This document shows positions 1-64,000 of a DNA stretch of 64,000 nucleotides, piece by piece. The position numbers and the translations under genes were made by a program. Numbering within the stretch: position 1 is the first letter of the stretch; every line of letters begins with the position of its first letter. The notes below the pieces were generated by a model, which had not been told where the DNA came from, ran no database searches, and saw nothing but the letters and a program-made list of their open reading frames with translations. The stretch lies in NCBI RefSeq assembly GCF_041248615.1, contig NZ_CP158426.1. One strand, 5' to 3'. The DNA comes from Escherichia coli. Its GTDB lineage: Bacteria; Pseudomonadota; Gammaproteobacteria; Enterobacterales; Enterobacteriaceae.

Positions 1-139
1 GTTTCACGTCTATCAGATATATGCAGTTTGTGAACGTCAGGGCGCAGAGATCCCCGGGCCGTATGCCCGTTTATTTCTGGCGACATTCTTTATGGATTGC
101 CGGGCGCATTGCGCTTACCCGGCTTACAGAACAAAAAGA

Positions 140-697
140 TTAAAACGTGGTGGGCGTATGGGCGCTGATAATTCGGCAAATACCTGCCGACGTATTACTG
201 AAACTGTGCGGGATGCCGGTATTAATGGCATAACTTTGCCCCGCGACGAGGTGGTAATCCTGACCATTAATCGTCAGAACAATTTCACCTTCCAGTACAG
301 TGCCTATTTCCTCACCCTGATGCTTAATTCTTTCCCCAGTGGTTGTGCCCGGCTGGTACGTTTCAAAGATCATCGCCAGCGTGCGATTCGGGTTACCGTT
401 ATGAACCAGCTTCATTGACACACCCTGACTGCCCATCTCAATTAAGTCGTCCTGATTAATGACGACCTGCGGCTCATCAGGTTTTTCCGGCTCGGAAAAG
501 AATTCCGAGAGTGACAGACCATACACCTTCAGCAGCTTTTGCAGCGTACTGATGGCAGGGCTGACTTTATCTTGTTCTATCGTACTGATAGCACTGTGAG
601 TCAGCCCGGAGAGTTCGGCGGCACGACGTTGTGAAAGCCCCTGCTGCTGGCGGATTTCCGACAAGCGTTTTCCTGGCGCCAGTCCCTCATCACTCAT
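140..697 (-). CDS. puuR: HTH-type transcriptional repressor PuuR (putrescine utilisation)
   Basis: 185-aa ORF recognised as E. coli PuuR (N-terminal HTH, C-terminal cupin); position downstream of puuD matches the puuDR arrangement. Confidence 0.9.
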   Translation of the reverse strand: MSDEGLAPGKRLSEIRQQQGLSQRRAAELSGLTHSAISTIEQDKVSPAISTLQKLLKVYGLSLSEFFSEPEKPDEPQVVINQDDLIEMGSQGVSMKLVHNGNPNRTLAMIFETYQPGTTTGERIKHQGEEIGTVLEGEIVLTINGQDYHLVAGQSYAINTGIPHSFSNTSAGICRIISAHTPTTF

Positions 698-723
698 ATT
701 TGCATTTCCTTAAACTGTAGTGG

Positions 724-1488
724 TCAGAGTCGCTGTTTTTCAGCGATATGGTGCTGACAAGCGGTGATAAAGCCCTCGAACAATATACGCGAAAGCGCGT
801 ACTCGCTACTGTTCCATTCCGGGTGCCACTGTACGCCCAGCGCAAAAGGATGATTGATGACGCTAACCGCCTCAACTAAGCCATCCGGCGAGCGAGCTTC
901 AACACGCAACCGTGGGCTAACGACCTTCGCCCCTTGTCCATGCAGAGAGTTTACCCAAAAGTTGCTACATTCAGGTAACAACGCAGACAGTAATCCCCCC
1001 TCTTCAACCAGAACTTCATGCGACGGCGCATATTGCTGCTCCACCGGCAGTTCGGGATCTTCCCGATGTTCCAGCAATTCAGGCTGTTCGCACAGCTTGC
1101 GATGCAACGAACCACCGGTTGCCACCACCAGTTCCTGTAAACCCCGGCAGATGGCGAAAATGGGGATGCGCCTTTCGAGTGCGGCATTAATTAACGCCAT
1201 GCTCAGAAGATCACGCCCGGGATCGGCGTCAGGCTCATCGCCGTTTTCACCATATAGGTGCGGCTGCACATTGCTGGGACTACCAGGAAGATAAATACCA
1301 TCGAGTTTCGGCAAAAGTTGTTCAAGTAATGACGGTTCCGCCAGCGCATGTGGCAGCGCAATTGGCAAGCCGCCTGCGTGGATGATGGCATTCAGGTACT
1401 TTTCTTGCAGAGTCTGGGTCGCATGACCCTTAAGCCTGTTCCTGCACATTACGACACCGATAACCGGATTGTTCATTATATTTTCCAT
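724..1488 (-). CDS. puuD: gamma-glutamyl-gamma-aminobutyrate hydrolase PuuD
   Basis: ORF matches PuuD (class I glutamine amidotransferase-like); start trimmed to the MENIMNNPVIG methionine giving 254 aa. Confidence 0.88.
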   Translation of the reverse strand: MENIMNNPVIGVVMCRNRLKGHATQTLQEKYLNAIIHAGGLPIALPHALAEPSLLEQLLPKLDGIYLPGSPSNVQPHLYGENGDEPDADPGRDLLSMALINAALERRIPIFAICRGLQELVVATGGSLHRKLCEQPELLEHREDPELPVEQQYAPSHEVLVEEGGLLSALLPECSNFWVNSLHGQGAKVVSPRLRVEARSPDGLVEAVSVINHPFALGVQWHPEWNSSEYALSRILFEGFITACQHHIAEKQRL

Positions 1489-1699
1489 GCTCAATCTCAC
1501 AAAGTGGACTAAATTATCGCCATTACTGCGCTTTAAATGACCTTTATGTTCAATATTTTTTCAATCTAGCAGTGGGTTTTCATTTTTGCAAACTCAATTT
1601 AACATTTGACAAACATTTAGTTTGCATACAGATTCGAATGGTGGTCATTATATTTTACGCTTTGATAACGAGCGGAAAACAAACCAAAGGCGAAGAATC
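1489..1699. promoter_or_regulatory. divergent puuD / puuA promoter-operator region
   Basis: 211-bp AT-rich intergenic region between divergently oriented puuD and puuA; the known site of PuuR control in E. coli; exact sites not mapped here. Confidence 0.5.
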
Positions 1700-3118
1700 A
1701 TGGAAACCAATATCGTTGAAGTAGAGAACTTTGTTCAGCAGTCAGAAGAGAGGCGGGGTAGCGCCTTTACGCAGGAAGTGAAACGCTACCTGGAGCGCTA
1801 CCCGAATACACAATATGTTGATGTTTTACTTACCGATTTGAATGGTTGCTTCCGTGGAAAACGTATTCCTGTTTCAAGCCTTAAGAAGCTCGAGAAAGGG
1901 TGTTATTTCCCGGCCTCGGTATTTGCAATGGATATTCTGGGTAATGTAGTAGAAGAAGCGGGCCTGGGTCAGGAAATGGGCGAGCCGGATCGTACCTGTG
2001 TTCCTGTTCTCGGTTCCTTAACCCCTTCTGCCGCCGATCCAGAGTTTATAGGTCAGATGCTCCTGACCATGGTCGATGAAGATGGCGCTCCCTTTGACGT
2101 TGAGCCGCGGAACGTTCTTAACCGCCTGTGGCAGCAGCTGCGCCAGCGCGGATTGTTCCCGGTCGTAGCGGTAGAGCTGGAGTTCTATTTACTGGATCGC
2201 CAGCGCGACGCTGAAGGGTATCTGCAACCGCCCTGCGCGCCCGGCACCGATGACCGCAATACACAAAGCCAGGTTTACTCCGTTGATAACCTCAACCACT
2301 TCGCCGACGTGCTCAATGATATTGATGAGCTGGCGCAGTTACAGCTGATTCCGGCAGATGGCGCGGTCGCCGAGGCCTCGCCAGGTCAGTTTGAAATCAA
2401 TCTTTACCATACCGATAACGTGCTGGAAGCTTGCGATGATGCGCTGGCACTAAAACGCCTGGTGCGTCTGATGGCAGAAAAGCATAAGATGCACGCCACT
2501 TTTATGGCGAAGCCGTATGAAGAGCACGCGGGCAGCGGGATGCATATCCATATCAGTATGCAAAATAACCGTGGCGAGAACGTGCTTTCTGACGCGGAAG
2601 GCGAAGATTCGCCGCTGCTGAAAAAGATGCTCGCCGGGATGATTGACCTGATGCCGTCATCAATGGCGTTGCTGGCACCAAACGTGAACTCGTATCGCCG
2701 CTTCCAGCCGGGAATGTATGTGCCGACGCAGGCGTCGTGGGGCCATAACAACCGCACCGTCGCCCTGCGTATTCCCTGCGGCGATCGCCATAATCACCGC
2801 GTGGAATATCGCGTGGCGGGTGCCGATGCCAACCCGTATCTGGTGATGGCGGCGATTTTTGCCGGTATTTTGCATGGCCTTGATAACGAACTGCCATTAC
2901 AGGAAGAAGTCGAAGGCAACGGGCTGGAACAGGAAGGCTTACCCTTCCCGATTCGCCAGAGCGATGCCCTGGGTGAGTTTATCGAGAATGATCACCTGCG
3001 CCGCTATTTAGGCGAACGCTTCTGCCATGTCTATCACGCCTGTAAAAATGATGAGCTGTTGCAGTTTGAGCGCCTCATCACAGAAACAGAAATTGAGTGG
3101 ATGTTGAAAAACGCGTAA
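1700..3118 (+). CDS. puuA: gamma-glutamylputrescine synthetase PuuA (glutamine synthetase family)
   Basis: ORF matches PuuA; start trimmed to METNIVEVENF giving 472 aa; the ORF-track start at 1622 is a non-ATG upstream extension. Confidence 0.9.
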   Translation: METNIVEVENFVQQSEERRGSAFTQEVKRYLERYPNTQYVDVLLTDLNGCFRGKRIPVSSLKKLEKGCYFPASVFAMDILGNVVEEAGLGQEMGEPDRTCVPVLGSLTPSAADPEFIGQMLLTMVDEDGAPFDVEPRNVLNRLWQQLRQRGLFPVVAVELEFYLLDRQRDAEGYLQPPCAPGTDDRNTQSQVYSVDNLNHFADVLNDIDELAQLQLIPADGAVAEASPGQFEINLYHTDNVLEACDDALALKRLVRLMAEKHKMHATFMAKPYEEHAGSGMHIHISMQNNRGENVLSDAEGEDSPLLKKMLAGMIDLMPSSMALLAPNVNSYRRFQPGMYVPTQASWGHNNRTVALRIPCGDRHNHRVEYRVAGADANPYLVMAAIFAGILHGLDNELPLQEEVEGNGLEQEGLPFPIRQSDALGEFIENDHLRRYLGERFCHVYHACKNDELLQFERLITETEIEWMLKNA

Positions 3119-3420
3119 TACCCCTTGCGGGGTTGTTTCATCGGCCTGAGCGGAGCCAGGCCTGACATTTGCTGGTAATCCAGACATTTCCCGGATGTCG
3201 CGTTATGGAGCGCAGGCGGCAACGGGCTTCCGTTAACGATTAAGACTGTGACGAGGAAATGAGATGATGCCGATGATTAAATCCCCGCATGGCGAGGGAG
3301 GCTGCGTATGCGCCCCTCCTGCGACTGACTGGACTCCGCCCCCTTTGCTTCCCTTGCTAAACAGGTTTGATTTCAGGTCGACACGACCGCAAACCTTATT
3401 ACGCAGGGGAGGCAGCAACT

Positions 3421-4806
3421 ATGGCTATTAATTCACCACTGACTATTGCTGCGCAATCTGGCAAAACCCGTCTGCGAAAATCACTGAAATTGTGGCAGGT
3501 GGTGATGATGGGTCTGGCCTATCTCACGCCGATGACCGTATTTGATACTTTTGGTATTGTCTCCGGCATTAGCGACGGTCACGTTCCGGCGTCCTATTTG
3601 CTGGCGCTGGCGAGCGTGCTGTTTACCGCTATCAGCTACGGCAAACTGGTTCGCCAGTTTCCGGAGGCCGGTTCGGCCTATACCTACGCGCAAAAGTCGA
3701 TTAACCCGCACGTCGGATTTATGGTCGGCTGGTCATCACTGCTGGATTATCTCTTTTTGCCAATGATCAACGTTTTGTTGGCGAAAATCTATCTCTCCGC
3801 CCTCTTCCCGGAAGTGCCGCCGTGGGTGTGGGTGGTAACCTTCGTCGCCATTTTAACCGCCGCGAATCTGAAGAGCGTCAACCTGGTCGCTAACTTCAAT
3901 ACCCTGTTTGTACTGGTGCAAATCTCCATCATGGTGGTGTTTATCTTCCTGGTGGTTCAGGGACTGCATAAAGGAGAAGGCGTTGGCACCGTCTGGTCAC
4001 TTCAGCCGTTTATCAGCGAGAACGCGCACCTGATCCCGATTATTACCGGGGCGACGATTGTCTGTTTCTCCTTCCTCGGTTTCGATGCGGTGACCACGCT
4101 TTCGGAAGAGACGCCGGACGCCGCACGCGTGATCCCGAAAGCCATCTTCCTGACGGCGGTATACGGCGGCGTTATCTTTATCGCTGCGTCGTTCTTTATG
4201 CAGCTGTTCTTTCCCGATATCAGCCGCTTTAAAGACCCGGACGCCGCACTGCCTGAAATTGCGCTATACGTCGGCGGCAAGCTCTTCCAGTCGATTTTCC
4301 TCTGTACCACGTTTGTGAACACGTTAGCGTCTGGCCTGGCGTCGCACGCCAGCGTGTCGCGTCTGCTGTATGTGATGGGGCGTGACAATGTGTTTCCGGA
4401 GCGCGTGTTTGGCTATGTGCACCCGAAATGGCGGACTCCGGCACTGAACGTCATTATGGTCGGGATTGTCGCGTTGTCAGCGCTGTTCTTTGATTTAGTC
4501 ACCGCGACAGCATTGATTAACTTCGGTGCTCTGGTGGCATTTACCTTCGTAAATCTGTCGGTGTTTAATCATTTCTGGCGGCGTAAAGGAATGAATAAAA
4601 GCTGGAAGGATCACTTCCACTATTTGCTGATGCCGCTGGTTGGCGCGCTGACGGTGGGTGTGCTGTGGGTTAATCTCGAGTCAACGTCACTGACACTCGG
4701 TCTGGTATGGGCTTCGTTAGGCGGCGCATATTTGTGGTATCTGATCCGCCGCTATCGCAAAGTGCCGTTGTATGATGGTGACAGAGCGCCGGTGAGCGAA
4801 ACGTAA
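3421..4806 (+). CDS. puuP: putrescine importer PuuP (APC family permease)
   Basis: ORF matches PuuP from [12 protein letters not shown] (461 aa); multiple hydrophobic helices; ATG at 3421. Confidence 0.9.
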
Positions 4807-4939
4807 TAGTCGGATGCGCGGCGCATTATCCTGCCTGAGGGTAATGCACCGCGCCATTAACTATAAAAAGATGTATGACCCGGATCACGAGTGCTATCAT
4901 CCGCCCTTATGCTTAGCGCATTAACCCCAGGGGGAAATA

Positions 4940-5185
4940 ATGAACCACGATATCCCGCTAAAATATTTTGATATTGCCGATGAGTACGCGACCGAATGCG
5001 CAGAGCCTGTCGCAGACGCTGAACGCACACCGCTGGCCCTCTACTTCCAGTTACTGCTCACCCGTTTGATGAACAATGAAGAGATCAGCGAAGAAGCCCA
5101 ACATGAAATGGCTGCTGAAGCGGGGATTAATCCCGTACGCATTGATGAGATCGCAGAGTTTTTGAATCAATGGGGTAATGAGTAA
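4940..5185 (+). CDS. ymjA: small protein YmjA (DUF2543)
   Basis: 81-aa ORF matching E. coli YmjA; conserved position between puuP and sapA. Confidence 0.8.
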
Positions 5186-5218
5186 TTATTTCATTGCAGA
5201 CGCTCGGTCAGTATCGTT

Positions 5219-5249
5219 GCCCGGATAAAGCGTTCACGCCGCATCCGGC
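5219..5249. repeat. REP (repetitive extragenic palindromic) element
   Basis: sequence gcccggataaagcgttcacgccgcatccggc is the reverse complement of the canonical REP core GCCGGATGCGGCGTGAACGC-TTATCCGG; extragenic, downstream of ymjA. Confidence 0.6.
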
Positions 5250-5497
5250 TAACAATGACGCGCACTGCAGCGTGCTTTAATGGGTTTCTCACGATCGTAC
5301 CGCTCTGCTCCTCGCTAAGTTGTTCTGTGAGTTATAGTTATAGAGAAATCACGGGTACGAATGTTGAACAGATGGCGACGTCACCTGTTCAACGACCAAC
5401 CACACGGCCCTCATTACGACCCCTGAACACAAACGGTAATGGCAAATGTCATTAAATATTAGTAAGATAGCCTCTTTACATAAAATCCCTTAATATT

Positions 5498-7141
5498 ATG
5501 CGCCAGGTATTATCGTCTCTTTTGGTGATTGCTGGACTTGTGAGTGGTCAGGCAATCGCCGCGCCTGAATCCCCCCCGCATGCTGATATCCGCGACAGCG
5601 GTTTTGTCTATTGCGTCAGCGGGCAAGTCAACACCTTTAACCCATCCAAAGCGAGCAGTGGGTTAATTGTCGATACCCTTGCCGCCCAGTTTTATGATCG
5701 ACTGCTGGATGTCGATCCCTATACCTATCGCCTGATGCCGGAACTTGCCGAAAGCTGGGAAGTTCTCGATAACGGCGCGACCTATCGCTTCCACCTGCGT
5801 CGCGATGTTCCGTTTCAAAAAACCGACTGGTTTACTCCCACTCGTAAAATGAATGCCGACGATGTGGTGTTTACCTTCCAGCGAATTTTTGACCGCAACA
5901 ACCCGTGGCATAACGTCAACGGCAGCAACTTCCCCTACTTCGACAGCCTGCAATTTGCCGATAACGTGAAAAGCGTCCGCAAACTGGATAATCATACGGT
6001 TGAGTTCCGACTCGCCCAGCCGGATGCTTCTTTTTTGTGGCACCTGGCGACCCATTATGCATCGGTCATGTCGGCAGAATATGCCCGGAAGTTAGAGAAA
6101 GAAGATCGTCAGGAACAACTCGACCGTCAGCCGGTCGGCACTGGACCGTATCAGTTGTCGGAATACCGCGCCGGGCAATTTATTCGCCTACAACGTCATG
6201 ATGACTTCTGGCGCGGCAAACCGTTAATGCCGCAGGTGGTGGTGGATTTAGGCTCCGGCGGCACCGGACGTCTGTCGAAACTCCTGACTGGTGAATGCGA
6301 CGTTCTGGCCTGGCCTGCTGCCAGCCAGCTATCCATTTTGCGTGACGACCCACGCTTGCGTTTAACGCTGCGTCCAGGGATGAATGTCGCCTATCTGGCA
6401 TTTAACACCGCTAAACCGCCGCTAAATAATCCCGCTGTCCGCCATGCGCTGGCACTGGCGATCAATAACCAGCGTCTGATGCAATCCATCTATTATGGTA
6501 CGGCTGAAACGGCAGCCTCTATTTTACCGCGCGCCTCGTGGGCCTATGACAACGAGGCTAAAATTACTGAATATAATCCGGCGAAATCGCGCGAACGGTT
6601 GAAGGCGTTGGGGCTGGAAAACTTAACGCTGAAACTGTGGGTACCAACACGTTCGCAGGCGTGGAACCCCAGTCCACTGAAAACTGCCGAATTGATTCAG
6701 GCGGATATGGCACAGGTTGGCGTAAAAGTGGTGATTGTGCCGGTAGAAGGTCGTTTTCAGGAGGCGCGGTTGATGGATATGAGCCATGATCTGACGTTAT
6801 CCGGTTGGGCGACGGACAGTAACGACCCGGACAGTTTCTTCCGTCCGTTACTGAGCTGCGCAGCAATTCATTCGCAGACCAACCTCGCCCACTGGTGCGA
6901 TCCGAAATTCGACAGCGTATTGCGTAAGGCGCTCTCTTCGCAGCAGCTGGCGGCGCGTATTGAAGCCTATGACGAAGCGCAAAGTATTCTGGCGCAGGAA
7001 TTACCTATTCTGCCGCTGGCGTCGTCATTGCGCTTGCAGGCCTATCGGTACGATATCAAAGGTCTGGTACTTAGTCCGTTTGGTAACGCCTCCTTTGCTG
7101 GGGTGTATCGCGAGAAACCGGATGAGGTGAAAAAACCATGA
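5498..7141 (+). CDS. sapA: peptide ABC transporter periplasmic binding protein SapA
   Basis: 547-aa ORF with N-terminal signal peptide; matches SapA; first gene of sapABCDF. Confidence 0.9.
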
Positions 7142-8103
7142 TTATCTTCACCTTACGCCGCATTTTGTTATTGATTGTCACCTTGTTCCTGCTGACCTTC
7201 GTTGGCTTCAGCTTGAGCTATTTCACCCCACATGCGCCGTTACAAGGCGCGTCACTGTGGAATGCCTGGGTGTTCTGGTTTAATGGCCTGATCCACTGGG
7301 ATTTTGGTGTTTCCAGCATTAACGGTCAACCGATTGCCGAACAGTTAAAAGAGGTCTTCCCGGCGACGATGGAACTGTGCATCCTCGCCTTCGGTTTTGC
7401 GCTGATTGTTGGCATCCCCGTGGGGATGATTGCCGGGATTACGCGCCATAAGTGGCAGGATAACTTGATCAACGCCATCGCCTTACTGGGCTTTTCCATC
7501 CCGGTGTTCTGGCTGGCGCTTCTGTTGACGCTGTTTTGTTCACTCACGCTAGGTTGGTTGCCCGTTTCAGGGCGTTTCGATCTGCTCTACGAAGTGAAAC
7601 CGATTACCGGTTTTGCGTTGATTGATGCCTGGCTTTCGGACTCACCATGGCGGGATGAAATGGTCATGAGCGCAATCCGCCATATGATATTGCCCGTGAT
7701 CACCCTGTCGGTTGCGCCAACAACTGAAGTGATCCGACTGATGCGTATTAGCACTATCGAAGTGTATGACCAGAACTATGTTAAAGCAGCGGCGACCCGC
7801 GGTTTGTCGCGCTTTACTATTTTGCGTCGCCACGTTCTGCATAACGCGTTACCTCCGGTTATTCCTCGCCTGGGCTTACAGTTTTCTACCATGCTGACGC
7901 TGGCGATGATCACCGAAATGGTTTTTAGCTGGCCGGGTTTAGGCCGCTGGTTAATTAACGCTATCCGCCAGCAGGATTACGCAGCCATTTCCGCCGGAGT
8001 GATGGTGTGTGGCTCACTGGTCATTATTGTTAACGTGATTTCTGATATTTTGGGTGCCATGGCTAACCCTCTGAAACATAAGGAATGGTATGCCTTACGA
8101 TAG
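7138..8103 (+). CDS. sapB: peptide ABC transporter permease SapB
   Basis: 321-aa polytopic membrane ORF; 4-nt ATGA overlap with the sapA stop. Confidence 0.9.
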
Positions 8104-8980
8104 CGTATACAGCGAAAAGCGCCCGCCGGGCACGCTGCGTACCGCCTGGCGCAAATTTTATAGTGACGCCTCTGCGATGGTCGGCCTGTACGGCTGCGCG
8201 GGGCTGGCTGTACTGTGTATTTTTGGCGGCTGGTTTGCGCCTTACGGCATCGATCAGCAATTTCTCGGTTATCAATTATTGCCGCCGTCATGGTCGCGCT
8301 ATGGCGAAGTTTCTTTCTTCCTTGGGACTGACGACCTCGGACGCGATGTTTTAAGCCGTTTACTGAGCGGAGCTGCGCCAACCGTAGGCGGCGCATTTGT
8401 GGTGACGCTTGCCGCGACGATCTGTGGCCTGGTACTGGGCACCTTCGCCGGGGCGACGCACGGCCTACGCTCAGCGGTGCTTAACCATATTCTGGATACC
8501 TTACTGGCGATCCCTTCCCTACTGCTGGCAATTATCGTTGTAGCGTTTGCCGGACCGAGTTTGTCTCACGCCATGTTTGCCGTCTGGCTGGCGCTGCTGC
8601 CTCGTATGGTACGTTCGATTTACAGCATGGTGCATGACGAACTGGAAAAAGAGTACGTTATCGCCGCCCGTCTGGATGGCGCATCAACGCTGAATATTCT
8701 CTGGTTTGCTGTGATGCCAAACATCACCGCCGGGCTGGTCACCGAGATCACCCGCGCACTGTCGATGGCAATTCTCGATATCGCCGCGCTGGGCTTTCTC
8801 GATCTCGGCGCACAACTCCCCTCGCCTGAATGGGGAGCGATGCTCGGTGATGCGCTGGAACTGATTTATGTCGCCCCGTGGACTGTCATGCTGCCAGGTG
8901 CGGCAATTATGATTAGCGTGCTGTTGGTTAACCTCCTTGGCGACGGTGTCCGTCGTGCAATTATTGCGGGGGTGGAATAA
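8090..8980 (+). CDS. sapC: peptide ABC transporter permease SapC
   Basis: 296-aa membrane ORF; overlaps the sapB 3' end. Confidence 0.9.
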
Positions 8981-9972
8981 TGCCATTACTCGATATTCGT
9001 AACCTGACCATTGAATTTAAAACCGGTGATGAGTGGGTTAAAGCCGTCGACCGCGTAAGTATGACCTTAACCGAAGGTGAAATCCGCGGTCTTGTTGGCG
9101 AATCAGGTTCCGGCAAAAGTTTGATTGCGAAAGCAATTTGTGGGGTGAATAAAGATAACTGGCGTGTTACAGCTGATCGTATGCGTTTTGATGATATCGA
9201 TTTGCTGCGTCTCTCCGCACGAGAACGGCGCAAGCTGGTTGGTCACAACGTGTCGATGATTTTCCAGGAACCGCAGTCGTGTCTTGATCCTTCAGAACGA
9301 GTGGGTCGCCAGTTGATGCAAAACATCCCAGCCTGGACCTATAAAGGCCGTTGGTGGCAGCGTTTTGGCTGGCGCAAACGCCGTGCCATTGAACTGCTGC
9401 ACCGCGTGGGGATTAAAGATCACAAAGATGCGATGCGCAGTTTTCCCTATGAGTTGACCGAAGGCGAATGTCAGAAAGTGATGATAGCCATTGCACTGGC
9501 GAATCAACCGCGTCTGCTGATTGCTGACGAACCGACAAACTCAATGGAGCCAACAACCCAGGCGCAAATCTTTCGCCTCCTGACGCGTCTCAACCAAAAC
9601 AGCAATACCACTATTTTGCTTATCAGCCATGACTTACAAATGCTTAGCCAATGGGCGGATAAAATTAACGTGCTTTACTGCGGTCAAACGGTGGAAACCG
9701 CGCCAAGTAAGGAGTTGGTGACAATGCCACATCATCCTTATACCCAGGCGCTGATCCGCGCGATACCAGACTTCGGCAGCGCGATGCCGCATAAAAGTCG
9801 CCTCAATACGCTGCCCGGCGCTATCCCACTGCTGGAACAGTTACCGATTGGGTGTCGTCTGGGGCCGCGTTGCCCGTATGCACAACGAGAATGCATTGTG
9901 ACGCCACGTTTGACGGGGGCGAAAAATCATCTCTATGCCTGTCATTTCCCGCTGAACATGGAGAAAGAGTGA
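8980..9972 (+). CDS. sapD: ABC transporter ATP-binding protein SapD
   Basis: 330-aa ORF with Walker A GESGSGKS; start overlaps the sapC stop. Confidence 0.9.
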
Positions 9973-9973
9973 G

Positions 9974-10780
9974 ATGATCGAAACGCTGCTTGAAGTGCGT
10001 AATTTAAGTAAAACGTTCCGCTACCGGACCGGCTGGTTTCGTCGTCAGACCGTAGAAGCGGTAAAACCCTTGAGCTTTACGCTACGTGAAGGCCAGACAC
10101 TGGCGATTATTGGCGAGAATGGTTCGGGTAAATCCACGCTGGCAAAAATGCTGGCGGGAATGATAGAACCTACCAGCGGCGAGTTATTAATTGACGATCA
10201 TCCGCTGCATTTTGGCGATTATTCCTTCCGTAGTCAGCGTATTCGCATGATTTTTCAGGATCCTTCGACCTCGTTGAATCCCCGTCAACGTATCTCGCAA
10301 ATCCTGGATTTTCCACTGCGTCTGAACACCGACCTGGAACCGGAACAGCGTCGCAAACAGATTATTGAAACGATGCGTATGGTTGGGCTGCTACCGGATC
10401 ACGTCAGTTACTATCCGCATATGTTGGCACCCGGGCAAAAACAGCGTCTGGGGCTGGCGCGCGCGCTGATATTGCGCCCAAAAGTCATTATTGCCGATGA
10501 AGCCCTCGCCTCACTGGATATGTCGATGCGTTCGCAGTTGATTAATCTGATGCTGGAGTTACAGGAAAAACAGGGCATTTCGTATATTTATGTTACCCAG
10601 CATATCGGAATGATGAAGCACATTAGCGACCAGGTGCTGGTGATGCATCAGGGCGAGGTTGTCGAGCGAGGCAGCACCGCAGATGTGCTGGCATCGCCGC
10701 TGCATGAACTCACCAAACGGCTGATTACCGGTCATTTTGGCGAGGCATTGACGGCGGATGCGTGGCGTAAGGACCGTTAG
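9974..10780 (+). CDS. sapF: ABC transporter ATP-binding protein SapF
   Basis: 268-aa ORF with Walker A GENGSGKST. Confidence 0.9.
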   Translation: MIETLLEVRNLSKTFRYRTGWFRRQTVEAVKPLSFTLREGQTLAIIGENGSGKSTLAKMLAGMIEPTSGELLIDDHPLHFGDYSFRSQRIRMIFQDPSTSLNPRQRISQILDFPLRLNTDLEPEQRRKQIIETMRMVGLLPDHVSYYPHMLAPGQKQRLGLARALILRPKVIIADEALASLDMSMRSQLINLMLELQEKQGISYIYVTQHIGMMKHISDQVLVMHQGEVVERGSTADVLASPLHELTKRLITGHFGEALTADAWRKDR

Positions 10781-10787
10781 TGTTTTG

Positions 10788-10824
10788 CACCTCATCCTGA
10801 CAGGGCCCCCCTCAGGATGAGGTG
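10788..10824. terminator. bidirectional hairpin between the convergent sapF and MFS genes
   Basis: perfect inverted repeat cacctcatcctga ... tcaggatgaggtg with a short loop. Confidence 0.6.
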
Positions 10825-10828
10825 TTCA

Positions 10829-11992
10829 TTACTTTTGATTGTCGATTCTGGTGAGAGCAACCAGCAATGCCAGCGTATAACACACCGTAATTGCCAGACT
10901 CATTTTTAACAGTGTTTCTCCGCCAATTCCCGACAATGGCGCGGCTATACCGCCGAAGACAAACATGCTCATCCCCATCAACGCAGACGCCGTTCCAGAT
11001 TCCTGCGTCCCTACTGCACTCATAGCCTCTGCCCCGCCAACAGTGCCGATGCCGCTACAAAATGCGATGGTGAAAAATAATGCCACCAGTGCCGGAATGG
11101 GCAATTGTATCCATGCGCATAAGACCGTGAGCAATGCACACAAAATTGCCGCTATCAGGCCACCTCGCAACAATGTCATCGCGTTAATCCGTCGCGCCAG
11201 GCGCGAGAAGATCCATGAAGCAATGATAAGTCCGATGCCGTTAAGGCCAAACACCAGGCTAAATTGCATTGGACTAAAGCCAAATTCCTTCTGCAACACG
11301 AACGACGAAGAGCCGATATATGCAAACAAACCGGCCAGCATAAAACTTTGAATCAGGCAAAAGCGCATAAAACGGCGGTTCTGCACCACGCTTCGTCCGG
11401 TTAATAGCAATGATGAGCCCCTTTTATTTTCTGGCAAGGTCTCATTAATAAATAACAGGCAGCCCAGCAACAGTACGGTGCTAATTTCAGCCATTACCCA
11501 GAATAAAGTGCGCCAGTCAAAAGTGCTGACAATGTACCCGCCCAGCACTGGCGACAACACCGGTGCCAGGCCATTCACCGTCATTAACAGCGCAAAAAAC
11601 TGGGTCAACGTTACTCCCTGATATTTGTCACGAGCAATAGAACGAGAGAGCACCGAACCACCCGCCCCCGCGATCCCTTGAATAAAACGCCAGACCACCA
11701 GCCAGTAAATATTGTTCGTTGTCGCGCACAAAATGGAAGAAACAATAAACAATAGCAACGACAAGATTAACGGACGTTTACGCCCTATTTTGTCGCTCAG
11801 AGGGCCAAATAACAGTTGTCCGACGCCAAGACCGATCAGCGATGCGGTCAGGGTTAATTGCGTTATGGTCGTGGTTGCCGCCAGTTGCTCAGACATCTCC
11901 GGCAAAGCCGGCAAATAAAGATCGGTACACATCGGGCCGATACCGGCTAAAAGACCAAGAATCAATGCCCATGAAAGAGAGACTCTAGCCAT
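10829..11992 (-). CDS. MFS drug efflux transporter (Bcr/CflA-like, DHA1 family)
   Basis: 387-aa ORF with about 12 predicted TM helices and MFS-type motifs (GPLSDKIGRKRP); last gene of the accessory efflux cluster. Confidence 0.75.
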   Translation of the reverse strand: MARVSLSWALILGLLAGIGPMCTDLYLPALPEMSEQLAATTTITQLTLTASLIGLGVGQLLFGPLSDKIGRKRPLILSLLLFIVSSILCATTNNIYWLVVWRFIQGIAGAGGSVLSRSIARDKYQGVTLTQFFALLMTVNGLAPVLSPVLGGYIVSTFDWRTLFWVMAEISTVLLLGCLLFINETLPENKRGSSLLLTGRSVVQNRRFMRFCLIQSFMLAGLFAYIGSSSFVLQKEFGFSPMQFSLVFGLNGIGLIIASWIFSRLARRINAMTLLRGGLIAAILCALLTVLCAWIQLPIPALVALFFTIAFCSGIGTVGGAEAMSAVGTQESGTASALMGMSMFVFGGIAAPLSGIGGETLLKMSLAITVCYTLALLVALTRIDNQK

Positions 11993-12000
11993 ATTATTCC

Positions 12001-13374
12001 TTACTTGAGTGATGACATGCCGCCGCCCAGCGACTGCCAGAGCGTGATTCGGTTTGTAAAATCAGTCAGTTGCAGTGCCAGCAGCTCCTGCTGTGCGCTC
12101 CACAAGCTGCGCTGCGCCGTCAACACGGTCAGGTAATCACCAACACCCGCCTGATAGCGACGCAAGCCAACATCGACCGTTTGTTGCTCAGCTTTAACAT
12201 ACTGGCGCTGTGCATCCAGTTGCTCTTCAAGCGTGGTCCGCCGCGCCAGTGCGTTAGCGACATCTTTAAATGCGCTCTGAACGGTTTTTTCATAGGTGGC
12301 AATGAGTCCACGCTTTTGTGCTTCTGCGTAACGAAGCTGCGCCAAATTACTTCCGCCAGTGAACAGCGGTAATGTGACCGATGGCGTAAATGACCAGATC
12401 TGCATTCCGTAGCTGAACAACGACGACAATGCGTCACTGCCAACACCAGCGCTGGCAGTCAGCGAAATCGTCGGAAAAAAGTTAGCCCGCGCCGCGCCAA
12501 TATCGGCATTGGCGCTCTTCAAATTATGTTCCGCTTCCTGGATATCCGGGCGACGCAGCAGAACGTCAGATGACACTCCCGCAGGAACCAGACTTATCAT
12601 CTGTTCCGGCAGGCTTTCCAGTGTTCCCGGTAGCAAATTTTCCTCAAGCGTTGTACCTGCCAGTAAGTTCAGCGCATTTTTATCCTGCATCACTTGTGTC
12701 TGATAGCTGGCAACGCTGGCGCGCGCTTGCTGATAAACACTCATCGCCTCACTGACATCTGTCGCTGCCGCCGTGCCAACCTGTTGCTGGCGCTGGATAA
12801 TTTTCAATGAGTTTTCTGCACTGGCCATCGTTTCTTTTGCCAGGGCCAGGTTGCTGTTATCAGCCGCCAGTGTCAGCCAGGCGGTGCTGATTTCAGCAAT
12901 CAGCGTTAAACGAGTGTTCTGGGCTGTAAATTCACTGGCAAGCCAGGTTTCCCGCGCCGCCCGAGATAAACTCTGATTACGACCAAACAGATCTAACGTA
13001 TAACTGGACACCGTGCCGTCAGCCTCGGCAGTTGTTCCCGTACCATTCGCCAGCGAACGACTGCGAGTCGAACTTAAGGCCGCATTCACCGTCGGGAATA
13101 ACGACGCATTAGTTTGCCCATAGAGCGCCCGTGCTGAGTCAATATCAGCAATCGCTTTTTGCACATCGCGGTTACTGTTCAGTGCAATGGTTACTACCTG
13201 CTGCAATCGGGGATCGTGGATCACCTGCTGCCAGTCATGGCTGATTGCCTTCCCCTGGCCCTGTGCTCCCGGCAAGGTCGCCGGGATTGGGGATTCAGGC
13301 GTACTGTAGTGGGGATCGAGCGAGACACATCCCGCACTCAACAGCACCAGAAAAATAAGAGAACGACGCAACAT
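12001..13374 (-). CDS. efflux outer-membrane factor lipoprotein (NodT/OprM family)
   Basis: 457-aa ORF with lipoprotein signal (LLSAGC); two-repeat architecture typical of TolC-like OMF proteins. Confidence 0.8.
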   Translation of the reverse strand: MLRRSLIFLVLLSAGCVSLDPHYSTPESPIPATLPGAQGQGKAISHDWQQVIHDPRLQQVVTIALNSNRDVQKAIADIDSARALYGQTNASLFPTVNAALSSTRSRSLANGTGTTAEADGTVSSYTLDLFGRNQSLSRAARETWLASEFTAQNTRLTLIAEISTAWLTLAADNSNLALAKETMASAENSLKIIQRQQQVGTAAATDVSEAMSVYQQARASVASYQTQVMQDKNALNLLAGTTLEENLLPGTLESLPEQMISLVPAGVSSDVLLRRPDIQEAEHNLKSANADIGAARANFFPTISLTASAGVGSDALSSLFSYGMQIWSFTPSVTLPLFTGGSNLAQLRYAEAQKRGLIATYEKTVQSAFKDVANALARRTTLEEQLDAQRQYVKAEQQTVDVGLRRYQAGVGDYLTVLTAQRSLWSAQQELLALQLTDFTNRITLWQSLGGGMSSLK

Positions 13375-13377
13375 AAC

Positions 13378-16300
13378 TTACTCCTGACGGCGCGGTTTAC
13401 CGGCAAACAAACGTTTCACCAGTACAAAAAACAGAGGAACAAAGAAAATAGCCAGCAACGTAGCGGTCAGCGTACCGCCAATAATGCCCGTACCAATGGC
13501 GATGCGGCTGTTCGCCCCTGCGCCGGTTGCTATCGCCAGCGGCATTACCCCCGCAATAAACGCCAGCGAGGTCATGATGATTGGGCGTAAACGAGTCTGC
13601 GCCGCGCGTAATGCCGCACGACTCAAGGAATAGCCCTCTGCAACCGCCGCTTCAGCAAATTCCACAATCAGAATGGCGTTTTTCGACGACAAGCCGATAG
13701 TGGTTAATAGCGCCACCTGGAAGTAAACATCGTTGTTTAAATCACGCATCCAGGCCGCCAGCGCCGCGCCAAGAAGCCCCAGAGGGATCACCAGAATGAC
13801 CGAGAACGGGACTGACCAGCTTTCGTACAGTGCTGCAAGGCAGAGGAAAACCACCAGAATAGAAACTGCATACAGACTTAATGCCTGACCGCTGGCCAGT
13901 TTCTCCTGCAATGACAAACCACTCCAGGCCCAGGTTGTTCCCGCAGGAAGACTGTTTGCCAGTTCCTCCATTTTTGTCATTGCATCGCCGGAACTAAAGC
14001 CAGTCGCATTTTCCCCCTGAATTTCATAGGCTGCAGAACCGTTGTAGCGCACCAGTCTTTCCGGTCCATACAGCCAGCGGGTGGTCGCAAAAGCAGAGAA
14101 TGGTGTCATGGCGTTATCGCTACCGCGCACAAACCATTTACCTAAGTCTGACGGCGCGGAACGAAATTCACTGTCGCCCTGAATGTAGACTTTTTTCACA
14201 CGACCACGGTCAATAAAGTCATTCACATAAGTACCGCCCCACGCACTGGACAGGGTGTCGGTGACATCATTCAAACTCAACCCTAATGACACCGCTTTAT
14301 TACTATCAATATCTACCTGCAATTGCGGCATTTGTGGCAAATCATTAGCACGCACAGAATGTAACTCCGGACTTTGATTCGCTTTTTCTATCAACTGATT
14401 ACGCATTTGCAGTAGTGTTTCGCGATCGGTTCCACCGTTAGCTAACAATTCAAACGTAAAACCATTGCTTTGCCCCAGCCCATCAACGGCTGGCGGCGTC
14501 ATCGCAAATACCGTGGCATCACGAATTGTGCCCAGCTCTTTGGTTGCCCGTAGGGCGATAGCCTGGGCGGTGTTTTCTGCCCCTTTACGTTGAGACCAGT
14601 TTTTCAACGAAACAAACGCCATCCCGGTGTTCTGTCCGCTGCCGCTAAAACTGAAACCATCAACGGTAAAAATAACATCGGTATTTGCTTTCTCATTAAT
14701 CAGGAACCAGTCAACAATCTGGCGATTCACTTCTGCTGTACGGGCAGCGGTCGCCCCGGCCGGCAGCGTGTACTGCACCATGATTTCGCCCTGGTCTTCA
14801 GTGGGTAAGAAACTGCCCGGCAGTTTCCACATCATCAGGGCCATTCCACCACCCAGTACGACATAAAGCCCCATCGTTCGAGCAGCACGGCGCAGGACAT
14901 AAATTACGCCTCGCTGATATTTATCTTCAGTACGGCGGTAAAAGCGGTTAAATGCGCCGAAAAAGCCTTTTTTATGTGGCGGAACATGCTGGAGGACGGA
15001 ACCGCACAGGGCGGGAGTCAAGGTCAATGCCACTACCACGGAAAGCAGCATTGCGGAGATAATGGTTATCGAAAACTGACGATAAATTACCCCCGTAGAT
15101 CCCCCAAAGAAGGCCATAGGCAGGAATACGGCTGATAACACCAGCGCAATGGCAACCAGTGCGCCAGAAATCTCGCCCATTGATTTTTCCGTGGCTTCAC
15201 GCGCGGGCAACCCTTCGTCACGCATAATGCGTTCGACGTTCTCCACCACCACAATGGCATCGTCCACCAGCAAGCCGATCGCCAGGACCATTGCAAACAA
15301 CGTCAGGGTATTAATCGAATAGCCAAACAACGCAAGAACGCCGAATGTGCCCAGCAAAACGACGGGGACAGCTAACGCCGGAATCAGTGTGGCACGCAGG
15401 TTTTGCAGGAATAAATACATCACGCAAACCACCAATACGATGGCTTCAAACAGCGTCTGAATTACGTCCTCTACAGAGATTTTAATAAATTCAGTGCTGT
15501 CTTTCGGGTATGCGATGTCGTATCCCTGCGGCATGTTCCGCTGGAATTCGGCAATCTTATCCTTGACCAGCGTCGCCGTATTCAGCGCATTCGCACCGGG
15601 CGAAAGCATTACAGCAACCCCGGCAGACGGGTGACCGTTAAGTTTGCCGATAGCGGTATAATCTTCACTGCCCATCTCAACGCGAGCCACATCTTTTATA
15701 CGAACAACTGCGCCGTCTGACTGGCTTTTCACGATAATATTTTTGAACTGATCCACCGTCTGCAAGCGAGACTGCGCACGTACCGTTGCGGTCAGTTGCT
15801 GAGTATTCGGTGAAGGCAATGCCCCTATTTTCCCGGCAGTAACCTGCACGTTTTGCGCTTCAATAGCACTTTGCACGTCTGAAGGCATTAGCGAGTAAGA
15901 CGCCAGTTTGGCCGGGTCAAGCCAGATGCGCATAGCGTATTCCGCGCCAAAGACTTGCAGACTCCCCACACCTTCAACACGCGCCAGCGGGTCCTGAACG
16001 TTACTAACCAACCAGTCGGCGATATCCGAACTGGAGGCTTTATCAGTGGTGTCATACACGGCAGCAATCAGCAAAAAGTTGCTTTGTGATTTCTCCACCG
16101 TAACACCCGTTTGCTGCACTTCGCTGGGTAGGCGCGACTCCGCCTGCTGAATTTTATTCTGCACCTGAACCTGTGCAGTATCTGGATCGGTACCTTGTTC
16201 AAAGGTCACATTAATACTGACCGAACCATCAGAGCTACTGGTTGAGCTGAAATAGAGTAAATTATCAAGCCCAGTGAGTTGTTGCTCGATAACCTGAGTC

Positions 16301-16485
16301 ACGCTGTTCTCCAGCGTTTCGGCAGAAGCACCAGTATAAGTGGCTGAAATTTTAATGGTCGGCGGTGCAACGTCAGGATATTGCGCGACGGGTAATGTGC
16401 GAATAGCCAGAATCCCCGCCAACATAATCAAAATGGCGATAACCCAGGCAAAGACCGGGCGGCGAACAAAAAAGCGCGAAAACAT
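13378..16485 (-). CDS. RND multidrug efflux pump, inner-membrane permease (AcrB/MexB-like HAE1)
   Basis: 1035-aa ORF; N-terminus MFSRFFVRRPVFAWVIAILIMLAG is the hallmark AcrB-family start; 12 TM helices and two large periplasmic loops. Confidence 0.9.
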   Translation of the reverse strand: MFSRFFVRRPVFAWVIAILIMLAGILAIRTLPVAQYPDVAPPTIKISATYTGASAETLENSVTQVIEQQLTGLDNLLYFSSTSSSDGSVSINVTFEQGTDPDTAQVQVQNKIQQAESRLPSEVQQTGVTVEKSQSNFLLIAAVYDTTDKASSSDIADWLVSNVQDPLARVEGVGSLQVFGAEYAMRIWLDPAKLASYSLMPSDVQSAIEAQNVQVTAGKIGALPSPNTQQLTATVRAQSRLQTVDQFKNIIVKSQSDGAVVRIKDVARVEMGSEDYTAIGKLNGHPSAGVAVMLSPGANALNTATLVKDKIAEFQRNMPQGYDIAYPKDSTEFIKISVEDVIQTLFEAIVLVVCVMYLFLQNLRATLIPALAVPVVLLGTFGVLALFGYSINTLTLFAMVLAIGLLVDDAIVVVENVERIMRDEGLPAREATEKSMGEISGALVAIALVLSAVFLPMAFFGGSTGVIYRQFSITIISAMLLSVVVALTLTPALCGSVLQHVPPHKKGFFGAFNRFYRRTEDKYQRGVIYVLRRAARTMGLYVVLGGGMALMMWKLPGSFLPTEDQGEIMVQYTLPAGATAARTAEVNRQIVDWFLINEKANTDVIFTVDGFSFSGSGQNTGMAFVSLKNWSQRKGAENTAQAIALRATKELGTIRDATVFAMTPPAVDGLGQSNGFTFELLANGGTDRETLLQMRNQLIEKANQSPELHSVRANDLPQMPQLQVDIDSNKAVSLGLSLNDVTDTLSSAWGGTYVNDFIDRGRVKKVYIQGDSEFRSAPSDLGKWFVRGSDNAMTPFSAFATTRWLYGPERLVRYNGSAAYEIQGENATGFSSGDAMTKMEELANSLPAGTTWAWSGLSLQEKLASGQALSLYAVSILVVFLCLAALYESWSVPFSVILVIPLGLLGAALAAWMRDLNNDVYFQVALLTTIGLSSKNAILIVEFAEAAVAEGYSLSRAALRAAQTRLRPIIMTSLAFIAGVMPLAIATGAGANSRIAIGTGIIGGTLTATLLAIFFVPLFFVLVKRLFAGKPRRQE

Positions 16486-17606
16486 CAGGCGTTGCCTCCA
16501 TTAGCCTGAACTTCAACAGCCTTGACGGTCTGCCCTGAAGTGACTTTGGCAGAACCTTCAACAATCAGTCGGTCGCCGTTGTGCAGGCCGTTCAGCACCA
16601 GCCATTTATCACCATACGTTTCTCCCGTTTCGAGCGTTCGCTGCTCTACTTTATTGTCTTTATTCACCACCAGCGCAGTTGCATTGCCTTTAGCATCGCG
16701 CGTGACGCCCTGTTGCGGCGCGAGAATAGCGTCTTCCATCACGCCTTCATCGACACGAGCGCGAACAAACATTCCCGGTAATAACTGCTGTTGTGGATTG
16801 GGGAAAATCGCCCGTAATGTCACCGAACCGGTAGACTCATCTACAGCGACTTCGGTGAGTTCCAGACGCCCTTTTTCGCTGTAGGTTGTGCCATCTTCCA
16901 GAATAAGTGAGACGCTCATGGTGTCACTGTTGGTCGCCAGTGACTGTTTACGCAGACGTAATAAATCGACACTGGAGCGAGTGAGGTCGACATACATTGT
17001 ATCCAGACCACGAATAGTCGTTAACGCTGTATCTTGCGACGCGGTCACCAGTGCGCCAGGGGTTACCGACGAAATGCCAATGCGCCCTGAAATCGGTGCG
17101 GTTACCGTGGTCCAGTCAAGATTAATGCGCGCAGTTTCCAGCGCGGCTTTTTTCGCCTCTACACTGGCTTTATCTTGTGCACAGGTAGACTGAGCATCAT
17201 CAGCATCCTGTTGTGAAACACCGTTCTCTTTCACCAGTCGGGCATAACGCTGCGCTTTCTGGCAATCGGCTTTTACCAGTGCCTGTGCTTGTTGTAATGC
17301 TGCCCGAGCTTCATTCCATGCAGCCTGATAACTGGCCGCATCAATCTGGTAGAGAGGCTGTCCAGCCTTGACCAGATCACCTTCCTTAAATAAGCGTTTC
17401 TGGATAATTCCCCCAACCTGCGGACGTACTTCAGCACTGAGCGCAGCACTGGTGCGTCCGGTTAATTCACTGACTACCGAAACAGGTTGAGATTTGAGCG
17501 TAACAACGCCGACTTCTGTTTCTGACGGGGATGAATTGTTACTTTGCGTATTATCACAACCCGATAAGAGCAGCATTGCCACTACAGATGTTGCTATATA
17601 CTTCAT
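16485..17606 (-). CDS. RND efflux membrane fusion protein (AcrA/MexA-like periplasmic adaptor)
   Basis: ORF with lipoprotein signal MKYIATSVVAMLLLSGC; start chosen at the ATG preceded by GGAG (ORF track extends to 17639); 1-nt overlap with the RND gene. Confidence 0.8.
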   Translation of the reverse strand: MKYIATSVVAMLLLSGCDNTQSNNSSPSETEVGVVTLKSQPVSVVSELTGRTSAALSAEVRPQVGGIIQKRLFKEGDLVKAGQPLYQIDAASYQAAWNEARAALQQAQALVKADCQKAQRYARLVKENGVSQQDADDAQSTCAQDKASVEAKKAALETARINLDWTTVTAPISGRIGISSVTPGALVTASQDTALTTIRGLDTMYVDLTRSSVDLLRLRKQSLATNSDTMSVSLILEDGTTYSEKGRLELTEVAVDESTGSVTLRAIFPNPQQQLLPGMFVRARVDEGVMEDAILAPQQGVTRDAKGNATALVVNKDNKVEQRTLETGETYGDKWLVLNGLHNGDRLIVEGSAKVTSGQTVKAVEVQANGGNA

Positions 17607-17657
17607 TATTTTCTCCAGGGTGAGAAATACCCTCCTCATTGAAATTAATGAGGATAT

Positions 17658-17736
17658 GTCAGGGATATTCAGTTATAACGAACCCGCATCGCGAAATGAA
17701 TTTCGCAATGAAATAAGGGGGATTAATATCCCCCGC
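17658..17736. promoter_or_regulatory. palindrome-rich region between the tetR-like gene and the efflux operon (candidate operator plus terminator hairpin)
   Basis: inverted repeats cctcatt-N6-aatgagg and gcgaaat-ga-atttcgc, followed by the hairpin gggggattaatatccccc. Confidence 0.4.
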
Positions 17737-17754
17737 TATTGGTTAATTCTGTTC

Positions 17755-18321
17755 TTATTTATTTATCAACATACTAACAATATCCTGATATATTTCCTGC
17801 AGATGTTGTGGATCGCTTTTTTGCGGTGTTAAACGACGATAAACCGTACCTTCCATCATGGTAGCAAACACTTCAACGCAGCAACGAATGTGCTCGTCGC
17901 TAAGATGGGGATGCATTCTTTTCATATGTGCACAACCGTTAGCGAACATTCTGGCGTCAGCTTCTTCAAGCATTGCCATAACCCGCGGGTTGCGTGTGGC
18001 TTCTGCAGCCACTTCCAGCATCAGCGCGTCGTCGTCCTCATTTAAGGATTTACGCAAGGCAAGGACTTCCGGGAAGTGATCGGTACGCGCGTCAATGTCC
18101 ATTTGGGCAATACGAAAGTCGATGATACGGCGAACCATCTCTTCAATAATGGCGTCTTTGTTGGCGAAGTAACGATATATCTGACCCACGCTAAGCTGAG
18201 CTTCGCTGGCAATTTGCGACATACTGGCGGCATGAAACCCGCAGCGACGAAAACACCGACGGGCGGCGTTAATGATTTCATCCTGACGCTGTTTGTGGCG
18301 TATCTCCAGCTTGCTGGTCAT
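17755..18321 (-). CDS. TetR/AcrR-family transcriptional regulator
   Basis: TetR-type HTH (AARRCFRRCGFHAASMSQIASEAQLSVGQIYRYFANKD) near the N-terminus when started at MTSKLEIRH (AGGAGA RBS); ORF track extends to 18420. Confidence 0.75.
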   Translation of the reverse strand: MTSKLEIRHKQRQDEIINAARRCFRRCGFHAASMSQIASEAQLSVGQIYRYFANKDAIIEEMVRRIIDFRIAQMDIDARTDHFPEVLALRKSLNEDDDALMLEVAAEATRNPRVMAMLEEADARMFANGCAHMKRMHPHLSDEHIRCCVEVFATMMEGTVYRRLTPQKSDPQHLQEIYQDIVSMLINK

Positions 18322-18346
18322 TTCTGTCTCCTGGCCTATCACTTGG

Positions 18347-18364
18347 TGAGAATGATCGTTCTCA
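18347..18364. promoter_or_regulatory. 18-bp near-perfect palindrome upstream of the tetR-like start (candidate autoregulatory operator)
   Basis: TGAGAATGATCGTTCTCA, symmetric with 2 central mismatches, 26 bp upstream of the proposed start codon. Confidence 0.4.
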
Positions 18365-18798
18365 TTTTTGCTGATTATACGTTTCTCCAAAGTAATGGAA
18401 AGTATTTTTATCTTATTCATGGTGCATATTCTGATAATGAAGAGATTGTGGAGATTATGTGAAGATAGTTGACAATATTAAGTTGGGGTCAATTCATCAG
18501 AAAGGCTGCTACTTGTTGTCGCCAGTTCTGTTTTCATCATCAAACTTATCGGAGCTAATACGAATAGTTTCAGAGTCAGATTCTATAAGATATTCCCCCA
18601 ACCTACCCCTTGCAGGCGTCAAGAGTAGATAACGCAAAATGCTCTGTACCGCAGCTTCTCTCCGGTACAGAAAGCGCAACTATAGCCACCCACAGCCAGG
18701 TTGATTATAATAACCGTTTATCTGTTCGTACTGTTTACTAAAACGACGAATCGCCTGATTTTCAGGCACAACAAGCATCAACAATAAGGATTAAAGCT

Positions 18799-19587
18799 AT
18801 GGGTTTTCTTTCCGGTAAGCGCATTCTGGTAACCGGTGTTGCCAGCAAACTGTCCATCGCCTACGGTATCGCTCAGGCGATGCACCGCGAAGGAGCTGAA
18901 CTGGCATTCACCTACCAGAACGACAAACTGAAAGGCCGCGTAGAAGAATTTGCAGCTCAATTGGGTTCTGACATCGTTCTGCAGTGCGATGTTGCCGAAG
19001 ATGCCAGCATCGACACCATGTTCGCTGAACTGGCGAAAGTTTGGCCGAAATTTGACGGTTTCGTACACTCTATTGGTTTTGCACCTGGCGATCAGCTGGA
19101 TGGTGACTATGTTAACGCCGTTACCCGTGAAGGCTTCAAAATTGCTCACGACATCAGCTCCTACAGCTTCGTTGCAATGGCAAAAGCTTGCCGCTCCATG
19201 CTGAATCCGGGTTCTGCCCTGCTGACCCTTTCCTACCTTGGCGCTGAGCGCGCTATCCCGAACTACAACGTTATGGGTCTGGCAAAAGCGTCTCTGGAAG
19301 CAAACGTGCGCTATATGGCGAACGCGATGGGTCCGGAAGGTGTGCGTGTTAACGCCATCTCTGCGGGTCCGATCCGTACTCTGGCGGCTTCCGGTATCAA
19401 AGACTTCCGCAAAATGCTGGCTCATTGCGAAGCCGTTACCCCGATTCGCCGTACCGTTACCATTGAAGATGTGGGTAACTCTGCGGCATTCCTGTGCTCC
19501 GATCTCTCTGCCGGTATCTCCGGTGAAGTGGTCCACGTTGACGGCGGTTTCAGCATCGCTGCAATGAACGAACTCGAACTGAAATAA
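18799..19587 (+). CDS. fabI: enoyl-ACP reductase (NADH) FabI
   Basis: 262-aa ORF matching FabI, including the [16 protein letters not shown] start. Confidence 0.95.
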
Positions 19588-19604
19588 TCGTTCTGTTGGT
19601 CAAG

Positions 19605-19630
19605 ACGGGCGGCGTTCTGCCGCCCGTTAT
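19605..19630 (+). terminator. fabI intrinsic terminator
   Basis: hairpin gacgggcggc-gttct-gccgcccgt followed by a T-rich tract. Confidence 0.6.
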
Positions 19631-19730
19631 CTCTGTTATACCTTTCTGATATTTGTTATCGCCGATCCGTCTTTCTCCCCTTCCCGCCTTGCGTCAGGAT
19701 AACGATTTCCTTTACGACCAAGGAGCGCCC

Positions 19731-20858
19731 ATGGAACAACGCCACATCACCGGCAAAAGCCACTGGTATCATGAAACGCAATCCAGTACTGCGGAATATG
19801 ACGTTCTGCCTCTGGTCCCGGAAGCCGCAAAGGTCAGCGATCCCTTTCTGCTCGACGTGATCCTTGATGAAGAAACGCTGTCACCCTTCCTTTCATGGCT
19901 GGTCCCTGCGCGCGTTCTTGCAGTGGAGTTGTTCCCTGACCAGCTTACCGTGACCCGTTCACAGACCTTCACCGCTTATGAACGCTTGTCGACGGCCCTG
20001 ACGGTTGCTCAGGTTTGCGGCGTCCAGCGGTTATGTAACTACTATTCGGCGCGACTTACGCCGCTCCCCGGGCCTGATTCCTCCAGGGAAAGTAATCATC
20101 GGTTAGCACAAATCACGCAATATGCCCGCCAACTGGCTAGCTCGCCTTCTATTATCGACAACCGATCGCGCCAGCATCTGAATGACGTCGGTCTTACTGT
20201 CTGGGACTGTGTGATCATTAATCAAATCATTGGTTTTATTGGCTTTCAGGCGCGGACCATTGCGACATTTCAGGCTTATCTCGGGCATCCGGTACGCTGG
20301 TTACCCGGTCTGGAGATACAAAACTATGCCGACGCGTCACTGTTTGCTGATGAGTCAATACGCTGGCGAAGCAGCTATGAGGTGGAAAAACTACCTGAAG
20401 AGCACACAAAAAGTTCAACTGCAGAACTTTGCCAACTGGCCGAAACACTCTCTCTCCACCCTATTTCACTTTCCCTTCTCGAAAAGTTGCTAAACAGCAC
20501 ACGGGTCAATACACAGCCGGATAATCAGCTTGCGGCGTTGTTATGCGCGCGGATAAATGGCAGTCCTGCTTGTTTTGCCATCTGTATGGATTCATCAAAT
20601 GAATATAAAAAAATCAGCGCCCTTCTGCGCAAGGGCGAAAATGAAATTAACCAATGGGCTGACCGTCATTCTGTTGAGCGCGCTACCGTTCAGGCGATAC
20701 AATGGCTGACCCGAGCACCCGATCGCTTTAGCGCCGCCCAGTTCAGCCCATTACTCGAACACGAAAAATCATCAACGCAGATTATTAATCTGCTGGTATG
20801 GAGCGGGCTGTGTGGCTGGATAAATCGCTTAAAAATCGCGTTGGGTGAGACATATTAA
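19731..20858 (+). CDS. yciW: CMD-domain protein YciW
   Basis: ORF matches YciW; start trimmed to MEQRHITG (AAGGAG RBS) giving 375 aa. Confidence 0.8.
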
Positions 20859-20925
20859 CCTTGCCGCGTCAGACAGATTCGCGTAAAACTGTCAGCCGCT
20901 CTAATGGCCACCAAAATAGACAATT

Positions 20926-22860
20926 ATGTTTCAGGACAACCCGCTGCTAGCGCAGCTTAAACAGCAACTGCATTCCCAGACGCCACGCGCTGAAGGGGTG
21001 GTAAAAGCCACAGAAAAAGGCTTTGGCTTCCTGGAAGTCGACGCGCAAAAAAGTTATTTCATTCCGCCGCCGCAGATGAAAAAAGTCATGCATGGCGACC
21101 GAATTATCGCGGTGATCCACAGTGAAAAAGAACGTGAATCCGCAGAGCCAGAAGAACTGGTTGAACCGTTCCTGACTCGTTTCGTGGGTAAAGTTCAGGG
21201 CAAAAATGACCGTCTGGCCATCGTTCCTGATCATCCACTCTTAAAAGACGCCATTCCTTGCCGCGCAGCCCGTGGCCTGAACCACGAGTTTAAAGAAGGC
21301 GACTGGGCGGTTGCCGAAATGCGCCGTCATCCGCTGAAAGGCGATCGTTCTTTCTATGCTGAACTGACACAATACATCACTTTTGGTGACGACCACTTTG
21401 TACCGTGGTGGGTTACACTTGCGCGCCATAATCTGGAAAAAGAAGCACCAGACGGCGTCGCTACCGAAATGCTCGATGAAGGTCTGTTTCGTGAAGATCT
21501 GACCGCGCTGGATTTTGTCACCATCGACAGTGCCAGCACAGAAGATATGGATGACGCCCTTTTCGCTAAGGCGTTGCCGGATGACAAACTTCAGCTGATT
21601 GTGGCGATTGCCGATCCAACCGCGTGGATTGCTGAAGGCAGCAAGCTGGACAAAGCCGCGAAAATTCGCGCATTCACCAACTATCTGCCTGGCTTCAACA
21701 TCCCTATGCTGCCTCGCGAGCTTTCTGACGATCTCTGCTCACTGCGCGCCAATGAAGTCCGCCCGGTACTGGCATGCCGCATGACGCTCTCCGCTGATGG
21801 CACCATTGAAGATAATATCGAATTCTTTGCCGCCACCATCGAATCCAAAGCGAAGCTGGTGTATGACCAGGTCTCTGACTGGCTGGAAAATACCGGTGAC
21901 TGGAAGCCTGAAAGTGAAGCAATTGCCGAACAAGTCAGTTTGTTAGCGCAAATTTGCCAACGCCGCGGCGAGTGGCGTCATAACCACGCACTGGTATTTA
22001 AAGATCGCCCGGATTACCGCTTTATTCTCGGTGAAAAAGGTGAAGTGCTGGATATCGTCGCCGAGCCTCGTCGCATTGCCAACCGTATCGTCGAAGAAGC
22101 GATGATTGCCGCTAACATTTGTGCGGCCCGCGTACTGCGCGATAAGCTCGGTTTTGGTATCTATAACGTGCATATGGGCTTTGATCCGGCAAATGCCGAC
22201 GCGCTGGCAGCGTTGCTGAAAACGCACGGTCTGCATGTCGATGCCGAAGAAGTGCTCACGCTGGACGGTTTCTGCAAACTGCGTCGTGAACTGGATGCGC
22301 AACCAACTGGTTTCCTCGACAGCCGCATTCGTCGCTTCCAGTCATTTGCTGAAATTAGCACTGAACCCGGTCCTCACTTTGGCCTCGGTCTGGAGGCATA
22401 CGCCACCTGGACTTCGCCGATCCGTAAATATGGCGACATGATCAACCACCGTCTGCTGAAAGCGGTTATCAAAGGCGAAACTGCGACGCGTCCGCAGGAT
22501 GAAATCACTGTCCAAATGGCCGAGCGTCGCCGTCTCAACCGAATGGCAGAACGTGATGTTGGCGACTGGTTATACGCACGCTTCCTGAAAGACAAAGCCG
22601 GGACCGACACCCGTTTCGCGGCGGAAATTGTCGATATCAGCCGTGGTGGCATGCGTGTGCGTTTGGTTGATAACGGCGCTATCGCCTTTATTCCGGCACC
22701 TTTCTTACACGCTGTGCGCGATGAACTGGTTTGCAGCCAGGAAAACGGCACTGTACAAATTAAAGGTGAAACGGCTTACAAAGTGACTGACGTTATTGAC
22801 GTCACCATTGCCGAAGTCCGCATGGAAACCCGCAGCATTATTGCGCGCCCGGTCGCGTAA
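20926..22860 (+). CDS. rnb: exoribonuclease II (RNase II)
   Basis: 644-aa ORF matching E. coli Rnb (cold-shock, RNB and S1 domains). Confidence 0.95.
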
Positions 22861-22868
22861 TCTCCTTT

Positions 22869-22903
22869 CACGGCCCATTCCTTATGAATGGGCCGTTTAT
22901 TTC
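22869..22903 (+). terminator. rnb intrinsic terminator
   Basis: hairpin cggcccatt-ccttatga-atgggccg followed by tttattt. Confidence 0.6.
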
Positions 22904-23093
22904 CCCGCTCTACCTTCATCATATCCCGGCAGTTTTTTAACTGACTTTCGTTTGAAAACTGGCGTTTTTCCAAAACTGGATTACAAATAAATATATAAAA
23001 AAACAATGCGTTTAGCCGCCGTTAATTTCATGTAAGTCATGTTGTTCCTTTTATTTAACCGCGGACTCCGCTGTTAACCGGAGGATATGCATC

Positions 23094-25079
23094 ATGAAAA
23101 CCGTTAGGGAGTCCACAACGTTGTACAACTTTCTCGGATCGCACAATCCATACTGGCGGTTAACGGAAAGCAGCGATGTTTTGCGCTTTTCTACCACCGA
23201 AACCACAGAACCTGAACGTACGTTGCAGTTATCTGCCGAACAGGCTGCTCGCATCAGGGAAATGACAGTCATCACTTCCAGTCTGATGATGAGTCTGACC
23301 GTCGATGAAAGCGATCTTTCTGTGCATCTGGTAGGACGAAAAATCAATAAACGGGAATGGGCTGGCAACGCGTCGGCATGGCATGACACACCGGCGGTTG
23401 CTCGTGATTTATCACACGGGCTTTCCTTTGCTGAGCAGGTAGTTTCTGAAGCACATTCCGCAATAGTGATTCTCGACAGTCGGGGGAATATCCAGCGCTT
23501 CAATCGGTTATGTGAAGATTACACAGGGTTGAAAGAACACGACGTCATTGGGCAAAGCGTGTTTAAACTGTTTATGAGCCGTCGTGAAGCTGCGGCATCC
23601 AGGCGCAATAACCGTGTATTTTTTCGAAGCGGCAATGCATATGAAGTCGAACTGTGGATACCAACACGTAAAGGCCAGCGGCTGTTTCTGTTTCGCAATA
23701 AATTTGTCCACAGCGGCAGTGGCAAAAACGAGATTTTTTTAATCTGTTCCGGCACCGACATTACCGAAGAGCGCCGCGCTCAGGAGCGACTGCGTATTCT
23801 GGCAAATACCGACAGTATCACCGGACTGCCGAATCGTAACGCAATGCAGGAGTTAATCGATCACGCAATTAATCATACAGATAACAATAAAGTTGGGGTT
23901 GTGTATCTTGATTTGGATAATTTTAAAAAGGTCAACGACGCCTATGGGCATTTGTTTGGTGACCAGCTATTACGCGACGTGTCATTGGCTATTTTAAGCT
24001 GTCTCGAACATGACCAGGTGTTGGCGCGTCCAGGTGGCGATGAGTTTTTGGTACTCGCATCCAATACCTCACAAAGCGCGCTGGAAGCAATGGCATCACG
24101 AATTTTGACTCGCTTACGGCTCCCCTTTCGTATTGGTTTAATTGAAGTTTATACCAGCTGTTCAGTAGGTATTTCGCTCTCTCCCGAACATGGTTCGGAC
24201 AGCGCAACTATTATTCGTCACGCCGACACAGCAATGTACACAGCGAAGGAAGGCGGACGAGGACAATTTTGCGTTTTTACTCCAGAAATGAATCAGCGGG
24301 TATTTGAATATCTCTGGCTGGATACCAACTTGCGTAAAGCACTGGAAAACGATCAGTTGGTTATTCACTATCAACCGAAAATCACCTGGCGTGGCGAAGT
24401 GCGCAGTCTGGAAGCACTAGTACGTTGGCAGTCACCTGAACGTGGGTTGATTCCACCGTTGGACTTCATTTCCTACGCCGAAGAGTCAGGGCTAATTGTG
24501 CCTTTAGGCCGTTGGGTGATTCTCGATGTCGTACGCCAGGTGGCAAAGTGGCGGGATAAAGGTATTAACCTGCGAGTGGCGGTAAACATTTCTGCACGTC
24601 AGCTCGCCGATCAAACCATTTTCACCGCCCTGAAACAGGTTCTCCAGGAACTCAATTTTGAATACTGCCCTATTGATGTTGAACTGACGGAGAGCTGCCT
24701 GATTGAGAATGATGAACTGGCACTTTCTGTTATTCAACAATTTAGCCAACTAGGTGCGCAAGTGCATCTGGACGATTTTGGTACCGGCTACTCTTCACTT
24801 TCGCAACTGGCGCGCTTTCCGATCGATGCCATCAAACTTGACCAGGTTTTTGTTCGAGATATTCACAAACAACCTGTCTCGCAGTCACTGGTCCGGGCGA
24901 TCGTCGCTGTGGCCCAGGCATTGAATCTTCAGGTGATCGCTGAAGGAGTGGAGAGTAAAAAGGAAGATGCTTTTTTAACCAAGAACGGGATCAATGAGCG
25001 GCAAGGATTTTTGTTTGCCAAACCGATGCCCGCCGTCGCCTTCGAACGTTGGTATAAACGCTATCTGAAGCGCGCATAA
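23094..25079 (+). CDS. pdeR: c-di-GMP phosphodiesterase PdeR (YciR; PAS-GGDEF-EAL)
   Basis: 661-aa ORF matching YciR/PdeR; degenerate GGDEF region followed by an EAL domain. Confidence 0.9.
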   Translation: MKTVRESTTLYNFLGSHNPYWRLTESSDVLRFSTTETTEPERTLQLSAEQAARIREMTVITSSLMMSLTVDESDLSVHLVGRKINKREWAGNASAWHDTPAVARDLSHGLSFAEQVVSEAHSAIVILDSRGNIQRFNRLCEDYTGLKEHDVIGQSVFKLFMSRREAAASRRNNRVFFRSGNAYEVELWIPTRKGQRLFLFRNKFVHSGSGKNEIFLICSGTDITEERRAQERLRILANTDSITGLPNRNAMQELIDHAINHTDNNKVGVVYLDLDNFKKVNDAYGHLFGDQLLRDVSLAILSCLEHDQVLARPGGDEFLVLASNTSQSALEAMASRILTRLRLPFRIGLIEVYTSCSVGISLSPEHGSDSATIIRHADTAMYTAKEGGRGQFCVFTPEMNQRVFEYLWLDTNLRKALENDQLVIHYQPKITWRGEVRSLEALVRWQSPERGLIPPLDFISYAEESGLIVPLGRWVILDVVRQVAKWRDKGINLRVAVNISARQLADQTIFTALKQVLQELNFEYCPIDVELTESCLIENDELALSVIQQFSQLGAQVHLDDFGTGYSSLSQLARFPIDAIKLDQVFVRDIHKQPVSQSLVRAIVAVAQALNLQVIAEGVESKKEDAFLTKNGINERQGFLFAKPMPAVAFERWYKRYLKRA

Positions 25080-25225
25080 GTAGATGAATATATATACTTA
25101 GCGATATATTCCGTAATTATATATCGTATTCCCGGATGATAATTAGCCGTTGCTGTTAAACACTTCTCTTTTAGCGGCAATTTTTGCATTATTCATTTTC
25201 CCCTTTTGCTATAAGGATGTCCTTG

Positions 25226-25399
25226 ATGTCTGAATTTGATGCCCAGCGCGTTGCCGAACGTATTGATATTGTGTTAGATATCCTTGTGGCAGGCGATTAC
25301 CACTCTGCGATCCATAATCTCGAGATACTTAAAGCAGAACTCTTGCGCCAGGTTGCTGAATCTACGCCAGACATCCCGAAGGCACCGTGGGAGATTTAA
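25226..25399 (+). CDS. yciZ: small protein YciZ (UPF0509)
   Basis: 57-aa ORF from [18 protein letters not shown]; matches YciZ; trimmed from a longer track ORF. Confidence 0.7.
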
Positions 25400-25488
25400 C
25401 AATCGTGCCTTCAGGTTTTCCTATTTGAGGATGCCCGGCGCGTCAGTATTTTTTTATTTAGTATTATAACGTTATAAGAATTACAGCG

Positions 25489-26238
25489 ATGAATTCCCGA
25501 CAACAAACTATTCTACAGATGGTCATTGACCAGGGTCAGGTTAGCGTAACCGATCTGGCAAAAGCCACTGGAGTTTCTGAAGTTACCATTCGCCAGGATC
25601 TCAACACCCTCGAAAAACTGAGTTACCTCCGCCGTGCACATGGCTTTGCAGTATCGCTTGATAGTGATGACGTCGAAACTCGTATGATGAGCAACTATAC
25701 GCTGAAGCGTGAACTCGCCGAGTTTGCCGCGTCACTGGTTCAACCGGGCGAAACCATCTTTATCGAAAATGGCAGCAGCAATGCCCTGCTCGCCCGGACT
25801 CTGGGCGAGCAGAAGAAAAATGTCACTATCATCACGGTCAGCAGCTACATCGCGCATTTGCTGAAAGACGCGCCTTGTGAAGTTATTTTGCTCGGTGGCG
25901 TGTACCAGAAAAAAAGCGAAAGTATGGTTGGCCCGTTGACACGCCAGTGCATCCAACAGGTGCATTTCAGCAAAGCATTTATTGGTATTGATGGCTGGCA
26001 ACCTGAAACTGGGTTTACCGGTCGCGATATGATGCGTACCGATGTGGTCAATGCCGTGCTGGAAAAAGAGTGCGAAGCGATAGTCCTGACTGACAGCTCG
26101 AAATTTGGTGCTGTACATTCATACTCCATCGGCCCCGTTGAGCGATTCAATCGCGTGATTACCGATTCGAAAATACGCGCCAGCGATCTGATGCATCTTG
26201 AGCACAGTAAACTCACCGTTCACGTCGTTGACATTTAA
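25489..26238 (+). CDS. yciT: DeoR-family transcriptional regulator YciT (DeoT)
   Basis: 249-aa ORF with N-terminal DeoR HTH and C-terminal sugar-phosphate-binding-like domain. Confidence 0.85.
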
Positions 26239-26506
26239 CCATTTCCCTTCTCTACGGATGATTTGCTGTTTTGCAAATCATCCGCTCTAAGATGATTCCT
26301 GGTTGATAATTAAGACTATTTACCTGTTATTAACACTCTCAAGATATAAAATTATTATCAGCGATATAACAGGAAGTCATTATCACCTGCGTGATATAAC
26401 CCTGCGCGCGAGCGGATTTCACGGAATAATTTCACCAGGCTTATTCTTAGCTATTATAGTTATAGTGAGCTTACTTCCGTGAATCATAAATTCAGGAGAG
26501 AGTATT

Positions 26507-26725
26507 ATGTTTGTAACGAGCAAAAAAATGACCGCGGCTGTTCTGGCAATTACCCTGGCAATGTCTCTGAGTGCCTGTTCTAACTGGTCTAAACGGGACC
26601 GCAACACCGCAATCGGTGCAGGTGCAGGGGCATTAGGCGGTGCAGTACTGACCGATGGCAGTACGTTGGGTACATTAGGTGGTGCAGCCGTCGGTGGTGT
26701 TATTGGTCACCAGGTCGGTAAATAA
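26507..26725 (+). CDS. osmB: osmotically inducible lipoprotein OsmB
   Basis: 72-aa ORF with lipobox LSAC and Gly-rich body; matches OsmB. Confidence 0.9.
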   Translation: MFVTSKKMTAAVLAITLAMSLSACSNWSKRDRNTAIGAGAGALGGAVLTDGSTLGTLGGAAVGGVIGHQVGK

Positions 26726-26820
26726 TCGTAAATAAATGTCGATTATCGACTCGCAATTATAATACGCTTGATTCTGTTCAGTACGAAATAACTGAATAAT
26801 ACACACAGTAAAATATTCGA

Positions 26821-26847
26821 AAGCCACGGATATATCCGTGGCTTTTT
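26821..26847. terminator. bidirectional terminator between osmB and yciH
   Basis: hairpin agccacgga-tatat-ccgtggct flanked by A/T runs. Confidence 0.6.
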
Positions 26848-26850
26848 ATG

Positions 26851-27180
26851 TTAGCCGCCTGCGAGTTTTACCTTCATCCCTTTCGCTTCAAGCAGTGATT
26901 TTAATAAATCACGCTTATCGCCCTGGATTTCAATAATTCCATCTTTAACTGCTCCGCCGCAGCCGCATTTTTTCTTCAGTTCCGCTGCCAGTTTCGTCAG
27001 TTCGGCATCATCGAGATCGACACCGGTAATCAGGCAAACGCCCTTACCTTTACGTCCACTGGTCTGACGCTGAATACGCACCACACCGTCGCCTTTAGGG
27101 CGTACAGGGGCCGCTTTTGGCTCATCAATACGTCCGGTTTCCGTTGAGTAGACCAGACGGCTGTTGGAATCACTCATCAT
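26851..27180 (-). CDS. yciH: SUI1/eIF1-like translation initiation factor YciH
   Basis: 109-aa ORF matching YciH; 4-nt overlap with pyrF. Confidence 0.85.
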
Positions 27181-27914
27181 GCACTCCGCTGTAAAGAGGC
27201 GTTGATCGCTTTCAGCGTCTGCGCTGGATCTACCGATTGCGTTACCGGGCGACCAATCACCATATAATCAACACCAGCCGCCAACGCCTGTTCTGGCGTC
27301 ATAATGCGGCGCTGGTCACCAGCATCACTCCCCTGCGGACGAATGCCCGGCGTAACCAGTTTGAACTCCTGACCGAATACCTGTTTAAAGCGCACAGCTT
27401 CCTGAGCAGAACACACCACACCATCAAGGCCACATTTTTGCGTCAGTGCCGCCAGACGTTCTGCATAATCTGCAGGTGACAGTGTCACGCCAAGATCGGC
27501 CAGGTCGCTGGCTTCCATGCTGGTCAACACTGTCACAGCAATCAAAAGCGGTGCATCTTTGCCAAACGGAACCAGTGCCTCACGCGCTGCGGTCATCATA
27601 CGCGCCCCACCGGAGGCGTGAACATTCACCATCCACACGCCTAAGTCAGCTGCAGCAGCGACAGCGTGCGCTGCAGTGTTGGGAATATCGTGAAATTTCA
27701 GGTCAAGGAAGATATCAAAACCACGCTGTTGAAGTTCGCGTACAAATTGAGGTCCAAACAGCGTAAACATCTCTTTGCCGACTTTCAGACGACAATCGCG
27801 TGGGTCGATCTTGTCGACAAAGGCCAGCGCGGCATCACGATTATGATAATCAAGGGCAACAACCATAGGAGAATTCGTAACAGCGCGGGAAGAAGATGAA
27901 GCAGTTAACGTCAT
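27177..27914 (-). CDS. pyrF: orotidine-5'-phosphate decarboxylase
   Basis: ORF matches PyrF from [16 protein letters not shown] (245 aa); track ORF has a 20-aa upstream extension. Confidence 0.9.
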
Positions 27915-28104
27915 GACCAGACCTTCTTGATGATGGGCACCGGAAGTGGCGCGAAACAGGTAAACGGCGAGCATTCTACCCGTGGAAATAAAAAATTAAC
28001 AGTTGCGATTTCTCCCCTGGCAGGCTTTTCTGCGCCCGAGTTACCGGAGCACAATGAACATCAATTATTAGTATGTTGTAACTAAATTCAGATTTTTTTA
28101 AAAA

Positions 28105-29274
28105 TTACAGGCCATCAAGACCGCGAATCGGTTTAATGGTTGACCAGGCCCGACAAGACGGACAATGCCAGTAGAGGGTGTATGCGGTAAAACCACATTT
28201 CTGGCAGCGATAACGAGGCTTACTACGCACCTTCTCGCCAACCATGTCACGCAGCACCATCAGACTCTCTTTGGCACGCCCTTCTTCCGCTTCATTTAAG
28301 TGGTAATCCATTAGCTTATGGAACACACGCATGGTTGGATGACGCTGAAGCTGACGCGTAATATAGACCTGTGCGGCCTCACTACCGTCGCGCGCTTCGA
28401 TGATGTCCGCAAGCATCAGTTCAGCATCGGCACCGGTGTTCTCTTCCACCGCGCGCTGCAGGAACTCTGCCCATTCGGCAGTTTTACCCAACTGCTGGTA
28501 GCAGGTTTGCAACATTTCAAGCGTTTCGCTGACCAGTTCTCTGTCCTGGGATATCACGCGTTGCAAACTTTCGACGGCTTTGGCGTATTCTCCTTTCGCC
28601 ATAAACACGCGTCCCATCATGATGGATACGCGGGCGCTGTTTTTATCTGCCGCAGCCCCTTTTTTTAGCAAGGTCATGGCACGATCGAGATCGTCGCTGG
28701 CCATATGCTGCAGGGCTAACTCACAGTAGAAATGGGCAATTTCGACGCGCTGTTTATCTTTACCCAGCTTCACCAGGCGTTCGGCAACATCAATTGCTTT
28801 CTGCCACTCGCTGGTAGCCTGGTAGATTTGTAGCAACTGTTGCAGCGCGCCAATGCGGAAGTCAGTTTCATCGGTCAGCTGATTGAACATGTCTTCCGCG
28901 CGGTCGTATAACCCGGCGGCCATGTAATCACGCCCCAATTGTTGAATCGCCAACAGACGCTGTTCATAGGTCAGCGAGGCGCTTTCCATTAGGGTCTGAT
29001 GGATGCGAATAGCGCGATCAACTTCGCCACGCGAACGGAACAGGTTTCCGAGCGTAAGGTGGGCTTCAACGGTACCCGTATCCTCTTTAAGCATATCGAG
29101 AAACAGGTCTACCGCTTTATCCTGTTGATTACTAAGCAGGAAGTTAACCCCCGCTACGTAATCACGCGACAAGCGGTTGGCTTCATCTTGCTTGTTTTGT
29201 TGCGCACTTCTGCGGCCCATATACCAGCCATAGGCAGCGGCTACAGGCAAAAGCAGAAACAACAACTCCAGCAT
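28105..29274 (-). CDS. lapB: LPS assembly protein LapB (YciM; TPR plus rubredoxin-like zinc ribbon)
   Basis: 389-aa ORF; N-terminal TM helix, TPR repeats, C-terminal CxxC...CxxC. Confidence 0.9.
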   Translation of the reverse strand: MLELLFLLLPVAAAYGWYMGRRSAQQNKQDEANRLSRDYVAGVNFLLSNQQDKAVDLFLDMLKEDTGTVEAHLTLGNLFRSRGEVDRAIRIHQTLMESASLTYEQRLLAIQQLGRDYMAAGLYDRAEDMFNQLTDETDFRIGALQQLLQIYQATSEWQKAIDVAERLVKLGKDKQRVEIAHFYCELALQHMASDDLDRAMTLLKKGAAADKNSARVSIMMGRVFMAKGEYAKAVESLQRVISQDRELVSETLEMLQTCYQQLGKTAEWAEFLQRAVEENTGADAELMLADIIEARDGSEAAQVYITRQLQRHPTMRVFHKLMDYHLNEAEEGRAKESLMVLRDMVGEKVRSKPRYRCQKCGFTAYTLYWHCPSCRAWSTIKPIRGLDGL

Positions 29275-29280
29275 AGAAAG

Positions 29281-29589
29281 TTATTCCTTCGCCGCTGACG
29301 AATGCGGCGCTACAGCCACGTCAGTCGCGGGTGAAAGCTGGTTTTCCAGTCGCTTTATTTTACGTTCAGCGCGCGCCAGGGAAACACGAACTCGCAGCCA
29401 GAACAGACCGCAAATCAGCCAACCGATAGCAAACCCCGCAGCAAACAATACCGCCAGCAATGTGGAAATACGGTACTCCCCTTGCGCTAACAGATAATTA
29501 AACGTCACCTGTTGATCGTTCTGCGCACCTAACGTGACCGAAATCACGAAGATCGCTAACACCAGTAAGAAAATGAGTAAATATTTCAC
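29281..29589 (-). CDS. lapA: LPS assembly protein LapA (YciS)
   Basis: 102-aa two-TM ORF directly upstream of lapB. Confidence 0.85.
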   Translation of the reverse strand: MKYLLIFLLVLAIFVISVTLGAQNDQQVTFNYLLAQGEYRISTLLAVLFAAGFAIGWLICGLFWLRVRVSLARAERKIKRLENQLSPATDVAVAPHSSAAKE

Positions 29590-29737
29590 ATTACTTCCCG
29601 TTATGTGGTTAGAGCGAATAAATTATGGTCAACTTACCGCAATAGCCCTTTAAAGTACCATTTTCGCGCCGTCTGCGAAATGGCATCCACGCGCATTGTT
29701 GATGATTTAAGGGCTAAATTCGGAAAATCAACCAGCG

Positions 29738-30502
29738 TTAACTTTCTTGTTCTCGTTGTGCAATTTCGCGATTTTCTTCCGCAGGTGGTGTTAATGGCCC
29801 ACAAATTCGTTGCGCAAGCCACGTTGCCACCGCCACCAGCGCCCACGAAATCAACGTAGCTACCACCAGATCGCGTGGCCAATGCATCCCGAGCAGCAGG
29901 CGGCTTCCCATGACTCCCGTTGCCCAGACCAACAAGATAGCAATGGTTAATGTTCGCCGACGCGGCCACAGCAAACCAACGGCCAGCAGCGCCCAACTGG
30001 CAGCAAACATCGTGTGACCGGAAGGAAAGGCAAACCCAGTCTCTTTCTGCCAGTGTGAACGCAAATATTGTGGGATGTTTTTCTCTTCAGCCAACTGTTC
30101 TTTCACTAGATTTCCGCGTTCTGCTCGCTTTAAAGTGTAGAACTCATCAACCGGAATATGATGTGTTTTTTCCAGCCAGATAACAAAAGGTCGTGGTTCC
30201 TGGACTTTGTCTTTGATCCAGGATTTAACGCCTTGTCCCACAAGAATTGCCGCCGCCAGAATGGCAAATAACATAATGGCAGCCTTAATGCGAAAACGCA
30301 GACACCAGAGAAACCAACCGAATAAAATCAAATGTGTAATGACGCCCCAGGGCTGGGTGACAGTTTCAGTAACCCAAAAAGCCGCTTTTAGTAGCCAACT
30401 TTGTTCTCCAGGTTGCCAACGCCAGCCAGAAATCCATACGGCTACTGGCATAACAAGCAATAGTGCAGCTCCCACTGCGGTACGTCTGGCAATCGAACGC
30501 AT
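29738..30502 (-). CDS. pgpB: phosphatidylglycerophosphatase B (PAP2 family)
   Basis: 254-aa membrane ORF matching PgpB. Confidence 0.9.
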   Translation of the reverse strand: MRSIARRTAVGAALLLVMPVAVWISGWRWQPGEQSWLLKAAFWVTETVTQPWGVITHLILFGWFLWCLRFRIKAAIMLFAILAAAILVGQGVKSWIKDKVQEPRPFVIWLEKTHHIPVDEFYTLKRAERGNLVKEQLAEEKNIPQYLRSHWQKETGFAFPSGHTMFAASWALLAVGLLWPRRRTLTIAILLVWATGVMGSRLLLGMHWPRDLVVATLISWALVAVATWLAQRICGPLTPPAEENREIAQREQES

Positions 30503-30671
30503 GGCCTCTCCTTTTTGATAAGTCCCACAATCATAACTGAAAATGCCAGTTCCAGGAAAAATTGACAGATTTGTGCCATTCCGTGAACGATCGACGCGTC
30601 GTGATTAGGTGAACCCCTTCTCGTTATGGCAAAATAAGCCAATACAGAACCAGCATTATCTGGAGAATTTC

Positions 30672-31262
30672 ATGCAGCTTAAACGTGTGGCAGAAGCCAA
30701 ACTGCCAACCCCATGGGGCGATTTCCTGATGGTGGGATTTGAAGAACTGGCAACCGGACACGATCATGTCGCGCTAGTCTATGGCGATATTTCCGGGCAT
30801 ACCCCGGTACTTGCACGCGTCCATTCCGAATGTCTGACCGGTGACGCCCTGTTCAGCTTGCGCTGCGATTGTGGCTTCCAGCTCGAAGCGGCACTGACGC
30901 AAATTGCCGAAGAAGGCCGTGGTATTTTGCTGTATCACCGTCAGGAAGGTCGTAACATTGGTCTGCTGAATAAAATCCGCGCTTATGCACTGCAGGATCA
31001 AGGTTACGATACTGTAGAGGCTAACCACCAGTTAGGCTTCGCCGCTGATGAGCGCGACTTCACTCTTTGCGCTGATATGTTCAAACTCCTTGGCGTCAAT
31101 GAAGTCCGCTTGTTAACCAATAACCCGAAAAAAGTCGAAATTCTGACCGAAGCAGGGATTAATATTGTTGAACGCGTACCGTTGATTGTAGGTCGTAACC
31201 CCAATAACGAACATTATCTCGATACCAAAGCCGAGAAAATGGGTCATTTGCTGAACAAATAA
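30672..31262 (+). CDS. ribA: GTP cyclohydrolase II
   Basis: ORF matches RibA from [16 protein letters not shown] (196 aa); track ORF has a 21-aa extension. Confidence 0.9.
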
Positions 31263-31283
31263 CCCTCTTGCATTGTGTAATTC

Positions 31284-31320
31284 ATTTGCTTGCCGGAAGC
31301 AAAATAACCGGCAAGCAAAT
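31284..31320. terminator. bidirectional terminator between the convergent ribA and acnA
   Basis: 13-bp inverted repeat atttgcttgccgg ... ccggcaagcaaat. Confidence 0.6.
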
Positions 31321-31325
31321 ACTTG

Positions 31326-34001
31326 TTACTTCAACATATTACGAATGACATAATGCAAAATGCCGTCGTTCTGGTAGTAGGTCAACTCCGTCGCGGTGTC
31401 GATACGACAACGGCAGGGTACGACATCCTGGCTACCATCCGCGCGCGTAAGCGTCACCGGAACCGTCGCGCCGGGTTGTAGACTTTGCAGATCGACAATA
31501 TCAATCTTCTCTTCCCCGATTAGCCCTAACGTTTTACGCGTCACGCCTTGCGGAAATTCCAGCGGCAGGATGCCCATGCCAATTAAATTCGAGCGGTGAA
31601 TTCGTTCAAACGATTCGGCAATCACCACACGAATTCCAAGCAGACGCGGACCTTTTGCCGCCCAGTCACGGCTGGAGCCTGATCCATACTCTTTCCCGGC
31701 AATCACCGCCAGCGGCGTTTGCTCCTGCTTATAGCGCATCGCAGCATCATAAATAGAGACTACGTCGCTGTCAGGTAAATGCCGCGTCATCCCCCCTTCA
31801 ACGCCAGGCACCATTTCATTACGGATGCGAATATTGGCGAAGGTGCCGCGCATCATCACTTCATGGTTACCACGCCGCGAACCGTAGGAGTTAAAGTCTT
31901 TTCGCTCAACACCCCGACCTTGTAGATATCGACCCGCCGGGCTGTCGGGCTTAATACTGCCCGCCGGAGAGATATGGTCAGTGGTGACTGAATCCCCCAG
32001 CATTGCGAGGATCCGCGCACCGTGAATATCTTCCACAGGTGCTGGTGTTGCCTGCATTTCATCAAAGAAAGGCGATAAGCGAATATAGGTTGAATCCTCC
32101 TGCCAACCGTAGGTATCGGATCGTGCGACGTTAATTTCCTTCCACTCTGCTGTGCCTTCAAAAACTTCTGCGTACTCTTTACGGAACATTTCTGTGGAGA
32201 CTTGTTCTACCGCACGGGCAATTTCTTGTGCCGAGGGCCAGATATCTTTCAGATATACCGGGTCGCCTTTACGATCGTGACCAATAGGCTCAGAAGCGAG
32301 GTTAATATTCATATTTCCCGCCAGCGCATAGGCAACCACCAGCGGCGGCGAGGCCAGCCAGTTAGTTTTAACCAGCGGATGGATACGGCCTTCAAAGTTA
32401 CGGTTGCCGGACAGCACCGCACCGACGGTTAAATCGCCTTTTTTGATTGCCGTTTCGATAGGATCGGGCAATGGACCAGAGTTACCAATACAGGTGGTAC
32501 AACCGTATCCCACAAGGTTAAATCCCAGTTCATCCAGATACGGTGTCAGTTTCGCTTTTGCCAGATAATCAGAAACGACTTTCGAGCCTGGTGCCAGCGA
32601 CGCTTTGACCCACGGTTGCCGCTTGAGGCCCAGAGTTACGGCTTTTTTCGCCAGCAAACCTGCGGCCATCAGCACACTTGGGTTAGAGGTGTTGGTGCAC
32701 GACGTTATCGCAGCAATGACCACCGCGCCATCAGGTAACTGATACTGATGTCCGTTCATAACATAATCGACCGGCTGGCGATCTTTATGCGTGGCATTTA
32801 CTTCCAGTTCGTTACTGGCGGCAAATGCTTTTGGTACATCGGGCAGTGCAACGCGATCCTGTGGGCGTTTTGGCCCTGCCAGGCTCGCTTCAACGTCATT
32901 CATATCCAGTTCTAACGTACTGGTAAAAATCGGTTCATCGCCCGGGTTACGCCACATGCCCTGCGCTTTGGCATATTTTTCGACCAACTCGACCTGATCT
33001 TCGCTGCGCCCGCTTAAACGCATGTAATCGAGGGTGACAGCATCGATTGGGAAGAAGCCACAGGTGGCACCATATTCTGGCGACATATTGGCAATGGTGG
33101 CGCGATCCGCCAGCGGTAGTGAATCCAGCCCATCACCATAAAATTCGACGAATTTCCCCACCACACCATGTTTGCGCAGCATTTGGGTAACGGTGAGAAC
33201 CAGGTCTGTGGCGGTAATACCTTCACGTAATTTTCCGGTGAGTTTAAAGCCCACTACGTCTGGGATAAGCATGGAAACCGGCTGACCTAACATTGCGGCT
33301 TCTGCTTCGATCCCCCCCACGCCCCACCCCAGCACGCCAAGGCCGTTGATCATGGTGGTGTGCGAGTCAGTACCAACGAGTGTATCCGGATAAGCAATCC
33401 ATTCACCGTCCTGCAATTCGCTCCACACTGCTTTGCCGAGATATTCGAGGTTAACCTGATGGCAAATGCCTGTGCCTGGCGGCACGACGCTAAAACGACT
33501 GAACGCCTGCTTTCCCCATTTCAGGAACACATAACGTTCGTGGTTGCGCTCCATTTCCAGGCGCACGTTTTCTTCAAATGCCTCATCATCACCAAAACGA
33601 TCGACGGTCACCGAGTGGTCAATGACCAGGTCGACCGGTGAGAGCGGGTTAACCTTTGCAGTATCGCCACCGAGGCGTTTAACCGCTTCGCGCATTGCCG
33701 CCAGATCAACAACGGCAGGTACGCCGGTAAAGTCCTGCATCAGCACCCTTGCCGGGCGGTAGGCAATTTCACGGTCAGCATGGGCATTTTTCAGCCATCC
33801 CGCCAGCGCGTGGATATCCTCTTCGGTAACCGAGTTACCATCCTGCCAGCGCAGCAGGTTTTCGAGCAAAACTTTGAGTGACTTGGGCAGACGGGTGATA
33901 TTGCCCAGTGATTTGGCAGCAAGCGGCAGGCTGTAGTAGTGGTAAGTTTTATCTTTGGCCTGCAACGTGTCCTTACTGGCTTCTCGTAGGGTTGACGACA
34001 T
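31326..34001 (-). CDS. acnA: aconitate hydratase A
   Basis: 891-aa ORF matching AcnA. Confidence 0.95.
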
Positions 34002-34164
34002 AGCTCCTCCTTAATGACAGGGTTGCGACGCCCTGATTCTCTTCAGGGTGAATATTAAAGATAACACAAACATCGCGTAACGATTTGATAACAACCCAAA
34101 TTGATAAAAGAGGAGAAACCTTGTGGCAAAGCAAATGAAAACCCCGCCGCAGCGGGGTCAGGTA

Positions 34165-34260
34165 TCAGTGAGTAATGATCCAGAGGAATTCGGCCCAGAA
34201 GAGCATCGACAGAGAAAACGCGCCCATCCAGGACCAATATTTCATATTTGTGTTGATCAT
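34165..34260 (-). CDS. 31-aa hydrophobic small ORF upstream of acnA (possibly the small protein annotated as ymiC in K-12)
   Basis: hand translation of the minus strand gives MINTNMKYWSWMGAFSLSMLFWAEFLWIITH with an AAGGTG-like RBS; below the ORF-track length cutoff. Confidence 0.4.
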   Translation of the reverse strand: MINTNMKYWSWMGAFSLSMLFWAEFLWIITH

Positions 34261-34373
34261 AGGCTACACCTTTAACGGTTATTACTTTGTGTTGAGATAA
34301 CTCAACCTGTTATTGCTGCGGTGTATTAAAAGCCCTTTAATTCATTAAAAATGGGTAATAAGAATGATGATAA

Positions 34374-34541
34374 TTATTGTTTCGGCTGATCATCTTCAGC
34401 AAACAGTTCTATAAAGGCTTGCTGCTGCGATGTTAGTTGCCAGTCGTCTGGAATAACGACGGAACATTCCCGTTTCGTTTCTGTGTCATTGTCACTATGC
34501 TGGCATAATGGTGACGACTCCAGTTGCTCCTGACCGACCAT
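34374..34541 (-). CDS. yciX: small protein YciX
   Basis: ORF matches YciX from MVGQEQLESSPLCQHSDNDTETKRE (55 aa). Confidence 0.65.
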   Translation of the reverse strand: MVGQEQLESSPLCQHSDNDTETKRECSVVIPDDWQLTSQQQAFIELFAEDDQPKQ

Positions 34542-34543
34542 AG

Positions 34544-34684
34544 TTATCCCCACACTTTCCAAATCAGCAGTGCGACAACCACCCAGAAAAGTGCAGAACC
34601 AAGAAAAACCGCCAGCCAGGCTTTACGTTTTAATTCAGGATCGCGGCGGGGTTCCTGATTTCCAGAAGGCATTGCTAACCTCAT
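34544..34684 (-). CDS. ymiA: small membrane protein YmiA
   Basis: hand translation of the minus strand gives MRLAMPSGNQEPRRDPELKRKAWLAVFLGSALFWVVVALLIWKVWG; sits directly upstream of and abutting yciX as in K-12; below the ORF-track cutoff. Confidence 0.55.
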   Translation of the reverse strand: MRLAMPSGNQEPRRDPELKRKAWLAVFLGSALFWVVVALLIWKVWG

Positions 34685-34917
34685 ATAATCGCCATCACTT
34701 ATCAGCAAGACGTTGAACGATTGGTGTAATTAATCATACGATGAGACAAATCCTAAAGAAACTTTAGTCAAAAATCCAGCGAATTTACGAATCGTCTCCA
34801 GTGAATAATTCAATCTTTTGACCTGAAATAGATATTTGAAAACTGGAATTTGCGAGGCGGGTAATTAGACACTACTTTACAGGTAATTTACCCTATAAAT
34901 ATGAGGGATAAAAATAT

Positions 34918-34926
34918 TGTGCACGG
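34918..34926. repeat. IS1 target-site duplication, left copy (TGTGCACGG)
   Basis: 9-bp direct repeat identical to 35695..35703, immediately flanking the IS1 ends. Confidence 0.85.
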
Positions 34927-34981
34927 GGTGATGCTGCCAACTTACTGATTTAGTGTATGATGGTGTTTTTGAGGTGCTCCA

Positions 34982-35257
34982 GTGGCTTCTGTTTCTATCA
35001 GCTGTCCCTCCTGTTCAGCTACTGACGGGGTGGTGCGTAACGGCAAAAGCACCGCCGGACATCAGCGCTATCTCTGCTCTCACTGCCGTAAAACATGGCA
35101 ACTGCAGTTCACTTACACCGCTTCTCAACCCGGTACGCACCAGAAAATCATTGATATGGCCATGAATGGCGTTGGATGCCGGGCAACCGCCCGCATTATG
35201 GGCGTTGGCCTCAACACGATTTTCCGCCATTTAAAAAACTCAGGCCGCAGTCGGTAA
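34982..35257 (+). CDS. insA: IS1 InsA (transposition inhibitor / N-terminal part of the transposase)
   Basis: 91-aa ORF with zinc-finger CPSC...CSHC; matches IS1 InsA. Confidence 0.9.
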
Positions 35258-35679
35258 CCTCGCGCATACAGCCGGGCAGTGACGTCATCGTCTGCGCGGA
35301 AATGGACGAACAGTGGGGATACGTCGGGGCTAAATCGCGCCAGCGCTGGCTGTTTTACGCGTATGACAGGCTCCGGAAGACGGTTGTTGCGCACGTATTC
35401 GGTGAACGCACTATGGCGACGCTGGGGCGTCTTATGAGCCTGCTGTCACCCTTTGACGTGGTGATATGGATGACGGATGGCTGGCCGCTGTATGAATCCC
35501 GCCTGAAGGGAAAGCTGCACGTAATCAGCAAGCGATATACGCAGCGAATTGAGCGGCATAACCTGAATCTGAGGCAGCACCTGGCACGGCTGGGACGGAA
35601 GTCGCTGTCGTTCTCAAAATCGGTGGAGCTGCATGACAAAGTCATCGGGCATTATCTGAACATAAAACACTATCAATAA
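35176..35679 (+). CDS. insB: IS1 InsB frame (expressed as the InsAB' transposase by -1 frameshift at the A6C motif near 35233)
   Basis: 167-aa ORF matching IS1 InsB; overlaps insA in the -1 frame; slippery sequence TTTAAAAAAC present. Confidence 0.85.
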
Positions 35680-35694
35680 GTTGGAGTCATTACC

Positions 35695-35703
35695 TGTGCA
35701 CGG
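35695..35703. repeat. IS1 target-site duplication, right copy (TGTGCACGG)
   Basis: identical to 34918..34926. Confidence 0.85.
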
Positions 35704-35779
35704 TATACAAATAAGTAACAAAAGAGAATATATTCCGGCACCTTCGCTACATAAAAGGTGCCGAAAATAACGCAAGAAA

Positions 35780-36778
<999 letters not shown>

Positions 36779-36963
36779 TCAGAACATCGTTTTTTCGTCA
36801 CACCTGGCGGGTGACTAATACGATTTAATAATAAAAAAGGTGCTAACTATAACCACTATATCATTTATAGCCTTAGTGTATAGGTGTGAAGAAAAAATAA
36901 TATGCAATAAAAAAGGGCCGCTTTCGCGACCCTTTGTTTATAAAAACCTGACAGAATTAAAGG

Positions 36964-39561
36964 TTATTTTTTCCCTTCAACCCATTTGCCATCAACATAA
37001 AATGCTGACCAGCCAGTCGCCTTTCCGTCTTTTTCCGAAGAGACATATTGCTGTTTGGTTTTACGGCTAAAGCGAACCATGGTCTTATTACCTTCCGGAT
37101 CCTGCTGTGGCGCATCGGCCAGATAACGCAGTTTTTCCGGCAGACGGTCGCGGAAGCGATAAAGCTCTTCCACCAATGGCGCACGTGTTTCACGCGATTT
37201 CGGGAAGGTATTGGCCGCCAGGAACACACCGGCAGCACCGTCACGCAGCACGAAATAGGCATCTGATTTTTCGCACGGCAGCTCAGGTAATGGCACCGGA
37301 TCTTCTTTCGGTGGTGCCACTTCGCCGTTACGTAAAATCTTACGTGTGTTTTTACACTCTTCGTTGGTGCAGGCCATGTATTTACCGAAACGCCCCATTT
37401 TCAGGTGCATTTCAGAGCCACATTTTTCACACTCAACGATCGGGCCGTCATAACCTTTAATGCGGAATTCGCCCTCTTCGATCTCGTAACCGTCGCAGGT
37501 TGGGTTATTACCACAGACATGCAACTTACGTTTCGGATCGATGAGATAGCTGTCCATCGCCGTGCCGCATTTCGGGCAACGACGTTTTGCGCGCAGCGCG
37601 TTGGTTTCAGCGTCTTCACCTTCCAGCACGTTCAGCACTTCGTTTTCCGGCACCAGGTTAATGGTGGTTTTGCAACGCTCTTTTGGCGGCAGCGCATAAC
37701 CAGAACAGCCAAGGAATACCCCGGTGCTCGCTGTGCGAATCCCCATTTTGCGACCACAAGTCGGGCAGTCAATGCTGGTCAGAACCATCTGGTTCGGGCG
37801 CATACCCCCCTCTTCCGGATCTTTTTCAGCTTTATCTAACTGCTGGGTGAAATCCGAGAAGAAGTGATCCAGTACAGCTTTCCACTCTGCTTCGTGATTT
37901 GCCACCTGGTCGAGGCTGTTTTCCATCTGCGCGGTGAAGTCGTAGTTCATTAACTCGCGGAAATTCTCTTCCAGGCGATCGGTGACGATTTCGCCCATTT
38001 TTTCCGCATAGAAACGACGATTTTCTACTCGCACATAGCCACGATCCTGAATGGTCGAAATGATCGATGCATAGGTAGACGGACGACCGATACCGCGTTT
38101 TTCCAGCTCTTTAACCAGCGATGCTTCACTAAAACGGGCTGGCGGCTTGGTAAAGTGCTGGGCTGGTGTCAGTTCAACGAGCGTCAGAGCATCGCCTTTA
38201 TCGACTGCCGGTAAGATACGATCTTCATCGCCTTTACGCAGTGCAGGCATCACTTTTGTCCAGCCATCAAAGCGCAAAATACGACCGCGTGCTTTCAGGC
38301 GGAAATCGCCCGCACCAACGGTCAGCGTCGTGGAGTCATATTTCGCTGGGGTCATCTGGCAGGCAACGAACTGACGCCAGATTAACTGGTACAGTTTCTG
38401 CGCATCTGCTTCCATATCCTTCAGCGATTCCGCCATCACATTGACGTCAGAAGGACGAATCGCTTCGTGCGCTTCCTGTGAGTTTTCTTTGCTGGCGTAC
38501 TGATTCGGACTTTCCGGCAGATATTTCTTACCAAAATTATCGCTGATATAACCGCGAACCATATTTACCGCGTCCTGACTCAGGTTAGTGGAGTCGGTAC
38601 GCATGTAAGTGATATAGCCTGCTTCATACAAACGCTGCGCCATCATCATGGTTTTTTTCACGCCAAAACCAAGACGGGTGCTGGCAGCTTGTTGCAGCGT
38701 AGAGGTAATAAAAGGAGCGCCAGGTTTACTGGTTGTCGGTTTGTCTTCACGTTCCAGCACGCTGTAGCGCGCTTTTTCCAGCAGACTTACCGCAGCCTGA
38801 GTTTGTTCTTTGTTGACCGGGCGGAACGGTTTGTCGTTCTGATGAGTCACCTGCAACGCCAACGCATCACCAGATGGCGTGGTTGTGCTGGCATCGACTT
38901 CCCAGAACTCTTCCGGTACGAACGCTTTAATTTCACGCTCACGCTCGACCACCAGTCGAACCGCCACCGACTGAACACGACCTGCAGACAGACCACGAGC
39001 GATCTTTTTCCACAGCAGCGGCGAAACCATATACCCCACCACGCGGTCCATAAAGCGACGCGCCTGCTGGGCATTAACACGATCAATATTCAGCTCACCT
39101 GGTTTGTTAAATGCCTGGCGGATCGCGTTTTTAGTAATTTCGTTAAACACCACTCGGCTATAGCGCGCATCATCACCACCAATCACTTCCCGCAGGTGCC
39201 ATGCAATGGCTTCCCCTTCGCGGTCAAGGTCGGTTGCGAGATAGATGTGGTCGGCTTTTTCAGCCAGTTGTTTCAGTTCAGAGACGACCTTCTCTTTACC
39301 AGGCAACACTTCATAGTGCGCCTCCCAATTGTGCCACGGGTCAACCCCCATACGGTTGACGAGAGCGCCACGTTCATCCTTTTTAGGCTTTTTAGCCGTC
39401 TTGGTGGAGGTAGAGTCGGCACTCTTTTTGGCAGCTGAGCCACTGGTCGGCAAATCGCGGATGTGACCGACGCTGGATTTCACCACGTAGTCACTACCCA
39501 GATACTTGTTGATCGTTTTGGCTTTTGCCGGGGACTCAACGATGACAAGAGCTTTACCCAT
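36964..39561 (-). CDS. topA: DNA topoisomerase I
   Basis: ORF matches TopA from [22 protein letters not shown] (865 aa); C-terminal zinc ribbons present. Confidence 0.95.
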
Positions 39562-39940
39562 ATTCACCTTACCTAATTTGATTCTTCCAGGAATGCGTCG
39601 CACGTTGATAAACCTTCCACTGGCAACGAGTTACCGATATGGACTCGCTCTCTGCGGATATCAACCCCTTGTCGTGACTCTGTTCACGAAAATTCAGGTG
39701 ACTGAGTTAACAGGTCTTGGCCTACAGGCGCTATAGCACGACGGAATTTTGGTCGAATGTCAAGCAAATCTATTGCCAGATTGACGAAAGCGTCACACTG
39801 TACCTGATAAAATCCGATACGCAACTTTATTAGCATGCAAAATCCAAAGTTGCCAGTAAGGCGCTCTTGCCACCAGCGTGGTATATTTGTCTGCAAGCCA
39901 TGCCTGGCGTAGACTAATGTCCTTGTTTAAGGAGTAAATA

Positions 39941-40192
39941 ATGAACAAAGAGACACAACCCATCGACCGCGAGACGCTGTTGAAAGAGGCCAACAAAATC
40001 ATTCGTGAGCATGAGGATACGCTCGCAGGGATTGAAGCCACCGGCGTCACGCAGCGTAATGGCGTGCTGGTATTTACCGGCGACTACTTTTTAGATGAAC
40101 AAGGATTGCCAACAGCCAAAAGCACCGCGGTGTTTAATATGTTCAAACACCTGGCCCATGTGCTTTCAGAAAAATATCATCTGGTTGATTAA
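39941..40192 (+). CDS. yciN: small protein YciN
   Basis: 83-aa ORF matching YciN; divergent from topA. Confidence 0.85.
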
Positions 40193-40202
40193 AAATAAAT
40201 AT

Positions 40203-40226
40203 CCTCCGGCATAGCCGGAGGTTTTT
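40203..40226 (+). terminator. yciN intrinsic terminator
   Basis: hairpin cctccggc-ata-gccggagg followed by ttttt. Confidence 0.6.
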
Positions 40227-40227
40227 C

Positions 40228-40905
40228 AAATGCGCCTGTAAGGCTCTGTTACCAGCCGCGCCCTAACAGGCGCATACGATCTGACATTTGCATTCAACTT
40301 CGTTACTTACGGCCCGTAAACGGGCTGCCCGGATAGGGAATCGATAACTGCTCCCCCATTTTATCCTCTTCAAGCTGGTGCTTTATGTAGTCCTGTATCT
40401 TCGCCGTGTTCTTACCCACCGTATCGACATAGTACCCTCGGCACCAGAACTCCCTGTTTCTGTATTTGAATTTCAAATCCCCAAACTGCTCGTAAAGCAT
40501 CAGACTGCTTTTCCCTTTCAGATATCCCATAAAGCCGGATACGCTCATTTTGGGTGGGATTTCCACAAGCATATGGATATGATCTGCGCAGCACTCTGCT
40601 TCCAGAATCCGTACGCTTTTCCACTCACACAGCTTTCTCAAAATACTGCCTATCGCCCTACGCTTCTCTCCGTAAAACGCCAGTCTTCGGTATTTCGGCG
40701 CAAAAACTATGTGATATTTACAGTTCCAGCGGGTGTGCGCTAAGCTCTTTTCGTCCCCCATTGGGACCCCCTTTTGATTTCTTGTTTGACACTTGCAGTT
40801 GCCAGACCGCAAGGTGTTTTAACAAATCAAAAGGGGTTTTAATAACTGGCTCAAAGCTGAAAGCTTTCCGGAACCCCCAGCCTAGCTGGGGGTTTTCTGT
40901 GCACA
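40228..40905 (-). mobile_element. IS200-type insertion sequence (IS200/IS605 family); boundaries approximate
   Basis: contains a Y1 transposase gene matching IS200 TnpA, plus the characteristic 5' structures: an end-proximal hairpin (40873..40893) and a long stem-loop (about 40767..40836) that occludes the tnpA RBS; no TSD, as expected for this family. Confidence 0.6.
40303..40761 (-). CDS. tnpA: IS200 transposase TnpA (HUH/Y1 family)
   Basis: 152-aa ORF from MGDEKSLAHTRWNCKYHIVFAPKYRR with the HxH motif (ADHIHML) and catalytic Tyr region; track ORF has a 17-aa extension. Confidence 0.9.
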   Translation of the reverse strand: MGDEKSLAHTRWNCKYHIVFAPKYRRLAFYGEKRRAIGSILRKLCEWKSVRILEAECCADHIHMLVEIPPKMSVSGFMGYLKGKSSLMLYEQFGDLKFKYRNREFWCRGYYVDTVGKNTAKIQDYIKHQLEEDKMGEQLSIPYPGSPFTGRK

Positions 40906-40910
40906 ACAAA

Positions 40911-40932
40911 ACGCGAGGTCTTAGCCTCGCGT
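40911..40932 (-). terminator. sohB intrinsic terminator
   Basis: hairpin acgcgaggc-taag-cctcgcgt followed on the minus strand by tttgttgtg. Confidence 0.55.
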
Positions 40933-40939
40933 TTGTCTT

Positions 40940-41989
40940 TTACATCAATGGTTTTTGCCCCCGCTGCCACCAGCGTAACAACAATCGATCGGCGCTCTCT
41001 GCCGCGCTGCCGGTGAATCGGTCAATGAGTCGTTTACGCTGCATATAGCGTACATTGACCACTTCACGGCCTTCCATCAGGCTAAGAATAACTTCATCAC
41101 TGGTGTTGATTTCATCAACCAGGCCTTTCTCTACCGCCTGTTGTCCGTACCAGTGTTCACCCGTTGCCACCTGATCAATATTCAGAGACGGACGCATACG
41201 CTTCACAAAATCTTTAAATAACTGATGCGTTTCGTTCAGCTCTTCGCGGAATTTCTCCCGCCCTTCTTCGGTGTTTTCACCCAGCAAAGTCAGCGTGCGC
41301 TTATACTGCCCGGCGGTGTGCAGTTCGATATCAATATCTTTGCTTTTCAGGAAGCGGTTAAAGTTGGGCATTTGTGCCACCACGCCAATGGAACCCACAA
41401 TAGCAAACGGTGCGGAAACAATTTTGTCCGCCACACAGGCCATCATGTAACCGCCACTGGCAGCAACTTTGTCTACCGTAACAGTTAAAGGAATGTTTTT
41501 ATCACGCAGACGCTGCAGCTGCGAAGCCGCCAGCCCGTAACCATGCACCATGCCACCAGGGCTTTCCAGACGTAGCACAACCTGATCCTGCGGTTTGAAT
41601 GCTGCGAGTACCGCCGTTATCTCTTCACGTAGCGAGTTCACTTCATGGGCGTCCATGCTGCCTTTAAAATCCAGCACCCAGACGCGAGGTTTACTGTCAG
41701 TTGCCACCTCGCCCAGTTTGGCTTTCGCTTTTGCTGCTTTCGCTTCTTGCTTGTGCTTTTTCTTCTGCGCTTTGTGCCACTGTTTTTGCTGATGTGAGTC
41801 CATCAGCGCCGCGGCCAGTTCTTCTTTCATCTCCTTATACTGTTCGCTGAGATTGTTGACCCGTAACTCGCCACGCTGGCGTTTATTACGTTGAGCAACA
41901 TTGACAATAATGGCGGCAATCGCCGCAATCGCTAGCACAACGGTAACGATTTTCGCCAAAAACAAACCATATTCAGACAACAATTCCAC
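40940..41989 (-). CDS. sohB: inner-membrane peptidase SohB (S49 family)
   Basis: 349-aa ORF matching SohB. Confidence 0.9.
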   Translation of the reverse strand: MELLSEYGLFLAKIVTVVLAIAAIAAIIVNVAQRNKRQRGELRVNNLSEQYKEMKEELAAALMDSHQQKQWHKAQKKKHKQEAKAAKAKAKLGEVATDSKPRVWVLDFKGSMDAHEVNSLREEITAVLAAFKPQDQVVLRLESPGGMVHGYGLAASQLQRLRDKNIPLTVTVDKVAASGGYMMACVADKIVSAPFAIVGSIGVVAQMPNFNRFLKSKDIDIELHTAGQYKRTLTLLGENTEEGREKFREELNETHQLFKDFVKRMRPSLNIDQVATGEHWYGQQAVEKGLVDEINTSDEVILSLMEGREVVNVRYMQRKRLIDRFTGSAAESADRLLLRWWQRGQKPLM

Positions 41990-42208
41990 GAGTCCCCACC
42001 TTGGTTAAACAACGCTTTGGCTCACAGTTTACAACAGGCATGTTAAGCCGTCTCGCAGAGATGTTATTGCAGCGAAAGTATGACAAAGTATCCATTTTGC
42101 GGTGTTATCGCCCCAGGCTGATTGAAATGCCCTTCTGTTTCAGGCATAAAGCCCCAAAGTCATAAAGTACACTGGCAGCGCGACAGACAACGTCGTTGAG
42201 GAGTAGCC

Positions 42209-42967
42209 ATGCATTACCAGCCAAAACAAGATTTACTCAATGATCGCATTATCCTGGTGACGGGAGCCAGCGATGGTATTGGCCGTGAAGCCGCGATGAC
42301 GTATGCACGCTATGGTGCGACAGTGATTCTGTTGGGCCGTAATGAAGAAAAATTACGTCAGGTAGCCAGCCACATAAACGAAGAAACTGGACGTCAGCCA
42401 CAGTGGTTTATTCTCGATTTGCTGACCTGCACGTCCGAAGATTGCCAACAACTGGCACAGCGCATTGCCGTTAATTATCCGCGTCTGGATGGTGTTTTGC
42501 ATAATGCCGGATTGCTCGGCGATGTTTGCCCAATGAGCGAACAAAATCCGCAGGTCTGGCAGGACGTCATGCAGGTCAACGTTAATGCCACCTTTATGCT
42601 CACCCAGGCACTGCTTCCTTTATTACTCAAATCGGACGCCGGTTCACTGGTCTTTACTTCATCAAGCGTTGGACGTCAGGGACGAGCCAACTGGGGCGCA
42701 TATGCAGCGTCGAAATTTGCCACCGAAGGGATGATGCAGGTACTGGCCGATGAATATCAGCAGCGCCTGCGCGTCAACTGCATTAACCCAGGCGGTACGC
42801 GCACCGCAATGCGGGCCAGCGCCTTCCCGACCGAAGATCCACAGAAACTTAAAACACCCGCTGATATCATGCCGCTCTACCTCTGGCTGATGGGCGATGA
42901 CAGCCGCCGTAAAACCGGCATGACCTTTGACGCCCAACCGGGCCGTAAACCAGGAATTTCCCAATGA
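42209..42967 (+). CDS. yciK: short-chain dehydrogenase/reductase YciK
   Basis: 252-aa ORF with Rossmann motif TGASDGIG; matches YciK. Confidence 0.9.
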   Translation: MHYQPKQDLLNDRIILVTGASDGIGREAAMTYARYGATVILLGRNEEKLRQVASHINEETGRQPQWFILDLLTCTSEDCQQLAQRIAVNYPRLDGVLHNAGLLGDVCPMSEQNPQVWQDVMQVNVNATFMLTQALLPLLLKSDAGSLVFTSSSVGRQGRANWGAYAASKFATEGMMQVLADEYQQRLRVNCINPGGTRTAMRASAFPTEDPQKLKTPADIMPLYLWLMGDDSRRKTGMTFDAQPGRKPGISQ

Positions 42968-43554
42968 GTGATGAACGCTACCAACAGCGTCAGCAGCGAG
43001 TGAAAGAAAAAGTCGATGCTCGTGTGGCCCAGGCCCAGGATGAACGCGGTATTATCATCGTTTTTACCGGCAATGGAAAAGGCAAAACCACCGCGGCATT
43101 TGGTACGGCAACTCGTGCAGTAGGCCATGGCAAAAAAGTGGGTATCGTGCAGTTTATTAAAGGCACCTGGCCTAATGGCGAGCGCAATCTACTGGAGCCA
43201 CATGGCGTTGAGTTTCAGGTGATGGCAACGGGCTTTACCTGGGATACACAAAATCGCGAATCTGATACCGCGGCCTGCCGTGAAGTCTGGCAACATGCCA
43301 AACGAATGCTGGCCGATCCTTCACTGGATATGGTTTTGCTCGATGAGCTGACTTATATGGTGGCGTATGATTATTTGCCACTTGAAGAAGTGGTGAAGGC
43401 GTTAAATGAACGTCCACATCAGCAAACCGTCATTATTACGGGTCGTGGTTGTCATCGGGATATACTTGAACTGGCGGATACGGTAAGTGAATTACGCCCC
43501 GTGAAACATGCGTTTGATGCCGGTGTAAAAGCGCAGATAGGGATTGACTACTAA
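42964..43554 (+). CDS. btuR: cob(I)alamin adenosyltransferase BtuR (CobA)
   Basis: 196-aa ORF with P-loop GNGKGKTTAAFG; 4-nt overlap with yciK. Confidence 0.9.
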   Translation: MSDERYQQRQQRVKEKVDARVAQAQDERGIIIVFTGNGKGKTTAAFGTATRAVGHGKKVGIVQFIKGTWPNGERNLLEPHGVEFQVMATGFTWDTQNRESDTAACREVWQHAKRMLADPSLDMVLLDELTYMVAYDYLPLEEVVKALNERPHQQTVIITGRGCHRDILELADTVSELRPVKHAFDAGVKAQIGIDY

Positions 43555-43557
43555 GTG

Positions 43558-43590
43558 AAAGCACCTCAAAAGAAGCCTCTTGAGGTGCTT
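43558..43590. terminator. bidirectional hairpin between btuR and the accessory cassette
   Basis: inverted repeat agcacctcaa-aagaagcctc-ttgaggtgct flanked by A/T. Confidence 0.55.
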
Positions 43591-43605
43591 TAATCATGAT
43601 TATAT

Positions 43606-43914
43606 TCAAGCGGCAATAGCGAAATTCAGAATACGTGTAATCTCATTCAAATGTCCCGGATATGCTTCATGATTCTCAGCGTCAACATCTTCAATAAATA
43701 ATATCAGTTCAGTAATTAACGCATTAGCATCGTCATAATTTATCCCGGCTAACTCTGGCGAAGTTTCAGTACCATAGTTAATCGTCAGGTTGTTCATAAC
43801 TGTGAGGATATGGATAAAATATTTATGACAAACATTACATGTGGTTTTATTACCCAAAGTATTATACAGCATATCAAGTAATGCCAGTATTCTACGGTTT
43901 TGCACATCGTTCAT
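43606..43914 (-). CDS. hypothetical small acidic protein (102 aa), second gene of the AT-rich accessory cassette
   Basis: intact ORF; strong SD TAGGAGGC 6-7 nt upstream of the ATG; start lies 10 nt after the upstream lipoprotein stop; no signal peptide; no family recognised. Confidence 0.6.
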   Translation of the reverse strand: MNDVQNRRILALLDMLYNTLGNKTTCNVCHKYFIHILTVMNNLTINYGTETSPELAGINYDDANALITELILFIEDVDAENHEAYPGHLNEITRILNFAIAA

Positions 43915-43924
43915 AAAAAGCCTC

Positions 43925-44926
43925 CTATAACATTATTCCGCTGGCAATAAGTAATTTTGCCAGCCCCTCAGACGCCTTTAACCCACTAATGACCTGTGCG
44001 CGTAATATTTCATTTAATCTTTTTTGTTCAGCTGCCGTGCGTGTTTTATTAACGTATAAGCTTTTTAGATAATCACCCTTATCTATAAAGGCATTTAAAG
44101 CCTCAATCGCAGGCATGGCAGGTGCCGATGCCTGTAGTCTGGTTTCATTCACATTGATTACTGAACTTAGAAACTCCTTCCTGTTTTTCAGAGTGTTAAA
44201 CTCTGTATTCTTAGAGTTTTTAGATGCTGTATTATAATAAAACATATTATCATGCACATTCGCAAAGGTATAATTTTCAATCTTATTGCTTTTTGTATAA
44301 ATATCATTGCGCAAAACCGCCATGTTCTTTATAAGTCTTACCCAGTTTTCATCTGCCGTTTTGCCTATTTTTCCAGAATTGACTTTAATTATATATAACT
44401 CATTGAAATAATTTACCAAATCTTTAACCGCTGCTGCAGATTGAACTAAATCTTTGCTATGTGAAACACCAAGTAGTGTTTGTGCGTTGTTTGCGTGATC
44501 CAGAGCCTGTTTAAGTAATGCCACTTGCTGACTTTCCGTAGTTGCCATATCCTTTGTCAGAAGTTCCACATAAGCGCTCATGCTATTAATGACTTCCATT
44601 GAAGCCAGTAATTTTTCTTTCTCGAAAGGGACTAATTGTACTTGTTTTGTATTTGGCCCTGAACGCTGGCATAATTTTCCGCCATTCCCATCACCGCCTA
44701 TATCAATGGTATAATCAGGTCGCAGAGCACAATCCGGATTAGTCGCGTAGAAATTAACAAGGAAGTTTTCACGAGAAGCATAGTATTGTTTAAAGAAACT
44801 TGCATTCGCCGCTACTGCTTTGTTACCCGCAGTAATAACAGTTTCAGCTTGTTCGTTTTTCAATGCTTCAGTTGCACAACCTGAAAGCATTAACAGCGAT
44901 AGAAATATTCCACTATATCTAATCAT
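43925..44926 (-). CDS. hypothetical lipoprotein (333 aa), first gene of the AT-rich accessory cassette
   Basis: intact ORF with strong SD AAGAGGTGGG; type II signal peptide with lipobox LSGC; Ala at +2 predicts outer-membrane sorting; N/K/S-rich composition; no family recognised. Confidence 0.6.
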   Translation of the reverse strand: MIRYSGIFLSLLMLSGCATEALKNEQAETVITAGNKAVAANASFFKQYYASRENFLVNFYATNPDCALRPDYTIDIGGDGNGGKLCQRSGPNTKQVQLVPFEKEKLLASMEVINSMSAYVELLTKDMATTESQQVALLKQALDHANNAQTLLGVSHSKDLVQSAAAVKDLVNYFNELYIIKVNSGKIGKTADENWVRLIKNMAVLRNDIYTKSNKIENYTFANVHDNMFYYNTASKNSKNTEFNTLKNRKEFLSSVINVNETRLQASAPAMPAIEALNAFIDKGDYLKSLYVNKTRTAAEQKRLNEILRAQVISGLKASEGLAKLLIASGIML

Positions 44927-45051
44927 AACCCACCTCTTGACGTTGAGTTTATCTCAGATAATTAAATAGTAATGTGGCTATTTCCGGGTATTATTCATAA
45001 GCAAGTATGAAATTAAATTAAAATACTGCGACTATTTATCATGCTTCAAAT

Positions 45052-45080
45052 GAAGAAAAGGCCCCGCAGGGCCTTTATTT
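45052..45080. terminator. rluB terminator hairpin (bidirectional)
   Basis: ggccc-cgca-gggcc stem flanked by A-run and T-run. Confidence 0.55.
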
Positions 45081-45095
45081 TATACTTATCTTAAA

Positions 45096-45971
45096 TTAAC
45101 CGTTATTATTACGTCCGCCAGAACGGCGACCACCGCTCACCTGGCTATGACGTTTCACCGCACGACGAATCTGATTCGCCTTCATGCGACGACGGTCTTT
45201 TTCTACAGCGACTTTAGAGCTGGTTTCTGGCGGCAGCTCCACCAGTTCGCGCAGGTAGTTAGTCTGGGCGAGGTCCAGCTCCGTCCAGCCACCGCGTGGC
45301 AGACCTTTTGGCAGTGGGATATCACCGTAACGAACACGGATCAGGCGGCTTACCTGCACACCAACCGCTTCCCACAGACGACGAACTTCACGGTTACGGC
45401 CTTCGGTCAGAGTTACGTTGTACCACTGGTTGATCCCTTCGCCGCCGCTGAACTTGATGGTTTTAAAGGCTGCCGGACCATCTTCCAGCTGCACACCACG
45501 GCTTAAATCACGCAGTTTCGCGTCGTCAACCTGACCAAATACACGCACGGCATATTCACGTTCAACTTCACGGCTTGGGTGCATTAAACGGTTTGCCAGT
45601 TCACCATCGGTGGTGAACAGCAGCAGACCACAGGTATTAACGTCCAGGCGACCCACGGCAATCCAGCGTGCGCCACGCAGTTTTGGCAGACGGTCAAACA
45701 CCGTTGGACGTCCTTCCGGATCGTTACGGGTACACAACTCACCTTCCGGTTTGTAATAGGCCAGAACGCGACAAATTTGTTCAGCGGACTCACGTACCGA
45801 AATCAGGTGACCATCGATACGGATTTTCAATCCAGGGGTAATTTCAACACGATCGCCGAGTTTAGCAATTTTGCCATCAACACTCACACGACCGGCTTCA
45901 ATAATAGATTCGATTTCACGGCGAGAGCCGTGGCCGGCACGCGCCAGCACTTTCTGTAGCTTTTCGCTCAT
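45096..45971 (-). CDS. rluB: 23S rRNA pseudouridine(2605) synthase RluB
   Basis: 291-aa ORF matching RluB (S4 domain plus pseudouridine synthase core; Arg/Gly-rich C-terminus). Confidence 0.9.
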
Positions 45972-46181
45972 AGAGCTTCCTTTTGGTGTCGCCTTCCCAG
46001 GCGTCTGATATGCTTTTGTGCAACAGTGAGTCAGAACTTACATCTGACTCACTGATAGTAAAGTCTGTTTGAACTCTTCAGGCCTTAAGTAAACGACTCG
46101 ACGTTTATCGACCTGGCTTTGAGGCGCAACATACTACACTATCTTTATGGTTAAAGCTTGTTTCGATTAACGTCGATTTGG

Positions 46182-48077
46182 TTACCAACCACCACCGCCT
46201 CCGCCACCCGCACCGCCGCCAGCACCACCACCGGAATAGCTTCGCCCCAACAAACTGGTATAGGCCCCGCAACTCAGGTGCGTCTGCAATGAGAATAAAA
46301 CGCCACTACGGGCAATTTCCGGGGCGCTAACAGCCGCTGTGAGTGATGGGGTGATACGTTCTGCCCATTCTCTGCCAAGGTTTGCCGAGACCGCCCAACC
46401 TAACAATGCGTAATCCAGTTTCCGTGTTTCCCCTTTCCGCCGCCGCCCACTGTGTGTTGCCGCCTCTTTACGCGCAAGATAGTTAACGATAGCTTCACCG
46501 TGGGCATAACGTTGCTGCCCAGTTTGGGTAAACTTTGGCAGAAAAATATACCCTATGCCAGTGAGATAACCGGTCAGAAAAACAGCGCTAAAATAACCCG
46601 CTGGCATATACCAGTAAAAGAATACATCTCCGACATTGATATAGAGAGAATAAAAGGCCACGCCTGAACAAATCAGCGGTAAAAACAAAGTGATGATTAC
46701 ACAATTAACGCAAGGCTTGTCATCATCGCGGGCAAACAAAAGCTCAAGGGAACAAAATAAAAAAGGAAGAAGCCAGCAGATCATAATAAACATATCGCCC
46801 ACCAGACTCATTCCTGCCCAGCCTACGGGACTCAGGTTACCGTAGAGAATGACCGCTAATATCGCCATTCCCCCCCATTGCAAAAACGCATCAGGTCGGT
46901 AAAACGAAGACTTTTTACGCGGCAGATAAAATTTCTGCATCCGTAAAAATGCACTGCGTAAGACTCTGTTGCGTCTCCCCGTAAGAACGACCTTATCGCC
47001 TTTACGAAATAACGCTTCCAGTAATAACTTCTCTGCGGGCAGTAATACCGCATTATTTCTGGTCGCGCCTTCATTAACACGAATCAGGATTTGCTGGTTC
47101 TTGTCATACTGATCTTTCAGATGAATTTTGCCTTTCACAATCAGATTTACGATATCGGCACAAAAACCTTTATCGTCGTAAACCAGTTTCGCATCGAGAC
47201 GTAACATGCCGGGTGTGTAATCTGGCGGAATGACATCGGTTTCAATCACATCTACCGGCGTAAATTGCGGCCTGCGCTTCCAGAGATATAACCATCCACA
47301 CGCCAGGAACAGACACGGAAACCAAATTAACAACGATGACGTAGAGGGTAAAAGAAGATGGCTGAAAATATTCGTCGTTTGTGGTGCCGGGGCATTACCA
47401 AGTAAAGCGTGAGGCCAGCGGTAGAGGACCGTGAAGTCTTCACGATAAAACGGATCGCGGGATTCAATTCTTCCGTCCTCAAGGATGCGGCCATTTCGAT
47501 ATGTGTCGCCCTCTTCTCCAGTAAAGAGATCAATTTCGCTAAATGAATTACCCGCAATATCAGGCAACTGGAGAGAAAATCGGGTCTTATAGATTTCAAA
47601 CGGCCACTTGTTACCGGTCACGTTCCAGATTAACAGATCAGAATCTCCCTCACGCAGGAAAGCATTTTTAACCTGATAATGAATTTGATAATGATAGTCA
47701 CCTTGAGGCAAGAAACGTTGTTTATCGCCCACGACAATACTCATTAAACCGATATGCCAGTCAAGATGCCAGGGTTCAGGAACACCATCACGGGTGACGC
47801 CAACAATATGATAGTTCAGCAGTGCAGCGTCACCATTAGGCTGCATCCATAGTCGTGGTAAATCACGATAAAATCCGTGCTTAATCTGCTGATTTCGCGC
47901 CTGAAAATGAATGTTCTCTTTGATGTCGAGCACCCCATCCAGTTGCAGGGTGGCTTCAACATCAAAGAGCGAGATCCCTTCTTCATAAGAAGGGATCTCC
48001 GTGTTTTCTGCATAACTTAGAGATGATACAAACAGCCCTGCTATCAACAGCAAAATGCAGCGAAACTTCCCTGCCAT
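46182..48077 (-). CDS. yciQ: DUF2207-family membrane protein YciQ
   Basis: 631-aa ORF with signal peptide and multiple TM segments; C-terminal Gly/Ala tract; matches YciQ. Confidence 0.85.
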   Translation of the reverse strand: MAGKFRCILLLIAGLFVSSLSYAENTEIPSYEEGISLFDVEATLQLDGVLDIKENIHFQARNQQIKHGFYRDLPRLWMQPNGDAALLNYHIVGVTRDGVPEPWHLDWHIGLMSIVVGDKQRFLPQGDYHYQIHYQVKNAFLREGDSDLLIWNVTGNKWPFEIYKTRFSLQLPDIAGNSFSEIDLFTGEEGDTYRNGRILEDGRIESRDPFYREDFTVLYRWPHALLGNAPAPQTTNIFSHLLLPSTSSLLIWFPCLFLACGWLYLWKRRPQFTPVDVIETDVIPPDYTPGMLRLDAKLVYDDKGFCADIVNLIVKGKIHLKDQYDKNQQILIRVNEGATRNNAVLLPAEKLLLEALFRKGDKVVLTGRRNRVLRSAFLRMQKFYLPRKKSSFYRPDAFLQWGGMAILAVILYGNLSPVGWAGMSLVGDMFIMICWLLPFLFCSLELLFARDDDKPCVNCVIITLFLPLICSGVAFYSLYINVGDVFFYWYMPAGYFSAVFLTGYLTGIGYIFLPKFTQTGQQRYAHGEAIVNYLARKEAATHSGRRRKGETRKLDYALLGWAVSANLGREWAERITPSLTAAVSAPEIARSGVLFSLQTHLSCGAYTSLLGRSYSGGGAGGGAGGGGGGGW

Positions 48078-48104
48078 AGTCTTCCATCCGTGGAACGCAA
48101 TTTG

Positions 48105-48725
48105 TTATAAGAAAGGCTTCACATCACCTACGCCTTCACGCACCACGACCGGCGTATCATCAGTAAGATCAATAACCGTTGTTGGTTTCTGCCCGAGATA
48201 GCCGCCGTGAATAATCAAATCCACCTGTTTTTCCAGACGGTCTTTAATTTCTTCCGGATCGGATTCGGTAAATTCGCTACCTGGCAGCATCAGTGATGTG
48301 GAAAGCATCGGTTCGCCCAATGCTTCAAGCAGCGCCTGCGCAATCGGGTTAGAAGGCACACGCATACCGATGGTTTTGCGTTTTTCCTGCAACAGACGGC
48401 GTGGCACTTCCTTCGTCCCCTTCAGGATGAAGGTATAGTTGCCCGGCGTGTTGTTTTTCATTAAACGAAACGCAACGTTATCGACAAATGAATAGGTCGA
48501 GAGTTCAGAAAGATCGCGACACATCAGGGTAAAGTTGTGACCGTCCGGCAGCTGGCGAATACGACAAATACGCTCCATCGCGTTTTTATCTTCAATTTTA
48601 CAGCCGAGCGCATAGCCGGAATCAGTTGGATAAACAATCACCCCGCCTTTACGCACGATCTCCACCGCCTGGTTGATCAGACGTTGCTGCGGGTTATCAG
48701 GATGAATATAAAAAAACTGGCTCAT
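48105..48725 (-). CDS. yciO: L-threonylcarbamoyladenylate synthase-like protein YciO (YrdC/Sua5 fold)
   Basis: ORF matches YciO from MSQFFYIHPDNPQQR (206 aa). Confidence 0.85.
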   Translation of the reverse strand: MSQFFYIHPDNPQQRLINQAVEIVRKGGVIVYPTDSGYALGCKIEDKNAMERICRIRQLPDGHNFTLMCRDLSELSTYSFVDNVAFRLMKNNTPGNYTFILKGTKEVPRRLLQEKRKTIGMRVPSNPIAQALLEALGEPMLSTSLMLPGSEFTESDPEEIKDRLEKQVDLIIHGGYLGQKPTTVIDLTDDTPVVVREGVGDVKPFL

Positions 48726-49603
48726 AATTCCCTCTCTGTGGTGTTCTGCGGCTGTTCCCATAGCTGCCAGACGCCTTCAACGCCTGCGGGCAGCCAGAGT
48801 TTACGACCCAGTTCGATCCACGGGCATGGCTGATGAAAATCAGATCCTTGTGATGCCCATAAATGATGCTGACGCGCAAGTGTCGCCAGCTGGGTGCGTT
48901 CATTGGGCGATTGCTGGCACTGCGCGACTTCCATCGCGTCGCCGTGGTGTTCGGCAAAATGCGCAACCAATCTTTTCAGCCATTTAGCACTAAGATTGTA
49001 CCGCCCAGGATGAGCTAGCACCGCCTTACCGCCAGAATGATGAATGACATCAATAGCTTGTTCTATTGTACACCACTGTGGCGGAACGTATCCGGTTTTC
49101 CCGCGCGCCAGATACTTTTTAAAGACATCCGCCATTGAACTGGCTTTGCCGCACTCCACAAGGAAACGCGCAAAATGACCGCGCGTCACCGCACCGCCCT
49201 GCGCCAGTCTTTGCGCGCCTTCCAGTGCCCCAGGTATTTGCGCTTTTTCAAGTCTTTCGGCAATCAGCTGCGCCCGCTGATTGCGCCGTTCTGTCTGCTG
49301 CGCGAGGAACTCACGCATTAGCGGATGAGTAATATCAATATTCAGCCCGACAATATGAATTTCATGATTTTCCCAGACTGTGGAAATTTCCACGCCGGGT
49401 ATAAGATTCAGCGCCAGTCCCGAACGTGAAATTTCCTCTCTTGCTGGCGCGATTGCAGCTGTGGTGTCATGGTCGGTGATCGCCAGGGTGCCGACGCGCA
49501 TCTCGACTGCACGGTGCACCAATGCTTCTGGCGTCAGGCAGCCATCGGAAGCTGTGGTATGGCTGTGCAGGTCGTAAATCACTGCGTAATTCGTGTCGCT
49601 CAA
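48722..49603 (-). CDS. trpH: PHP-domain 3',5'-nucleoside bisphosphate phosphatase / RNase AM (TrpH, YciV)
   Basis: 293-aa ORF with PHP motif HSHTTASDG; divergent from the trp operon. Confidence 0.9.
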   Translation of the reverse strand: MSDTNYAVIYDLHSHTTASDGCLTPEALVHRAVEMRVGTLAITDHDTTAAIAPAREEISRSGLALNLIPGVEISTVWENHEIHIVGLNIDITHPLMREFLAQQTERRNQRAQLIAERLEKAQIPGALEGAQRLAQGGAVTRGHFARFLVECGKASSMADVFKKYLARGKTGYVPPQWCTIEQAIDVIHHSGGKAVLAHPGRYNLSAKWLKRLVAHFAEHHGDAMEVAQCQQSPNERTQLATLARQHHLWASQGSDFHQPCPWIELGRKLWLPAGVEGVWQLWEQPQNTTEREL

Positions 49604-49672
49604 GGCGCACTCCCGTTCTGGATAATGTTTTTTGCGCCGACATCATAACGGTTCTGGCAAATATTCTGAAAT

Positions 49673-49715
49673 GAGCTGTTGACAATTAATCATTGAACTA
49701 GTTAACTAGTACGCA
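49673..49715 (+). promoter_or_regulatory. trp promoter with TrpR operator
   Basis: TTGACA (-35) at 49678..49683, TTAACT (-10) at 49701..49706, operator palindrome GAACTAGTTAACTAGTAC between them. Confidence 0.9.
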
Positions 49716-49740
49716 AGTTCACGTAAAAAGGGTATCGACA

Positions 49741-49785
49741 ATGAAAGCAATTTTCGTACTGAAAGGTTGGTGGCGCACTTCCTGA
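49741..49785 (+). CDS. trpL: trp operon leader peptide
   Basis: atgaaagcaattttcgtactgaaaggttggtggcgcacttcctga encodes [14 protein letters not shown] with tandem Trp codons. Confidence 0.95.
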
Positions 49786-49827
49786 AACGGGCAGTGTATT
49801 CACCATGCGTAAAGCAATCAGATACCC

Positions 49828-49857
49828 AGCCCGCCTAATGAGCGGGCTTTTTTTTGA
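49828..49857 (+). terminator. trp attenuator (3:4 terminator hairpin)
   Basis: agcccgcc-taatga-gcgggct followed by a run of 8 T. Confidence 0.95.
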
Positions 49858-49876
49858 ACAAAATTAGAGAATAACA

Positions 49877-51439
49877 ATGCAAACACAAAAACCGACTCTT
49901 GAACTGCTAACCTGCGAAGGCGCTTATCGCGACAACCCGACTGCGCTTTTTCACCAGTTGTGTGGGAATCGTCCAGCAACGCTGCTGCTGGAATCCGCAG
50001 ATATCGACAGCAAAGATGATTTAAAAAGCCTGCTGCTGGTAGACAGTGCGCTGCGCATTACAGCATTAGGTGACACGGTCACAATTCAGGCACTTTCCGG
50101 CAATGGTGAAGCCCTGCTGGCACTACTGGATAACGCCCTGCCTGCGGGTGTGGAAAATGAACAATCACCAAACTGCCGTGTGCTGCGCTTCCCCCCTGTC
50201 AGTCCACTGCTGGATGAAGACGCCCGCTTATGCTCCCTTTCGGTTTTTGACGCTTTCCGCTTATTACAGAATCTGTTGCATGTACCGAAGGAAGAACGAG
50301 AAGCAATGTTCTTCGGCGGCCTGTTCTCTTATGACCTTGTGGCGGGGTTTGAAGATTTACCGCAACTGTCAGCGGAAAATAACTGCCCTGATTTCTGTTT
50401 TTATCTCGCTGAAACGCTGATGGTGATTGACCATCAGAAAAAAAGCACCCGCATTCAGGCCAGCCTGTTTGCTCCGAATGAAGAAGAAAAACAACGTCTC
50501 ACTGCTCGCCTGAACGATCTTCGCCAGCAACTGACCGAAACCGCGCCACCGCTGCCGGTGGTTTCCGTGCCGCATATGCGTTGTGAATGTAACCAGAGCG
50601 ATGAAGAGTTCGGTGGCGTAGTGCGTTTGTTGCAAAAAGCGATTCGCGCTGGAGAAATTTTCCAGGTGGTGCCATCTCGCCGTTTCTCTCTGCCCTGCCC
50701 GTCACCGCTGGCGGCCTATTACGTGCTGAAAAAGAGTAATCCCAGCCCGTACATGTTTTTTATGCAGGATAATGATTTCACCCTGTTTGGCGCGTCGCCG
50801 GAAAGTTCGCTCAAGTATGACGCCACCAGCCGCCAGATTGAGATCTACCCGATTGCCGGAACACGCCCGCGCGGTCGTCGCGCCGATGGCTCGCTGGACA
50901 GAGACCTCGACAGCCGCATCGAACTGGAAATGCGTACCGATCATAAAGAGCTTTCTGAACATCTGATGCTGGTGGATCTCGCCCGTAATGATCTGGCACG
51001 CATTTGCACCCCCGGTAGTCGCTACGTCGCCGATCTCACCAAAGTTGACCGTTATTCTTATGTGATGCACCTCGTCTCCCGCGTGGTCGGTGAGCTGCGC
51101 CACGATCTCGACGCCCTGCACGCTTACCGCGCCTGTATGAATATGGGGACATTAAGCGGTGCGCCGAAAGTGCGCGCCATGCAGTTAATTGCCGGGGCGG
51201 AAGGTCGTCGCCGCGGCAGCTACGGCGGCGCAGTAGGTTATTTCACCGCGCATGGCGATCTCGACACCTGCATTGTGATCCGCTCGGCGCTGGTGGAAAA
51301 CGGTATCGCCACCGTGCAAGCCGGTGCTGGCGTGGTACTTGATTCTGTTCCGCAGTCGGAAGCCGACGAAACCCGTAATAAAGCCCGCGCTGTACTGCGC
51401 GCTATTGCCACCGCGCATCATGCACAGGAGACGTTCTGA
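49877..51439 (+). CDS. trpE: anthranilate synthase component I
   Basis: 520-aa ORF matching TrpE. Confidence 0.95.
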
Positions 51440-53034
51440 TGGCTGACATTCTGCTGCTCGATAATATCGACTCTTTTACTTACAACCTGGCAGATCAGTT
51501 GCGCAGCAATGGTCATAACGTGGTGATTTACCGCAACCATATTCCGGCGCAGACCTTAATTGAACGCCTGGCGACAATGAGCAATCCGGTGCTGATGCTT
51601 TCTCCTGGCCCCGGTGTGCCAAGCGAAGCCGGTTGTATGCCAGAACTCCTCACCCGCCTGCGCGGCAAGCTGCCAATTATTGGCATTTGCCTCGGTCATC
51701 AGGCGATTGTCGAAGCTTATGGGGGGTATGTCGGTCAGGCGGGCGAAATTCTTCACGGTAAAGCGTCGAGTATTGAACATGACGGTCAGGCGATGTTTGC
51801 CGGATTAACAAACCCATTGCCAGTGGCGCGTTATCACTCGCTGGTTGGCAGTAACATTCCGGCCGGTTTAACCATCAACGCCCATTTTAATGGCATGGTG
51901 ATGGCGGTGCGTCACGATGCAGATCGCGTTTGTGGATTCCAGTTCCATCCGGAATCCATTCTTACTACCCAGGGTGCTCGCCTGCTGGAACAAACGCTGG
52001 CCTGGGCGCAGCAGAAACTGGAACCGACCAACACGCTGCAACCGATTCTGGAAAAACTGTATCAGGCGCAGACCCTTAGCCAGCAGGAAAGTCACCAGCT
52101 GTTTTCAGCGGTGGTACGTGGCGAACTGAAACCGGAACAACTGGCGGCGGCGCTGGTGAGCATGAAAATTCGCGGCGAGCACCCGAACGAGATCGCCGGA
52201 GCAGCAACCGCGCTACTGGAAAATGCCGCGCCGTTCCCGCGCCCGGATTATCTGTTTGCTGATATCGTCGGTACTGGCGGTGACGGCAGTAACAGCATCA
52301 ATATTTCTACCGCCAGTGCGTTTGTCGCCGCGGCCTGTGGGCTGAAAGTGGCGAAACACGGCAACCGTAGCGTCTCCAGTAAATCCGGCTCGTCGGATCT
52401 GCTGGCGGCGTTCGGTATTAATCTTGATATGAACGCCGATAAATCGCGCCAGGCGCTGGATGAGTTAGGCGTCTGTTTCCTCTTTGCGCCGAAATATCAC
52501 ACCGGATTCCGCCACGCGATGCCGGTTCGCCAACAACTGAAAACCCGCACCCTGTTCAATGTGCTGGGGCCATTGATTAACCCGGCGCATCCGCCGCTGG
52601 CGCTAATTGGTGTTTATAGTCCGGAACTGGTGCTGCCGATTGCCGAAACCTTGCGCGTGCTGGGGTATCAACGCGCTGCGGTAGTGCACAGCGGCGGGAT
52701 GGATGAAGTTTCATTACACGCGCCGACAATCGTTGCCGAACTGCATGACGGTGAAATTAAGAGCTATCAGCTAACTGCAGAAGATTTTGGCCTGACACCC
52801 TACCACCAGGAGCAACTGGCAGGCGGAACACCGGAAGAAAACCGTGACATTTTAACACGCTTGTTACAAGGTAAAGGCGACGCCGCCCATGAAGCAGCCG
52901 TCGCGGCGAACGTCGCCATGTTAATGCGCCTGCATGGCCATGAAGATCTGCAAGCCAATGCGCAAACCGTTCTTGAGGTACTGCGCAGTGGTTCCGCTTA
53001 CGACAGAGTCACCGCACTGGCGGCACGAGGGTAA
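51439..53034 (+). CDS. trpD: bifunctional anthranilate synthase component II / anthranilate phosphoribosyltransferase
   Basis: 531-aa ORF matching the TrpG-D fusion; start overlaps the trpE stop (TGATG). Confidence 0.95.
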
Positions 53035-54396
53035 ATGATGCAAACCGTTTTAGCGAAAATCGTCGCAGACAAGGCGATTTGGGTAGAAACCCGCAAACAG
53101 CAGCAACCGCTGGCCAGTTTTCAGAATGAGGTTCAGCCGAGCACGCGACATTTTTATGATGCACTTCAGGGCGCACGCACGGCGTTTATTCTGGAGTGTA
53201 AAAAAGCGTCGCCGTCAAAAGGCGTGATCCGTGATGATTTCGATCCGGCACGCATTGCCGCCATTTATAAACATTACGCTTCGGCAATTTCGGTGCTGAC
53301 TGATGAGAAATATTTTCAGGGGAGCTTTGATTTCCTCCCCATCGTCAGCCAAATCGCCCCGCAGCCGATTTTATGTAAAGACTTCATTATCGATCCTTAC
53401 CAGATCTATCTGGCGCGCTATTACCAGGCCGATGCCTGCTTATTAATGCTTTCAGTACTGGATGACGAACAATATCGCCAGCTTGCTGCCGTCGCCCACA
53501 GTCTGGAGATGGGTGTGCTGACCGAAGTCAGTAATGAAGAGGAACTGGAGCGTGCCATTGCATTGGGGGCAAAGGTCGTTGGCATCAACAACCGCGATCT
53601 GCGTGATTTGTCGATTGATCTCAACCGTACCCGCGAGCTTGCGCCGAAACTGGGGCACAACGTGACGGTAATCAGCGAATCCGGCATCAATACTTACGCT
53701 CAGGTGCGCGAGTTAAGCCACTTCGCTAACGGTTTTCTGATTGGTTCGGCGTTGATGGCCCATGACGATTTGAACGCCGCCGTGCGCCGGGTGTTGCTTG
53801 GTGAGAATAAAGTGTGTGGCCTGACGCGTGGGCAAGATGCTAAAGCAGCTTATGACGCGGGCGCGATTTACGGTGGGTTGATTTTTGTTACAACGTCACC
53901 GCGTTGCGTCAGCGTTGAACAGGCGCAGGAAGTGATGGCTGCGGCACCGTTGCAATACGTTGGCGTATTCCGCAATCACGATATTGCCGATGTGGTGGAC
54001 AAAGCTAACGCGTTATCGCTGGCAGCAGTGCAACTGCATGGTAATGAAGATCAGCAATATATCGACGCACTGCGTGACGTGCTGCCCGCAAACGTTGCCA
54101 TCTGGAAAGCATTGAGCGTCGGTGAAACTCTTCCCGCACGCGATTTTCAGCACGTCGATAAATATGTTTTCGACAACGGCCAGGGTGGTAGCGGGCAACG
54201 TTTCGACTGGTCACTGTTAAACGGTCAATCGCTTGGCAACGTTCTGCTGGCGGGTGGCTTAGGCGCAGATAACTGCGTGGAAGCGGCACAAACCGGCTGC
54301 GCCGGACTTGATTTTAATTCTGCTGTAGAGTCACAACCGGGTATAAAAGACGCACATCTTTTGGCCTCGGTTTTCCAGACGCTGCGCGCATATTAA
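53035..54396 (+). CDS. trpC: bifunctional indole-3-glycerol-phosphate synthase / phosphoribosylanthranilate isomerase
   Basis: 453-aa ORF matching the TrpC-F fusion. Confidence 0.95.
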
Positions 54397-54407
54397 GGAA
54401 AGGAACA

Positions 54408-55601
54408 ATGACAACATTACTTAACCCCTATTTTGGTGAGTTTGGCGGCATGTACGTGCCACAAATCCTGATGCCTGCTCTGCGCCAGCTGGAAGAAGCT
54501 TTTGTCAGCGCGCAAAAAGATCCTGAATTTCAGGCCCAGTTCAACGACCTGTTGAAAAACTATGCCGGGCGTCCAACCGCACTGACCAAATGCCAGAACA
54601 TTACGGCTGGGACGAACACTACGCTGTATCTTAAGCGCGAAGATTTACTGCACGGCGGCGCGCATAAAACTAACCAGGTGCTCGGTCAGGCTTTACTGGC
54701 GAAGCGGATGGGTAAAACCGAAATCATCGCCGAAACCGGTGCCGGTCAGCATGGCGTGGCGTCGGCCCTTGCCAGTGCCCTGCTCGGCCTGAAATGCCGT
54801 ATTTATATGGGTGCCAAAGACGTTGAACGCCAGTCGCCAAACGTTTTTCGTATGCGCTTAATGGGTGCGGAAGTGATCCCGGTACATAGCGGTTCCGCGA
54901 CGCTGAAAGATGCCTGTAACGAGGCGCTACGCGACTGGTCCGGCAGTTATGAAACCGCGCACTATATGCTGGGCACCGCAGCTGGCCCGCATCCTTACCC
55001 GACCATTGTGCGTGAGTTTCAGCGAATGATTGGCGAAGAAACGAAAGCGCAGATTCTGGAAAGAGAAGGTCGCCTGCCGGATGCGGTTATCGCTTGTGTT
55101 GGCGGCGGTTCAAATGCCATCGGCATGTTTGCTGATTTCATCAACGAAACCGACGTCGGCCTGATTGGTGTCGAACCAGGCGGTCACGGTATCGAAACTG
55201 GCGAGCACGGCGCACCGTTAAAACACGGTCGCGTGGGCATCTATTTCGGTATGAAAGCGCCGATGATGCAAACCGAAGACGGGCAGATTGAAGAATCTTA
55301 CTCCATCTCCGCCGGACTGGATTTCCCGTCTGTCGGCCCACAACACGCGTATCTTAACAGCACTGGACGCGCTGATTACGTGTCAATTACCGATGATGAA
55401 GCACTGGAAGCCTTCAAAACGCTGTGCCTGCACGAAGGGATCATCCCGGCGCTGGAATCCTCCCACGCCCTGGCCCATGCGCTGAAAATGATGCGCGAAA
55501 ACCCGGAAAAAGAGCAGCTACTGGTGGTTAACCTTTCCGGTCGCGGCGATAAAGACATCTTCACCGTTCACGATATTTTGAAAGCACGAGGGGAAATCTG
55601 A
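54408..55601 (+). CDS. trpB: tryptophan synthase beta subunit
   Basis: 397-aa ORF matching TrpB. Confidence 0.95.
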
Positions 55602-56407
55602 TGCAACGCTACGAATCTCTGTTTGCCCAGTTGAAGGAGCGCAAAGAAGGCGCATTCGTTCCTTTCGTCACCCTCGGTGATCCGGGCATTGAGCAGTCGC
55701 TGAAAATTATCGACACGCTAATTGAAGCCGGTGCTGACGCGCTGGAGTTAGGTATCCCCTTCTCCGACCCACTGGCGGATGGCCCGACGATTCAAAACGC
55801 CACACTGCGTGCCTTTGCGGCAGGTGTGACCCCGGCACAGTGCTTTGAGATGCTGGCACTGATTCGCCAGAAGCACCCGACCATTCCCATCGGCCTTTTG
55901 ATGTATGCCAACCTGGTGTTTAACAAAGGCATTGATGAGTTTTATGCCCAGTGCGAGAAAGTCGGCGTCGATTCGGTGCTGGTTGCCGATGTGCCAGTGG
56001 AAGAGTCCGCTCCCTTCCGCCAGGCCGCGTTGCGTCATAATGTCGCACCTATCTTTATTTGCCCGCCGAATGCCGACGATGATTTGCTGCGCCAGATAGC
56101 CTCCTACGGTCGTGGATACACCTATTTATTGTCACGTGCGGGCGTGACCGGCGCAGAAAACCGCGCCGCGTTACCCCTCAATCATCTGGTCACGAAGCTG
56201 AAAGAGTACAATGCTGCGCCTCCATTGCAGGGCTTTGGTATTTCCGCCCCGGATCAGGTAAAAGCAGCGATTGATGCAGGAGCTGCGGGCGCGATTTCTG
56301 GTTCGGCCATTGTTAAAATCATCGAGCAACATATTAATGAGCCAGAGAAAATGCTGGCGGCACTGAAAGCTTTTGTACAACCGATGAAAGCGGCGACGCG
56401 CAGTTAA
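55601..56407 (+). CDS. trpA: tryptophan synthase alpha subunit
   Basis: 268-aa ORF matching TrpA; start overlaps the trpB stop. Confidence 0.95.
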
Positions 56408-56413
56408 TCCCAC

Positions 56414-56440
56414 AGCCGCCAGTACCGCTGGCGGCATTTT
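56414..56440 (+). terminator. trp operon terminator (trp t)
   Basis: agccgccag-taccg-ctggcggc followed by atttt. Confidence 0.8.
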
Positions 56441-56787
56441 AACTTTCTTTAACGAAGCCGGAAAAATCCTAAATTCATTTTATATTTATCTTTTTACCGT
56501 TTCGCTTACCCCTGTCGAACGTCAACTTACGTTATTTTTCCGCCCAACAGTAATATAATCAAACAAATTAATCCCGCAACATAACACCAGTAAAATAAAT
56601 AATTTTCTCTAAGTCACTTATTCCTCAGGCAATTGTTAATATATCCAGAACGTTCCTCATAATATATTTTCCCACTTTCTTCTCGTTACGCTTAATTTGA
56701 CTAATTCTCATTAGCGACTAATTTTAATGAGTGTCGACACACAACACTCATATTAATCAAACAATGCAACGCAACGGGAGAAATAAC

Positions 56788-56967
56788 ATGGCCGAACATC
56801 GTGGTGGTTCAGGAAATTTCGCCGAAGACCGTGAGAAGGCATCCGACGCAGGCCGTAAAGGCGGTCAGCATAGCGGCGGTAATTTTAAAAATGATCCGCA
56901 ACGCGCATCTGAAGCGGGTAAAAAAGGCGGTCAACAAAGCGGTGGTAATAAATCAGGCAAATCCTGA
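56788..56967 (+). CDS. yciG: KGG-repeat general stress protein YciG
   Basis: 59-aa ORF from MAEHRGGSGNF; two KGG-type repeats; track ORF has an upstream extension. Confidence 0.8.
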   Translation: MAEHRGGSGNFAEDREKASDAGRKGGQHSGGNFKNDPQRASEAGKKGGQQSGGNKSGKS

Positions 56968-57052
56968 TTCACCGTTAATTATTAATATCAGCTGATAAAG
57001 ATAATTTCATCTGCGGGCCGTATGGCTCGCAGTGATTCCACTGGAGAAAAAT

Positions 57053-57553
57053 ATGAATATGAAGACCATTGAAGATGTATTTATTCACCTGCTTTCAGAT
57101 ACCTACAGCGCAGAAAAACAATTAACCCGTGCACTGGCAAAACTCGCTAGAGCAACATCAAACGAAAAATTAAGTCAGGCTTTTCATGCGCACCTCGAGG
57201 AAACTCATGGACAGATTGAACGAATTGATCAAGTTGTGGAATCTGAATCGAACCTGAAAATTAAGCGCATGAAATGTGTGGCAATGGAAGGTCTCATTGA
57301 AGAAGCTAATGAGGTTATCGAAAGCACCGAGAAAAACGAAGTGCGTGATGCCGCACTGATTGCCGCAGCGCAGAAAGTCGAGCACTATGAGATCGCCAGT
57401 TACGGGACATTAGCGACGCTGGCTGAACAATTAGGTTACCGTAAAGCAGCGAAGCTTCTGAAAGAAACTCTTGAAGAAGAAAAGGCCACCGACATCAAAC
57501 TGACTGATCTGGCACTTAATAACGTAAATAAGAAAGCCGAAAATAAAGCCTGA
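57053..57553 (+). CDS. yciF: ferritin-like stress protein YciF (DUF892)
   Basis: ORF matches YciF from MNMKTIEDVFIHLL (166 aa). Confidence 0.85.
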   Translation: MNMKTIEDVFIHLLSDTYSAEKQLTRALAKLARATSNEKLSQAFHAHLEETHGQIERIDQVVESESNLKIKRMKCVAMEGLIEEANEVIESTEKNEVRDAALIAAAQKVEHYEIASYGTLATLAEQLGYRKAAKLLKETLEEEKATDIKLTDLALNNVNKKAENKA

Positions 57554-57598
57554 AATATGAATTTTCACTTTTAGTCATTTTATAAAGAGGACATTTTC

Positions 57599-58105
57599 AT
57601 GAATCGTATTGAACATTATCATGACTGGTTACGTGACGCCCACGCAATGGAAAAGCAAGCCGAATCTATGCTTGAATCCATGGCCAGTCGTATAGATAAT
57701 TATCCTGAACTACGCGCTCGTATTGAACAACATCTTAGTGAAACCAAAAACCAGATTGTTCAACTGGAAACTATTCTTGATCGTAATGACATTTCACGTT
57801 CAGTCATTAAAGATTCCATGAGTAAAATGGCTGCGCTTGGGCAGTCAATCGGTGGTATATTCCCTTCTGATGAAATAGTCAAAGGCTCTATTAGCGGATA
57901 TGTCTTCGAGCAATTTGAAATCGCCTGTTACACCTCACTCTTAGCAGCAGCAAAAAATGCCGGTGATACAGCTTCAATTCCAACCATCGAAGCGATTTTA
58001 AATGAGGAAAAAGAAATGGCCGACTGGCTGATTCAGCATATTCCGCAAACAACTGAGAAATTTTTAATTCGCTCTGAAACTGATGGCGTAGAAGCGAAGA
58101 AATAA
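57599..58105 (+). CDS. yciE: ferritin-like stress protein YciE (DUF892)
   Basis: 168-aa ORF matching YciE; paralogous to the upstream yciF. Confidence 0.85.
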   Translation: MNRIEHYHDWLRDAHAMEKQAESMLESMASRIDNYPELRARIEQHLSETKNQIVQLETILDRNDISRSVIKDSMSKMAALGQSIGGIFPSDEIVKGSISGYVFEQFEIACYTSLLAAAKNAGDTASIPTIEAILNEEKEMADWLIQHIPQTTEKFLIRSETDGVEAKK

Positions 58106-58129
58106 TACCCTTTATACCATGTCCTTATT

Positions 58130-58156
58130 GACCCCGTATATTACGGGGTCGTTTTT
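58130..58156. terminator. terminator between the convergent yciE and ompW
   Basis: gaccccgta-tat-tacggggtc followed by gttttt. Confidence 0.6.
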
Positions 58157-58164
58157 GTGCGGAA

Positions 58165-58803
58165 TTAAAAACGATATCCTGCTGAGAACATAAACACCCA
58201 CGGATCGAGGCGTACGCTATCGTGTTGCTGTGCACCGCCCAGCTTATAATTGGCGGTGGTATCAATATCCATGTACCACACTGACATGTTAACCAACCAG
58301 TCACGGTTAATCAGATAATCAACCCCCACCTGCCCGGCAGCTCCCCAGGAATCTTTCAGACTGAGATCGGAAAGCCCCGCCTCTTTGCCATGATCGTTAA
58401 ATCCATTATCAAAGAAGGTGGTGTAGTTAATACCTGCCCCAACGTAAGGACGGAATTTGCTGCTGGCATCACCAAAATACCACTGCGCCATCAGTGTTGG
58501 CGGCAGATGATGAACGGTTGCAATATCGCCGGTCGCCCGGGTGCCGATTTTATGGCGGAACGGCGTCGCTGCCAGCAATTCCACACCAATGTTATCGGTC
58601 GCCATATAAGTAAACGTCAGGCCCAGTTGCGTGTTATTGGTCACGCTGAATCCACCCAGACTTCCTAACGTACCACCAGCACCTTCTGTTGGACGTACGG
58701 TTGCAGAACCTGCACGCATAAAAAATTCGCCTGCTTCATGCGCAAAGGCACTGCCAGAGAGAAGAGTTGTTACTGCCAAAGCCGCCACTGTTAACTTTTT
58801 CAT
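58165..58803 (-). CDS. ompW: outer membrane protein W
   Basis: 212-aa ORF with signal peptide and C-terminal aromatic residue; matches OmpW. Confidence 0.95.
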   Translation of the reverse strand: MKKLTVAALAVTTLLSGSAFAHEAGEFFMRAGSATVRPTEGAGGTLGSLGGFSVTNNTQLGLTFTYMATDNIGVELLAATPFRHKIGTRATGDIATVHHLPPTLMAQWYFGDASSKFRPYVGAGINYTTFFDNGFNDHGKEAGLSDLSLKDSWGAAGQVGVDYLINRDWLVNMSVWYMDIDTTANYKLGGAQQHDSVRLDPWVFMFSAGYRF

Positions 58804-59159
58804 ATCCGCTCCGTCGTTATGGTTATAAAAACGTGACGAATATACCTACATTGGAGTAACAAATGATCCTACATAGATCACATTACATATGATAATTCAC
58901 CCTTTATTGATCTGGATTAATTTAGAAGTTGCATTGAGAATCCTGGTTAACGTGATTTAAATCAATTTTTAAATATTTTCGCTACGCAAATATTAACTCG
59001 TTCGCCACTTGCCGCGGTTTGCCCACGCCTGAAGGCCAGCAATTACCTCCGCTTTACAAAGATATGCTTTTCCATACAAGACCTGATGCTGCCACCCGAG
59101 GCTTAACCAGGGTACAATTGCCCGCTAATTAACACCTGCATAAAACTCAAGGAGAGTGC

Positions 59160-59903
59160 ATGTCTATCACGGCGCAGTCCGTATACCGTGACACCGGAAA
59201 TTTCTTCCGTAATCAATTTATGACCATTCTGTTGGTATCGTTGCTATGTGCGTTTATCACAGTGGTGTTAGGGCATGTTTTCTCACCCAGTGATGCACAG
59301 CTTGCGCAGCTCAATGATGGCGTGCCCGTTAGCGGCAGTAGTGGGTTGTTCGACCTGGTTCAGAATATGTCACCGGAACAGCAACAAATTTTGCTGCAGG
59401 CTTCAGCGGCGTCCACTTTTTCAGGATTAATCGGTAACGCCATTCTCGCCGGAGGCGTAATATTAATTATCCAGCTGGTGTCTGCGGGTCAGAGAGTCAG
59501 TGCGCTGCGAGGTATTGGTGCCAGTGCGCCGATATTGCCAAAGTTATTTATTCTGATTTTTCTGACTACCCTTTTAGTACAGATTGGCATCATGCTGGTG
59601 GTCGTTCCGGGAATTATCATGGCTATTTTACTGGCCCTGGCACCGGTGATGTTGGTACAGGACAAAATGGGCGTTTTTGCCTCGATGCGTAGCAGTATGC
59701 GGCTGACTTGGGCGAATATGCGTCTGGTGGCACCCGCAGTACTGAGCTGGTTGCTGGCAAAAACACTGTTGCTGCTTTTTGCCTCTTCTTTTGCCGCATT
59801 AACCCCGGAAATTGGTGCCGTACTGGCGAACACCTTGAGCAACCTGATTTCAGCCGTACTGCTCATCTATCTGTTCCGCCTGTATATGTTGATTCGCCAA
59901 TAA
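59160..59903 (+). CDS. yciC: inner membrane protein YciC (UPF0259)
   Basis: 247-aa polytopic membrane ORF matching YciC. Confidence 0.85.
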
Positions 59904-59932
59904 CCTTAAGCATTTGATTACGGAATCGTAAA

Positions 59933-60472
59933 ATGAAGCAGTTTCTTGATTTTTTACCGCTGGTTGTCTTTTTCGCGTTTTACAAGATTTATGACATCTA
60001 TGCGGCTACTGCGGCGCTGATCGTCGCCACGGCGATTGTGCTTATATATAGCTGGGTTCGCTTTCGTAAGGTTGAGAAGATGGCCCTGATCACTTTTGTT
60101 CTGGTGGTCGTCTTCGGTGGCTTAACCCTGTTCTTCCACAATGATGAGTTTATTAAATGGAAGGTTACTGTCATTTATGCCCTGTTTGCAGGTGCCCTGT
60201 TAGTCAGCCAATGGGTGATGAAAAAGCCGCTAATTCAGCGGATGCTGGGTAAAGAACTCACGCTGCCGCAACCGGTATGGTCGAAGCTGAATCTGGCCTG
60301 GGCTGTTTTCTTTATCCTTTGCGGTCTGGCAAACATCTACATCGCATTCTGGCTGCCGCAAAATATTTGGGTCAACTTTAAAGTGTTTGGCCTGACCGCT
60401 CTTACCTTAATCTTCACATTGTTAAGCGGTATCTATATCTACCGCCACATGCCGCAGGAAGATAAATCCTAA
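59933..60472 (+). CDS. yciB: inner membrane protein YciB (intracellular septation protein family)
   Basis: 179-aa ORF matching YciB. Confidence 0.85.
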
Positions 60473-60576
60473 CCAGACTGCCAGTCCTTCGGGGCTGGCG
60501 CTGTATCTCCTCTGTTCTCCTCAGGAAAATCATAGTAGCATCGCGCCTGTGATTTTCCTTTTAAGTCGGTTTTACC

Positions 60577-60975
60577 ATGTCTACAACACATAACGTCCCT
60601 CAGGGCGATCTTGTTTTACGTACTTTAGCCATGCCCGCCGATACCAATGCCAATGGTGACATCTTTGGTGGTTGGTTAATGTCACAAATGGATATTGGCG
60701 GCGCTATTCTGGCGAAAGAAATTGCCCACGGTCGCGTAGTGACCGTGCGGGTTGAAGGAATGACTTTCTTACGACCGGTTGCGGTCGGCGATGTAGTGTG
60801 CTGCTATGCACGCGGTGTCCAGAAAGGGACGACATCGGTCAGCATTAATATTGAAGTGTGGGTGAAAAAGGTCGCGTCTGAACCCATCGGGCAACGTTAT
60901 AAAGCGACAGAAGCATTATTTAAGTATGTCGCGGTTGATCCTGAAGGAAAACCTCGCGCCTTACCTGTTGAGTAA
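60577..60975 (+). CDS. yciA: acyl-CoA thioesterase YciA (hotdog fold)
   Basis: 132-aa ORF matching YciA. Confidence 0.9.
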   Translation: MSTTHNVPQGDLVLRTLAMPADTNANGDIFGGWLMSQMDIGGAILAKEIAHGRVVTVRVEGMTFLRPVAVGDVVCCYARGVQKGTTSVSINIEVWVKKVASEPIGQRYKATEALFKYVAVDPEGKPRALPVE

Positions 60976-60980
60976 TAATC

Positions 60981-61004
60981 AAAAGCCTCCGGTCGGAGGC
61001 TTTT
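60981..61004. terminator. bidirectional terminator between yciA and tonB
   Basis: aaaagcctccg-gt-cggaggctttt, a perfect hairpin flanked by A and T runs on both strands. Confidence 0.8.
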
Positions 61005-61014
61005 GACTTTCTGC

Positions 61015-61734
61015 TTACTGAATTTCGGTGGTGCCGTTAATTTTAAACAGGATATTCACCACAATCCCACTGCCTGGCTTACCCGGCTCATAACGCCATC
61101 TGCGCATCGCATTTTTCACCTCACGCTCAAACATGTTCGCAGGCTTGGCTGAGAGGATTTGCACGTTATCCACGCGACCATCCGGCGTGACATCAAATTT
61201 AACTTTAACCTGCCCTTCAATGCGCAATGCCTGTGCTCGTGCCGGATACTGCGGCTGATTGCGGCTTAATGCGCGTGGTCCTGAAGCCACACTGGTAACC
61301 GGCTTGCTGGTTGTAGCCGTCGCCGTACTTGATGTCGGGCGCGCGGGCGCCGTATTTTCAAACGGTGATGCCGGACGCGACTCTACGGGTTTGACATCGC
61401 GTTTTGGCTGCTCCTGTACCTTTTTCACCGGCTTCGGTTTTGGCTTAGGTTTCGGCTTCGGCTTTTCAATGACCACCGGTGCTTCTTTTGGCGGTTCGGG
61501 GATCGGCTCAGGTTCCGGTTCTGGCTCTACCACCGGCTCCGGTGGCGGCTGAACGGCTTGTGGCGGTTCGAGATCCGCAGGCGCAACCATCGTGACAGAA
61601 ATTGGCTGCGCAGGCGCAGGTAGTTCAATAACCTGATGTACCGAGGTATAGAGCAGACCCGCCACAACAGCACCATGAATGCAGACCGAAAGTAACGTCG
61701 GCCAGGGGAAGCGGCGAGGTAAATCAAGGGTCAT
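61015..61734 (-). CDS. tonB: energy transducer TonB
   Basis: ORF matches TonB from [29 protein letters not shown] (239 aa); Pro-rich (EP)n/(KP)n spacer; track ORF has a 17-aa extension. Confidence 0.95.
61404..61539 (-). repeat. TonB proline-rich spacer coding repeats, (Glu-Pro)n followed by (Lys-Pro)n; coordinates approximate
   Basis: translated [13 protein letters not shown] ... [12 protein letters not shown]; the DNA is a tandem 6-bp repeat. Confidence 0.7.
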
Positions 61735-61957
61735 TGAAGTCATAATCATTTCAGTAGAAAAACCAGGCCTCGATTTTAAATGCAAATAGCAATCATATTC
61801 AATAAGGCAAGACGATCAGGATCAGTGAAAATGTCATTTTTGGCGTAATTGACCTTACTTTTTAAATGGTCTTAACAAAGACATCATCTTTCCGTTGCAG
61901 ATCTTCGCCCTTTCAAATAACGTACTTTACAACTTTCCCGAACAAGGAGTTGTGCCC

Positions 61958-62254
61958 GTGTTGTATGTTATTTACGCTCAAGACAAAGCTGATAGCCTCG
62001 AAAAACGCCTTTCCGTTCGTCCGGCACATTTAGCACGTTTACAGTTACTGCATGATGAAGGTCGATTGTTGACCGCCGGTCCAATGCCAGCAGTAGACAG
62101 TAACGATCCAGGGGCTGCGGGATTTACTGGCTCAACCGTTATTGCTGAATTTGAATCGCTGGAAGCAGCTCAGGCCTGGGCCGATGCTGACCCGTACGTA
62201 GCGGCAGGAGTCTATGAATACGTTTCAGTGAAACCATTTAAGAAAGTGTTCTGA
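61958..62254 (+). CDS. yciI: YciI-like protein (Dabb-type fold)
   Basis: ORF matches YciI when started at the GTG preceding [16 protein letters not shown] (98 aa); AAGGAG RBS upstream. Confidence 0.75.
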
Positions 62255-62276
62255 ATAGAGATTCAATATTTAAGGG

Positions 62277-62303
62277 CACGGTTTTTGCAACCGTGTTCTT
62301 GTT
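62277..62303 (+). terminator. yciI terminator
   Basis: cacggtt-tttgc-aaccgtg followed by ttcttgttt. Confidence 0.55.
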
Positions 62304-62554
62304 TGGCCTTTCCTTATAGGTCGGTCAGTGCATTCACCCCTACAAGCAGATAATAACTTTATCTGTATTTCTTTATATGATGTGAGCATATTCAGGAAAA
62401 ATGCCCTTTCCTGACGCAGAGTTGCTCACTCAAAACCTTTGATTACTGCGGATAAAGTCATCTACTATTGTTTAACACATTCACGCGCTGCATGTATGTT
62501 CAGAAAATGTGCACGCTCAGATAATTAAACAAAATTGTGGTTACAGAGGTATCA

Positions 62555-63808
62555 GTGAGTCACTGGGCTACATTCAAACAAACAGCAACTAATTTATGGG
62601 TGACCCTACGGCACGACATTCTCGCGCTGGCCGTCTTTTTAAATGGATTGCTTATTTTTAAAACAATCTATGGTATGTCGGTCAATTTGCTAGATATTTT
62701 CCATATCAAAGCATTTTCAGAGTTGGATCTCTCCTTGCTGGCAAACGCCCCACTCTTTATGCTCGGCGTCTTTCTTGTCCTGAACTCCATTGGCTTACTG
62801 TTCCGGGCAAAGCTCGCATGGGCAATCAGTATCATTTTGTTGTTGATAGCGCTAATTTACACCCTGCATTTTTATCCCTGGCTGAAATTTAGTATTGGAT
62901 TTTGCATTTTTACGCTGGTGTTTTTGCTGATACTGCGCAAAGACTTCTCCCACAGTAGCGCCGCAGCCGGGACAATTTTCGCATTTATTAGTTTCACGAC
63001 GTTACTGTTTTACTCCACCTACGGTGCGCTTTATTTAAGCGAAGGTTTTAATCCGCGAATAGAAAGTTTGATGACCGCGTTCTATTTTTCGATAGAAACC
63101 ATGTCAACCGTCGGCTATGGCGATATTGTCCCTGTTTCTGAATCAGCACGATTGTTCACTATTTCGGTCATTATTTCCGGCATTACCGTTTTTGCCACCT
63201 CTATGACCTCAATTTTTGGTCCGCTTATCCGCGGGGGATTCAACAAACTTGTAAAAGGAAACAATCATACAATGCATCGTAAAGATCATTTTATTGTTTG
63301 CGGACATTCGATTCTCGCCATCAATACGATCCTGCAACTGAATCAACGCGGACAAAACGTAACGGTTATCAGCAACTTGCCTGAAGATGATATCAAGCAA
63401 CTTGAGCAACGCTTAGGCGATAACGCTGATGTTATCCCCGGTGACAGTAATGACAGTTCAGTCTTAAAGAAAGCGGGAATCGATCGTTGCCGGGCCATTC
63501 TGGCGCTGAGTGATAACGATGCAGATAACGCGTTTGTTGTACTCTCGGCAAAAGATATGAGCAGTGATGTCAAAACAGTTCTCGCCGTCAGTGATAGCAA
63601 AAACCTGAATAAGATTAAGATGGTACATCCGGATATCATTCTCTCGCCGCAACTGTTTGGCAGCGAAATTCTGGCGCGAGTTTTAAATGGTGAAGAGATT
63701 AATAATGATATGCTCGTTTCAATGTTGTTGAACTCCGGTCATGGCATTTTCAGCGATAACGATGAACAAGAAACGAAAGCTGACAGTAAAGAATCGGCGC
63801 AAAAATAG
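62555..63808 (+). CDS. kch: voltage-gated potassium channel Kch (TM domain with TVGYGD selectivity filter plus RCK domain)
   Basis: ORF matches Kch when started at the GTG giving MSHWATFKQTATN (417 aa). Confidence 0.9.
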   Translation: MSHWATFKQTATNLWVTLRHDILALAVFLNGLLIFKTIYGMSVNLLDIFHIKAFSELDLSLLANAPLFMLGVFLVLNSIGLLFRAKLAWAISIILLLIALIYTLHFYPWLKFSIGFCIFTLVFLLILRKDFSHSSAAAGTIFAFISFTTLLFYSTYGALYLSEGFNPRIESLMTAFYFSIETMSTVGYGDIVPVSESARLFTISVIISGITVFATSMTSIFGPLIRGGFNKLVKGNNHTMHRKDHFIVCGHSILAINTILQLNQRGQNVTVISNLPEDDIKQLEQRLGDNADVIPGDSNDSSVLKKAGIDRCRAILALSDNDADNAFVVLSAKDMSSDVKTVLAVSDSKNLNKIKMVHPDIILSPQLFGSEILARVLNGEEINNDMLVSMLLNSGHGIFSDNDEQETKADSKESAQK

Positions 63809-64000
63809 AGTTTAAAGACGGAAGAGTAAACTTATTGGGCACCGCAATGGTGCCCAGTACATTTAGATATTGTAGATCGCAAACAATAACGAGTTACGCT
63901 GTTTGTTTAGAATGCACTTCCTGATGCTGTGGATACGCATATTTCGGCGCGATTGCCCCTCAAGCCAACGCGATTTACGTCGGCTAGCCTGACGCTGCAT

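Follow-up and report, generated by a model that had tools for sequence, protein, structure and literature searches.

A conserved stem-loop in the rluB leader of Escherichia coli and other enterobacteria

The perfect 12-bp hairpin between yciQ and rluB of Escherichia coli lies in the 5' untranslated region (5' UTR) of rluB, is read through by RNA polymerase in K-12 and has a stem that covaries as RNA among enterobacterial rluB leaders. On balance, we favour the reading that this stem-loop descends from a terminator that would have served as an attenuator or insulator, and that in E. coli it now acts in cis as a 5'-UTR element.

Results

A perfect hairpin upstream of rluB

We analysed a stretch of 64,000 nucleotides of E. 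coli DNA (hereafter the window). An earlier note on this DNA had described a perfect 12-bp stem between the yciQ stop and the rluB start, with both genes on the minus strand. The stem and the gene orientations were borne out (Table 1), since the arms CAGTGAGTCAGA (46024-46035) and TCTGACTCACTG (46043-46054) are complementary at 12 of 12 positions; six of the pairs are G-C. Two details needed correction: the coordinates given at the time, 46022-46052, are 2 nt too low, and the split into 12, 8 and 11 nt had assigned the first T of the right arm to the loop, which comprises 7 nt (ACTTACA, 46036-46042). Read as RNA in the sense of rluB, the hairpin is 5'-CAGUGAGUCAGA-UGUAAGU-UCUGACUCACUG-3', so that 46043-46054 form the 5' arm and 46024-46035 the 3' arm. 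Its 3' edge is located 52 nt upstream of the rluB AUG and its 5' edge 127 nt past the yciQ stop. The counterpart in K-12 MG1655 (1326769-1326799) is identical, and there is no RefSeq feature under the hairpin.

Table 1. Features of the rluB leader and its surroundings, in coordinates of the window.
Feature	Coordinates	Strand	Basis
rluB coding sequence (23S rRNA pseudouridine 2605 synthase)	45096..45971	(-)	
rluB Shine-Dalgarno sequence AAGGAAG	45976..45982	(-)	read from sequence; conserved in alignment A4
Invariant 21-nt box GACGCCUG(G/U)GAAGGCGACACC	45985..46005	(-)	leader alignments; RNAalifold
Tail and linker UUGCACAAAAGCAUAUCA	46006..46023	(-)	aligned tails; MazF-regulon Table 1
Hairpin	46024..46054	(-)	sequence and fold; identical in K-12; conservation, covariation, strand asymmetry
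rluB promoter core	46123..46136	(-)	SMRT-Cappable-seq supplement, coordinate mapping, motif conservation
yciQ (DUF2207 protein), upstream gene	46182..48077	(-)	context only
Haplotype-specific segment (yciQ and long rluB leader with hairpin)	46006..48104	(.)	genome comparison

A 43-nt piece of minus-strand RNA that contains the hairpin folds with -20.1 kcal/mol, compared to a mean of -9.0 kcal/mol for shuffled sequences (z = -5.1; none of 200 shuffles was as stable). Perfect stems of at least 12 bp with loops of 3-10 nt occur at five places in the window and in none of 30 first-order Markov shuffles. Such stems are thus not due to chance, yet they form a recurrent class within the window. The arm sequence of the hairpin, in turn, is present as a single copy in the window and at one place per genome in 3975 E. 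coli genomes. Searching the window against Rfam with a permissive E-value yielded only a chance snoRNA match (E = 2.1), and at the gathering threshold nothing was found at the rluB leader of 13 orthologous loci from other genera, the trp leader (RF00513) being the only hit.

The hairpin lies within the 5' UTR of rluB

SMRT-Cappable-seq, which selects for 5'-triphosphates, detected a K-12 transcript from 1326700 to 1327761 that covers b1269 (rluB) only and is supported by 37 reads at its start and 18 at its end; a second start was found at 1326297, within yciQ (PMC6131387 supplement). Position 1326700 is equivalent to 46123 of the window. This transcription start site (TSS) is located within a conserved motif, GTGTA(G/C)(T/C)ATGTT.G.CC (also rendered GTGTA(G/C)(T/C)ATGT.CG.CC), and 8 nt upstream of it we found the -10-like sequence TAGTAT (46131-46136). 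For this region, the supplementary lists of the 2016 Cappable-seq study contain no entries. A scan for consensus promoters and terminators gave no call on the minus strand, the rluB promoter included. Since the TSS maps to 46123 and the reads reach the rluB terminator, the hairpin occupies positions +70 to +100 of a 152-nt 5' UTR, 69 nt downstream of the TSS, and polymerase reads through it; the method discards RNAs below 1 kb and is blind to a short attenuated leader product. Among the options that the earlier note had raised, a 5'-UTR structure for rluB is the one that is supported: the TSS lies upstream, the reads run to the rluB terminator and, as described below, the stem covaries on the rluB-sense strand.

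The comparison with transcript-end data that had been proposed along with it showed a capped 5' end upstream of the hairpin and no 3' end at it in K-12 Term-seq. The Term-seq tables list none between 1326700 and 1326899 (13267xx-13268xx), which is a weak negative, as the lists are thresholded and rluB is weakly expressed; the neighbouring ends on the lists are at 1327761, where rluB terminates, and at 1325258, a bicyclomycin-sensitive site within yciQ (PMC7815308). The earlier note had also staked a role of the structure on transcript ends or a regulatory effect associated with it. The sole transcript end reported nearby is a MazF cut: rluB is listed as cleaved at an ACA that lies 49 nt away from its start codon (PMC5001579 Table 1), and the shortened message remains on polysomes (PMC5001579). 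Only one ACA is present near this distance, at 46017-46019, 5 nt 3' of the stem and within 1 nt of the published figure for a site that was called by inspecting coverage profiles.

The mapped ends also bear on the proposal that the stem is an RNase III or RNase E processing site, which would separate the yciQ and rluB messages or mature the rluB 5' end. The duplex is perfect and intergenic, the 210-nt region between yciQ and rluB folds with z = -5.25, and two inverted repeats, I1 and I2, provide extra long-range pairing that flanks the hairpin in yciQ read-through transcripts. However, rluB has its own TSS and is not in need of processing, and the homologous hairpins contain G.U pairs, bulges and long loops. 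For RNase III in particular, we found no support: the stem of 12 bp is about half of the ~22-bp duplex that the enzyme accommodates according to an RNase III target study, whose main text mentions neither rluB nor yciQ (PMC6212723). Taken together, processing at this stem is very improbable.

The rluB leader has a fixed layout

We aligned the rluB upstream regions of named genomes and of 120 metagenomic stretches that had been recovered via the pattern GACGYCTGKGAAGGCGACASC. Leader diversity was thus drawn from exact-protein look-ups and one DNA-pattern scan of metagenomes; the metagenomic loci come without taxon assignment and, since they were fetched through the exact box, cannot mark its phylogenetic limit. 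The alignments revealed a shared order, namely promoter motif, variable segment, hairpin, a linker of 13-18 nt, a box of 21 nt, the Shine-Dalgarno (SD) sequence (AAGGA) and the AUG. We found this layout in E. coli, E. whittamii, Klebsiella, Salmonella, C. koseri, Cronobacter, Kosakonia and Erwinia and in about 40 distinct metagenomic variants, independent of which gene is located upstream. Short-leader forms, among them the yciQ-less E. coli haplotype described below, keep the promoter motif (TATACTACGCGGCC) and the box and carry a different hairpin. When we took the most stable hairpin within the 60 nt preceding the box in each of 38 distinct leader variants, the mean was -12.5 kcal/mol, compared to -6.3 kcal/mol after shuffling (p = 8e-11). 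In the minimum-free-energy fold of the E. coli primary transcript, the 12-bp hairpin stands as a helix of its own, and the leader around it is strongly structured (z = -4.1).

The stem covaries as RNA

MAFFT aligned the E. coli arms with CAGUGAGUUAAG...CUAACUCGUUG and variants thereof in 24 other lineages (alignment A5). When the 12 E. coli pairs were projected onto 28 distinct homologous hairpins, 88.1% of the cells were paired, as against 28-43% with the partners slid by 1-3 columns. Compensatory changes on both sides were present at 7 of the 12 pairs, one position, for example, being occupied by G-C, A-U, U-A and G.U, and the covariation score was reached by 0 of 500 shuffles. The two innermost pairs are mostly specific for Escherichia. 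The lower stem (CA..G.G / C.C..UG) is the best-conserved part of the hairpin, and the upper stem and the loop vary freely. Applied to 17 full leaders without Escherichia, RNAalifold independently recovered the same helix, together with a hairpin in the box. Judging by these alignments, the Escherichia hairpin and the one common in enterobacterial long leaders are homologous.

The pairing also discriminates between the strands. Considering the outer 10 pairs, 96.0% of the cells are paired on the rluB-sense strand, 42 of them as G.U, versus 82.0% on the antisense strand. The variation within Escherichia follows the same pattern: in E. coli, 1037 genomes carry a second major allele that differs from the perfect stem (2635 genomes) by a single C-to-U change resulting in a G.U pair, so that the two main alleles, which make up 92% of 3975 genomes, are separated by one transition that preserves pairing. 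E. whittamii and Escherichia sp. MOD1 each have one changed arm base, again giving G.U, and the rare E. coli alleles that we sampled differ by a base substitution in the loop or by a deletion of 3 nt in the flank, and their stem is intact. Given the covariation, the G.U pairs on the sense strand and the variants that keep the stem, the selected object is an RNA helix in the rluB message and not a DNA palindrome. The hairpin is thus very probably a conserved RNA structure of the leader.

The locus is dimorphic in E. coli

A 60-nt query that comprises the hairpin was found in 3975 of the 5426 complete E. coli genomes (73%). In 1442 of the 5426 (27%), yciO directly adjoins rluB, yciQ is missing, and the 100-nt spacer contains a different hairpin at the same position of the leader. 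Up to the yciO stop, the two haplotypes do not differ, and from GACGCCUG onward they are near-identical, with one G/U difference in the box; in between, 2.1 kb of one are replaced by a short leader of 66 nt in the other. The point at which the two leaders begin to diverge is the 5' edge of the box. Beyond Escherichia, close relatives of YciQ occur only in the Klebsiella oxytoca group (55% identity, same position), and a YciQ search of genome contigs returned two Escherichia loci only. Elsewhere, other genes are located between yciO and rluB, such as an OprB porin gene in Salmonella or a pair of EamA and LysR genes (locus L014), or there is nothing between them at all, as in C. koseri, Cronobacter, Kosakonia and one further locus (L015). 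The gap between yciO and rluB has repeatedly taken up unrelated cargo genes, and the rluB leader next to it remains the same.

Two further readings of the hairpin are considered here. The first one is a function as DNA palindrome, be it as binding site for a dimeric factor, as cruciform or as recombination site at the edge of the yciQ insertion, and it could draw on the perfection of the repeat and on its position 18 nt inside the haplotype-specific segment. However, the arms covary and the sequence of the half-sites is not conserved; the 42 G.U cells fit the sense RNA only and are C.A mismatches as DNA. Moreover, the boundary of this segment simply coincides with the beginning of the invariant box, a part common to all leader types, for which reason a mobile-element end or recombination site was rejected, and the homologous hairpin leader is also found beside unrelated upstream genes. 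We consider a role as DNA element the least probable of the readings discussed here.

The second one is that the hairpin is a decayed relic of an ancestral leader terminator that is without function in present-day E. coli. It lost its U-run (see below), it is missing from 27% of the E. coli genomes, and neither a transcript end nor a phenotype has been tied to it; from its absence in these genomes it follows that the hairpin is not essential. But disruptive changes would be expected of a relic, and the stem is intact in all variants seen: the two alleles that account for 92% of the 3975 genomes differ by a transition that keeps the pairing, and the arms of E. whittamii and Escherichia sp. MOD1 changed to G.U only. 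A complete loss of function is therefore improbable.

Terminator-like tails outside Escherichia

The earlier note had judged the hairpin not to be an obvious intrinsic terminator, since a U-tract is lacking on the minus strand. For E. coli, this is correct: the stem is followed by UUGCACAAAAGC, and the terminator scan gave no call. What it missed is the U-run that follows the orthologous hairpins. In 23 of the 24 homologues from outside Escherichia, the 6 nt that follow the stem include at least 4 U (UUUUUG, UUUUAG, UUUCAU, UUUUUC). The Escherichia tail is UUGCAC, and the corresponding 6 nt of E. coli (UUGCACAA) include only 2 U; tail and linker of E. coli are a degenerate counterpart of the U-run and GAAAGYAUACCA of the other genera. 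Compared to the expected anatomy of an intrinsic terminator in a leader, the E. coli hairpin has a stable stem-loop and is located between promoter and AUG, while the U-tract is missing.

The orthologous long-leader stems range from -7 to -12 kcal/mol, are rich in A/U and G.U pairs and have long loops, and judged by this composition they would be weak terminators at best. Escherichia combines the strongest stem (-19.4 kcal/mol) with the weakest tail. Some short-leader variants carry canonical-looking terminators with a GC-rich stem and U5 (GCAGGGC-GCU-GCCCUG-UUUUU), a textbook example being AAAGCAGGGC-GCU-GCCCUGUUUUU. In the short leaders of Cronobacter and Kosakonia, the hairpins lack a U-run, so terminator anatomy is common and not universal. 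A terminator score of the d'Aubenton-Carafa type was discarded as uncalibrated, since the positive control, the Term-seq-confirmed terminator of rluB, scored -30.6; the comparison of U-tails was kept.

The opposite trends of stem and tail in Escherichia could also be read as a sign that the element acts after transcription. The stem would then set the half-life or the translation of the mRNA rather than termination, for instance by folding the leader such that box and SD are accessible, by blocking exonucleases on yciQ fragments or by slowing down the scanning of RNase E. It agrees with such a role that the stem was strengthened to its present stability as the U-run was lost, which is hard to square with selection for termination, that the hairpin is an independent helix, and that the segment 3' of the stem is accessible to MazF while the shortened message stays on polysomes. 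But the U-run after the stem in 23 of 24 other lineages is left unexplained, and REP-like stabilisers are multi-copy, whereas the hairpin is single-copy. We regard such a purely post-transcriptional element as unlikely, although it deserves more weight than any other alternative considered here.

An invariant box precedes the Shine-Dalgarno sequence

The box folds into a short stem with a GNRA tetraloop on top (CGCCU-GNGA-AGGCG), and CGCCU and AGGCG are paired in 17 of 17 sequences (RNAalifold). It forms a 7-level stem with one A.A mismatch and is invariant from Escherichia to Erwinia except for the N of the GNRA loop. Such invariance suggests sequence-specific recognition, and hairpin and/or box might accordingly serve as operator for a repressor of rluB, a candidate being RluB itself via its S4 domain. 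The box resembles helix 93 of 23S rRNA, the substrate of RluB, in its 7-level stem, the GUGA loop of most taxa, the bottom G-C pair and the A at level 2; the conservation of the lower stem of the main hairpin would fit as well. However, hairpins with a GNRA loop are widespread, and in its inner stem the box departs from helix 93. The main hairpin is unlike helix 93, with 12 bp, a 7-nt loop and no bulge, and a specific protein site would not be expected to vary as freely as the upper stem and loop of this hairpin do. A protein-binding operator thus appears improbable. Taking the 12-bp hairpin itself as a mimic of helix 93 was rejected, since other genera do not preserve the 8/9 string match between GUGAGUCAG and GUGAGACAG and the two structures are built differently.

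Further candidates in the leader were rejected as well. A 15-codon leader open reading frame (ORF) is frameshifted in Escherichia sp. MOD1, an AUG-UAA within the loop is specific for Escherichia, and the AUGAAA leader ORFs of other genera lack an SD and have early stops that vary. A CsrA site in the loop of the box was dismissed because GGA is absent from the majority G-U-G-A variants. The RNAalifold consensus of the leaders contained no competing antiterminator helix, and we identified no sensing element (leader peptide, ligand or protein site) in the leader.

Discussion

We propose the following scenario. A weak promoter of the sigma-70 type heads a leader of fixed order, to which the stem-loop belongs throughout the Enterobacterales. 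In its ancestral and still widespread form, this leader would contain, downstream of the rluB promoter and ahead of the SD, a weak intrinsic terminator that would damp transcription from rluB's own promoter in an attenuator-like manner and would also insulate rluB against read-through from the variable gene upstream. In Escherichia, the stem would have been tightened to a perfect 12 bp, while the U-run decayed to UUGCAC. Since the U-run decayed and the stem tightened, most polymerases would now read through the E. coli hairpin, in line with the capped reads of full length and with the absence of a listed 3' end in K-12. What remains in E. coli would most likely be a pause or weak-termination element that also contributes to folding and tunes rluB in cis, probably with a small effect. 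The individual parts of this scenario differ in their strength. That the hairpin comes from a lineage of terminators or attenuators, as the aligned tails suggest, is a tentative assignment to which we give slightly less than even chances, and for a measurable effect in E. coli today the chances appear even.

A conserved hairpin in a 5' UTR is ordinary in kind; the rluB leader as defined here, however, is newly described. We did not find a description of it in the literature searched, nor is there an Rfam family. The regulation of rRNA-modification enzymes is almost unstudied, and for rluB there is now a defined leader with promoter motif, covarying stem-loop and invariant box. The two natural leader versions of E. 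coli (73% and 27% of the genomes) are ready material for testing attenuation or product feedback of rluB. The practical value is modest, given that RluB is non-essential and that the effect of the E. coli hairpin may now be small.

The leader might also be read more broadly, as a cis-regulatory RNA of the entire order. RluB would bind the box and thereby repress its own translation, and the stem-loop upstream, together with its U-run, would be the attenuation arm. We deem this improbable, and the same low chance applies to the more specific idea that the box mimics helix 93, the target U2605 being replaced by an A, and so allows autoregulation by RluB through a substrate mimic. If true, this would be the first reported case of substrate-mimic autoregulation of an rRNA pseudouridine synthase, and Escherichia as well as the 27% of E. 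coli genomes with short leaders would be natural variants with an altered attenuation arm.

Operators that mimic the natural RNA substrate of their regulator are known from the leaders of ribosomal-protein genes and from thrS, where the operator is bound by ThrRS. Like these, the rluB box is a small invariant hairpin adjacent to the SD, and the message that carries it encodes an RNA-binding enzyme. In contrast to them, its likeness to helix 93 appears partial, and it belongs to the box and not to the 12-bp hairpin. RNase III processing stems occur in the leaders of rnc and pnp, with which the rluB stem shares the perfect duplex in the 5' UTR; it is only 12 bp long, compared to ~22 bp. The 5' stem-loop of ompA is a stabilising hairpin of the 5' UTR that acts at the extreme 5' end of the RNA. 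The rluB hairpin is likewise a 5'-UTR hairpin in cis without a terminator tail, but it starts at +70 instead. With REP and BIME elements, it has in common that it is a stable intergenic stem-loop between co-oriented genes and lacks a U-tract. Unlike them, it is single-copy, lacks the REP consensus and is located downstream of the rluB promoter in a gene-specific leader.

The remaining comparison is that with leader attenuators such as the trp leader (RF00513) of the same region, which Rfam detects in neighbouring loci, whereas it detects nothing at rluB. In contrast to such attenuators, the E. coli hairpin has neither a U-tract nor a mapped 3' end in the thresholded Term-seq lists, and in the rluB leader we found neither a leader peptide nor an antiterminator nor a domain for ligand sensing. 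Like them, the rluB hairpin is located between a mapped promoter and the start codon, and in most genera it is also directly followed by 4-5 U after a covarying stem.

Variable gene content on both sides of rluB

The interval between yciO and rluB behaves as a cargo slot, its gene content differing among the loci compared (L001, L006, L009, L012-L015, L136 and L137, from other genomes or metagenomic stretches). Escherichia and the K. oxytoca group have yciQ here, Salmonella has an OprB porin gene, locus L014 has EamA and LysR genes, and in some loci the slot is empty. E. coli itself is dimorphic at this position, with 3975 of the 5426 complete genomes carrying yciQ and 1442 lacking it. As a side observation from the E. 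coli genome searches, plasmid-labelled records carry a few matches to the yciQ/rluB chromosomal region (3-6 places). At its C-terminus, YciQ has a long run rich in Gly and Ala, encoded by a repetitive GGN tract (CACCACCGCC...) immediately 5' of the stop codon.

Published data describe transcript ends in this part of the K-12 chromosome. The rnm-yciO transcript stops before yciQ (SMRT-Cappable-seq, PMC6131387), and Term-seq tables (PMC7815308) list two bicyclomycin-sensitive, that is Rho-dependent, 3' ends, one inside yciQ (MG1655 1325258, +) and one antisense to the rluB 5' end (1326939, -).

Between the stop codons of cobO/btuR and rluB, the window carries about 1.5 kb of AT-rich accessory DNA, an insert bordered by terminator-like hairpins; the K-12 counterpart of this gap measures 39 nt. 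The insert is complete in 424 of the 5426 E. coli genomes, and portions of it occur in 1237. RefSeq annotates its two ORFs, of 333 and 102 aa, only as hypothetical proteins, and neither had a match in Pfam, PADLOC or NCBIfam.

Inverted repeats and the invariant box in the rluB leader

Many non-Escherichia leaders (L026, L038, L040, L127 and similar loci) have an inverted repeat, TTCGTG...CACGAA, whose arms lie on either side of the -10/TSS motif, about 150-175 nt upstream of rluB. The repeat covaries to TTCATG...CATGAA in L040 and L127. It is absent from the E. coli rluB leader, where instead an imperfect 16-nt repeat connects the base of the leader hairpin with the promoter region. Elsewhere in the window, a perfect hairpin of at least 12 bp was found within the 5'-terminal part of the yciQ coding region, together with three more perfect hairpins.

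Coordinates of the features in the window
Feature	Position	Strand	Remark
yciO-rluB slot	46006-48104
Gly/Ala-rich run of YciQ	46182-46240	minus
Accessory insert	43555-45095
Insert ORF, 333 aa	43925-44926	minus
Insert ORF, 102 aa	43606-43914	minus
Perfect hairpin	43558-43591		also insert border
Terminator-like hairpin	~45050-45075		insert border
Perfect hairpin	26255-26284
Perfect hairpin	60979-61006
Perfect hairpin in yciQ	47971-47999
Imperfect 16-nt repeat	46128-46143 with 46054-46069
21-nt box	45985-46005	minus	GACGCCUG(G/U)GAAGGCGACACC

Directly 5' of the rluB SD lies a 21-nt box whose sequence is unchanged from Escherichia to Erwinia except at the N of its GNRA loop. It folds as CGCCU-GNGA-AGGCG, and the box partially resembles helix 93 of 23S rRNA, the substrate of RluB.

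What the first reader, a model, noticed from the sequence alone, without database searches (positions are those of the whole stretch)
49678..49715. trp promoter/operator: possible single-base difference from the textbook sequence at the operator edge
The sequence here reads ...aattaatcatTgaactagttaactagtacgcaag..., whereas the K-12 trp promoter as I remember it reads ...aatcatCgaactag.... If my recollection is right, this is a C-to-T transition at the outer edge of the TrpR operator, between -35 and -10. It is likely neutral strain polymorphism but lies in a heavily studied regulatory site.
Basis: partly seen in the sequence, partly recalled or inferred. Interest (0 to 1): 0.15.

Follow-up and report, generated by a model that had tools for sequence, protein, structure and literature searches.

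The report
Common harmless SNP in trp operator
The window carries the textbook E. coli tryptophan-operon promoter/operator with one real C-to-T difference from K-12 at its outer edge, a natural variant found in about 5% of E. coli genomes and in a third of related species, so it is most likely ordinary and near-neutral.

Summary
The window is E. coli NRZ14408 (puuR to kch). In the 310 bp around the trp promoter, operator and leader, its only difference from K-12 MG1655 is T instead of C at window 49694. That is position -21, with +1 at 49715. It lies in the 17-bp spacer and is the outermost base of the 20-bp TrpR dyad.

It is not an error or a private mutation. Allele-specific searches of 5,426 complete E. 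coli genomes give C 5,100, T 266 (4.9%), A 8 and G 0. T occurs on at least five regulatory haplotypes with very different flanks.

Among 118 other species whose 18-bp operator core is identical, -21 is C in 77, T in 40 and A in 1. Three other Escherichia species have C, so T is derived. Two of K-12's own four examined TrpR operators (aroH, mtr) have T at the equivalent position.

The -35 and -10 hexamers, spacer length, operator core, leader and attenuator are unchanged. The strain's TrpR matches K-12's except for its last two residues.

Verdict: an already-known element carrying a tolerated, probably near-neutral polymorphism. A small quantitative effect on repression cannot be excluded without an assay. 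Low interest.

The parts
49679..49684 (+). trp promoter -35 hexamer TTGACA (-36..-31)
   Evidence: Identical to MG1655. TTGAC is invariant in 117/118 species with the same operator core.
49685..49701 (+). 17-bp promoter spacer containing the variant
   Evidence: Read directly. The length is the same as in K-12.
49694..49694 (+). The variant: T at -21 (K-12 has C). Outermost left base of the 20-bp TrpR dyad, immediately 5' of the 18-bp core.
   Evidence: Alignment. E. coli census C 5100 / T 266 / A 8 / G 0. Cross-species C 77 / T 40 / A 1.
49695..49712 (+). 18-bp TrpR operator core GAACTAGTTAACTAGTAC (-20..-3), overlapping the -10 hexamer
   Evidence: Identical to K-12. The exact 18-mer was found upstream of trp leaders in 119 other Enterobacterales/Vibrio genomes.
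49702..49707 (+). trp promoter -10 hexamer TTAACT
   Evidence: Identical to K-12. It lies inside the operator core.
49715..49715 (+). Transcription start (+1) of the trp leader, by homology to K-12
   Evidence: The sequence from here (AAGTTCACGTAAAAAGGGTATCGACAATG) is identical to K-12. The +1 assignment comes from my knowledge of the K-12 leader RNA, in which the trpL AUG is at +27 (= 49741).
49741..49785 (+). trpL leader peptide gene ([14 protein letters not shown])
   Evidence: RefSeq annotation of the identical record. Identical to K-12.
49762..49855 (+). Trp operon leader/attenuator RNA (Rfam RF00513)
   Evidence: 93.1 bits against a gathering score of 41. Terminator hairpin 49828-49848 plus a T-run.
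49877..51439 (+). trpE, first structural gene controlled by this promoter
   Evidence: Annotation. Followed by trpD, trpCF, trpB and trpA.

Best explanation
This is the canonical E. coli trp promoter-operator. It is a sigma-70 promoter (TTGACA, 17 bp, TTAACT), and its -10 region is buried in the operator bound by tryptophan-loaded TrpR, which excludes RNA polymerase. The trpL attenuator follows. The window's strain carries a natural C-to-T transition at -21, the outermost base of the operator dyad and a spacer position. The change leaves every element known to matter intact: both hexamers, the spacing, the 18-bp core, the leader and the attenuator. It replaces one tolerated pyrimidine with the other, so it is most likely neutral or nearly so. 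Shown: the sequence difference, its population frequency, its spread across haplotypes, its frequency in other species, and the near-identity of TrpR. Inferred: that repression and promoter strength are essentially unchanged.
For: There is a single difference from MG1655 in 310 bp. T is present in 266/5,426 complete E. coli genomes, against C in 5,100, A in 8 and G in 0. T occurs on at least five regulatory haplotypes: alone; with +52 G>C; with +123 A>G; with -16 T>C and -2 G>A; and with -1 C>A and +52 G>C. The flanking trpE sequences of these carriers differ by 16-56 substitutions. In 118 species with an identical 18-bp core, -21 is C 77, T 40, A 1, while the mirror position -2 is G 100, A 18. 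The position therefore tolerates either pyrimidine. K-12's own operators have T at the equivalent flank in aroH and mtr, and C in trp and trpR. No new promoter-like site is created on the + strand. NRZ14408 TrpR is identical to K-12 TrpR over residues 1-106, which include the whole helix-turn-helix.
Against: No binding or expression measurement exists here. The restriction of -21 to pyrimidines (117/118 species; no G and only 8 A in E. coli) shows the position is under some constraint. C and T need not be exactly equivalent, and C is the clear majority in E. coli (94%) and in the other Escherichia species sampled. I found no open-access paper reporting the effect of a -21 substitution.
Confidence: 0.85

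Rival explanations
1. The T allele is a weak regulatory tuning variant. Breaking the outermost C/G symmetry pair, or changing local DNA shape at the operator edge or in the spacer, slightly alters TrpR affinity, tandem TrpR occupancy or RNA polymerase open-complex formation. Basal or repressed trp expression then shifts modestly, and selection keeps the allele at about 5% in several lineages.
For: Position -21 is constrained to pyrimidines across species and in E. coli, so it is not a free position. TrpR recognition depends heavily on DNA shape and water-mediated contacts (review PMC4139847), so flanking bases could matter. The allele sits on at least two clearly different flanking backgrounds: K-12-like flanks in HS-type strains, and window/ST2747/DA33137-type flanks. 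This pattern is compatible with recurrence or spread by recombination.
Against: T is used by a third of species with an identical core, and by K-12's aroH and mtr operators. The left flank (-22 to -28) is poorly conserved across species, whereas +1 to +7 (AAGTTCA) is conserved. That argues against a conserved left-hand tandem TrpR site in which -21 would be central. Occurrence on many haplotypes is equally expected from the heavy recombination seen across this region.
Confidence: 0.12
2. It is an operator-constitutive (Oc-like) or promoter-down/up mutation that substantially deregulates the trp operon in this strain.
For: It lies within the formally defined 20-bp dyad of the operator and within the promoter.
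Against: It lies outside the 18-bp core and outside both hexamers, and the spacer length is unchanged. A deregulating allele would not be expected in 266 genomes from humans, pigs, birds, dogs and water, nor as the wild-type state in 40 other species. As I recall (not verified here), the classical Oc mutations map inside the core, in and around the CTAG motifs.
Confidence: 0.02
3. It is a sequencing or assembly error in this record.
For: None beyond its being a single base.
Against: The same allele is in 265 other complete genomes. An independent isolate (362, Madrid) has the same allele and an almost identical 12-kb haplotype.
Confidence: 0.01

Closest known systems
E. coli K-12 trp promoter-operator (Ptrp/trpO) with trpL attenuator
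   Same: The genomic position is the same (between rnm/trpH and trpL-trpEDCBA). The -35, -10, spacer length, 18-bp operator core, leader peptide, attenuator and terminator are identical, and 309 of 310 aligned bases match.
   Different: T instead of C at -21. The outermost pair of the 20-bp dyad (C-21/G-2) is no longer symmetric.
K-12 aroH and mtr TrpR operators
   Same: They have T immediately 5' of the 18-bp core (gaaT-GTACTAGAGAACTAGTGC-A; tttT-GTACTCGTGTACTGGTAC-A), as the window's trp operator does.
   Different: Their cores differ from the trp core at 3-4 positions, and their 3' flank is A rather than G. They regulate other genes. As I recall, they are repressed less strongly than trp.
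Orthologous trp operators of other Enterobacterales and Vibrio with T at -21 (e.g. Citrobacter braakii L083, Enterobacter chuandaensis L067, Siccibacter colletis L033)
   Same: The 18-bp core is identical, it is preceded by T, TTGAC lies at the same distance, and a trp leader lies downstream.
   Different: The spacer and upstream sequences are otherwise divergent. The repressor-operator affinity of these orthologues was not examined.
Classical trp operator-constitutive mutations and the natural Shigella dysenteriae promoter-down variant (Yanofsky laboratory, 1978; recalled from memory, papers not held)
   Same: Single-base changes in the same roughly 40-bp regulatory segment.
   Different: As I recall, those changes fall in the core operator or the hexamers and have strong phenotypes. 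The present change is outside both, and its distribution argues against a strong phenotype.

Membership tests
E. coli-type trp promoter-operator (Ptrp/trpO) | Located immediately upstream of trpL and trpEDCBA | tested here: met
   RefSeq annotation of the identical record places trpL at 49741-49785 and trpE at 49877-51439, followed by trpD, CF, B and A.
E. coli-type trp promoter-operator (Ptrp/trpO) | -35 TTGACA, 17-bp spacer, -10 TTAACT | tested here: met
   Identical to MG1655.
E. coli-type trp promoter-operator (Ptrp/trpO) | 18-bp TrpR core GAACTAGTTAACTAGTAC overlapping the -10 hexamer | tested here: met
   Identical to MG1655. The same 18-mer is conserved in 119 other genomes.
E. coli-type trp promoter-operator (Ptrp/trpO) | Outer dyad pair C(-21)/G(-2), as in the K-12 sequence | tested here: not met
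   The window has T(-21)/G(-2). This pair does not define the family: 30 of 118 species with the same core also have T/G.
E. coli-type trp promoter-operator (Ptrp/trpO) | Cognate TrpR repressor encoded in the same genome with an intact DNA-binding domain | tested here: met
   trpR of NZ_LT599825.1 (4515858-4516184) encodes a 108-aa protein identical to K-12 TrpR at residues 1-106. Only the last two residues differ, DH versus SD.
E. coli-type trp promoter-operator (Ptrp/trpO) | Tryptophan-dependent repression by TrpR in vivo, or TrpR binding in vitro | not testable with these tools
   This needs a reporter assay or EMSA/footprinting.
Trp operon leader (Rfam RF00513) | Match to the covariance model above the gathering score | tested here: met
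   93.1 bits against 41, at window 49762-49855.
Operator-constitutive (Oc) mutation of trpO | Base change within the TrpR-contacted core that lowers repressor binding | tested here: not met
   The variant lies one base outside the 18-bp core, and T is a frequent wild-type state there. Binding itself was not measured.
Promoter up/down mutation | Change in the -35 or -10 hexamer, or in spacer length | tested here: not met
   The hexamers and the 17-bp spacing are unchanged. No new promoter-like site appears on the + strand.

The most novel reading that the evidence does not exclude
The -21T allele is not neutral. It arose or was transferred repeatedly onto unrelated trp haplotypes, and it persists at about 5% because it subtly retunes TrpR occupancy at the operator edge, or promoter strength through the spacer. 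Carriers would then have a slightly different tryptophan-biosynthesis set-point.
Probability: 0.08. Interest if true: 0.25.

Novelty: already known. Interest (0 to 1): 0.06.

Why it matters
It matters very little. The trp promoter-operator is one of the best-studied regulatory sites in biology, and this variant is a tolerated natural allele. One modest result is a clean statement of natural variation at the operator edge. Position -21 is a constrained pyrimidine: C or T in 117/118 species, and 5,366 of the 5,374 classified E. coli genomes. Its mirror position -2 is always a purine. The 18-bp core and the downstream AAGTTCA are near-invariant. If a reporter assay showed a measurable effect, the allele would be a convenient natural example of flank or shape tuning of TrpR binding, but nothing here suggests that.

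Tried and rejected
(1) Sequencing error. Rejected because the allele is in 266 genomes, including an independent near-identical isolate.

(2) New promoter. C-to-T makes TTGAAC at 49693-49698, which is -35-like at 4 of 6. No usable -10 lies 16-18 bp downstream on inspection, and the consensus scan calls nothing new on the + strand.

(3) Compensatory change in TrpR. Rejected because TrpR is identical to K-12 through residue 106, and the trpR autoregulatory operator is also identical.

(4) Single clonal origin. The nearest 12-kb relatives of the window haplotype (XJ6.1, JNEC-KY178, 2012C-4221, TUM14771) carry C. T also occurs on K-12-like flanks in HS-type strains. At least two backgrounds are therefore involved. 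The invariant block of about 400 bp around the site prevents separating recurrent mutation from short recombination tracts.

(5) Using +52C or +123G as markers of T haplotypes. These SNPs are more frequent (327 and 368 genomes) than -21T, so they are independent polymorphisms and not markers of it.

(6) Literature on -21. The 1976 and 1978 PNAS papers on the trp promoter are not held. Full-text searches found no paper on this position. Only general statements on TrpR shape and water readout were retrievable.

(7) Left-hand tandem TrpR site centred near -20. Considered and judged unlikely because -22 to -28 is not conserved across species.

Full report
**Identity of the window.** A 12-kb query around the finding matches E. 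coli isolate NRZ14408 (NZ_LT599825.1) at 100%. The window corresponds to 2,915,672-2,979,671 of that record. It runs from puuR to kch, with rnm(trpH)-yciO-yciQ-rluB on the minus strand and trpL-trpEDCBA on the plus strand.

**Checking the observation.** The sequence reads gagctgTTGACAattaatcatTgaactagTTAACTagtacgcAagttcacg.
- Aligning window 49590-49900 with MG1655 gives one difference in about 310 bp: T in the window and C in K-12 at 49694.
- I take +1 as 49715, the first base of the K-12 leader AAGUUCACG. This puts the trpL AUG at 49741 = +27, matching what I know of the K-12 leader.
- On that numbering the variant is at -21. It lies in the 17-bp spacer between TTGACA (49679-49684) and TTAACT (49702-49707).
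- It is the outermost left base of the 20-bp dyad C(-21)...G(-2), whose axis falls between 49703 and 49704.
- The leader is otherwise canonical. Rfam Trp_leader scores 93.1 bits at 49762-49855, and the attenuator terminator is at 49828-49848.

**How common it is.** I used 55-mers centred on the site. Megablast needs an exact 28-base word, so each query hits only genomes with the matching allele.

| Base at -21 | Genomes (of 5,426 complete E. coli) |
|---|---|
| C | 5,100 |
| T | 266 (4.9%) |
| A | 8 |
| G | 0 |

The remaining 52 genomes were not classified. T carriers come from humans, pigs, poultry, dogs, wild birds and water, and include the commensal strain HS.

**Genetic backgrounds.** I fetched nine other T carriers and eight C carriers (MG1655 among them) and compared them with the window.
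- T occurs alone in the window and in isolate 362.
- T occurs with +52 G>C (trpL Gly9Ala) in HS, 214-4 and 13P484A.
- T occurs with +123 A>G (attenuator hairpin loop) in DA33137, '405' and NY1601.
- T occurs with -16 T>C and -2 G>A in ST2747.
- T occurs with -1 C>A and +52 G>C in PEB20-37-A.
- The trpE genes of these carriers differ from one another by 16-56 substitutions in 1,563 bp. The 273-bp regulatory region never differs by more than 4.
- The closest 12-kb relatives of the window's haplotype (XJ6.1, JNEC-KY178, 2012C-4221, TUM14771) carry C.
- HS-type carriers have K-12-like flanks, while the window, DA33137 and ST2747 types share other flank alleles.
- So at least two origins or transfers are needed. 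The region is a recombination mosaic, and a block of about 400 bp around the site is invariant. Recurrent mutation and short conversion tracts therefore cannot be told apart here.

**Comparison with other species.** One was a chance hit in a Maribacter genome and one was truncated.
- In the remaining 118 (Enterobacterales and Vibrio, with TTGAC at the right distance and a leader downstream), -21 is C in 77, T in 40 and A in 1.
- The mirror position -2 is G in 100 and A in 18.
- E. albertii, E. whittamii and Escherichia sp. E1V33 have C, so C is ancestral in the genus and T is derived in E. coli.
- The position is constrained to a pyrimidine, and both pyrimidines are in regular use.
- The upstream spacer (-22 to -28) is variable, while +1 to +7 (AAGTTCA) is well conserved. 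This fits a conserved right-hand tandem TrpR half-site (AGTTC). It argues against a conserved left-hand tandem site in which -21 would be central. That last step is my inference, based on my knowledge of the tandem-binding model.

**K-12's own operators.** I read the aroH, trpR and mtr upstream regions of MG1655.

| Operator | 5' flank | 18-bp core | 3' flank |
|---|---|---|---|
| trp | C | GAACTAGTTAACTAGTAC | G |
| trpR | C | GTACTCTTTAGCGAGTAC | A |
| aroH | T | GTACTAGAGAACTAGTGC | A |
| mtr | T | GTACTCGTGTACTGGTAC | A |

T at this position is therefore compatible with TrpR-regulated sites in the reference strain itself.

**The repressor.** trpR of NRZ14408 was located by walking from thrA. 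It encodes a protein identical to K-12 TrpR at residues 1-106, with only the C-terminal two residues different (DH versus SD). Its autoregulatory operator is identical to K-12's. There is no sign of a compensating change in the DNA-reading head.

**Mechanism.**
- Shown: the promoter hexamers, spacing, operator core, leader peptide, attenuator and terminator are all K-12-identical. The single change is a pyrimidine swap at a Y-constrained flank position.
- From established knowledge: holo-TrpR binds the dyad overlapping the -10 hexamer and excludes RNA polymerase. Recognition relies on DNA shape and water-mediated contacts within the core (PMC4139847). As I recall, the crystal complex used an 18-bp duplex that does not include this position.
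- Inferred: -21T leaves repression and promoter strength essentially unchanged.
- A small quantitative effect is possible, and I give it about 0.12. A strong Oc-like or promoter phenotype is very unlikely given the allele's distribution.

**Novelty and score.** This is the textbook trp promoter-operator carrying a widespread natural allele. I classify it as already known, with interest 0.06. The most novel reading not excluded is weak, selected regulatory tuning (probability about 0.08), and even that would be of modest interest.

**A more promising variant.** ST2747-type strains combine -21T with a change inside the CTAG core (-16 T>C) and -2 G>A. -16C occurs in only 7 of 5,426 genomes. It is a better candidate for a natural operator-weakening variant than the one in this window.

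Noticed in passing
L010:3020-3050 (E. coli ST2747, NZ_CP007392.1); equivalent to window 49694-49713: ST2747-type trp operator combines -21T with -16 T>C (CTAG becomes CCAG, inside the TrpR core) and -2 G>A. -16C is present in only 7 of 5,426 genomes. This is a better candidate for weakened repression than the window's variant.
   Followed up: partly
window 49766 (window itself canonical); L005:3075-3119 (E. coli HS): A +52 G>C polymorphism changes the leader peptide Gly9 to Ala, directly before the two regulatory Trp codons. It is found in 327 genomes, including HS, ATCC 8739 and an O157:H7 strain, and is not restricted to -21T carriers.
   Followed up: partly
window 49837 (window has A); L007, L009, L137: An A>G polymorphism in the loop of the attenuator terminator hairpin (+123) is present in 368 genomes.
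   Followed up: partly
window 49694: The census at -21 shows strong avoidance of purines in E. coli (A in 8 genomes, G in none). This mirrors the pyrimidine-only pattern across 118 species, where the symmetric position -2 is always a purine.
   Followed up: yes
L012:3020-3030 (E. coli UM146); equivalent to window 49691: UM146 keeps C at -21 but has C>T at -24 in the same spacer. 1,064 C-allele genomes differ from K-12 somewhere in the 55-mer, so other spacer SNPs exist. The -24 allele was not counted separately.
   Followed up: no
window 44000-56000: The trp region is a strong recombination mosaic. Strains differ by 16-68 substitutions in trpE alone, and blocks of near-identity alternate with blocks of 3-5% divergence. 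The 273-bp regulatory region, by contrast, varies at 4 sites or fewer.
   Followed up: partly
window 49877-51439 (trpE): The window's TrpE has His135 where all nine other compared strains have Asn. It has Asn31 where K-12, HS and UM146 have Asp. The same protein accession occurs in isolate 362.
   Followed up: no
window 49715-49722 and loci L013-L132: Downstream of the operator core, +1 to +7 (AAGTTCA) is conserved in 82-98% of 118 species, whereas the left flank (-22 to -28) is not. This fits a conserved right-hand tandem TrpR half-site (AGTTC) or a constraint on the initially transcribed sequence.
   Followed up: partly
L145:8859-9185 (trpR of NRZ14408, outside the window): TrpR differs from K-12 only in its last two residues (…LLKDH versus …LLKSD). 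The 3' end of trpR overlaps convergent yjjX by 7 bp in this annotation.
   Followed up: partly
window 49642-49670, minus strand: A promoter-like site (TTCAGA, 17 bp, TATGAT) faces rnm (trpH), back-to-back with the trp -35 region. It is a consensus match only.
   Followed up: no
window 10829-18321: A five-gene cluster lies between sapF and fabI: a TetR-family regulator, an RND adaptor, an RND permease, an outer-membrane factor and an MFS transporter. As I recall, it is not at this position in K-12; this was not checked.
   Followed up: no
window 34982-35679; 40303-40761; 43606-44927: An IS1B-family transposase lies between ymiA and cysB. An IS200/IS605 tnpA lies between yciN and sohB. Two hypothetical CDS lie between cobO and rluB.
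   Followed up: no

Follow-up and report, generated by a model that had tools for sequence, protein, structure and literature searches.

The window, a 64,000-nucleotide stretch of Escherichia coli DNA, carries across positions 54408-60472 the order trpB-trpA-yciG-yciF-yciE, followed by ompW on the minus strand and then yciC-yciB, as read from its open reading frames and from BLAST. A gene for a KGG-repeat protein is followed, in the same direction, by two DUF892 genes; the spacers are short (85 nt between yciG and yciF, 45 nt between yciF and yciE), each of the three genes has its own Shine-Dalgarno sequence, terminators flank the set, and the same gene order is seen in five other genera. All three reading frames are intact, and the window shows no rearrangement, pseudogene or added cargo here. 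When 5,426 complete E. coli genomes were compared by BLAST, a 1,771-nt query over yciGFE was 100% identical to E. coli NRZ14408 and 95-99% identical in 4,715 further genomes, with a yciG/yciF/yciE annotation in every BLAST record listed; compared with the annotated genes of 4,715 complete genomes, the DNA identity is 97.5-100%. The record NZ_LT599825, also 100% identical in DNA, is annotated trpA-yciG-yciF-yciE-ompW, and the gene coordinates in Table 1 are the annotation transferred from it and from K-12. The locus can thus almost certainly be identified as the yciG-yciF-yciE operon of the E. coli chromosome, which normally lies here, between the trp operon and ompW. The identification as yciGFE in an earlier note, made from the letters of this DNA, is confirmed both by the identity to annotated copies and by the Pfam families, which are as stated there.

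Table 1. Features at the yciGFE locus, in positions of the window
Feature	Position	Strand	Description
trp t intrinsic terminator	56415-56444	+	Hairpin GCCGCCAGTACCGCTGGCGGC then ATTTTAACTT; ends the trp operon
AT-rich, C-rich/G-poor spacer	56445-56696	+	252 nt, 32.5% GC; bulk of the supposed leader
Predicted yciG promoter	56697-56727	+	TTGACT-16-C-TAATTT-TAA, conserved in 8 loci
Predicted yciG 5'UTR	56731-56787	+	About 57 nt; Shine-Dalgarno GGGAG at 56776-56780
yciG	56788-56967	+	59-aa glycine-rich hydrophilin with KGG repeats; coordinates as in NZ_LT599825 and K-12
KGG repeat unit 1	56839-56883	+	ASDAGRKGGQHSGGN, aa 18-32
KGG repeat unit 2	56905-56949	+	ASEAGKKGGQQSGGN, aa 40-54
yciG-yciF spacer hairpin	57011-57032	+	CTGCGGGCC-GTAT-GGCTCGCAG, -16.3 kcal/mol
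yciF	57053-57553	+	166-aa DUF892 ferritin-like four-helix-bundle protein
yciE	57599-58105	+	168-aa DUF892 paralogue
Intrinsic terminator, operon end	58129-58157	+	10-bp stem then TTTTTGTG (terminator scan)
ompW	58165-58803	-	Convergent neighbour of yciGFE

Directly 3' of yciE lie a strong intrinsic terminator and then ompW; the terminator hairpin is common to yciGFE and the convergent ompW and is identical in K-12. The Mn catalase gene katN is absent, and the operon here is therefore of the katN-less type, which is the known K-12 state.

Both copies of the ASxAGxKGGQxSGGN repeat that had been read in YciG fit that motif exactly. At the DNA level they are 45-nt direct copies, 78% identical and spaced 66 nt (22 codons) apart, and the protein matches the Pfam KGG family (PF10685) in two stretches, scoring 64.8 bits (E 8e-18) where the cut-off is 20.4. 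Hydrophilins are defined in the literature by a glycine content above 6% together with high hydrophilicity. YciG has 14 glycines in 59 residues (23.7%), a GRAVY of -1.67 and just nine residues from the AVILMFWC set, a composition consistent with disorder; the Salmonella YciG orthologues have been reported to be intrinsically disordered in solution. Together with the paralogous YmdF and STM14_1829, YciG has been described as a sigma-S-dependent hydrophilin, likewise with reported disorder in solution; mutants of these proteins have phenotypes in acid, heat, motility and virulence.

Correctly placed, yciG starts at the ATG at 56788; a Shine-Dalgarno sequence, GGGAG, lies 8 nt before it. The GTG at 56731 is a mechanical reading-frame start only, from which a 78-aa product would be read. 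We regard it as very improbable that YciG is this longer protein, with the N-terminal stretch MSTHNTHINQTMQRNGRNN: although the frame is open from 56731 and the extension leaves the KGG match unchanged, the GTG has no Shine-Dalgarno sequence where the ATG has GGGAG, the 19 extra codons sit in sequence with non-triplet indels between genera, and RefSeq gives 59-62 aa in all loci retrieved. The GTG moreover coincides with the predicted transcription start described below. Of the extent 56731-58105 originally assigned to the cluster, then, the end is exact and the start is wrong, yciG beginning 57 nt further on at its ATG.

YciF and YciE each match the DUF892 profile (PF05974) over nearly its full length, YciF with an E value of 5e-52 (residues 5-162 on profile positions 1-158 of 159) and YciE with an E value of 6e-51 (residues 5-156 on positions 4-158 of 159), so that their description as adjacent DUF892 ferritin-like paralogues stands. 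Aligned with each other over 159 aa they are 24% identical (E 1e-6), and hence are old paralogues. Structures have been solved for both proteins (2GS4 and 4ERU for YciF, 3OGH for YciE). YciF of the window matches 2GS4 over residues 1-166 (E 2.5e-98) and YciE matches 3OGH (E 4e-107), and the four-helix bundle and di-metal site are found through this near-identity to the solved chains 2GS4 and 3OGH. A yciF start at the GTG that opens its reading frame, at 57032, was rejected, as the 166-aa product from the annotated start fits residues 1-166 of 2GS4. Shine-Dalgarno sequences precede both genes (GGAG, 7 nt upstream, for yciF; AGAGGA for yciE).

In Salmonella YciF, according to a preprint, the substitutions Q54A, E113Q and E143D abolish iron binding and ferroxidase activity. 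Q54, E113 and E143 are all present in YciF of the window and align with Q52, E107 and E137 of YciE; since both E. coli proteins keep the iron-site residues of the Salmonella protein, both are probably metal-binding. Two histidines of YciF are replaced in YciE (H52 by K50 and H111 by Q105), and the metal chemistry of YciE may for this reason differ from that of YciF. We know of no activity reported for YciE. Salmonella YciF itself has been found to form an oligomeric complex of ~110-120 kDa that takes up iron at a di-metal site and has ferroxidase activity, an activity reported for Salmonella YciF only (preprint). Its oxidation of Fe2+ is described as limiting iron-driven oxidative damage. The RefSeq name of the E. 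coli protein is 'YciE/YciF ferroxidase family protein'; no NCBIfam model matches YciG, YciF or YciE, so RefSeq must have assigned its names by rules of another kind.

Upstream of yciG, positions 56441-56787 had been described as a long AT-rich leader. The region is indeed AT-rich (33.1% GC versus 49.9% for the window), but a promoter block lies within it and the word leader does not hold: the sequence points to trp termination, a silencing spacer, a promoter and a short UTR, and the segment is probably not a 347-nt leader. The trp t terminator was found by the terminator scan 8 nt past the trpA stop (56407), with a 9-bp stem of which seven pairs are GC and with a T tail, and its stem, CCGCCAG/CTGGCGG, is retained in genomes without yciGFE. 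In the spacer that follows, C outnumbers G by 60 to 23, a C excess that is one of the three largest among 3,984 intervals (256 nt each) of the 64-kb window. The spacer is unalignable between genera and takes up 12 of the 13 intergenic substitutions relative to K-12. Its composition fits a Rho-loading site for trp read-through, and in K-12 the Rho-dependent terminator trp t' sits in this region behind trp t. The AT-richness of the tract also fits the published silencing of yciG by H-NS/StpA. The spacer is thus probably both a regulatory, H-NS-bound region of yciG and the region of a Rho-dependent terminator of trp read-through.

The upstream sequences of eight loci, from Escherichia, Salmonella, Klebsiella, Enterobacter and Citrobacter, were aligned. 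The sole conserved block comprises AATTTGACT, which carries the predicted -35 element TTGACT (56697-56702), and, 16 nt on from this element, C-TAATTT-TAA, made up of a C at -13 (56718), the -10 element TAATTT (56719-56724) and TAA (56725-56727). The TTGA, CTA and TTA columns are invariant in all eight loci, and the flanks diverge. Sigma-S promoters are marked by a C at -13 and by TAA after the -10 element (KCTAYRCTTAA). The block matches this extended -10 form, and from its conservation and this consensus we infer a sigma-S-type promoter for yciG. The yciG promoter was reportedly mapped by Beraud et al. in 2010. The block would place the start of transcription near 56731, 7 nt downstream of the -10 element, and thereby give the 5'UTR its predicted length of ~57 nt. 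By the same conservation and consensus, the remaining ~250 nt are probably spacer, either untranscribed or traversed only by trp read-through.

Within the predicted 5'UTR lies the palindrome GTGTCGACAC (56732-56741), and the centroid fold contains a candidate 5'-terminal hairpin at 56727-56751, in a region with a fold z-score of -1.17 that is not significant alone. Other genera have a different inverted repeat, GATACG...CGTATC, where E. coli has this palindrome. We did not adopt the palindrome as a site for the GntR-type regulator McbR, whose ChIP-seq motif is of an AT-rich 'ATATAT' type.

Alternatively, all 347 nt of the AT-rich stretch could be a genuine 5' leader of yciG with post-transcriptional control elements in it; transcription would then come from a promoter close to the trp terminator or from TTAATA-16-CATAAT at 56636-56663. 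The latter matches sigma-70 elements at 9 of 12 positions, but this match carries no weight: the simple sigma-70 scan found 4 promoter-like sites where shuffled sequence leads one to expect 4.5, and is uninformative (the predicted promoter itself was not called by it), and we rejected the site as the yciG promoter since it is not conserved. The region is certainly AT-rich and long, and stress operons often have long leaders. Everything upstream of 56697 is nevertheless unalignable between genera where the TTGACT...CTAATTTTAA block can be aligned, and the strong C-rich/G-poor bias is that expected of a Rho-loading region. A search of 56300-58300 against Rfam gave chance-level matches only (E at least 2.3, far below the gathering scores), and thus no known RNA family to support a structured leader. 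We consider the long leader unlikely and retain the short 5'UTR behind a predicted sigma-S-type promoter.

The spacer between yciG and yciF is likewise unalignable, with the exception of a hairpin that is its only conserved block among five independently retrieved loci. The region around the hairpin has a fold z-score of -2.86, and the pairs that change across the five loci are C-G/U-G/U-A in one case and G-U/A-U in another. The window contains the hairpin pattern a single time, where zero occurrences are expected. In the genome collection the pattern CTGCGRGYC-N3-9-GRCTCGCAG proved a poor probe, with at least 120 loci matched; among the matches listed, only four are in a yciG-yciF context, and the others are unrelated, chance GC-rich palindromes, mostly of high-GC genomes. 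The hairpin sample accordingly consists of five unbiased loci and four found by pattern (biased) and is too small for a covariation test. In Salmonella, Klebsiella and both Citrobacter species the hairpin is followed by 5-7 T in 8 nt, a T-rich tail that makes it look like a terminator. E. coli and two Enterobacter loci have only 3 T among the first 8 nt of the tail, and the terminator scan of the window did not call the hairpin. Pantoea has a different hairpin with a T-run after yciG, in a spacer of 260 nt.

We read the hairpin as a putative partial terminator within the operon, or as a putative 3'-end stabiliser, either of which would favour yciG relative to yciFE. It would then set the ratio of yciG to yciFE mRNA by partial termination in the relatives that keep the U-tract, and in E. 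coli, where the U-tract is lost, would act mainly in 3'-end protection. In Salmonella, binding of CspE to yciF mRNA and stabilisation of this mRNA have been reported, and it is therefore conceivable that the element is modulated by a chaperone. A more elaborate proposal, which we hold only tentatively and think rather doubtful, is that the hairpin is a regulated attenuator: in Salmonella, Klebsiella and Citrobacter a partial intrinsic terminator would produce plenty of mRNA for yciG alone, an RNA chaperone such as CspE would be needed for read-through into yciFE, and loss of the U-tract in E. coli would have changed the yciG:yciFE expression ratio. The 3'-end supplements of Adams et al. 2021 mention neither yciG nor yciF. 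The hairpin provides a small lead on how the balance between a disordered protein and two ferritin-like proteins might be set.

Membership of the RpoS regulon, which the earlier note had expected, cannot be read from sequence and is supported by published data for both E. coli and Salmonella. In E. coli EDL933 the RpoS dependence of yciG, yciF and yciE is 205-, 405- and 38-fold, respectively, and Salmonella yciGFE is RpoS-dependent as well. The E. coli operon is listed as H-NS-controlled, silencing by H-NS/StpA has been reported, and yciG is strongly derepressed in Salmonella without H-NS. The yciG promoter is also bound by the GntR-family regulator McbR/YncC, described variously as an activator and as a repressor. 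According to the literature on these genes, then, sigma-S drives transcription of yciGFE in stationary phase and under stress, H-NS/StpA silences the AT-rich locus, and McbR/YncC acts at the yciG promoter.

The trpA and ompW flanks were found in 5,422 of the 5,426 genomes and yciGFE in 4,735, the cluster being absent from ~687 of the 5,422 flank-bearing genomes (~13%). The yciGFE-less genomes examined were of two kinds. In the first, trpA lies ~50 bp from a diverged ompW allele, with one hairpin common to both genes; in the second, an ompW-like gene is truncated by a prophage. The module, with or without katN, is also found on plasmid-filed records of Salmonella, Klebsiella, Enterobacter, Citrobacter and Pantoea, and EHEC is described as having a second, prophage-borne yciGFE copy with katN. 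Together with a GC content of 40% for the locus and 32.5% for its upstream region against 50-54% in the flanks, these absences, in which the site carries either a prophage or a diverged allele of ompW, and these additional copies are what would be expected if yciGFE had arrived recently as a mobile stress island and were not a core operon, its properties reflecting horizontal transfer. Several of the 'plasmid' records, however, carry chromosomal neighbours (narJ, ompW, yciC) and may be mis-filed chromosomal fragments, and the module lies next to ompW in Salmonella too, which points to long residence there and to its loss from some lineages of E. coli. The 2010 study by Beraud et al. reportedly noted already that the locus had been rearranged and probably transferred horizontally. 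We therefore judge the island reading to be a serious possibility that falls somewhat short of probable, and in any case to be the evolutionary background of the main explanation, not a competitor to it.

The main explanation is that the yciGFE locus of the window is an already known, ordinary stationary-phase stress operon in an intact, K-12-like copy. It is a textbook case of RpoS/H-NS control, structures have been solved, and ferroxidase activity has been published for the orthologue of YciF, so that it matters little in itself; the corrected yciG start, the predicted short 5'UTR and the reading of the spacer are useful for annotation or for the design of reporter fusions.

The operon agrees closely with yciGFE of K-12 (b1259-b1257), which has the same position, gene lengths, spacers and terminators. 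Alignment to K-12, the one check that the earlier note had named, yields near-identical products in the same layout: YciG is 100% identical, as is the yciG DNA, YciF is identical at 165 of 166 residues (I155L) and YciE at 166 of 168 (Q139E and N147H). With intact reading frames and 0, 1 and 2 residue differences, the judgement that nothing is anomalous here was correct. The 380-nt trpA-yciG intergenic region differs from that of K-12 by 13 substitutions, and the -35 element, the -10 element and the hairpin stem differ by none.

Among other KGG hydrophilins, YmdF and STM14_1829 are likewise small, Gly-rich and highly hydrophilic, with tandem KGG repeats and sigma-S dependence, and over its first 143 nt yciG is matched by ymdF DNA at ~80%. 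Within the window, YciG alone among KGG members is linked to DUF892 genes. To our knowledge, the molecular mechanism has not been established for any KGG-family member. The con-10/GsiB-type general stress proteins are kin of YciG as named in RefSeq annotation. DUF892 proteins differ from the classical ferritins in that they are not 24-mers.

The yciGFE-katN operon of Salmonella enterica, at ~75% DNA identity to the window, shares with it the gene order, the promoter core AATTTGACTAAT...CTAATTTTAAT, the palindrome GTGTCGACAC and the hairpin after yciG. Its upstream regulatory sequences differ from those of the window. Salmonella has katN, for a Mn-catalase, as a fourth gene before ompW where the E. 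coli window has none, and its hairpin is followed by TATTTTG, in contrast to the E. coli hairpin, which has no T-run.

Downstream of trp t, the intrinsic terminator closing the trp operon, the AT-rich spacer contains 60 C versus 23 G on the + strand, an excess that places it in the top 3 of 3,984 windows. This very strong excess of C over G is what a Rho-loading site acting on trp read-through would show, and it fits a leader of yciG less well; in K-12 the Rho-dependent terminator trp t' lies in this spacer. Where the yciG mRNA is predicted to begin, an inverted repeat is found in all compared genera except Salmonella, with sequences that differ: GAGTGT...ACACTC in E. coli and GATACG...CGTATC at the equivalent place in Klebsiella, Enterobacter and Citrobacter. 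The repeat may form a stem-loop that stabilises the 5' terminus. In both E. coli and Salmonella this 5' region contains the perfect palindrome GTGTCGACAC.

Features in and around yciGFE (L-numbers, retrieved comparison loci)
Feature	Coordinates	Remark
AT-rich spacer downstream of trp t	56445-56700	C-over-G excess on + strand
Inverted repeat, predicted yciG mRNA 5' end	56727-56751	equivalents in L006, L007, L008, L021, L049, L112
yciG-yciF spacer hairpin	57011-57032	conserved across genera
YkgJ-family cysteine-cluster gene remnant, 90 nt	59043-59132	between ompW and yciC

The yciG-yciF spacer hairpin is kept in Salmonella, Klebsiella, Enterobacter and Citrobacter, genera between which the remainder of the spacer is unalignable, and displays one compensatory pair series (C-G / U-G / U-A). 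In most relatives a T-run follows the hairpin, making it terminator-like, whereas the E. coli hairpin lacks the T-run.

Relative to K-12, yciG (56788-56967) carries no substitutions in 180 nt, compared with 13 in 380 nt of the adjoining intergenic region (56408-56787) and 16 in 501 nt of yciF (57053-57553). The zero divergence of yciG may be due to chance, to exceptionally tight constraint or to a patch of recombination.

yciGFE is absent from ~687 of 5,422 complete E. coli genomes. Window positions 56408-58164 were compared with two loci lacking the genes, L003 (2708-2757) and L004 (9709-9900). In some such genomes trpA lies ~50 bp from a diverged ompW allele (85-93% identity), with one hairpin common to both genes; in others a prophage cuts an ompW-like gene.

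Carriers of yciGFE filed as plasmids (L005-L009) were drawn from PLSDB. Several PLSDB records with yciGFE also bear chromosomal neighbours (narJ, ompW, yciC or cydAB-like genes), and some are non-mobilizable or megabase-sized; on these grounds, some may be mis-assigned chromosomal contigs, not true plasmid copies.

The annotated E. coli genome that is 100% identical across the yciGFE region lists the YkgJ-family remnant as a pseudogene, whereas in the Salmonella locus (L005) an intact gene of 405 nt occupies the equivalent position.

Follow-up and report, generated by a model that had tools for sequence, protein, structure and literature searches.

Is the short palindrome upstream of ompW in an Escherichia coli chromosome a working FNR operator, and if it is, which gene does it serve and by what means? 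The window analysed here is a 64,000-nucleotide stretch of the E. coli chromosome that carries yciG, yciF, yciE, ompW (minus strand), yciC, yciB, and yciA in annotated order. The 1.1 kb around the motif is 100% identical to NZ_OW967178.1, and the same 1.1 kb was found in 5,422 of 5,426 complete E. coli genomes. The plus-strand gene yciC starts at 59160, and the divergent ompW-yciC spacer of 356 bp holds the motif. Seven features of the window are needed to follow the argument.

58165..58803, minus strand: ompW coding sequence (212 aa), the regulated gene; from the open reading frame and the RefSeq annotation of identical DNA.
58832, minus strand: ompW transcription start site, a G located 29 bp upstream of the ATG; from 5' RLM-RACE (Xiao 2016), with the base confirmed as G.
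58839..58844, minus strand: -10 hexamer TATATT at -12..-7; read from the sequence and invariant in 22 of 22 aligned sequences.
58843..58858, minus strand: NarL site centred at -18.5, TACTCCAATGTAGGTA; from its position and from the mutation and NarL-P shift of Xiao 2016.
58867..58882, minus strand: CRP site centred at -42.5, TGTGATCTATGTAGGA; from an exact match of sequence and offset, the TGTGA deletion of Xiao 2016, and gel shift with cAMP.
58907..58920, minus strand: FNR site at -81.5, activating, TTAATCCAGATCAA on the ompW strand; from sequence, geometry, gel shift, lacZ mutagenesis, ChIP-seq, and conservation.
58952..58965, minus strand: FNR site at -126.5, repressing according to the literature, TTGATTTAAATCAC; from sequence, position, that literature, and a PatSer score of 15.03.

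The motif, TTGATCTGGATTAA, occupies 58907..58920 with its centre at 58913.5, and it matches 9 of the 10 specified positions of TTGAT-N4-ATCAA at the correct 4-bp spacing. This agrees with the original prediction, which had described an FNR half-site pair with one mismatch to that consensus. The sole mismatch of ttgatctggattaa is a T for C at position 12 on the plus strand, where the ompW strand reads TTAAT, not TTGAT. The predicted sequence ttgatctggattaa is thus present on the plus strand, but the interval assigned to it, 58890..58915, covers only the first 9 bases of 58907..58920. A distance of about 100 bp to the ompW start codon had been given, which is acceptable, as the A of the ATG is 110.5 bp from the centre of the motif and 104 bp from its near edge; the motif is also on the correct side, upstream of the minus-strand ompW. 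We considered the motif as a CRP site and rejected this, since it has no GTGA/TCAC core and CRP is published to bind elsewhere, at 58867..58882.

The bare pattern is not enriched in the 64-kb window, where 3 matches with at most 1 mismatch were found against 3.03 +/- 1.75 expected from shuffles. Two of the three matches lie 45 bp apart within the 356-bp ompW-yciC spacer, for which 0.017 would be expected (post-hoc Poisson P(>=2) ~1.4e-4). The third match, TTTATTACTATCAA at 14296..14309, fits the chance expectation.

The motif is an already published and experimentally tested FNR site of E. coli ompW, that is, the same element in another strain. Xiao et al. 2016 (PMC4886647) described the same 14-mer, TTAATCCAGATCAA, as the FNR site at -81.5 of ompW and TTGATTTAAATCAC as a second one at -126.5. 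When the published ompW start site, which agrees with that of Mendoza-Vargas 2009 (Xiao 2016, PMC4886647), is mapped onto the window, the motif centre falls exactly at -81.5, and all published sites (FNR -81.5, FNR -126.5, CRP -42.5, and NarL -18.5) are found with identical sequence and at exact offsets from 58832. The window differs from the K-12 ompW promoter in flanking SNPs only, such as a G in the window for the A of K-12 just after the -126.5 site, and both FNR sites are unchanged.

The binding of FNR to both sites was demonstrated with purified FNR-D154A, which gave two shifted bands with the wild-type fragment, one when either site was mutated, and none when both were mutated (Xiao 2016, PMC4886647). 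Changing TCAA to CTGG in the -81.5 site removed one of the shifted bands and lowered anaerobic PompW-lacZ activity ~3-fold, down to the level of an fnr deletion strain (Xiao 2016, PMC4886647); the size of this effect, ~3-fold, is modest. The activating site is centred at -81.5 rather than at the class I (-61.5) or class II (-41.5) position, and Xiao et al. 2016 (PMC4886647) call this placement unconventional.

The site at -126.5 was overlooked by the original prediction. On the plus strand it reads GTGATTTAAATCAA, a 9/10 match to the consensus, and it lies 45 bp upstream of the -81.5 site. Its mutation or deletion raised ompW-lacZ expression 2- to 3-fold, and did so only with the -81.5 site intact (Xiao 2016, PMC4886647). 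The original prediction therefore needs three corrections: its coordinates were shifted, there are two FNR sites and not one, and the -81.5 position is non-canonical. It is worth mentioning that strain ET729 (NZ_CP100927.1) may carry an insertion ~30 bp upstream of the -126.5 FNR site, since its match to the spacer runs only as far as query position 237 (window ~58996) and the record shows two places.

Occupancy in vivo comes from ChIP-seq. Both 14-mers are listed by Myers et al. 2013 (PMC3688515) in Table S6 as PatSer hits "at FNR ChIP-seq peak", the -126.5 site with start 1311882 and score 15.03, and the -81.5 site with start 1311927 and score 14.3, which is above the genome-wide threshold of that table. 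Table 1 of the same paper (PMC3688515) gives the ompW site position as -126.5 and the ChIP-seq summit as 1,311,935. In the coordinates of the paper, this summit is inside the -81.5 14-mer (1311927..1311940) and 46.5 bp from the -126.5 centre, which, within the resolution limits of ChIP-seq, is a small point in favour of heavier occupation of the -81.5 site. Myers et al. 2013 (PMC3688515) placed ompW among the operons directly repressed by FNR via -126.5, yet it is anaerobically induced, and the net sign of FNR action on ompW is thus condition-dependent.

The FNR-dependent anaerobic induction of ompW that the original prediction had stated is borne out: TTAATCCAGATCAA is identical to the published FNR site, and gel shift, reporter mutation, and ChIP-seq agree. 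Neither the start site nor FNR binding maps elsewhere, as the published geometry is reproduced exactly and the ChIP-seq summit lies inside the 14-mer. We found no base-resolution FNR footprint (DNase or ChIP-exo) at the ompW promoter in the publications consulted, and the evidence consists of gel shift, mutagenesis, and ChIP-seq. A phylogenetic footprinting study from 2026 (PMC13058942) likewise has peaks at the CRP and NarL sites and at each of the two FNR sites; it describes the ompW promoter as among the best annotated in E. coli, hence its use as a benchmark, and gives both FNR sites, the start site, and the regulators as curated in RegulonDB.

Several other regulators act on the same promoter. 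Mutation of the NarL site relieves nitrate repression, and NarL-P shifts the fragment; H-NS silences ompW aerobically, FNR counteracts it, and deletion of hns raises aerobic expression; expression of ompW in an fnr hns double deletion is higher than in the fnr deletion alone; and the repression by ArcA is FNR-dependent (Xiao 2016, PMC4886647). The -35 region of ompW (ATCATT) is poor. A generic sigma-70 scan of 58750..59200 missed the ompW promoter because its -35 is weak, returning only a yciC-side candidate at 59089..59118, and we therefore took the start site from the literature. At the CRP region, conservation across genera covers TGTGATC and, further downstream, a GATCAy arm. They form a conserved inverted repeat, GTGATC-N7-GATCAy, at 58863..58881 (minus strand, ~-49..-31) with its centre near -40, which is 5 bp wider than the canonical CRP site TGTGA-N6-TCACA, while the right half of the published 16-mer is poor (TAGGA). 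The second GATCAy arm may be part of the -35 region.

On the yciC side, RefSeq annotates a 29-codon pseudogene fragment as "YkgJ family cysteine cluster protein, missing N-terminus" (LPPLYKDMLFHTRPDAATRGLTRVQLPAN, then a stop) at 59043..59132 on the plus strand of the window, just upstream of yciC. By tblastn, the fragment recurs in the same place with 62-90% amino-acid identity in Salmonella, Huaxiibacter, Lelliottia, Phytobacter, Enterobacter kpr-6, UBA7338, and E. coli E69 (90%). It overlaps the predicted yciC promoter, so it could be what is left of an old gene or, alternatively, a conserved leader or promoter of yciC.

Within the species, conservation was evaluated in an alignment of 9 diverse E. 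coli strains sampled down the identity ranking (K-12-like, EDL933, EC958, ECONIH2, and others). None of these 9 strains varies at any of the 10 specified positions of either FNR site; the SNPs that do occur lie in the flanks and in the N4 spacers, where EC958 has T for C and MINF_9A has G for A. Of the 5,426 E. coli genomes, 2,559 carry the exact 30-mer around the -81.5 site and 766 the one around the -126.5 site, from which the FNR sites might be taken to be polymorphic. We rejected this, as the 9-strain alignment puts the SNPs in spacers and flanks, outside the consensus positions, and the 30-mer counts are thus no measure of site conservation.

For other genera, we scanned contigs with a degenerate pattern for the OmpW peptide GEFFMRAG, so that loci were chosen independently of the promoter. 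The scan gave 33 loci, of which five were not ompW: two in Nostoc and one each in Oscillibacter, a marine gammaproteobacterium, and a Clostridia MAG. A length filter took out the Clostridia hit, and the other four were removed by hand. Three ompW loci were excluded, namely L019 (too little upstream DNA), L006 (no in-frame ATG), and L022 (reading frame truncated), and a further one, L024, was extracted with only ~100 nt upstream. This left 24 usable loci besides the window, from Salmonella arizonae and diarizonae, Enterobacter, Cedecea, Buttiauxella, Atlantibacter, Phytobacter, Dryocola, Huaxiibacter, Lelliottia, a second E. coli, and two unclassified Enterobacteriaceae. An FNR-like site with at most 2 mismatches is present in the ompW upstream region of every one of them (24/24), at 107.5 to 117.5 bp from the ATG and mostly at 110.5, where the chance rate of such a match is ~0.0009 per position.

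The degree of conservation within the site was read from column identities in an alignment of 22 sequences, covering ~11 named genera and two unclassified Enterobacteriaceae.

FNR -81.5, distal half-site: mean column identity 0.98 (22 sequences).
FNR -81.5, proximal half-site: mean column identity 0.91 (22 sequences).
FNR -81.5, N4 spacer: mean column identity 0.84 (22 sequences).
Neighbouring non-site DNA: mean column identity 0.43 to 0.54 (22 sequences).

The half-sites are more conserved than the spacer and the background, as expected for an FNR dimer, and the DNA flanking the site has largely diverged among genera. In many genera the ortholog of the -81.5 site matches only 8/10 positions (TTAATCCAGATCAT) and is there a putative FNR site. 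The non-consensus A of TTAAT is kept in 22/22 aligned sequences, and TTGAT never occurs at that half. TTAAT half-sites recur among ChIP-bound FNR sites at uspF, katG, cspA, and ynfE (Myers 2013, PMC3688515). At the -126.5 site, the TTGAT half is moderately conserved across genera, with a mean identity of 0.75, and the other half has 0.57; the site is not recognisable in Buttiauxella in the alignment of ompW upstream regions.

On the promoter side, conservation continues unbroken from the FNR site into an adjoining block.

58894..58906, minus strand: conserved block abutting the FNR site, -74..-62; mean identity 0.93, the putative counterpart of the Salmonella ArcA site ABS-1.

The block reads TAAATGTTAAATT in other genera, TAAAGGGTGAATT in E. 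coli, and TAAATGGTGAATT in some E. coli strains. In Salmonella Typhimurium, ABS-1 (GTTAA at -70..-66) was identified by mutation and by gel shift with ArcA-P (Morales et al. 2012), and we infer that the -74..-62 block of E. coli corresponds to it. In E. coli, GGGTG or TGGTG replaces TGTTA, with a G/T polymorphism at -70; the TGGTG variant occurs in EDL933, MINF_9A, S1-ZIM, and AMSCJX02. To judge from these sequences, the adjoining block looks like a decayed ArcA box in the E. coli lineage. We also noted an ArcA-box-like direct repeat, TGTTA-N6-TGTAG with 11-bp spacing (TGTTACTCCAATGTAG, window 58846..58861, minus strand, -29..-14), which sits between -35 and -10 and overlaps the NarL site. RegulonDB places an E. 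coli ArcA site over the core promoter (per PMC13058942), and the -29..-14 repeat may be that site.

The comparison suggests a turnover of the ArcA site between the Salmonella and E. coli lineages. We put forward, as a possible but rather doubtful extension, that the -81.5 site is half of a conserved composite FNR-ArcA element, AAATTAATCnnGATCAwTrAATGTTAAATTA, in which the imperfect distal TTAAT would tune FNR affinity, and that in E. coli the ArcA core has decayed (TGTTA to GGGTG/TGGTG) and the core-promoter TGTTA-N6-TGTAG repeat is used instead. If true, the turnover would explain why ArcA repression of E. coli ompW requires FNR, as well as the differing placement of ArcA in the E. coli and Salmonella papers.

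Taken as a whole, the motif is, with high confidence, the promoter-proximal of two FNR operators at ompW, where FNR binding raises transcription and the second site would damp it. As oxygen falls, dimeric [4Fe-4S] FNR binds the 9/10 site at -81.5, and ompW transcription rises ~3-fold. As active FNR accumulates, a second dimer would occupy -126.5 and damp expression, and this damping together with ArcA would produce a microaerobic maximum of ompW. CRP (-42.5), NarL (-18.5), and H-NS contribute carbon-source, nitrate, and aerobic-silencing inputs.

FNR binding, the consequence of mutating the site, the start site, occupancy of the region in the cell, and conservation are all demonstrated. How the -81.5 dimer activates is a matter of interpretation. 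The published proposal is that FNR at -81.5 counteracts silencing by H-NS (Xiao 2016, PMC4886647). Alternatively, FNR at -81.5 could be a class-I-type activator that contacts the alpha C-terminal domain of RNA polymerase and co-activates with CRP at -42.5 (tandem or "class III"), instead of or besides displacing H-NS; we consider this possible, though on balance unlikely. A CRP site in a class-II-like position at -42.5 together with a poor -35 hexamer is typical of activator-dependent promoters and would suit such a contact. The -81.5 centre is also within 1 bp of -82.5, which in the spacing study of Wing et al. from 1995 is said to be among the upstream positions that lie on the correct helical face and permit activation by FNR and CRP. 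Tandem co-activation by CRP and FNR is known at ansB. In addition, the FNR site keeps a constant distance across genera from both the CRP site and the -10 hexamer, as expected if helical phasing matters, but the adjacent ArcA block could account for this just as well, and -81.5 misses the optimal -82.5 phase by 1 bp. Moreover, Xiao 2016 (PMC4886647) read the epistasis of the hns and fnr deletions as anti-silencing.

Other readings dispute the identity or the target of the operator itself, which we take to be FNR acting on ompW. The conserved block could be primarily an operator for ArcA or another factor, its resemblance to an FNR site being incidental. This would fit the unbroken conservation into TAAATGTTAAATT and the retention of the off-consensus A in TTAAT by every one of the 22 aligned sequences, and the adjoining ArcA box, not FNR, may indeed account for part of the conservation of the block. 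However, the gel shift of purified FNR-D154A needs the TCAA of the -81.5 site, the ChIP-seq summit lies there, the N4 spacer is less conserved than the half-sites in the manner of an FNR dimer, TTAAT half-sites also occur at the ChIP-bound uspF, katG, cspA, and ynfE, and E. coli is without the TGTTA core while its FNR site is intact; we therefore regard this reading as improbable. That the sites serve the divergent yciC, and not ompW, is more improbable still. They do lie in the shared spacer, the divergent arrangement is conserved across genera, and Table S5 of Myers 2013 (PMC3688515) labels the peak yciC/ompW, but 59089..59118 is the sole promoter-like match on the yciC side, so that any yciC start would be some 165 and 210 bp downstream of the two FNR sites, and the lacZ data show effects on ompW. 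Control of yciC by these sites was thus rejected on distance. A functionless chance match to a short degenerate palindrome, for which the window total (3 matches against 3.03 expected) would speak, is the least credible of all, being refuted by the published mutagenesis, gel shift, and ChIP-seq, and opposed by positional conservation in 24/24 orthologous promoters.

The finding itself is an ordinary one, as the site, its partner site, the start site, and the regulators are all already published. Its main value is that a reader with the sequence alone can spot a genuine regulator site. Two modest points are left, namely the mode of activation at -81.5 (counter-silencing of H-NS versus an alpha contact with CRP) and the apparent turnover of the ArcA box between Salmonella and E. 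coli.

The arrangement can be compared with known systems. The ansB promoter resembles that of ompW in having one CRP-family dimer near -41.5 and a second far upstream, both of them activating at ansB, while co-activation at ompW is putative. The tandem FNR and CRP sites of ansB reportedly both contribute to activation, according to Scott, Busby and Beacham in 1995. The roles are swapped there, with FNR at -41.5 and CRP at -91.5. The yfiD (grcA) promoter is similar to the scheme proposed for ompW in that it has two FNR sites, of which the upstream one damps, and a microaerobic maximum. Occupation of its upstream FNR site is said, in work of Marshall et al. from 2001, to damp activation and give that maximum. 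Both yfiD sites are listed in Myers Table S6, 53 bp apart (PMC3688515). The activating site of yfiD is class II (-40.5) and the damping site is at -93.5, in contrast to ompW, which FNR activates from -81.5 and which has CRP in the class-II-like position.

The cydAB promoter shares with ompW the control by FNR, ArcA, and H-NS and a microaerobic maximum, a parallel drawn by Xiao 2016 (PMC4886647), and two cydA FNR sites are listed in Myers Table S6 (PMC3688515). However, FNR is purely a repressor at cydAB, and ArcA is an activator or anti-silencer there. The orthologous ompW promoter of Salmonella Typhimurium has ABS-1 (GTTAA, -70..-66) abutting an FNR-like site, CTGGATCAATAAATGTTAAATTA, and differs in its TGTTA, which is GGGTG or TGGTG in E. 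coli. The closest system is the K-12 ompW promoter itself, whose -81.5 site (Xiao 2016; Myers 2013 Table S6) is the identical 14-mer, with the same offsets to the start site, the ATG, the CRP and NarL sites, and the second FNR site.
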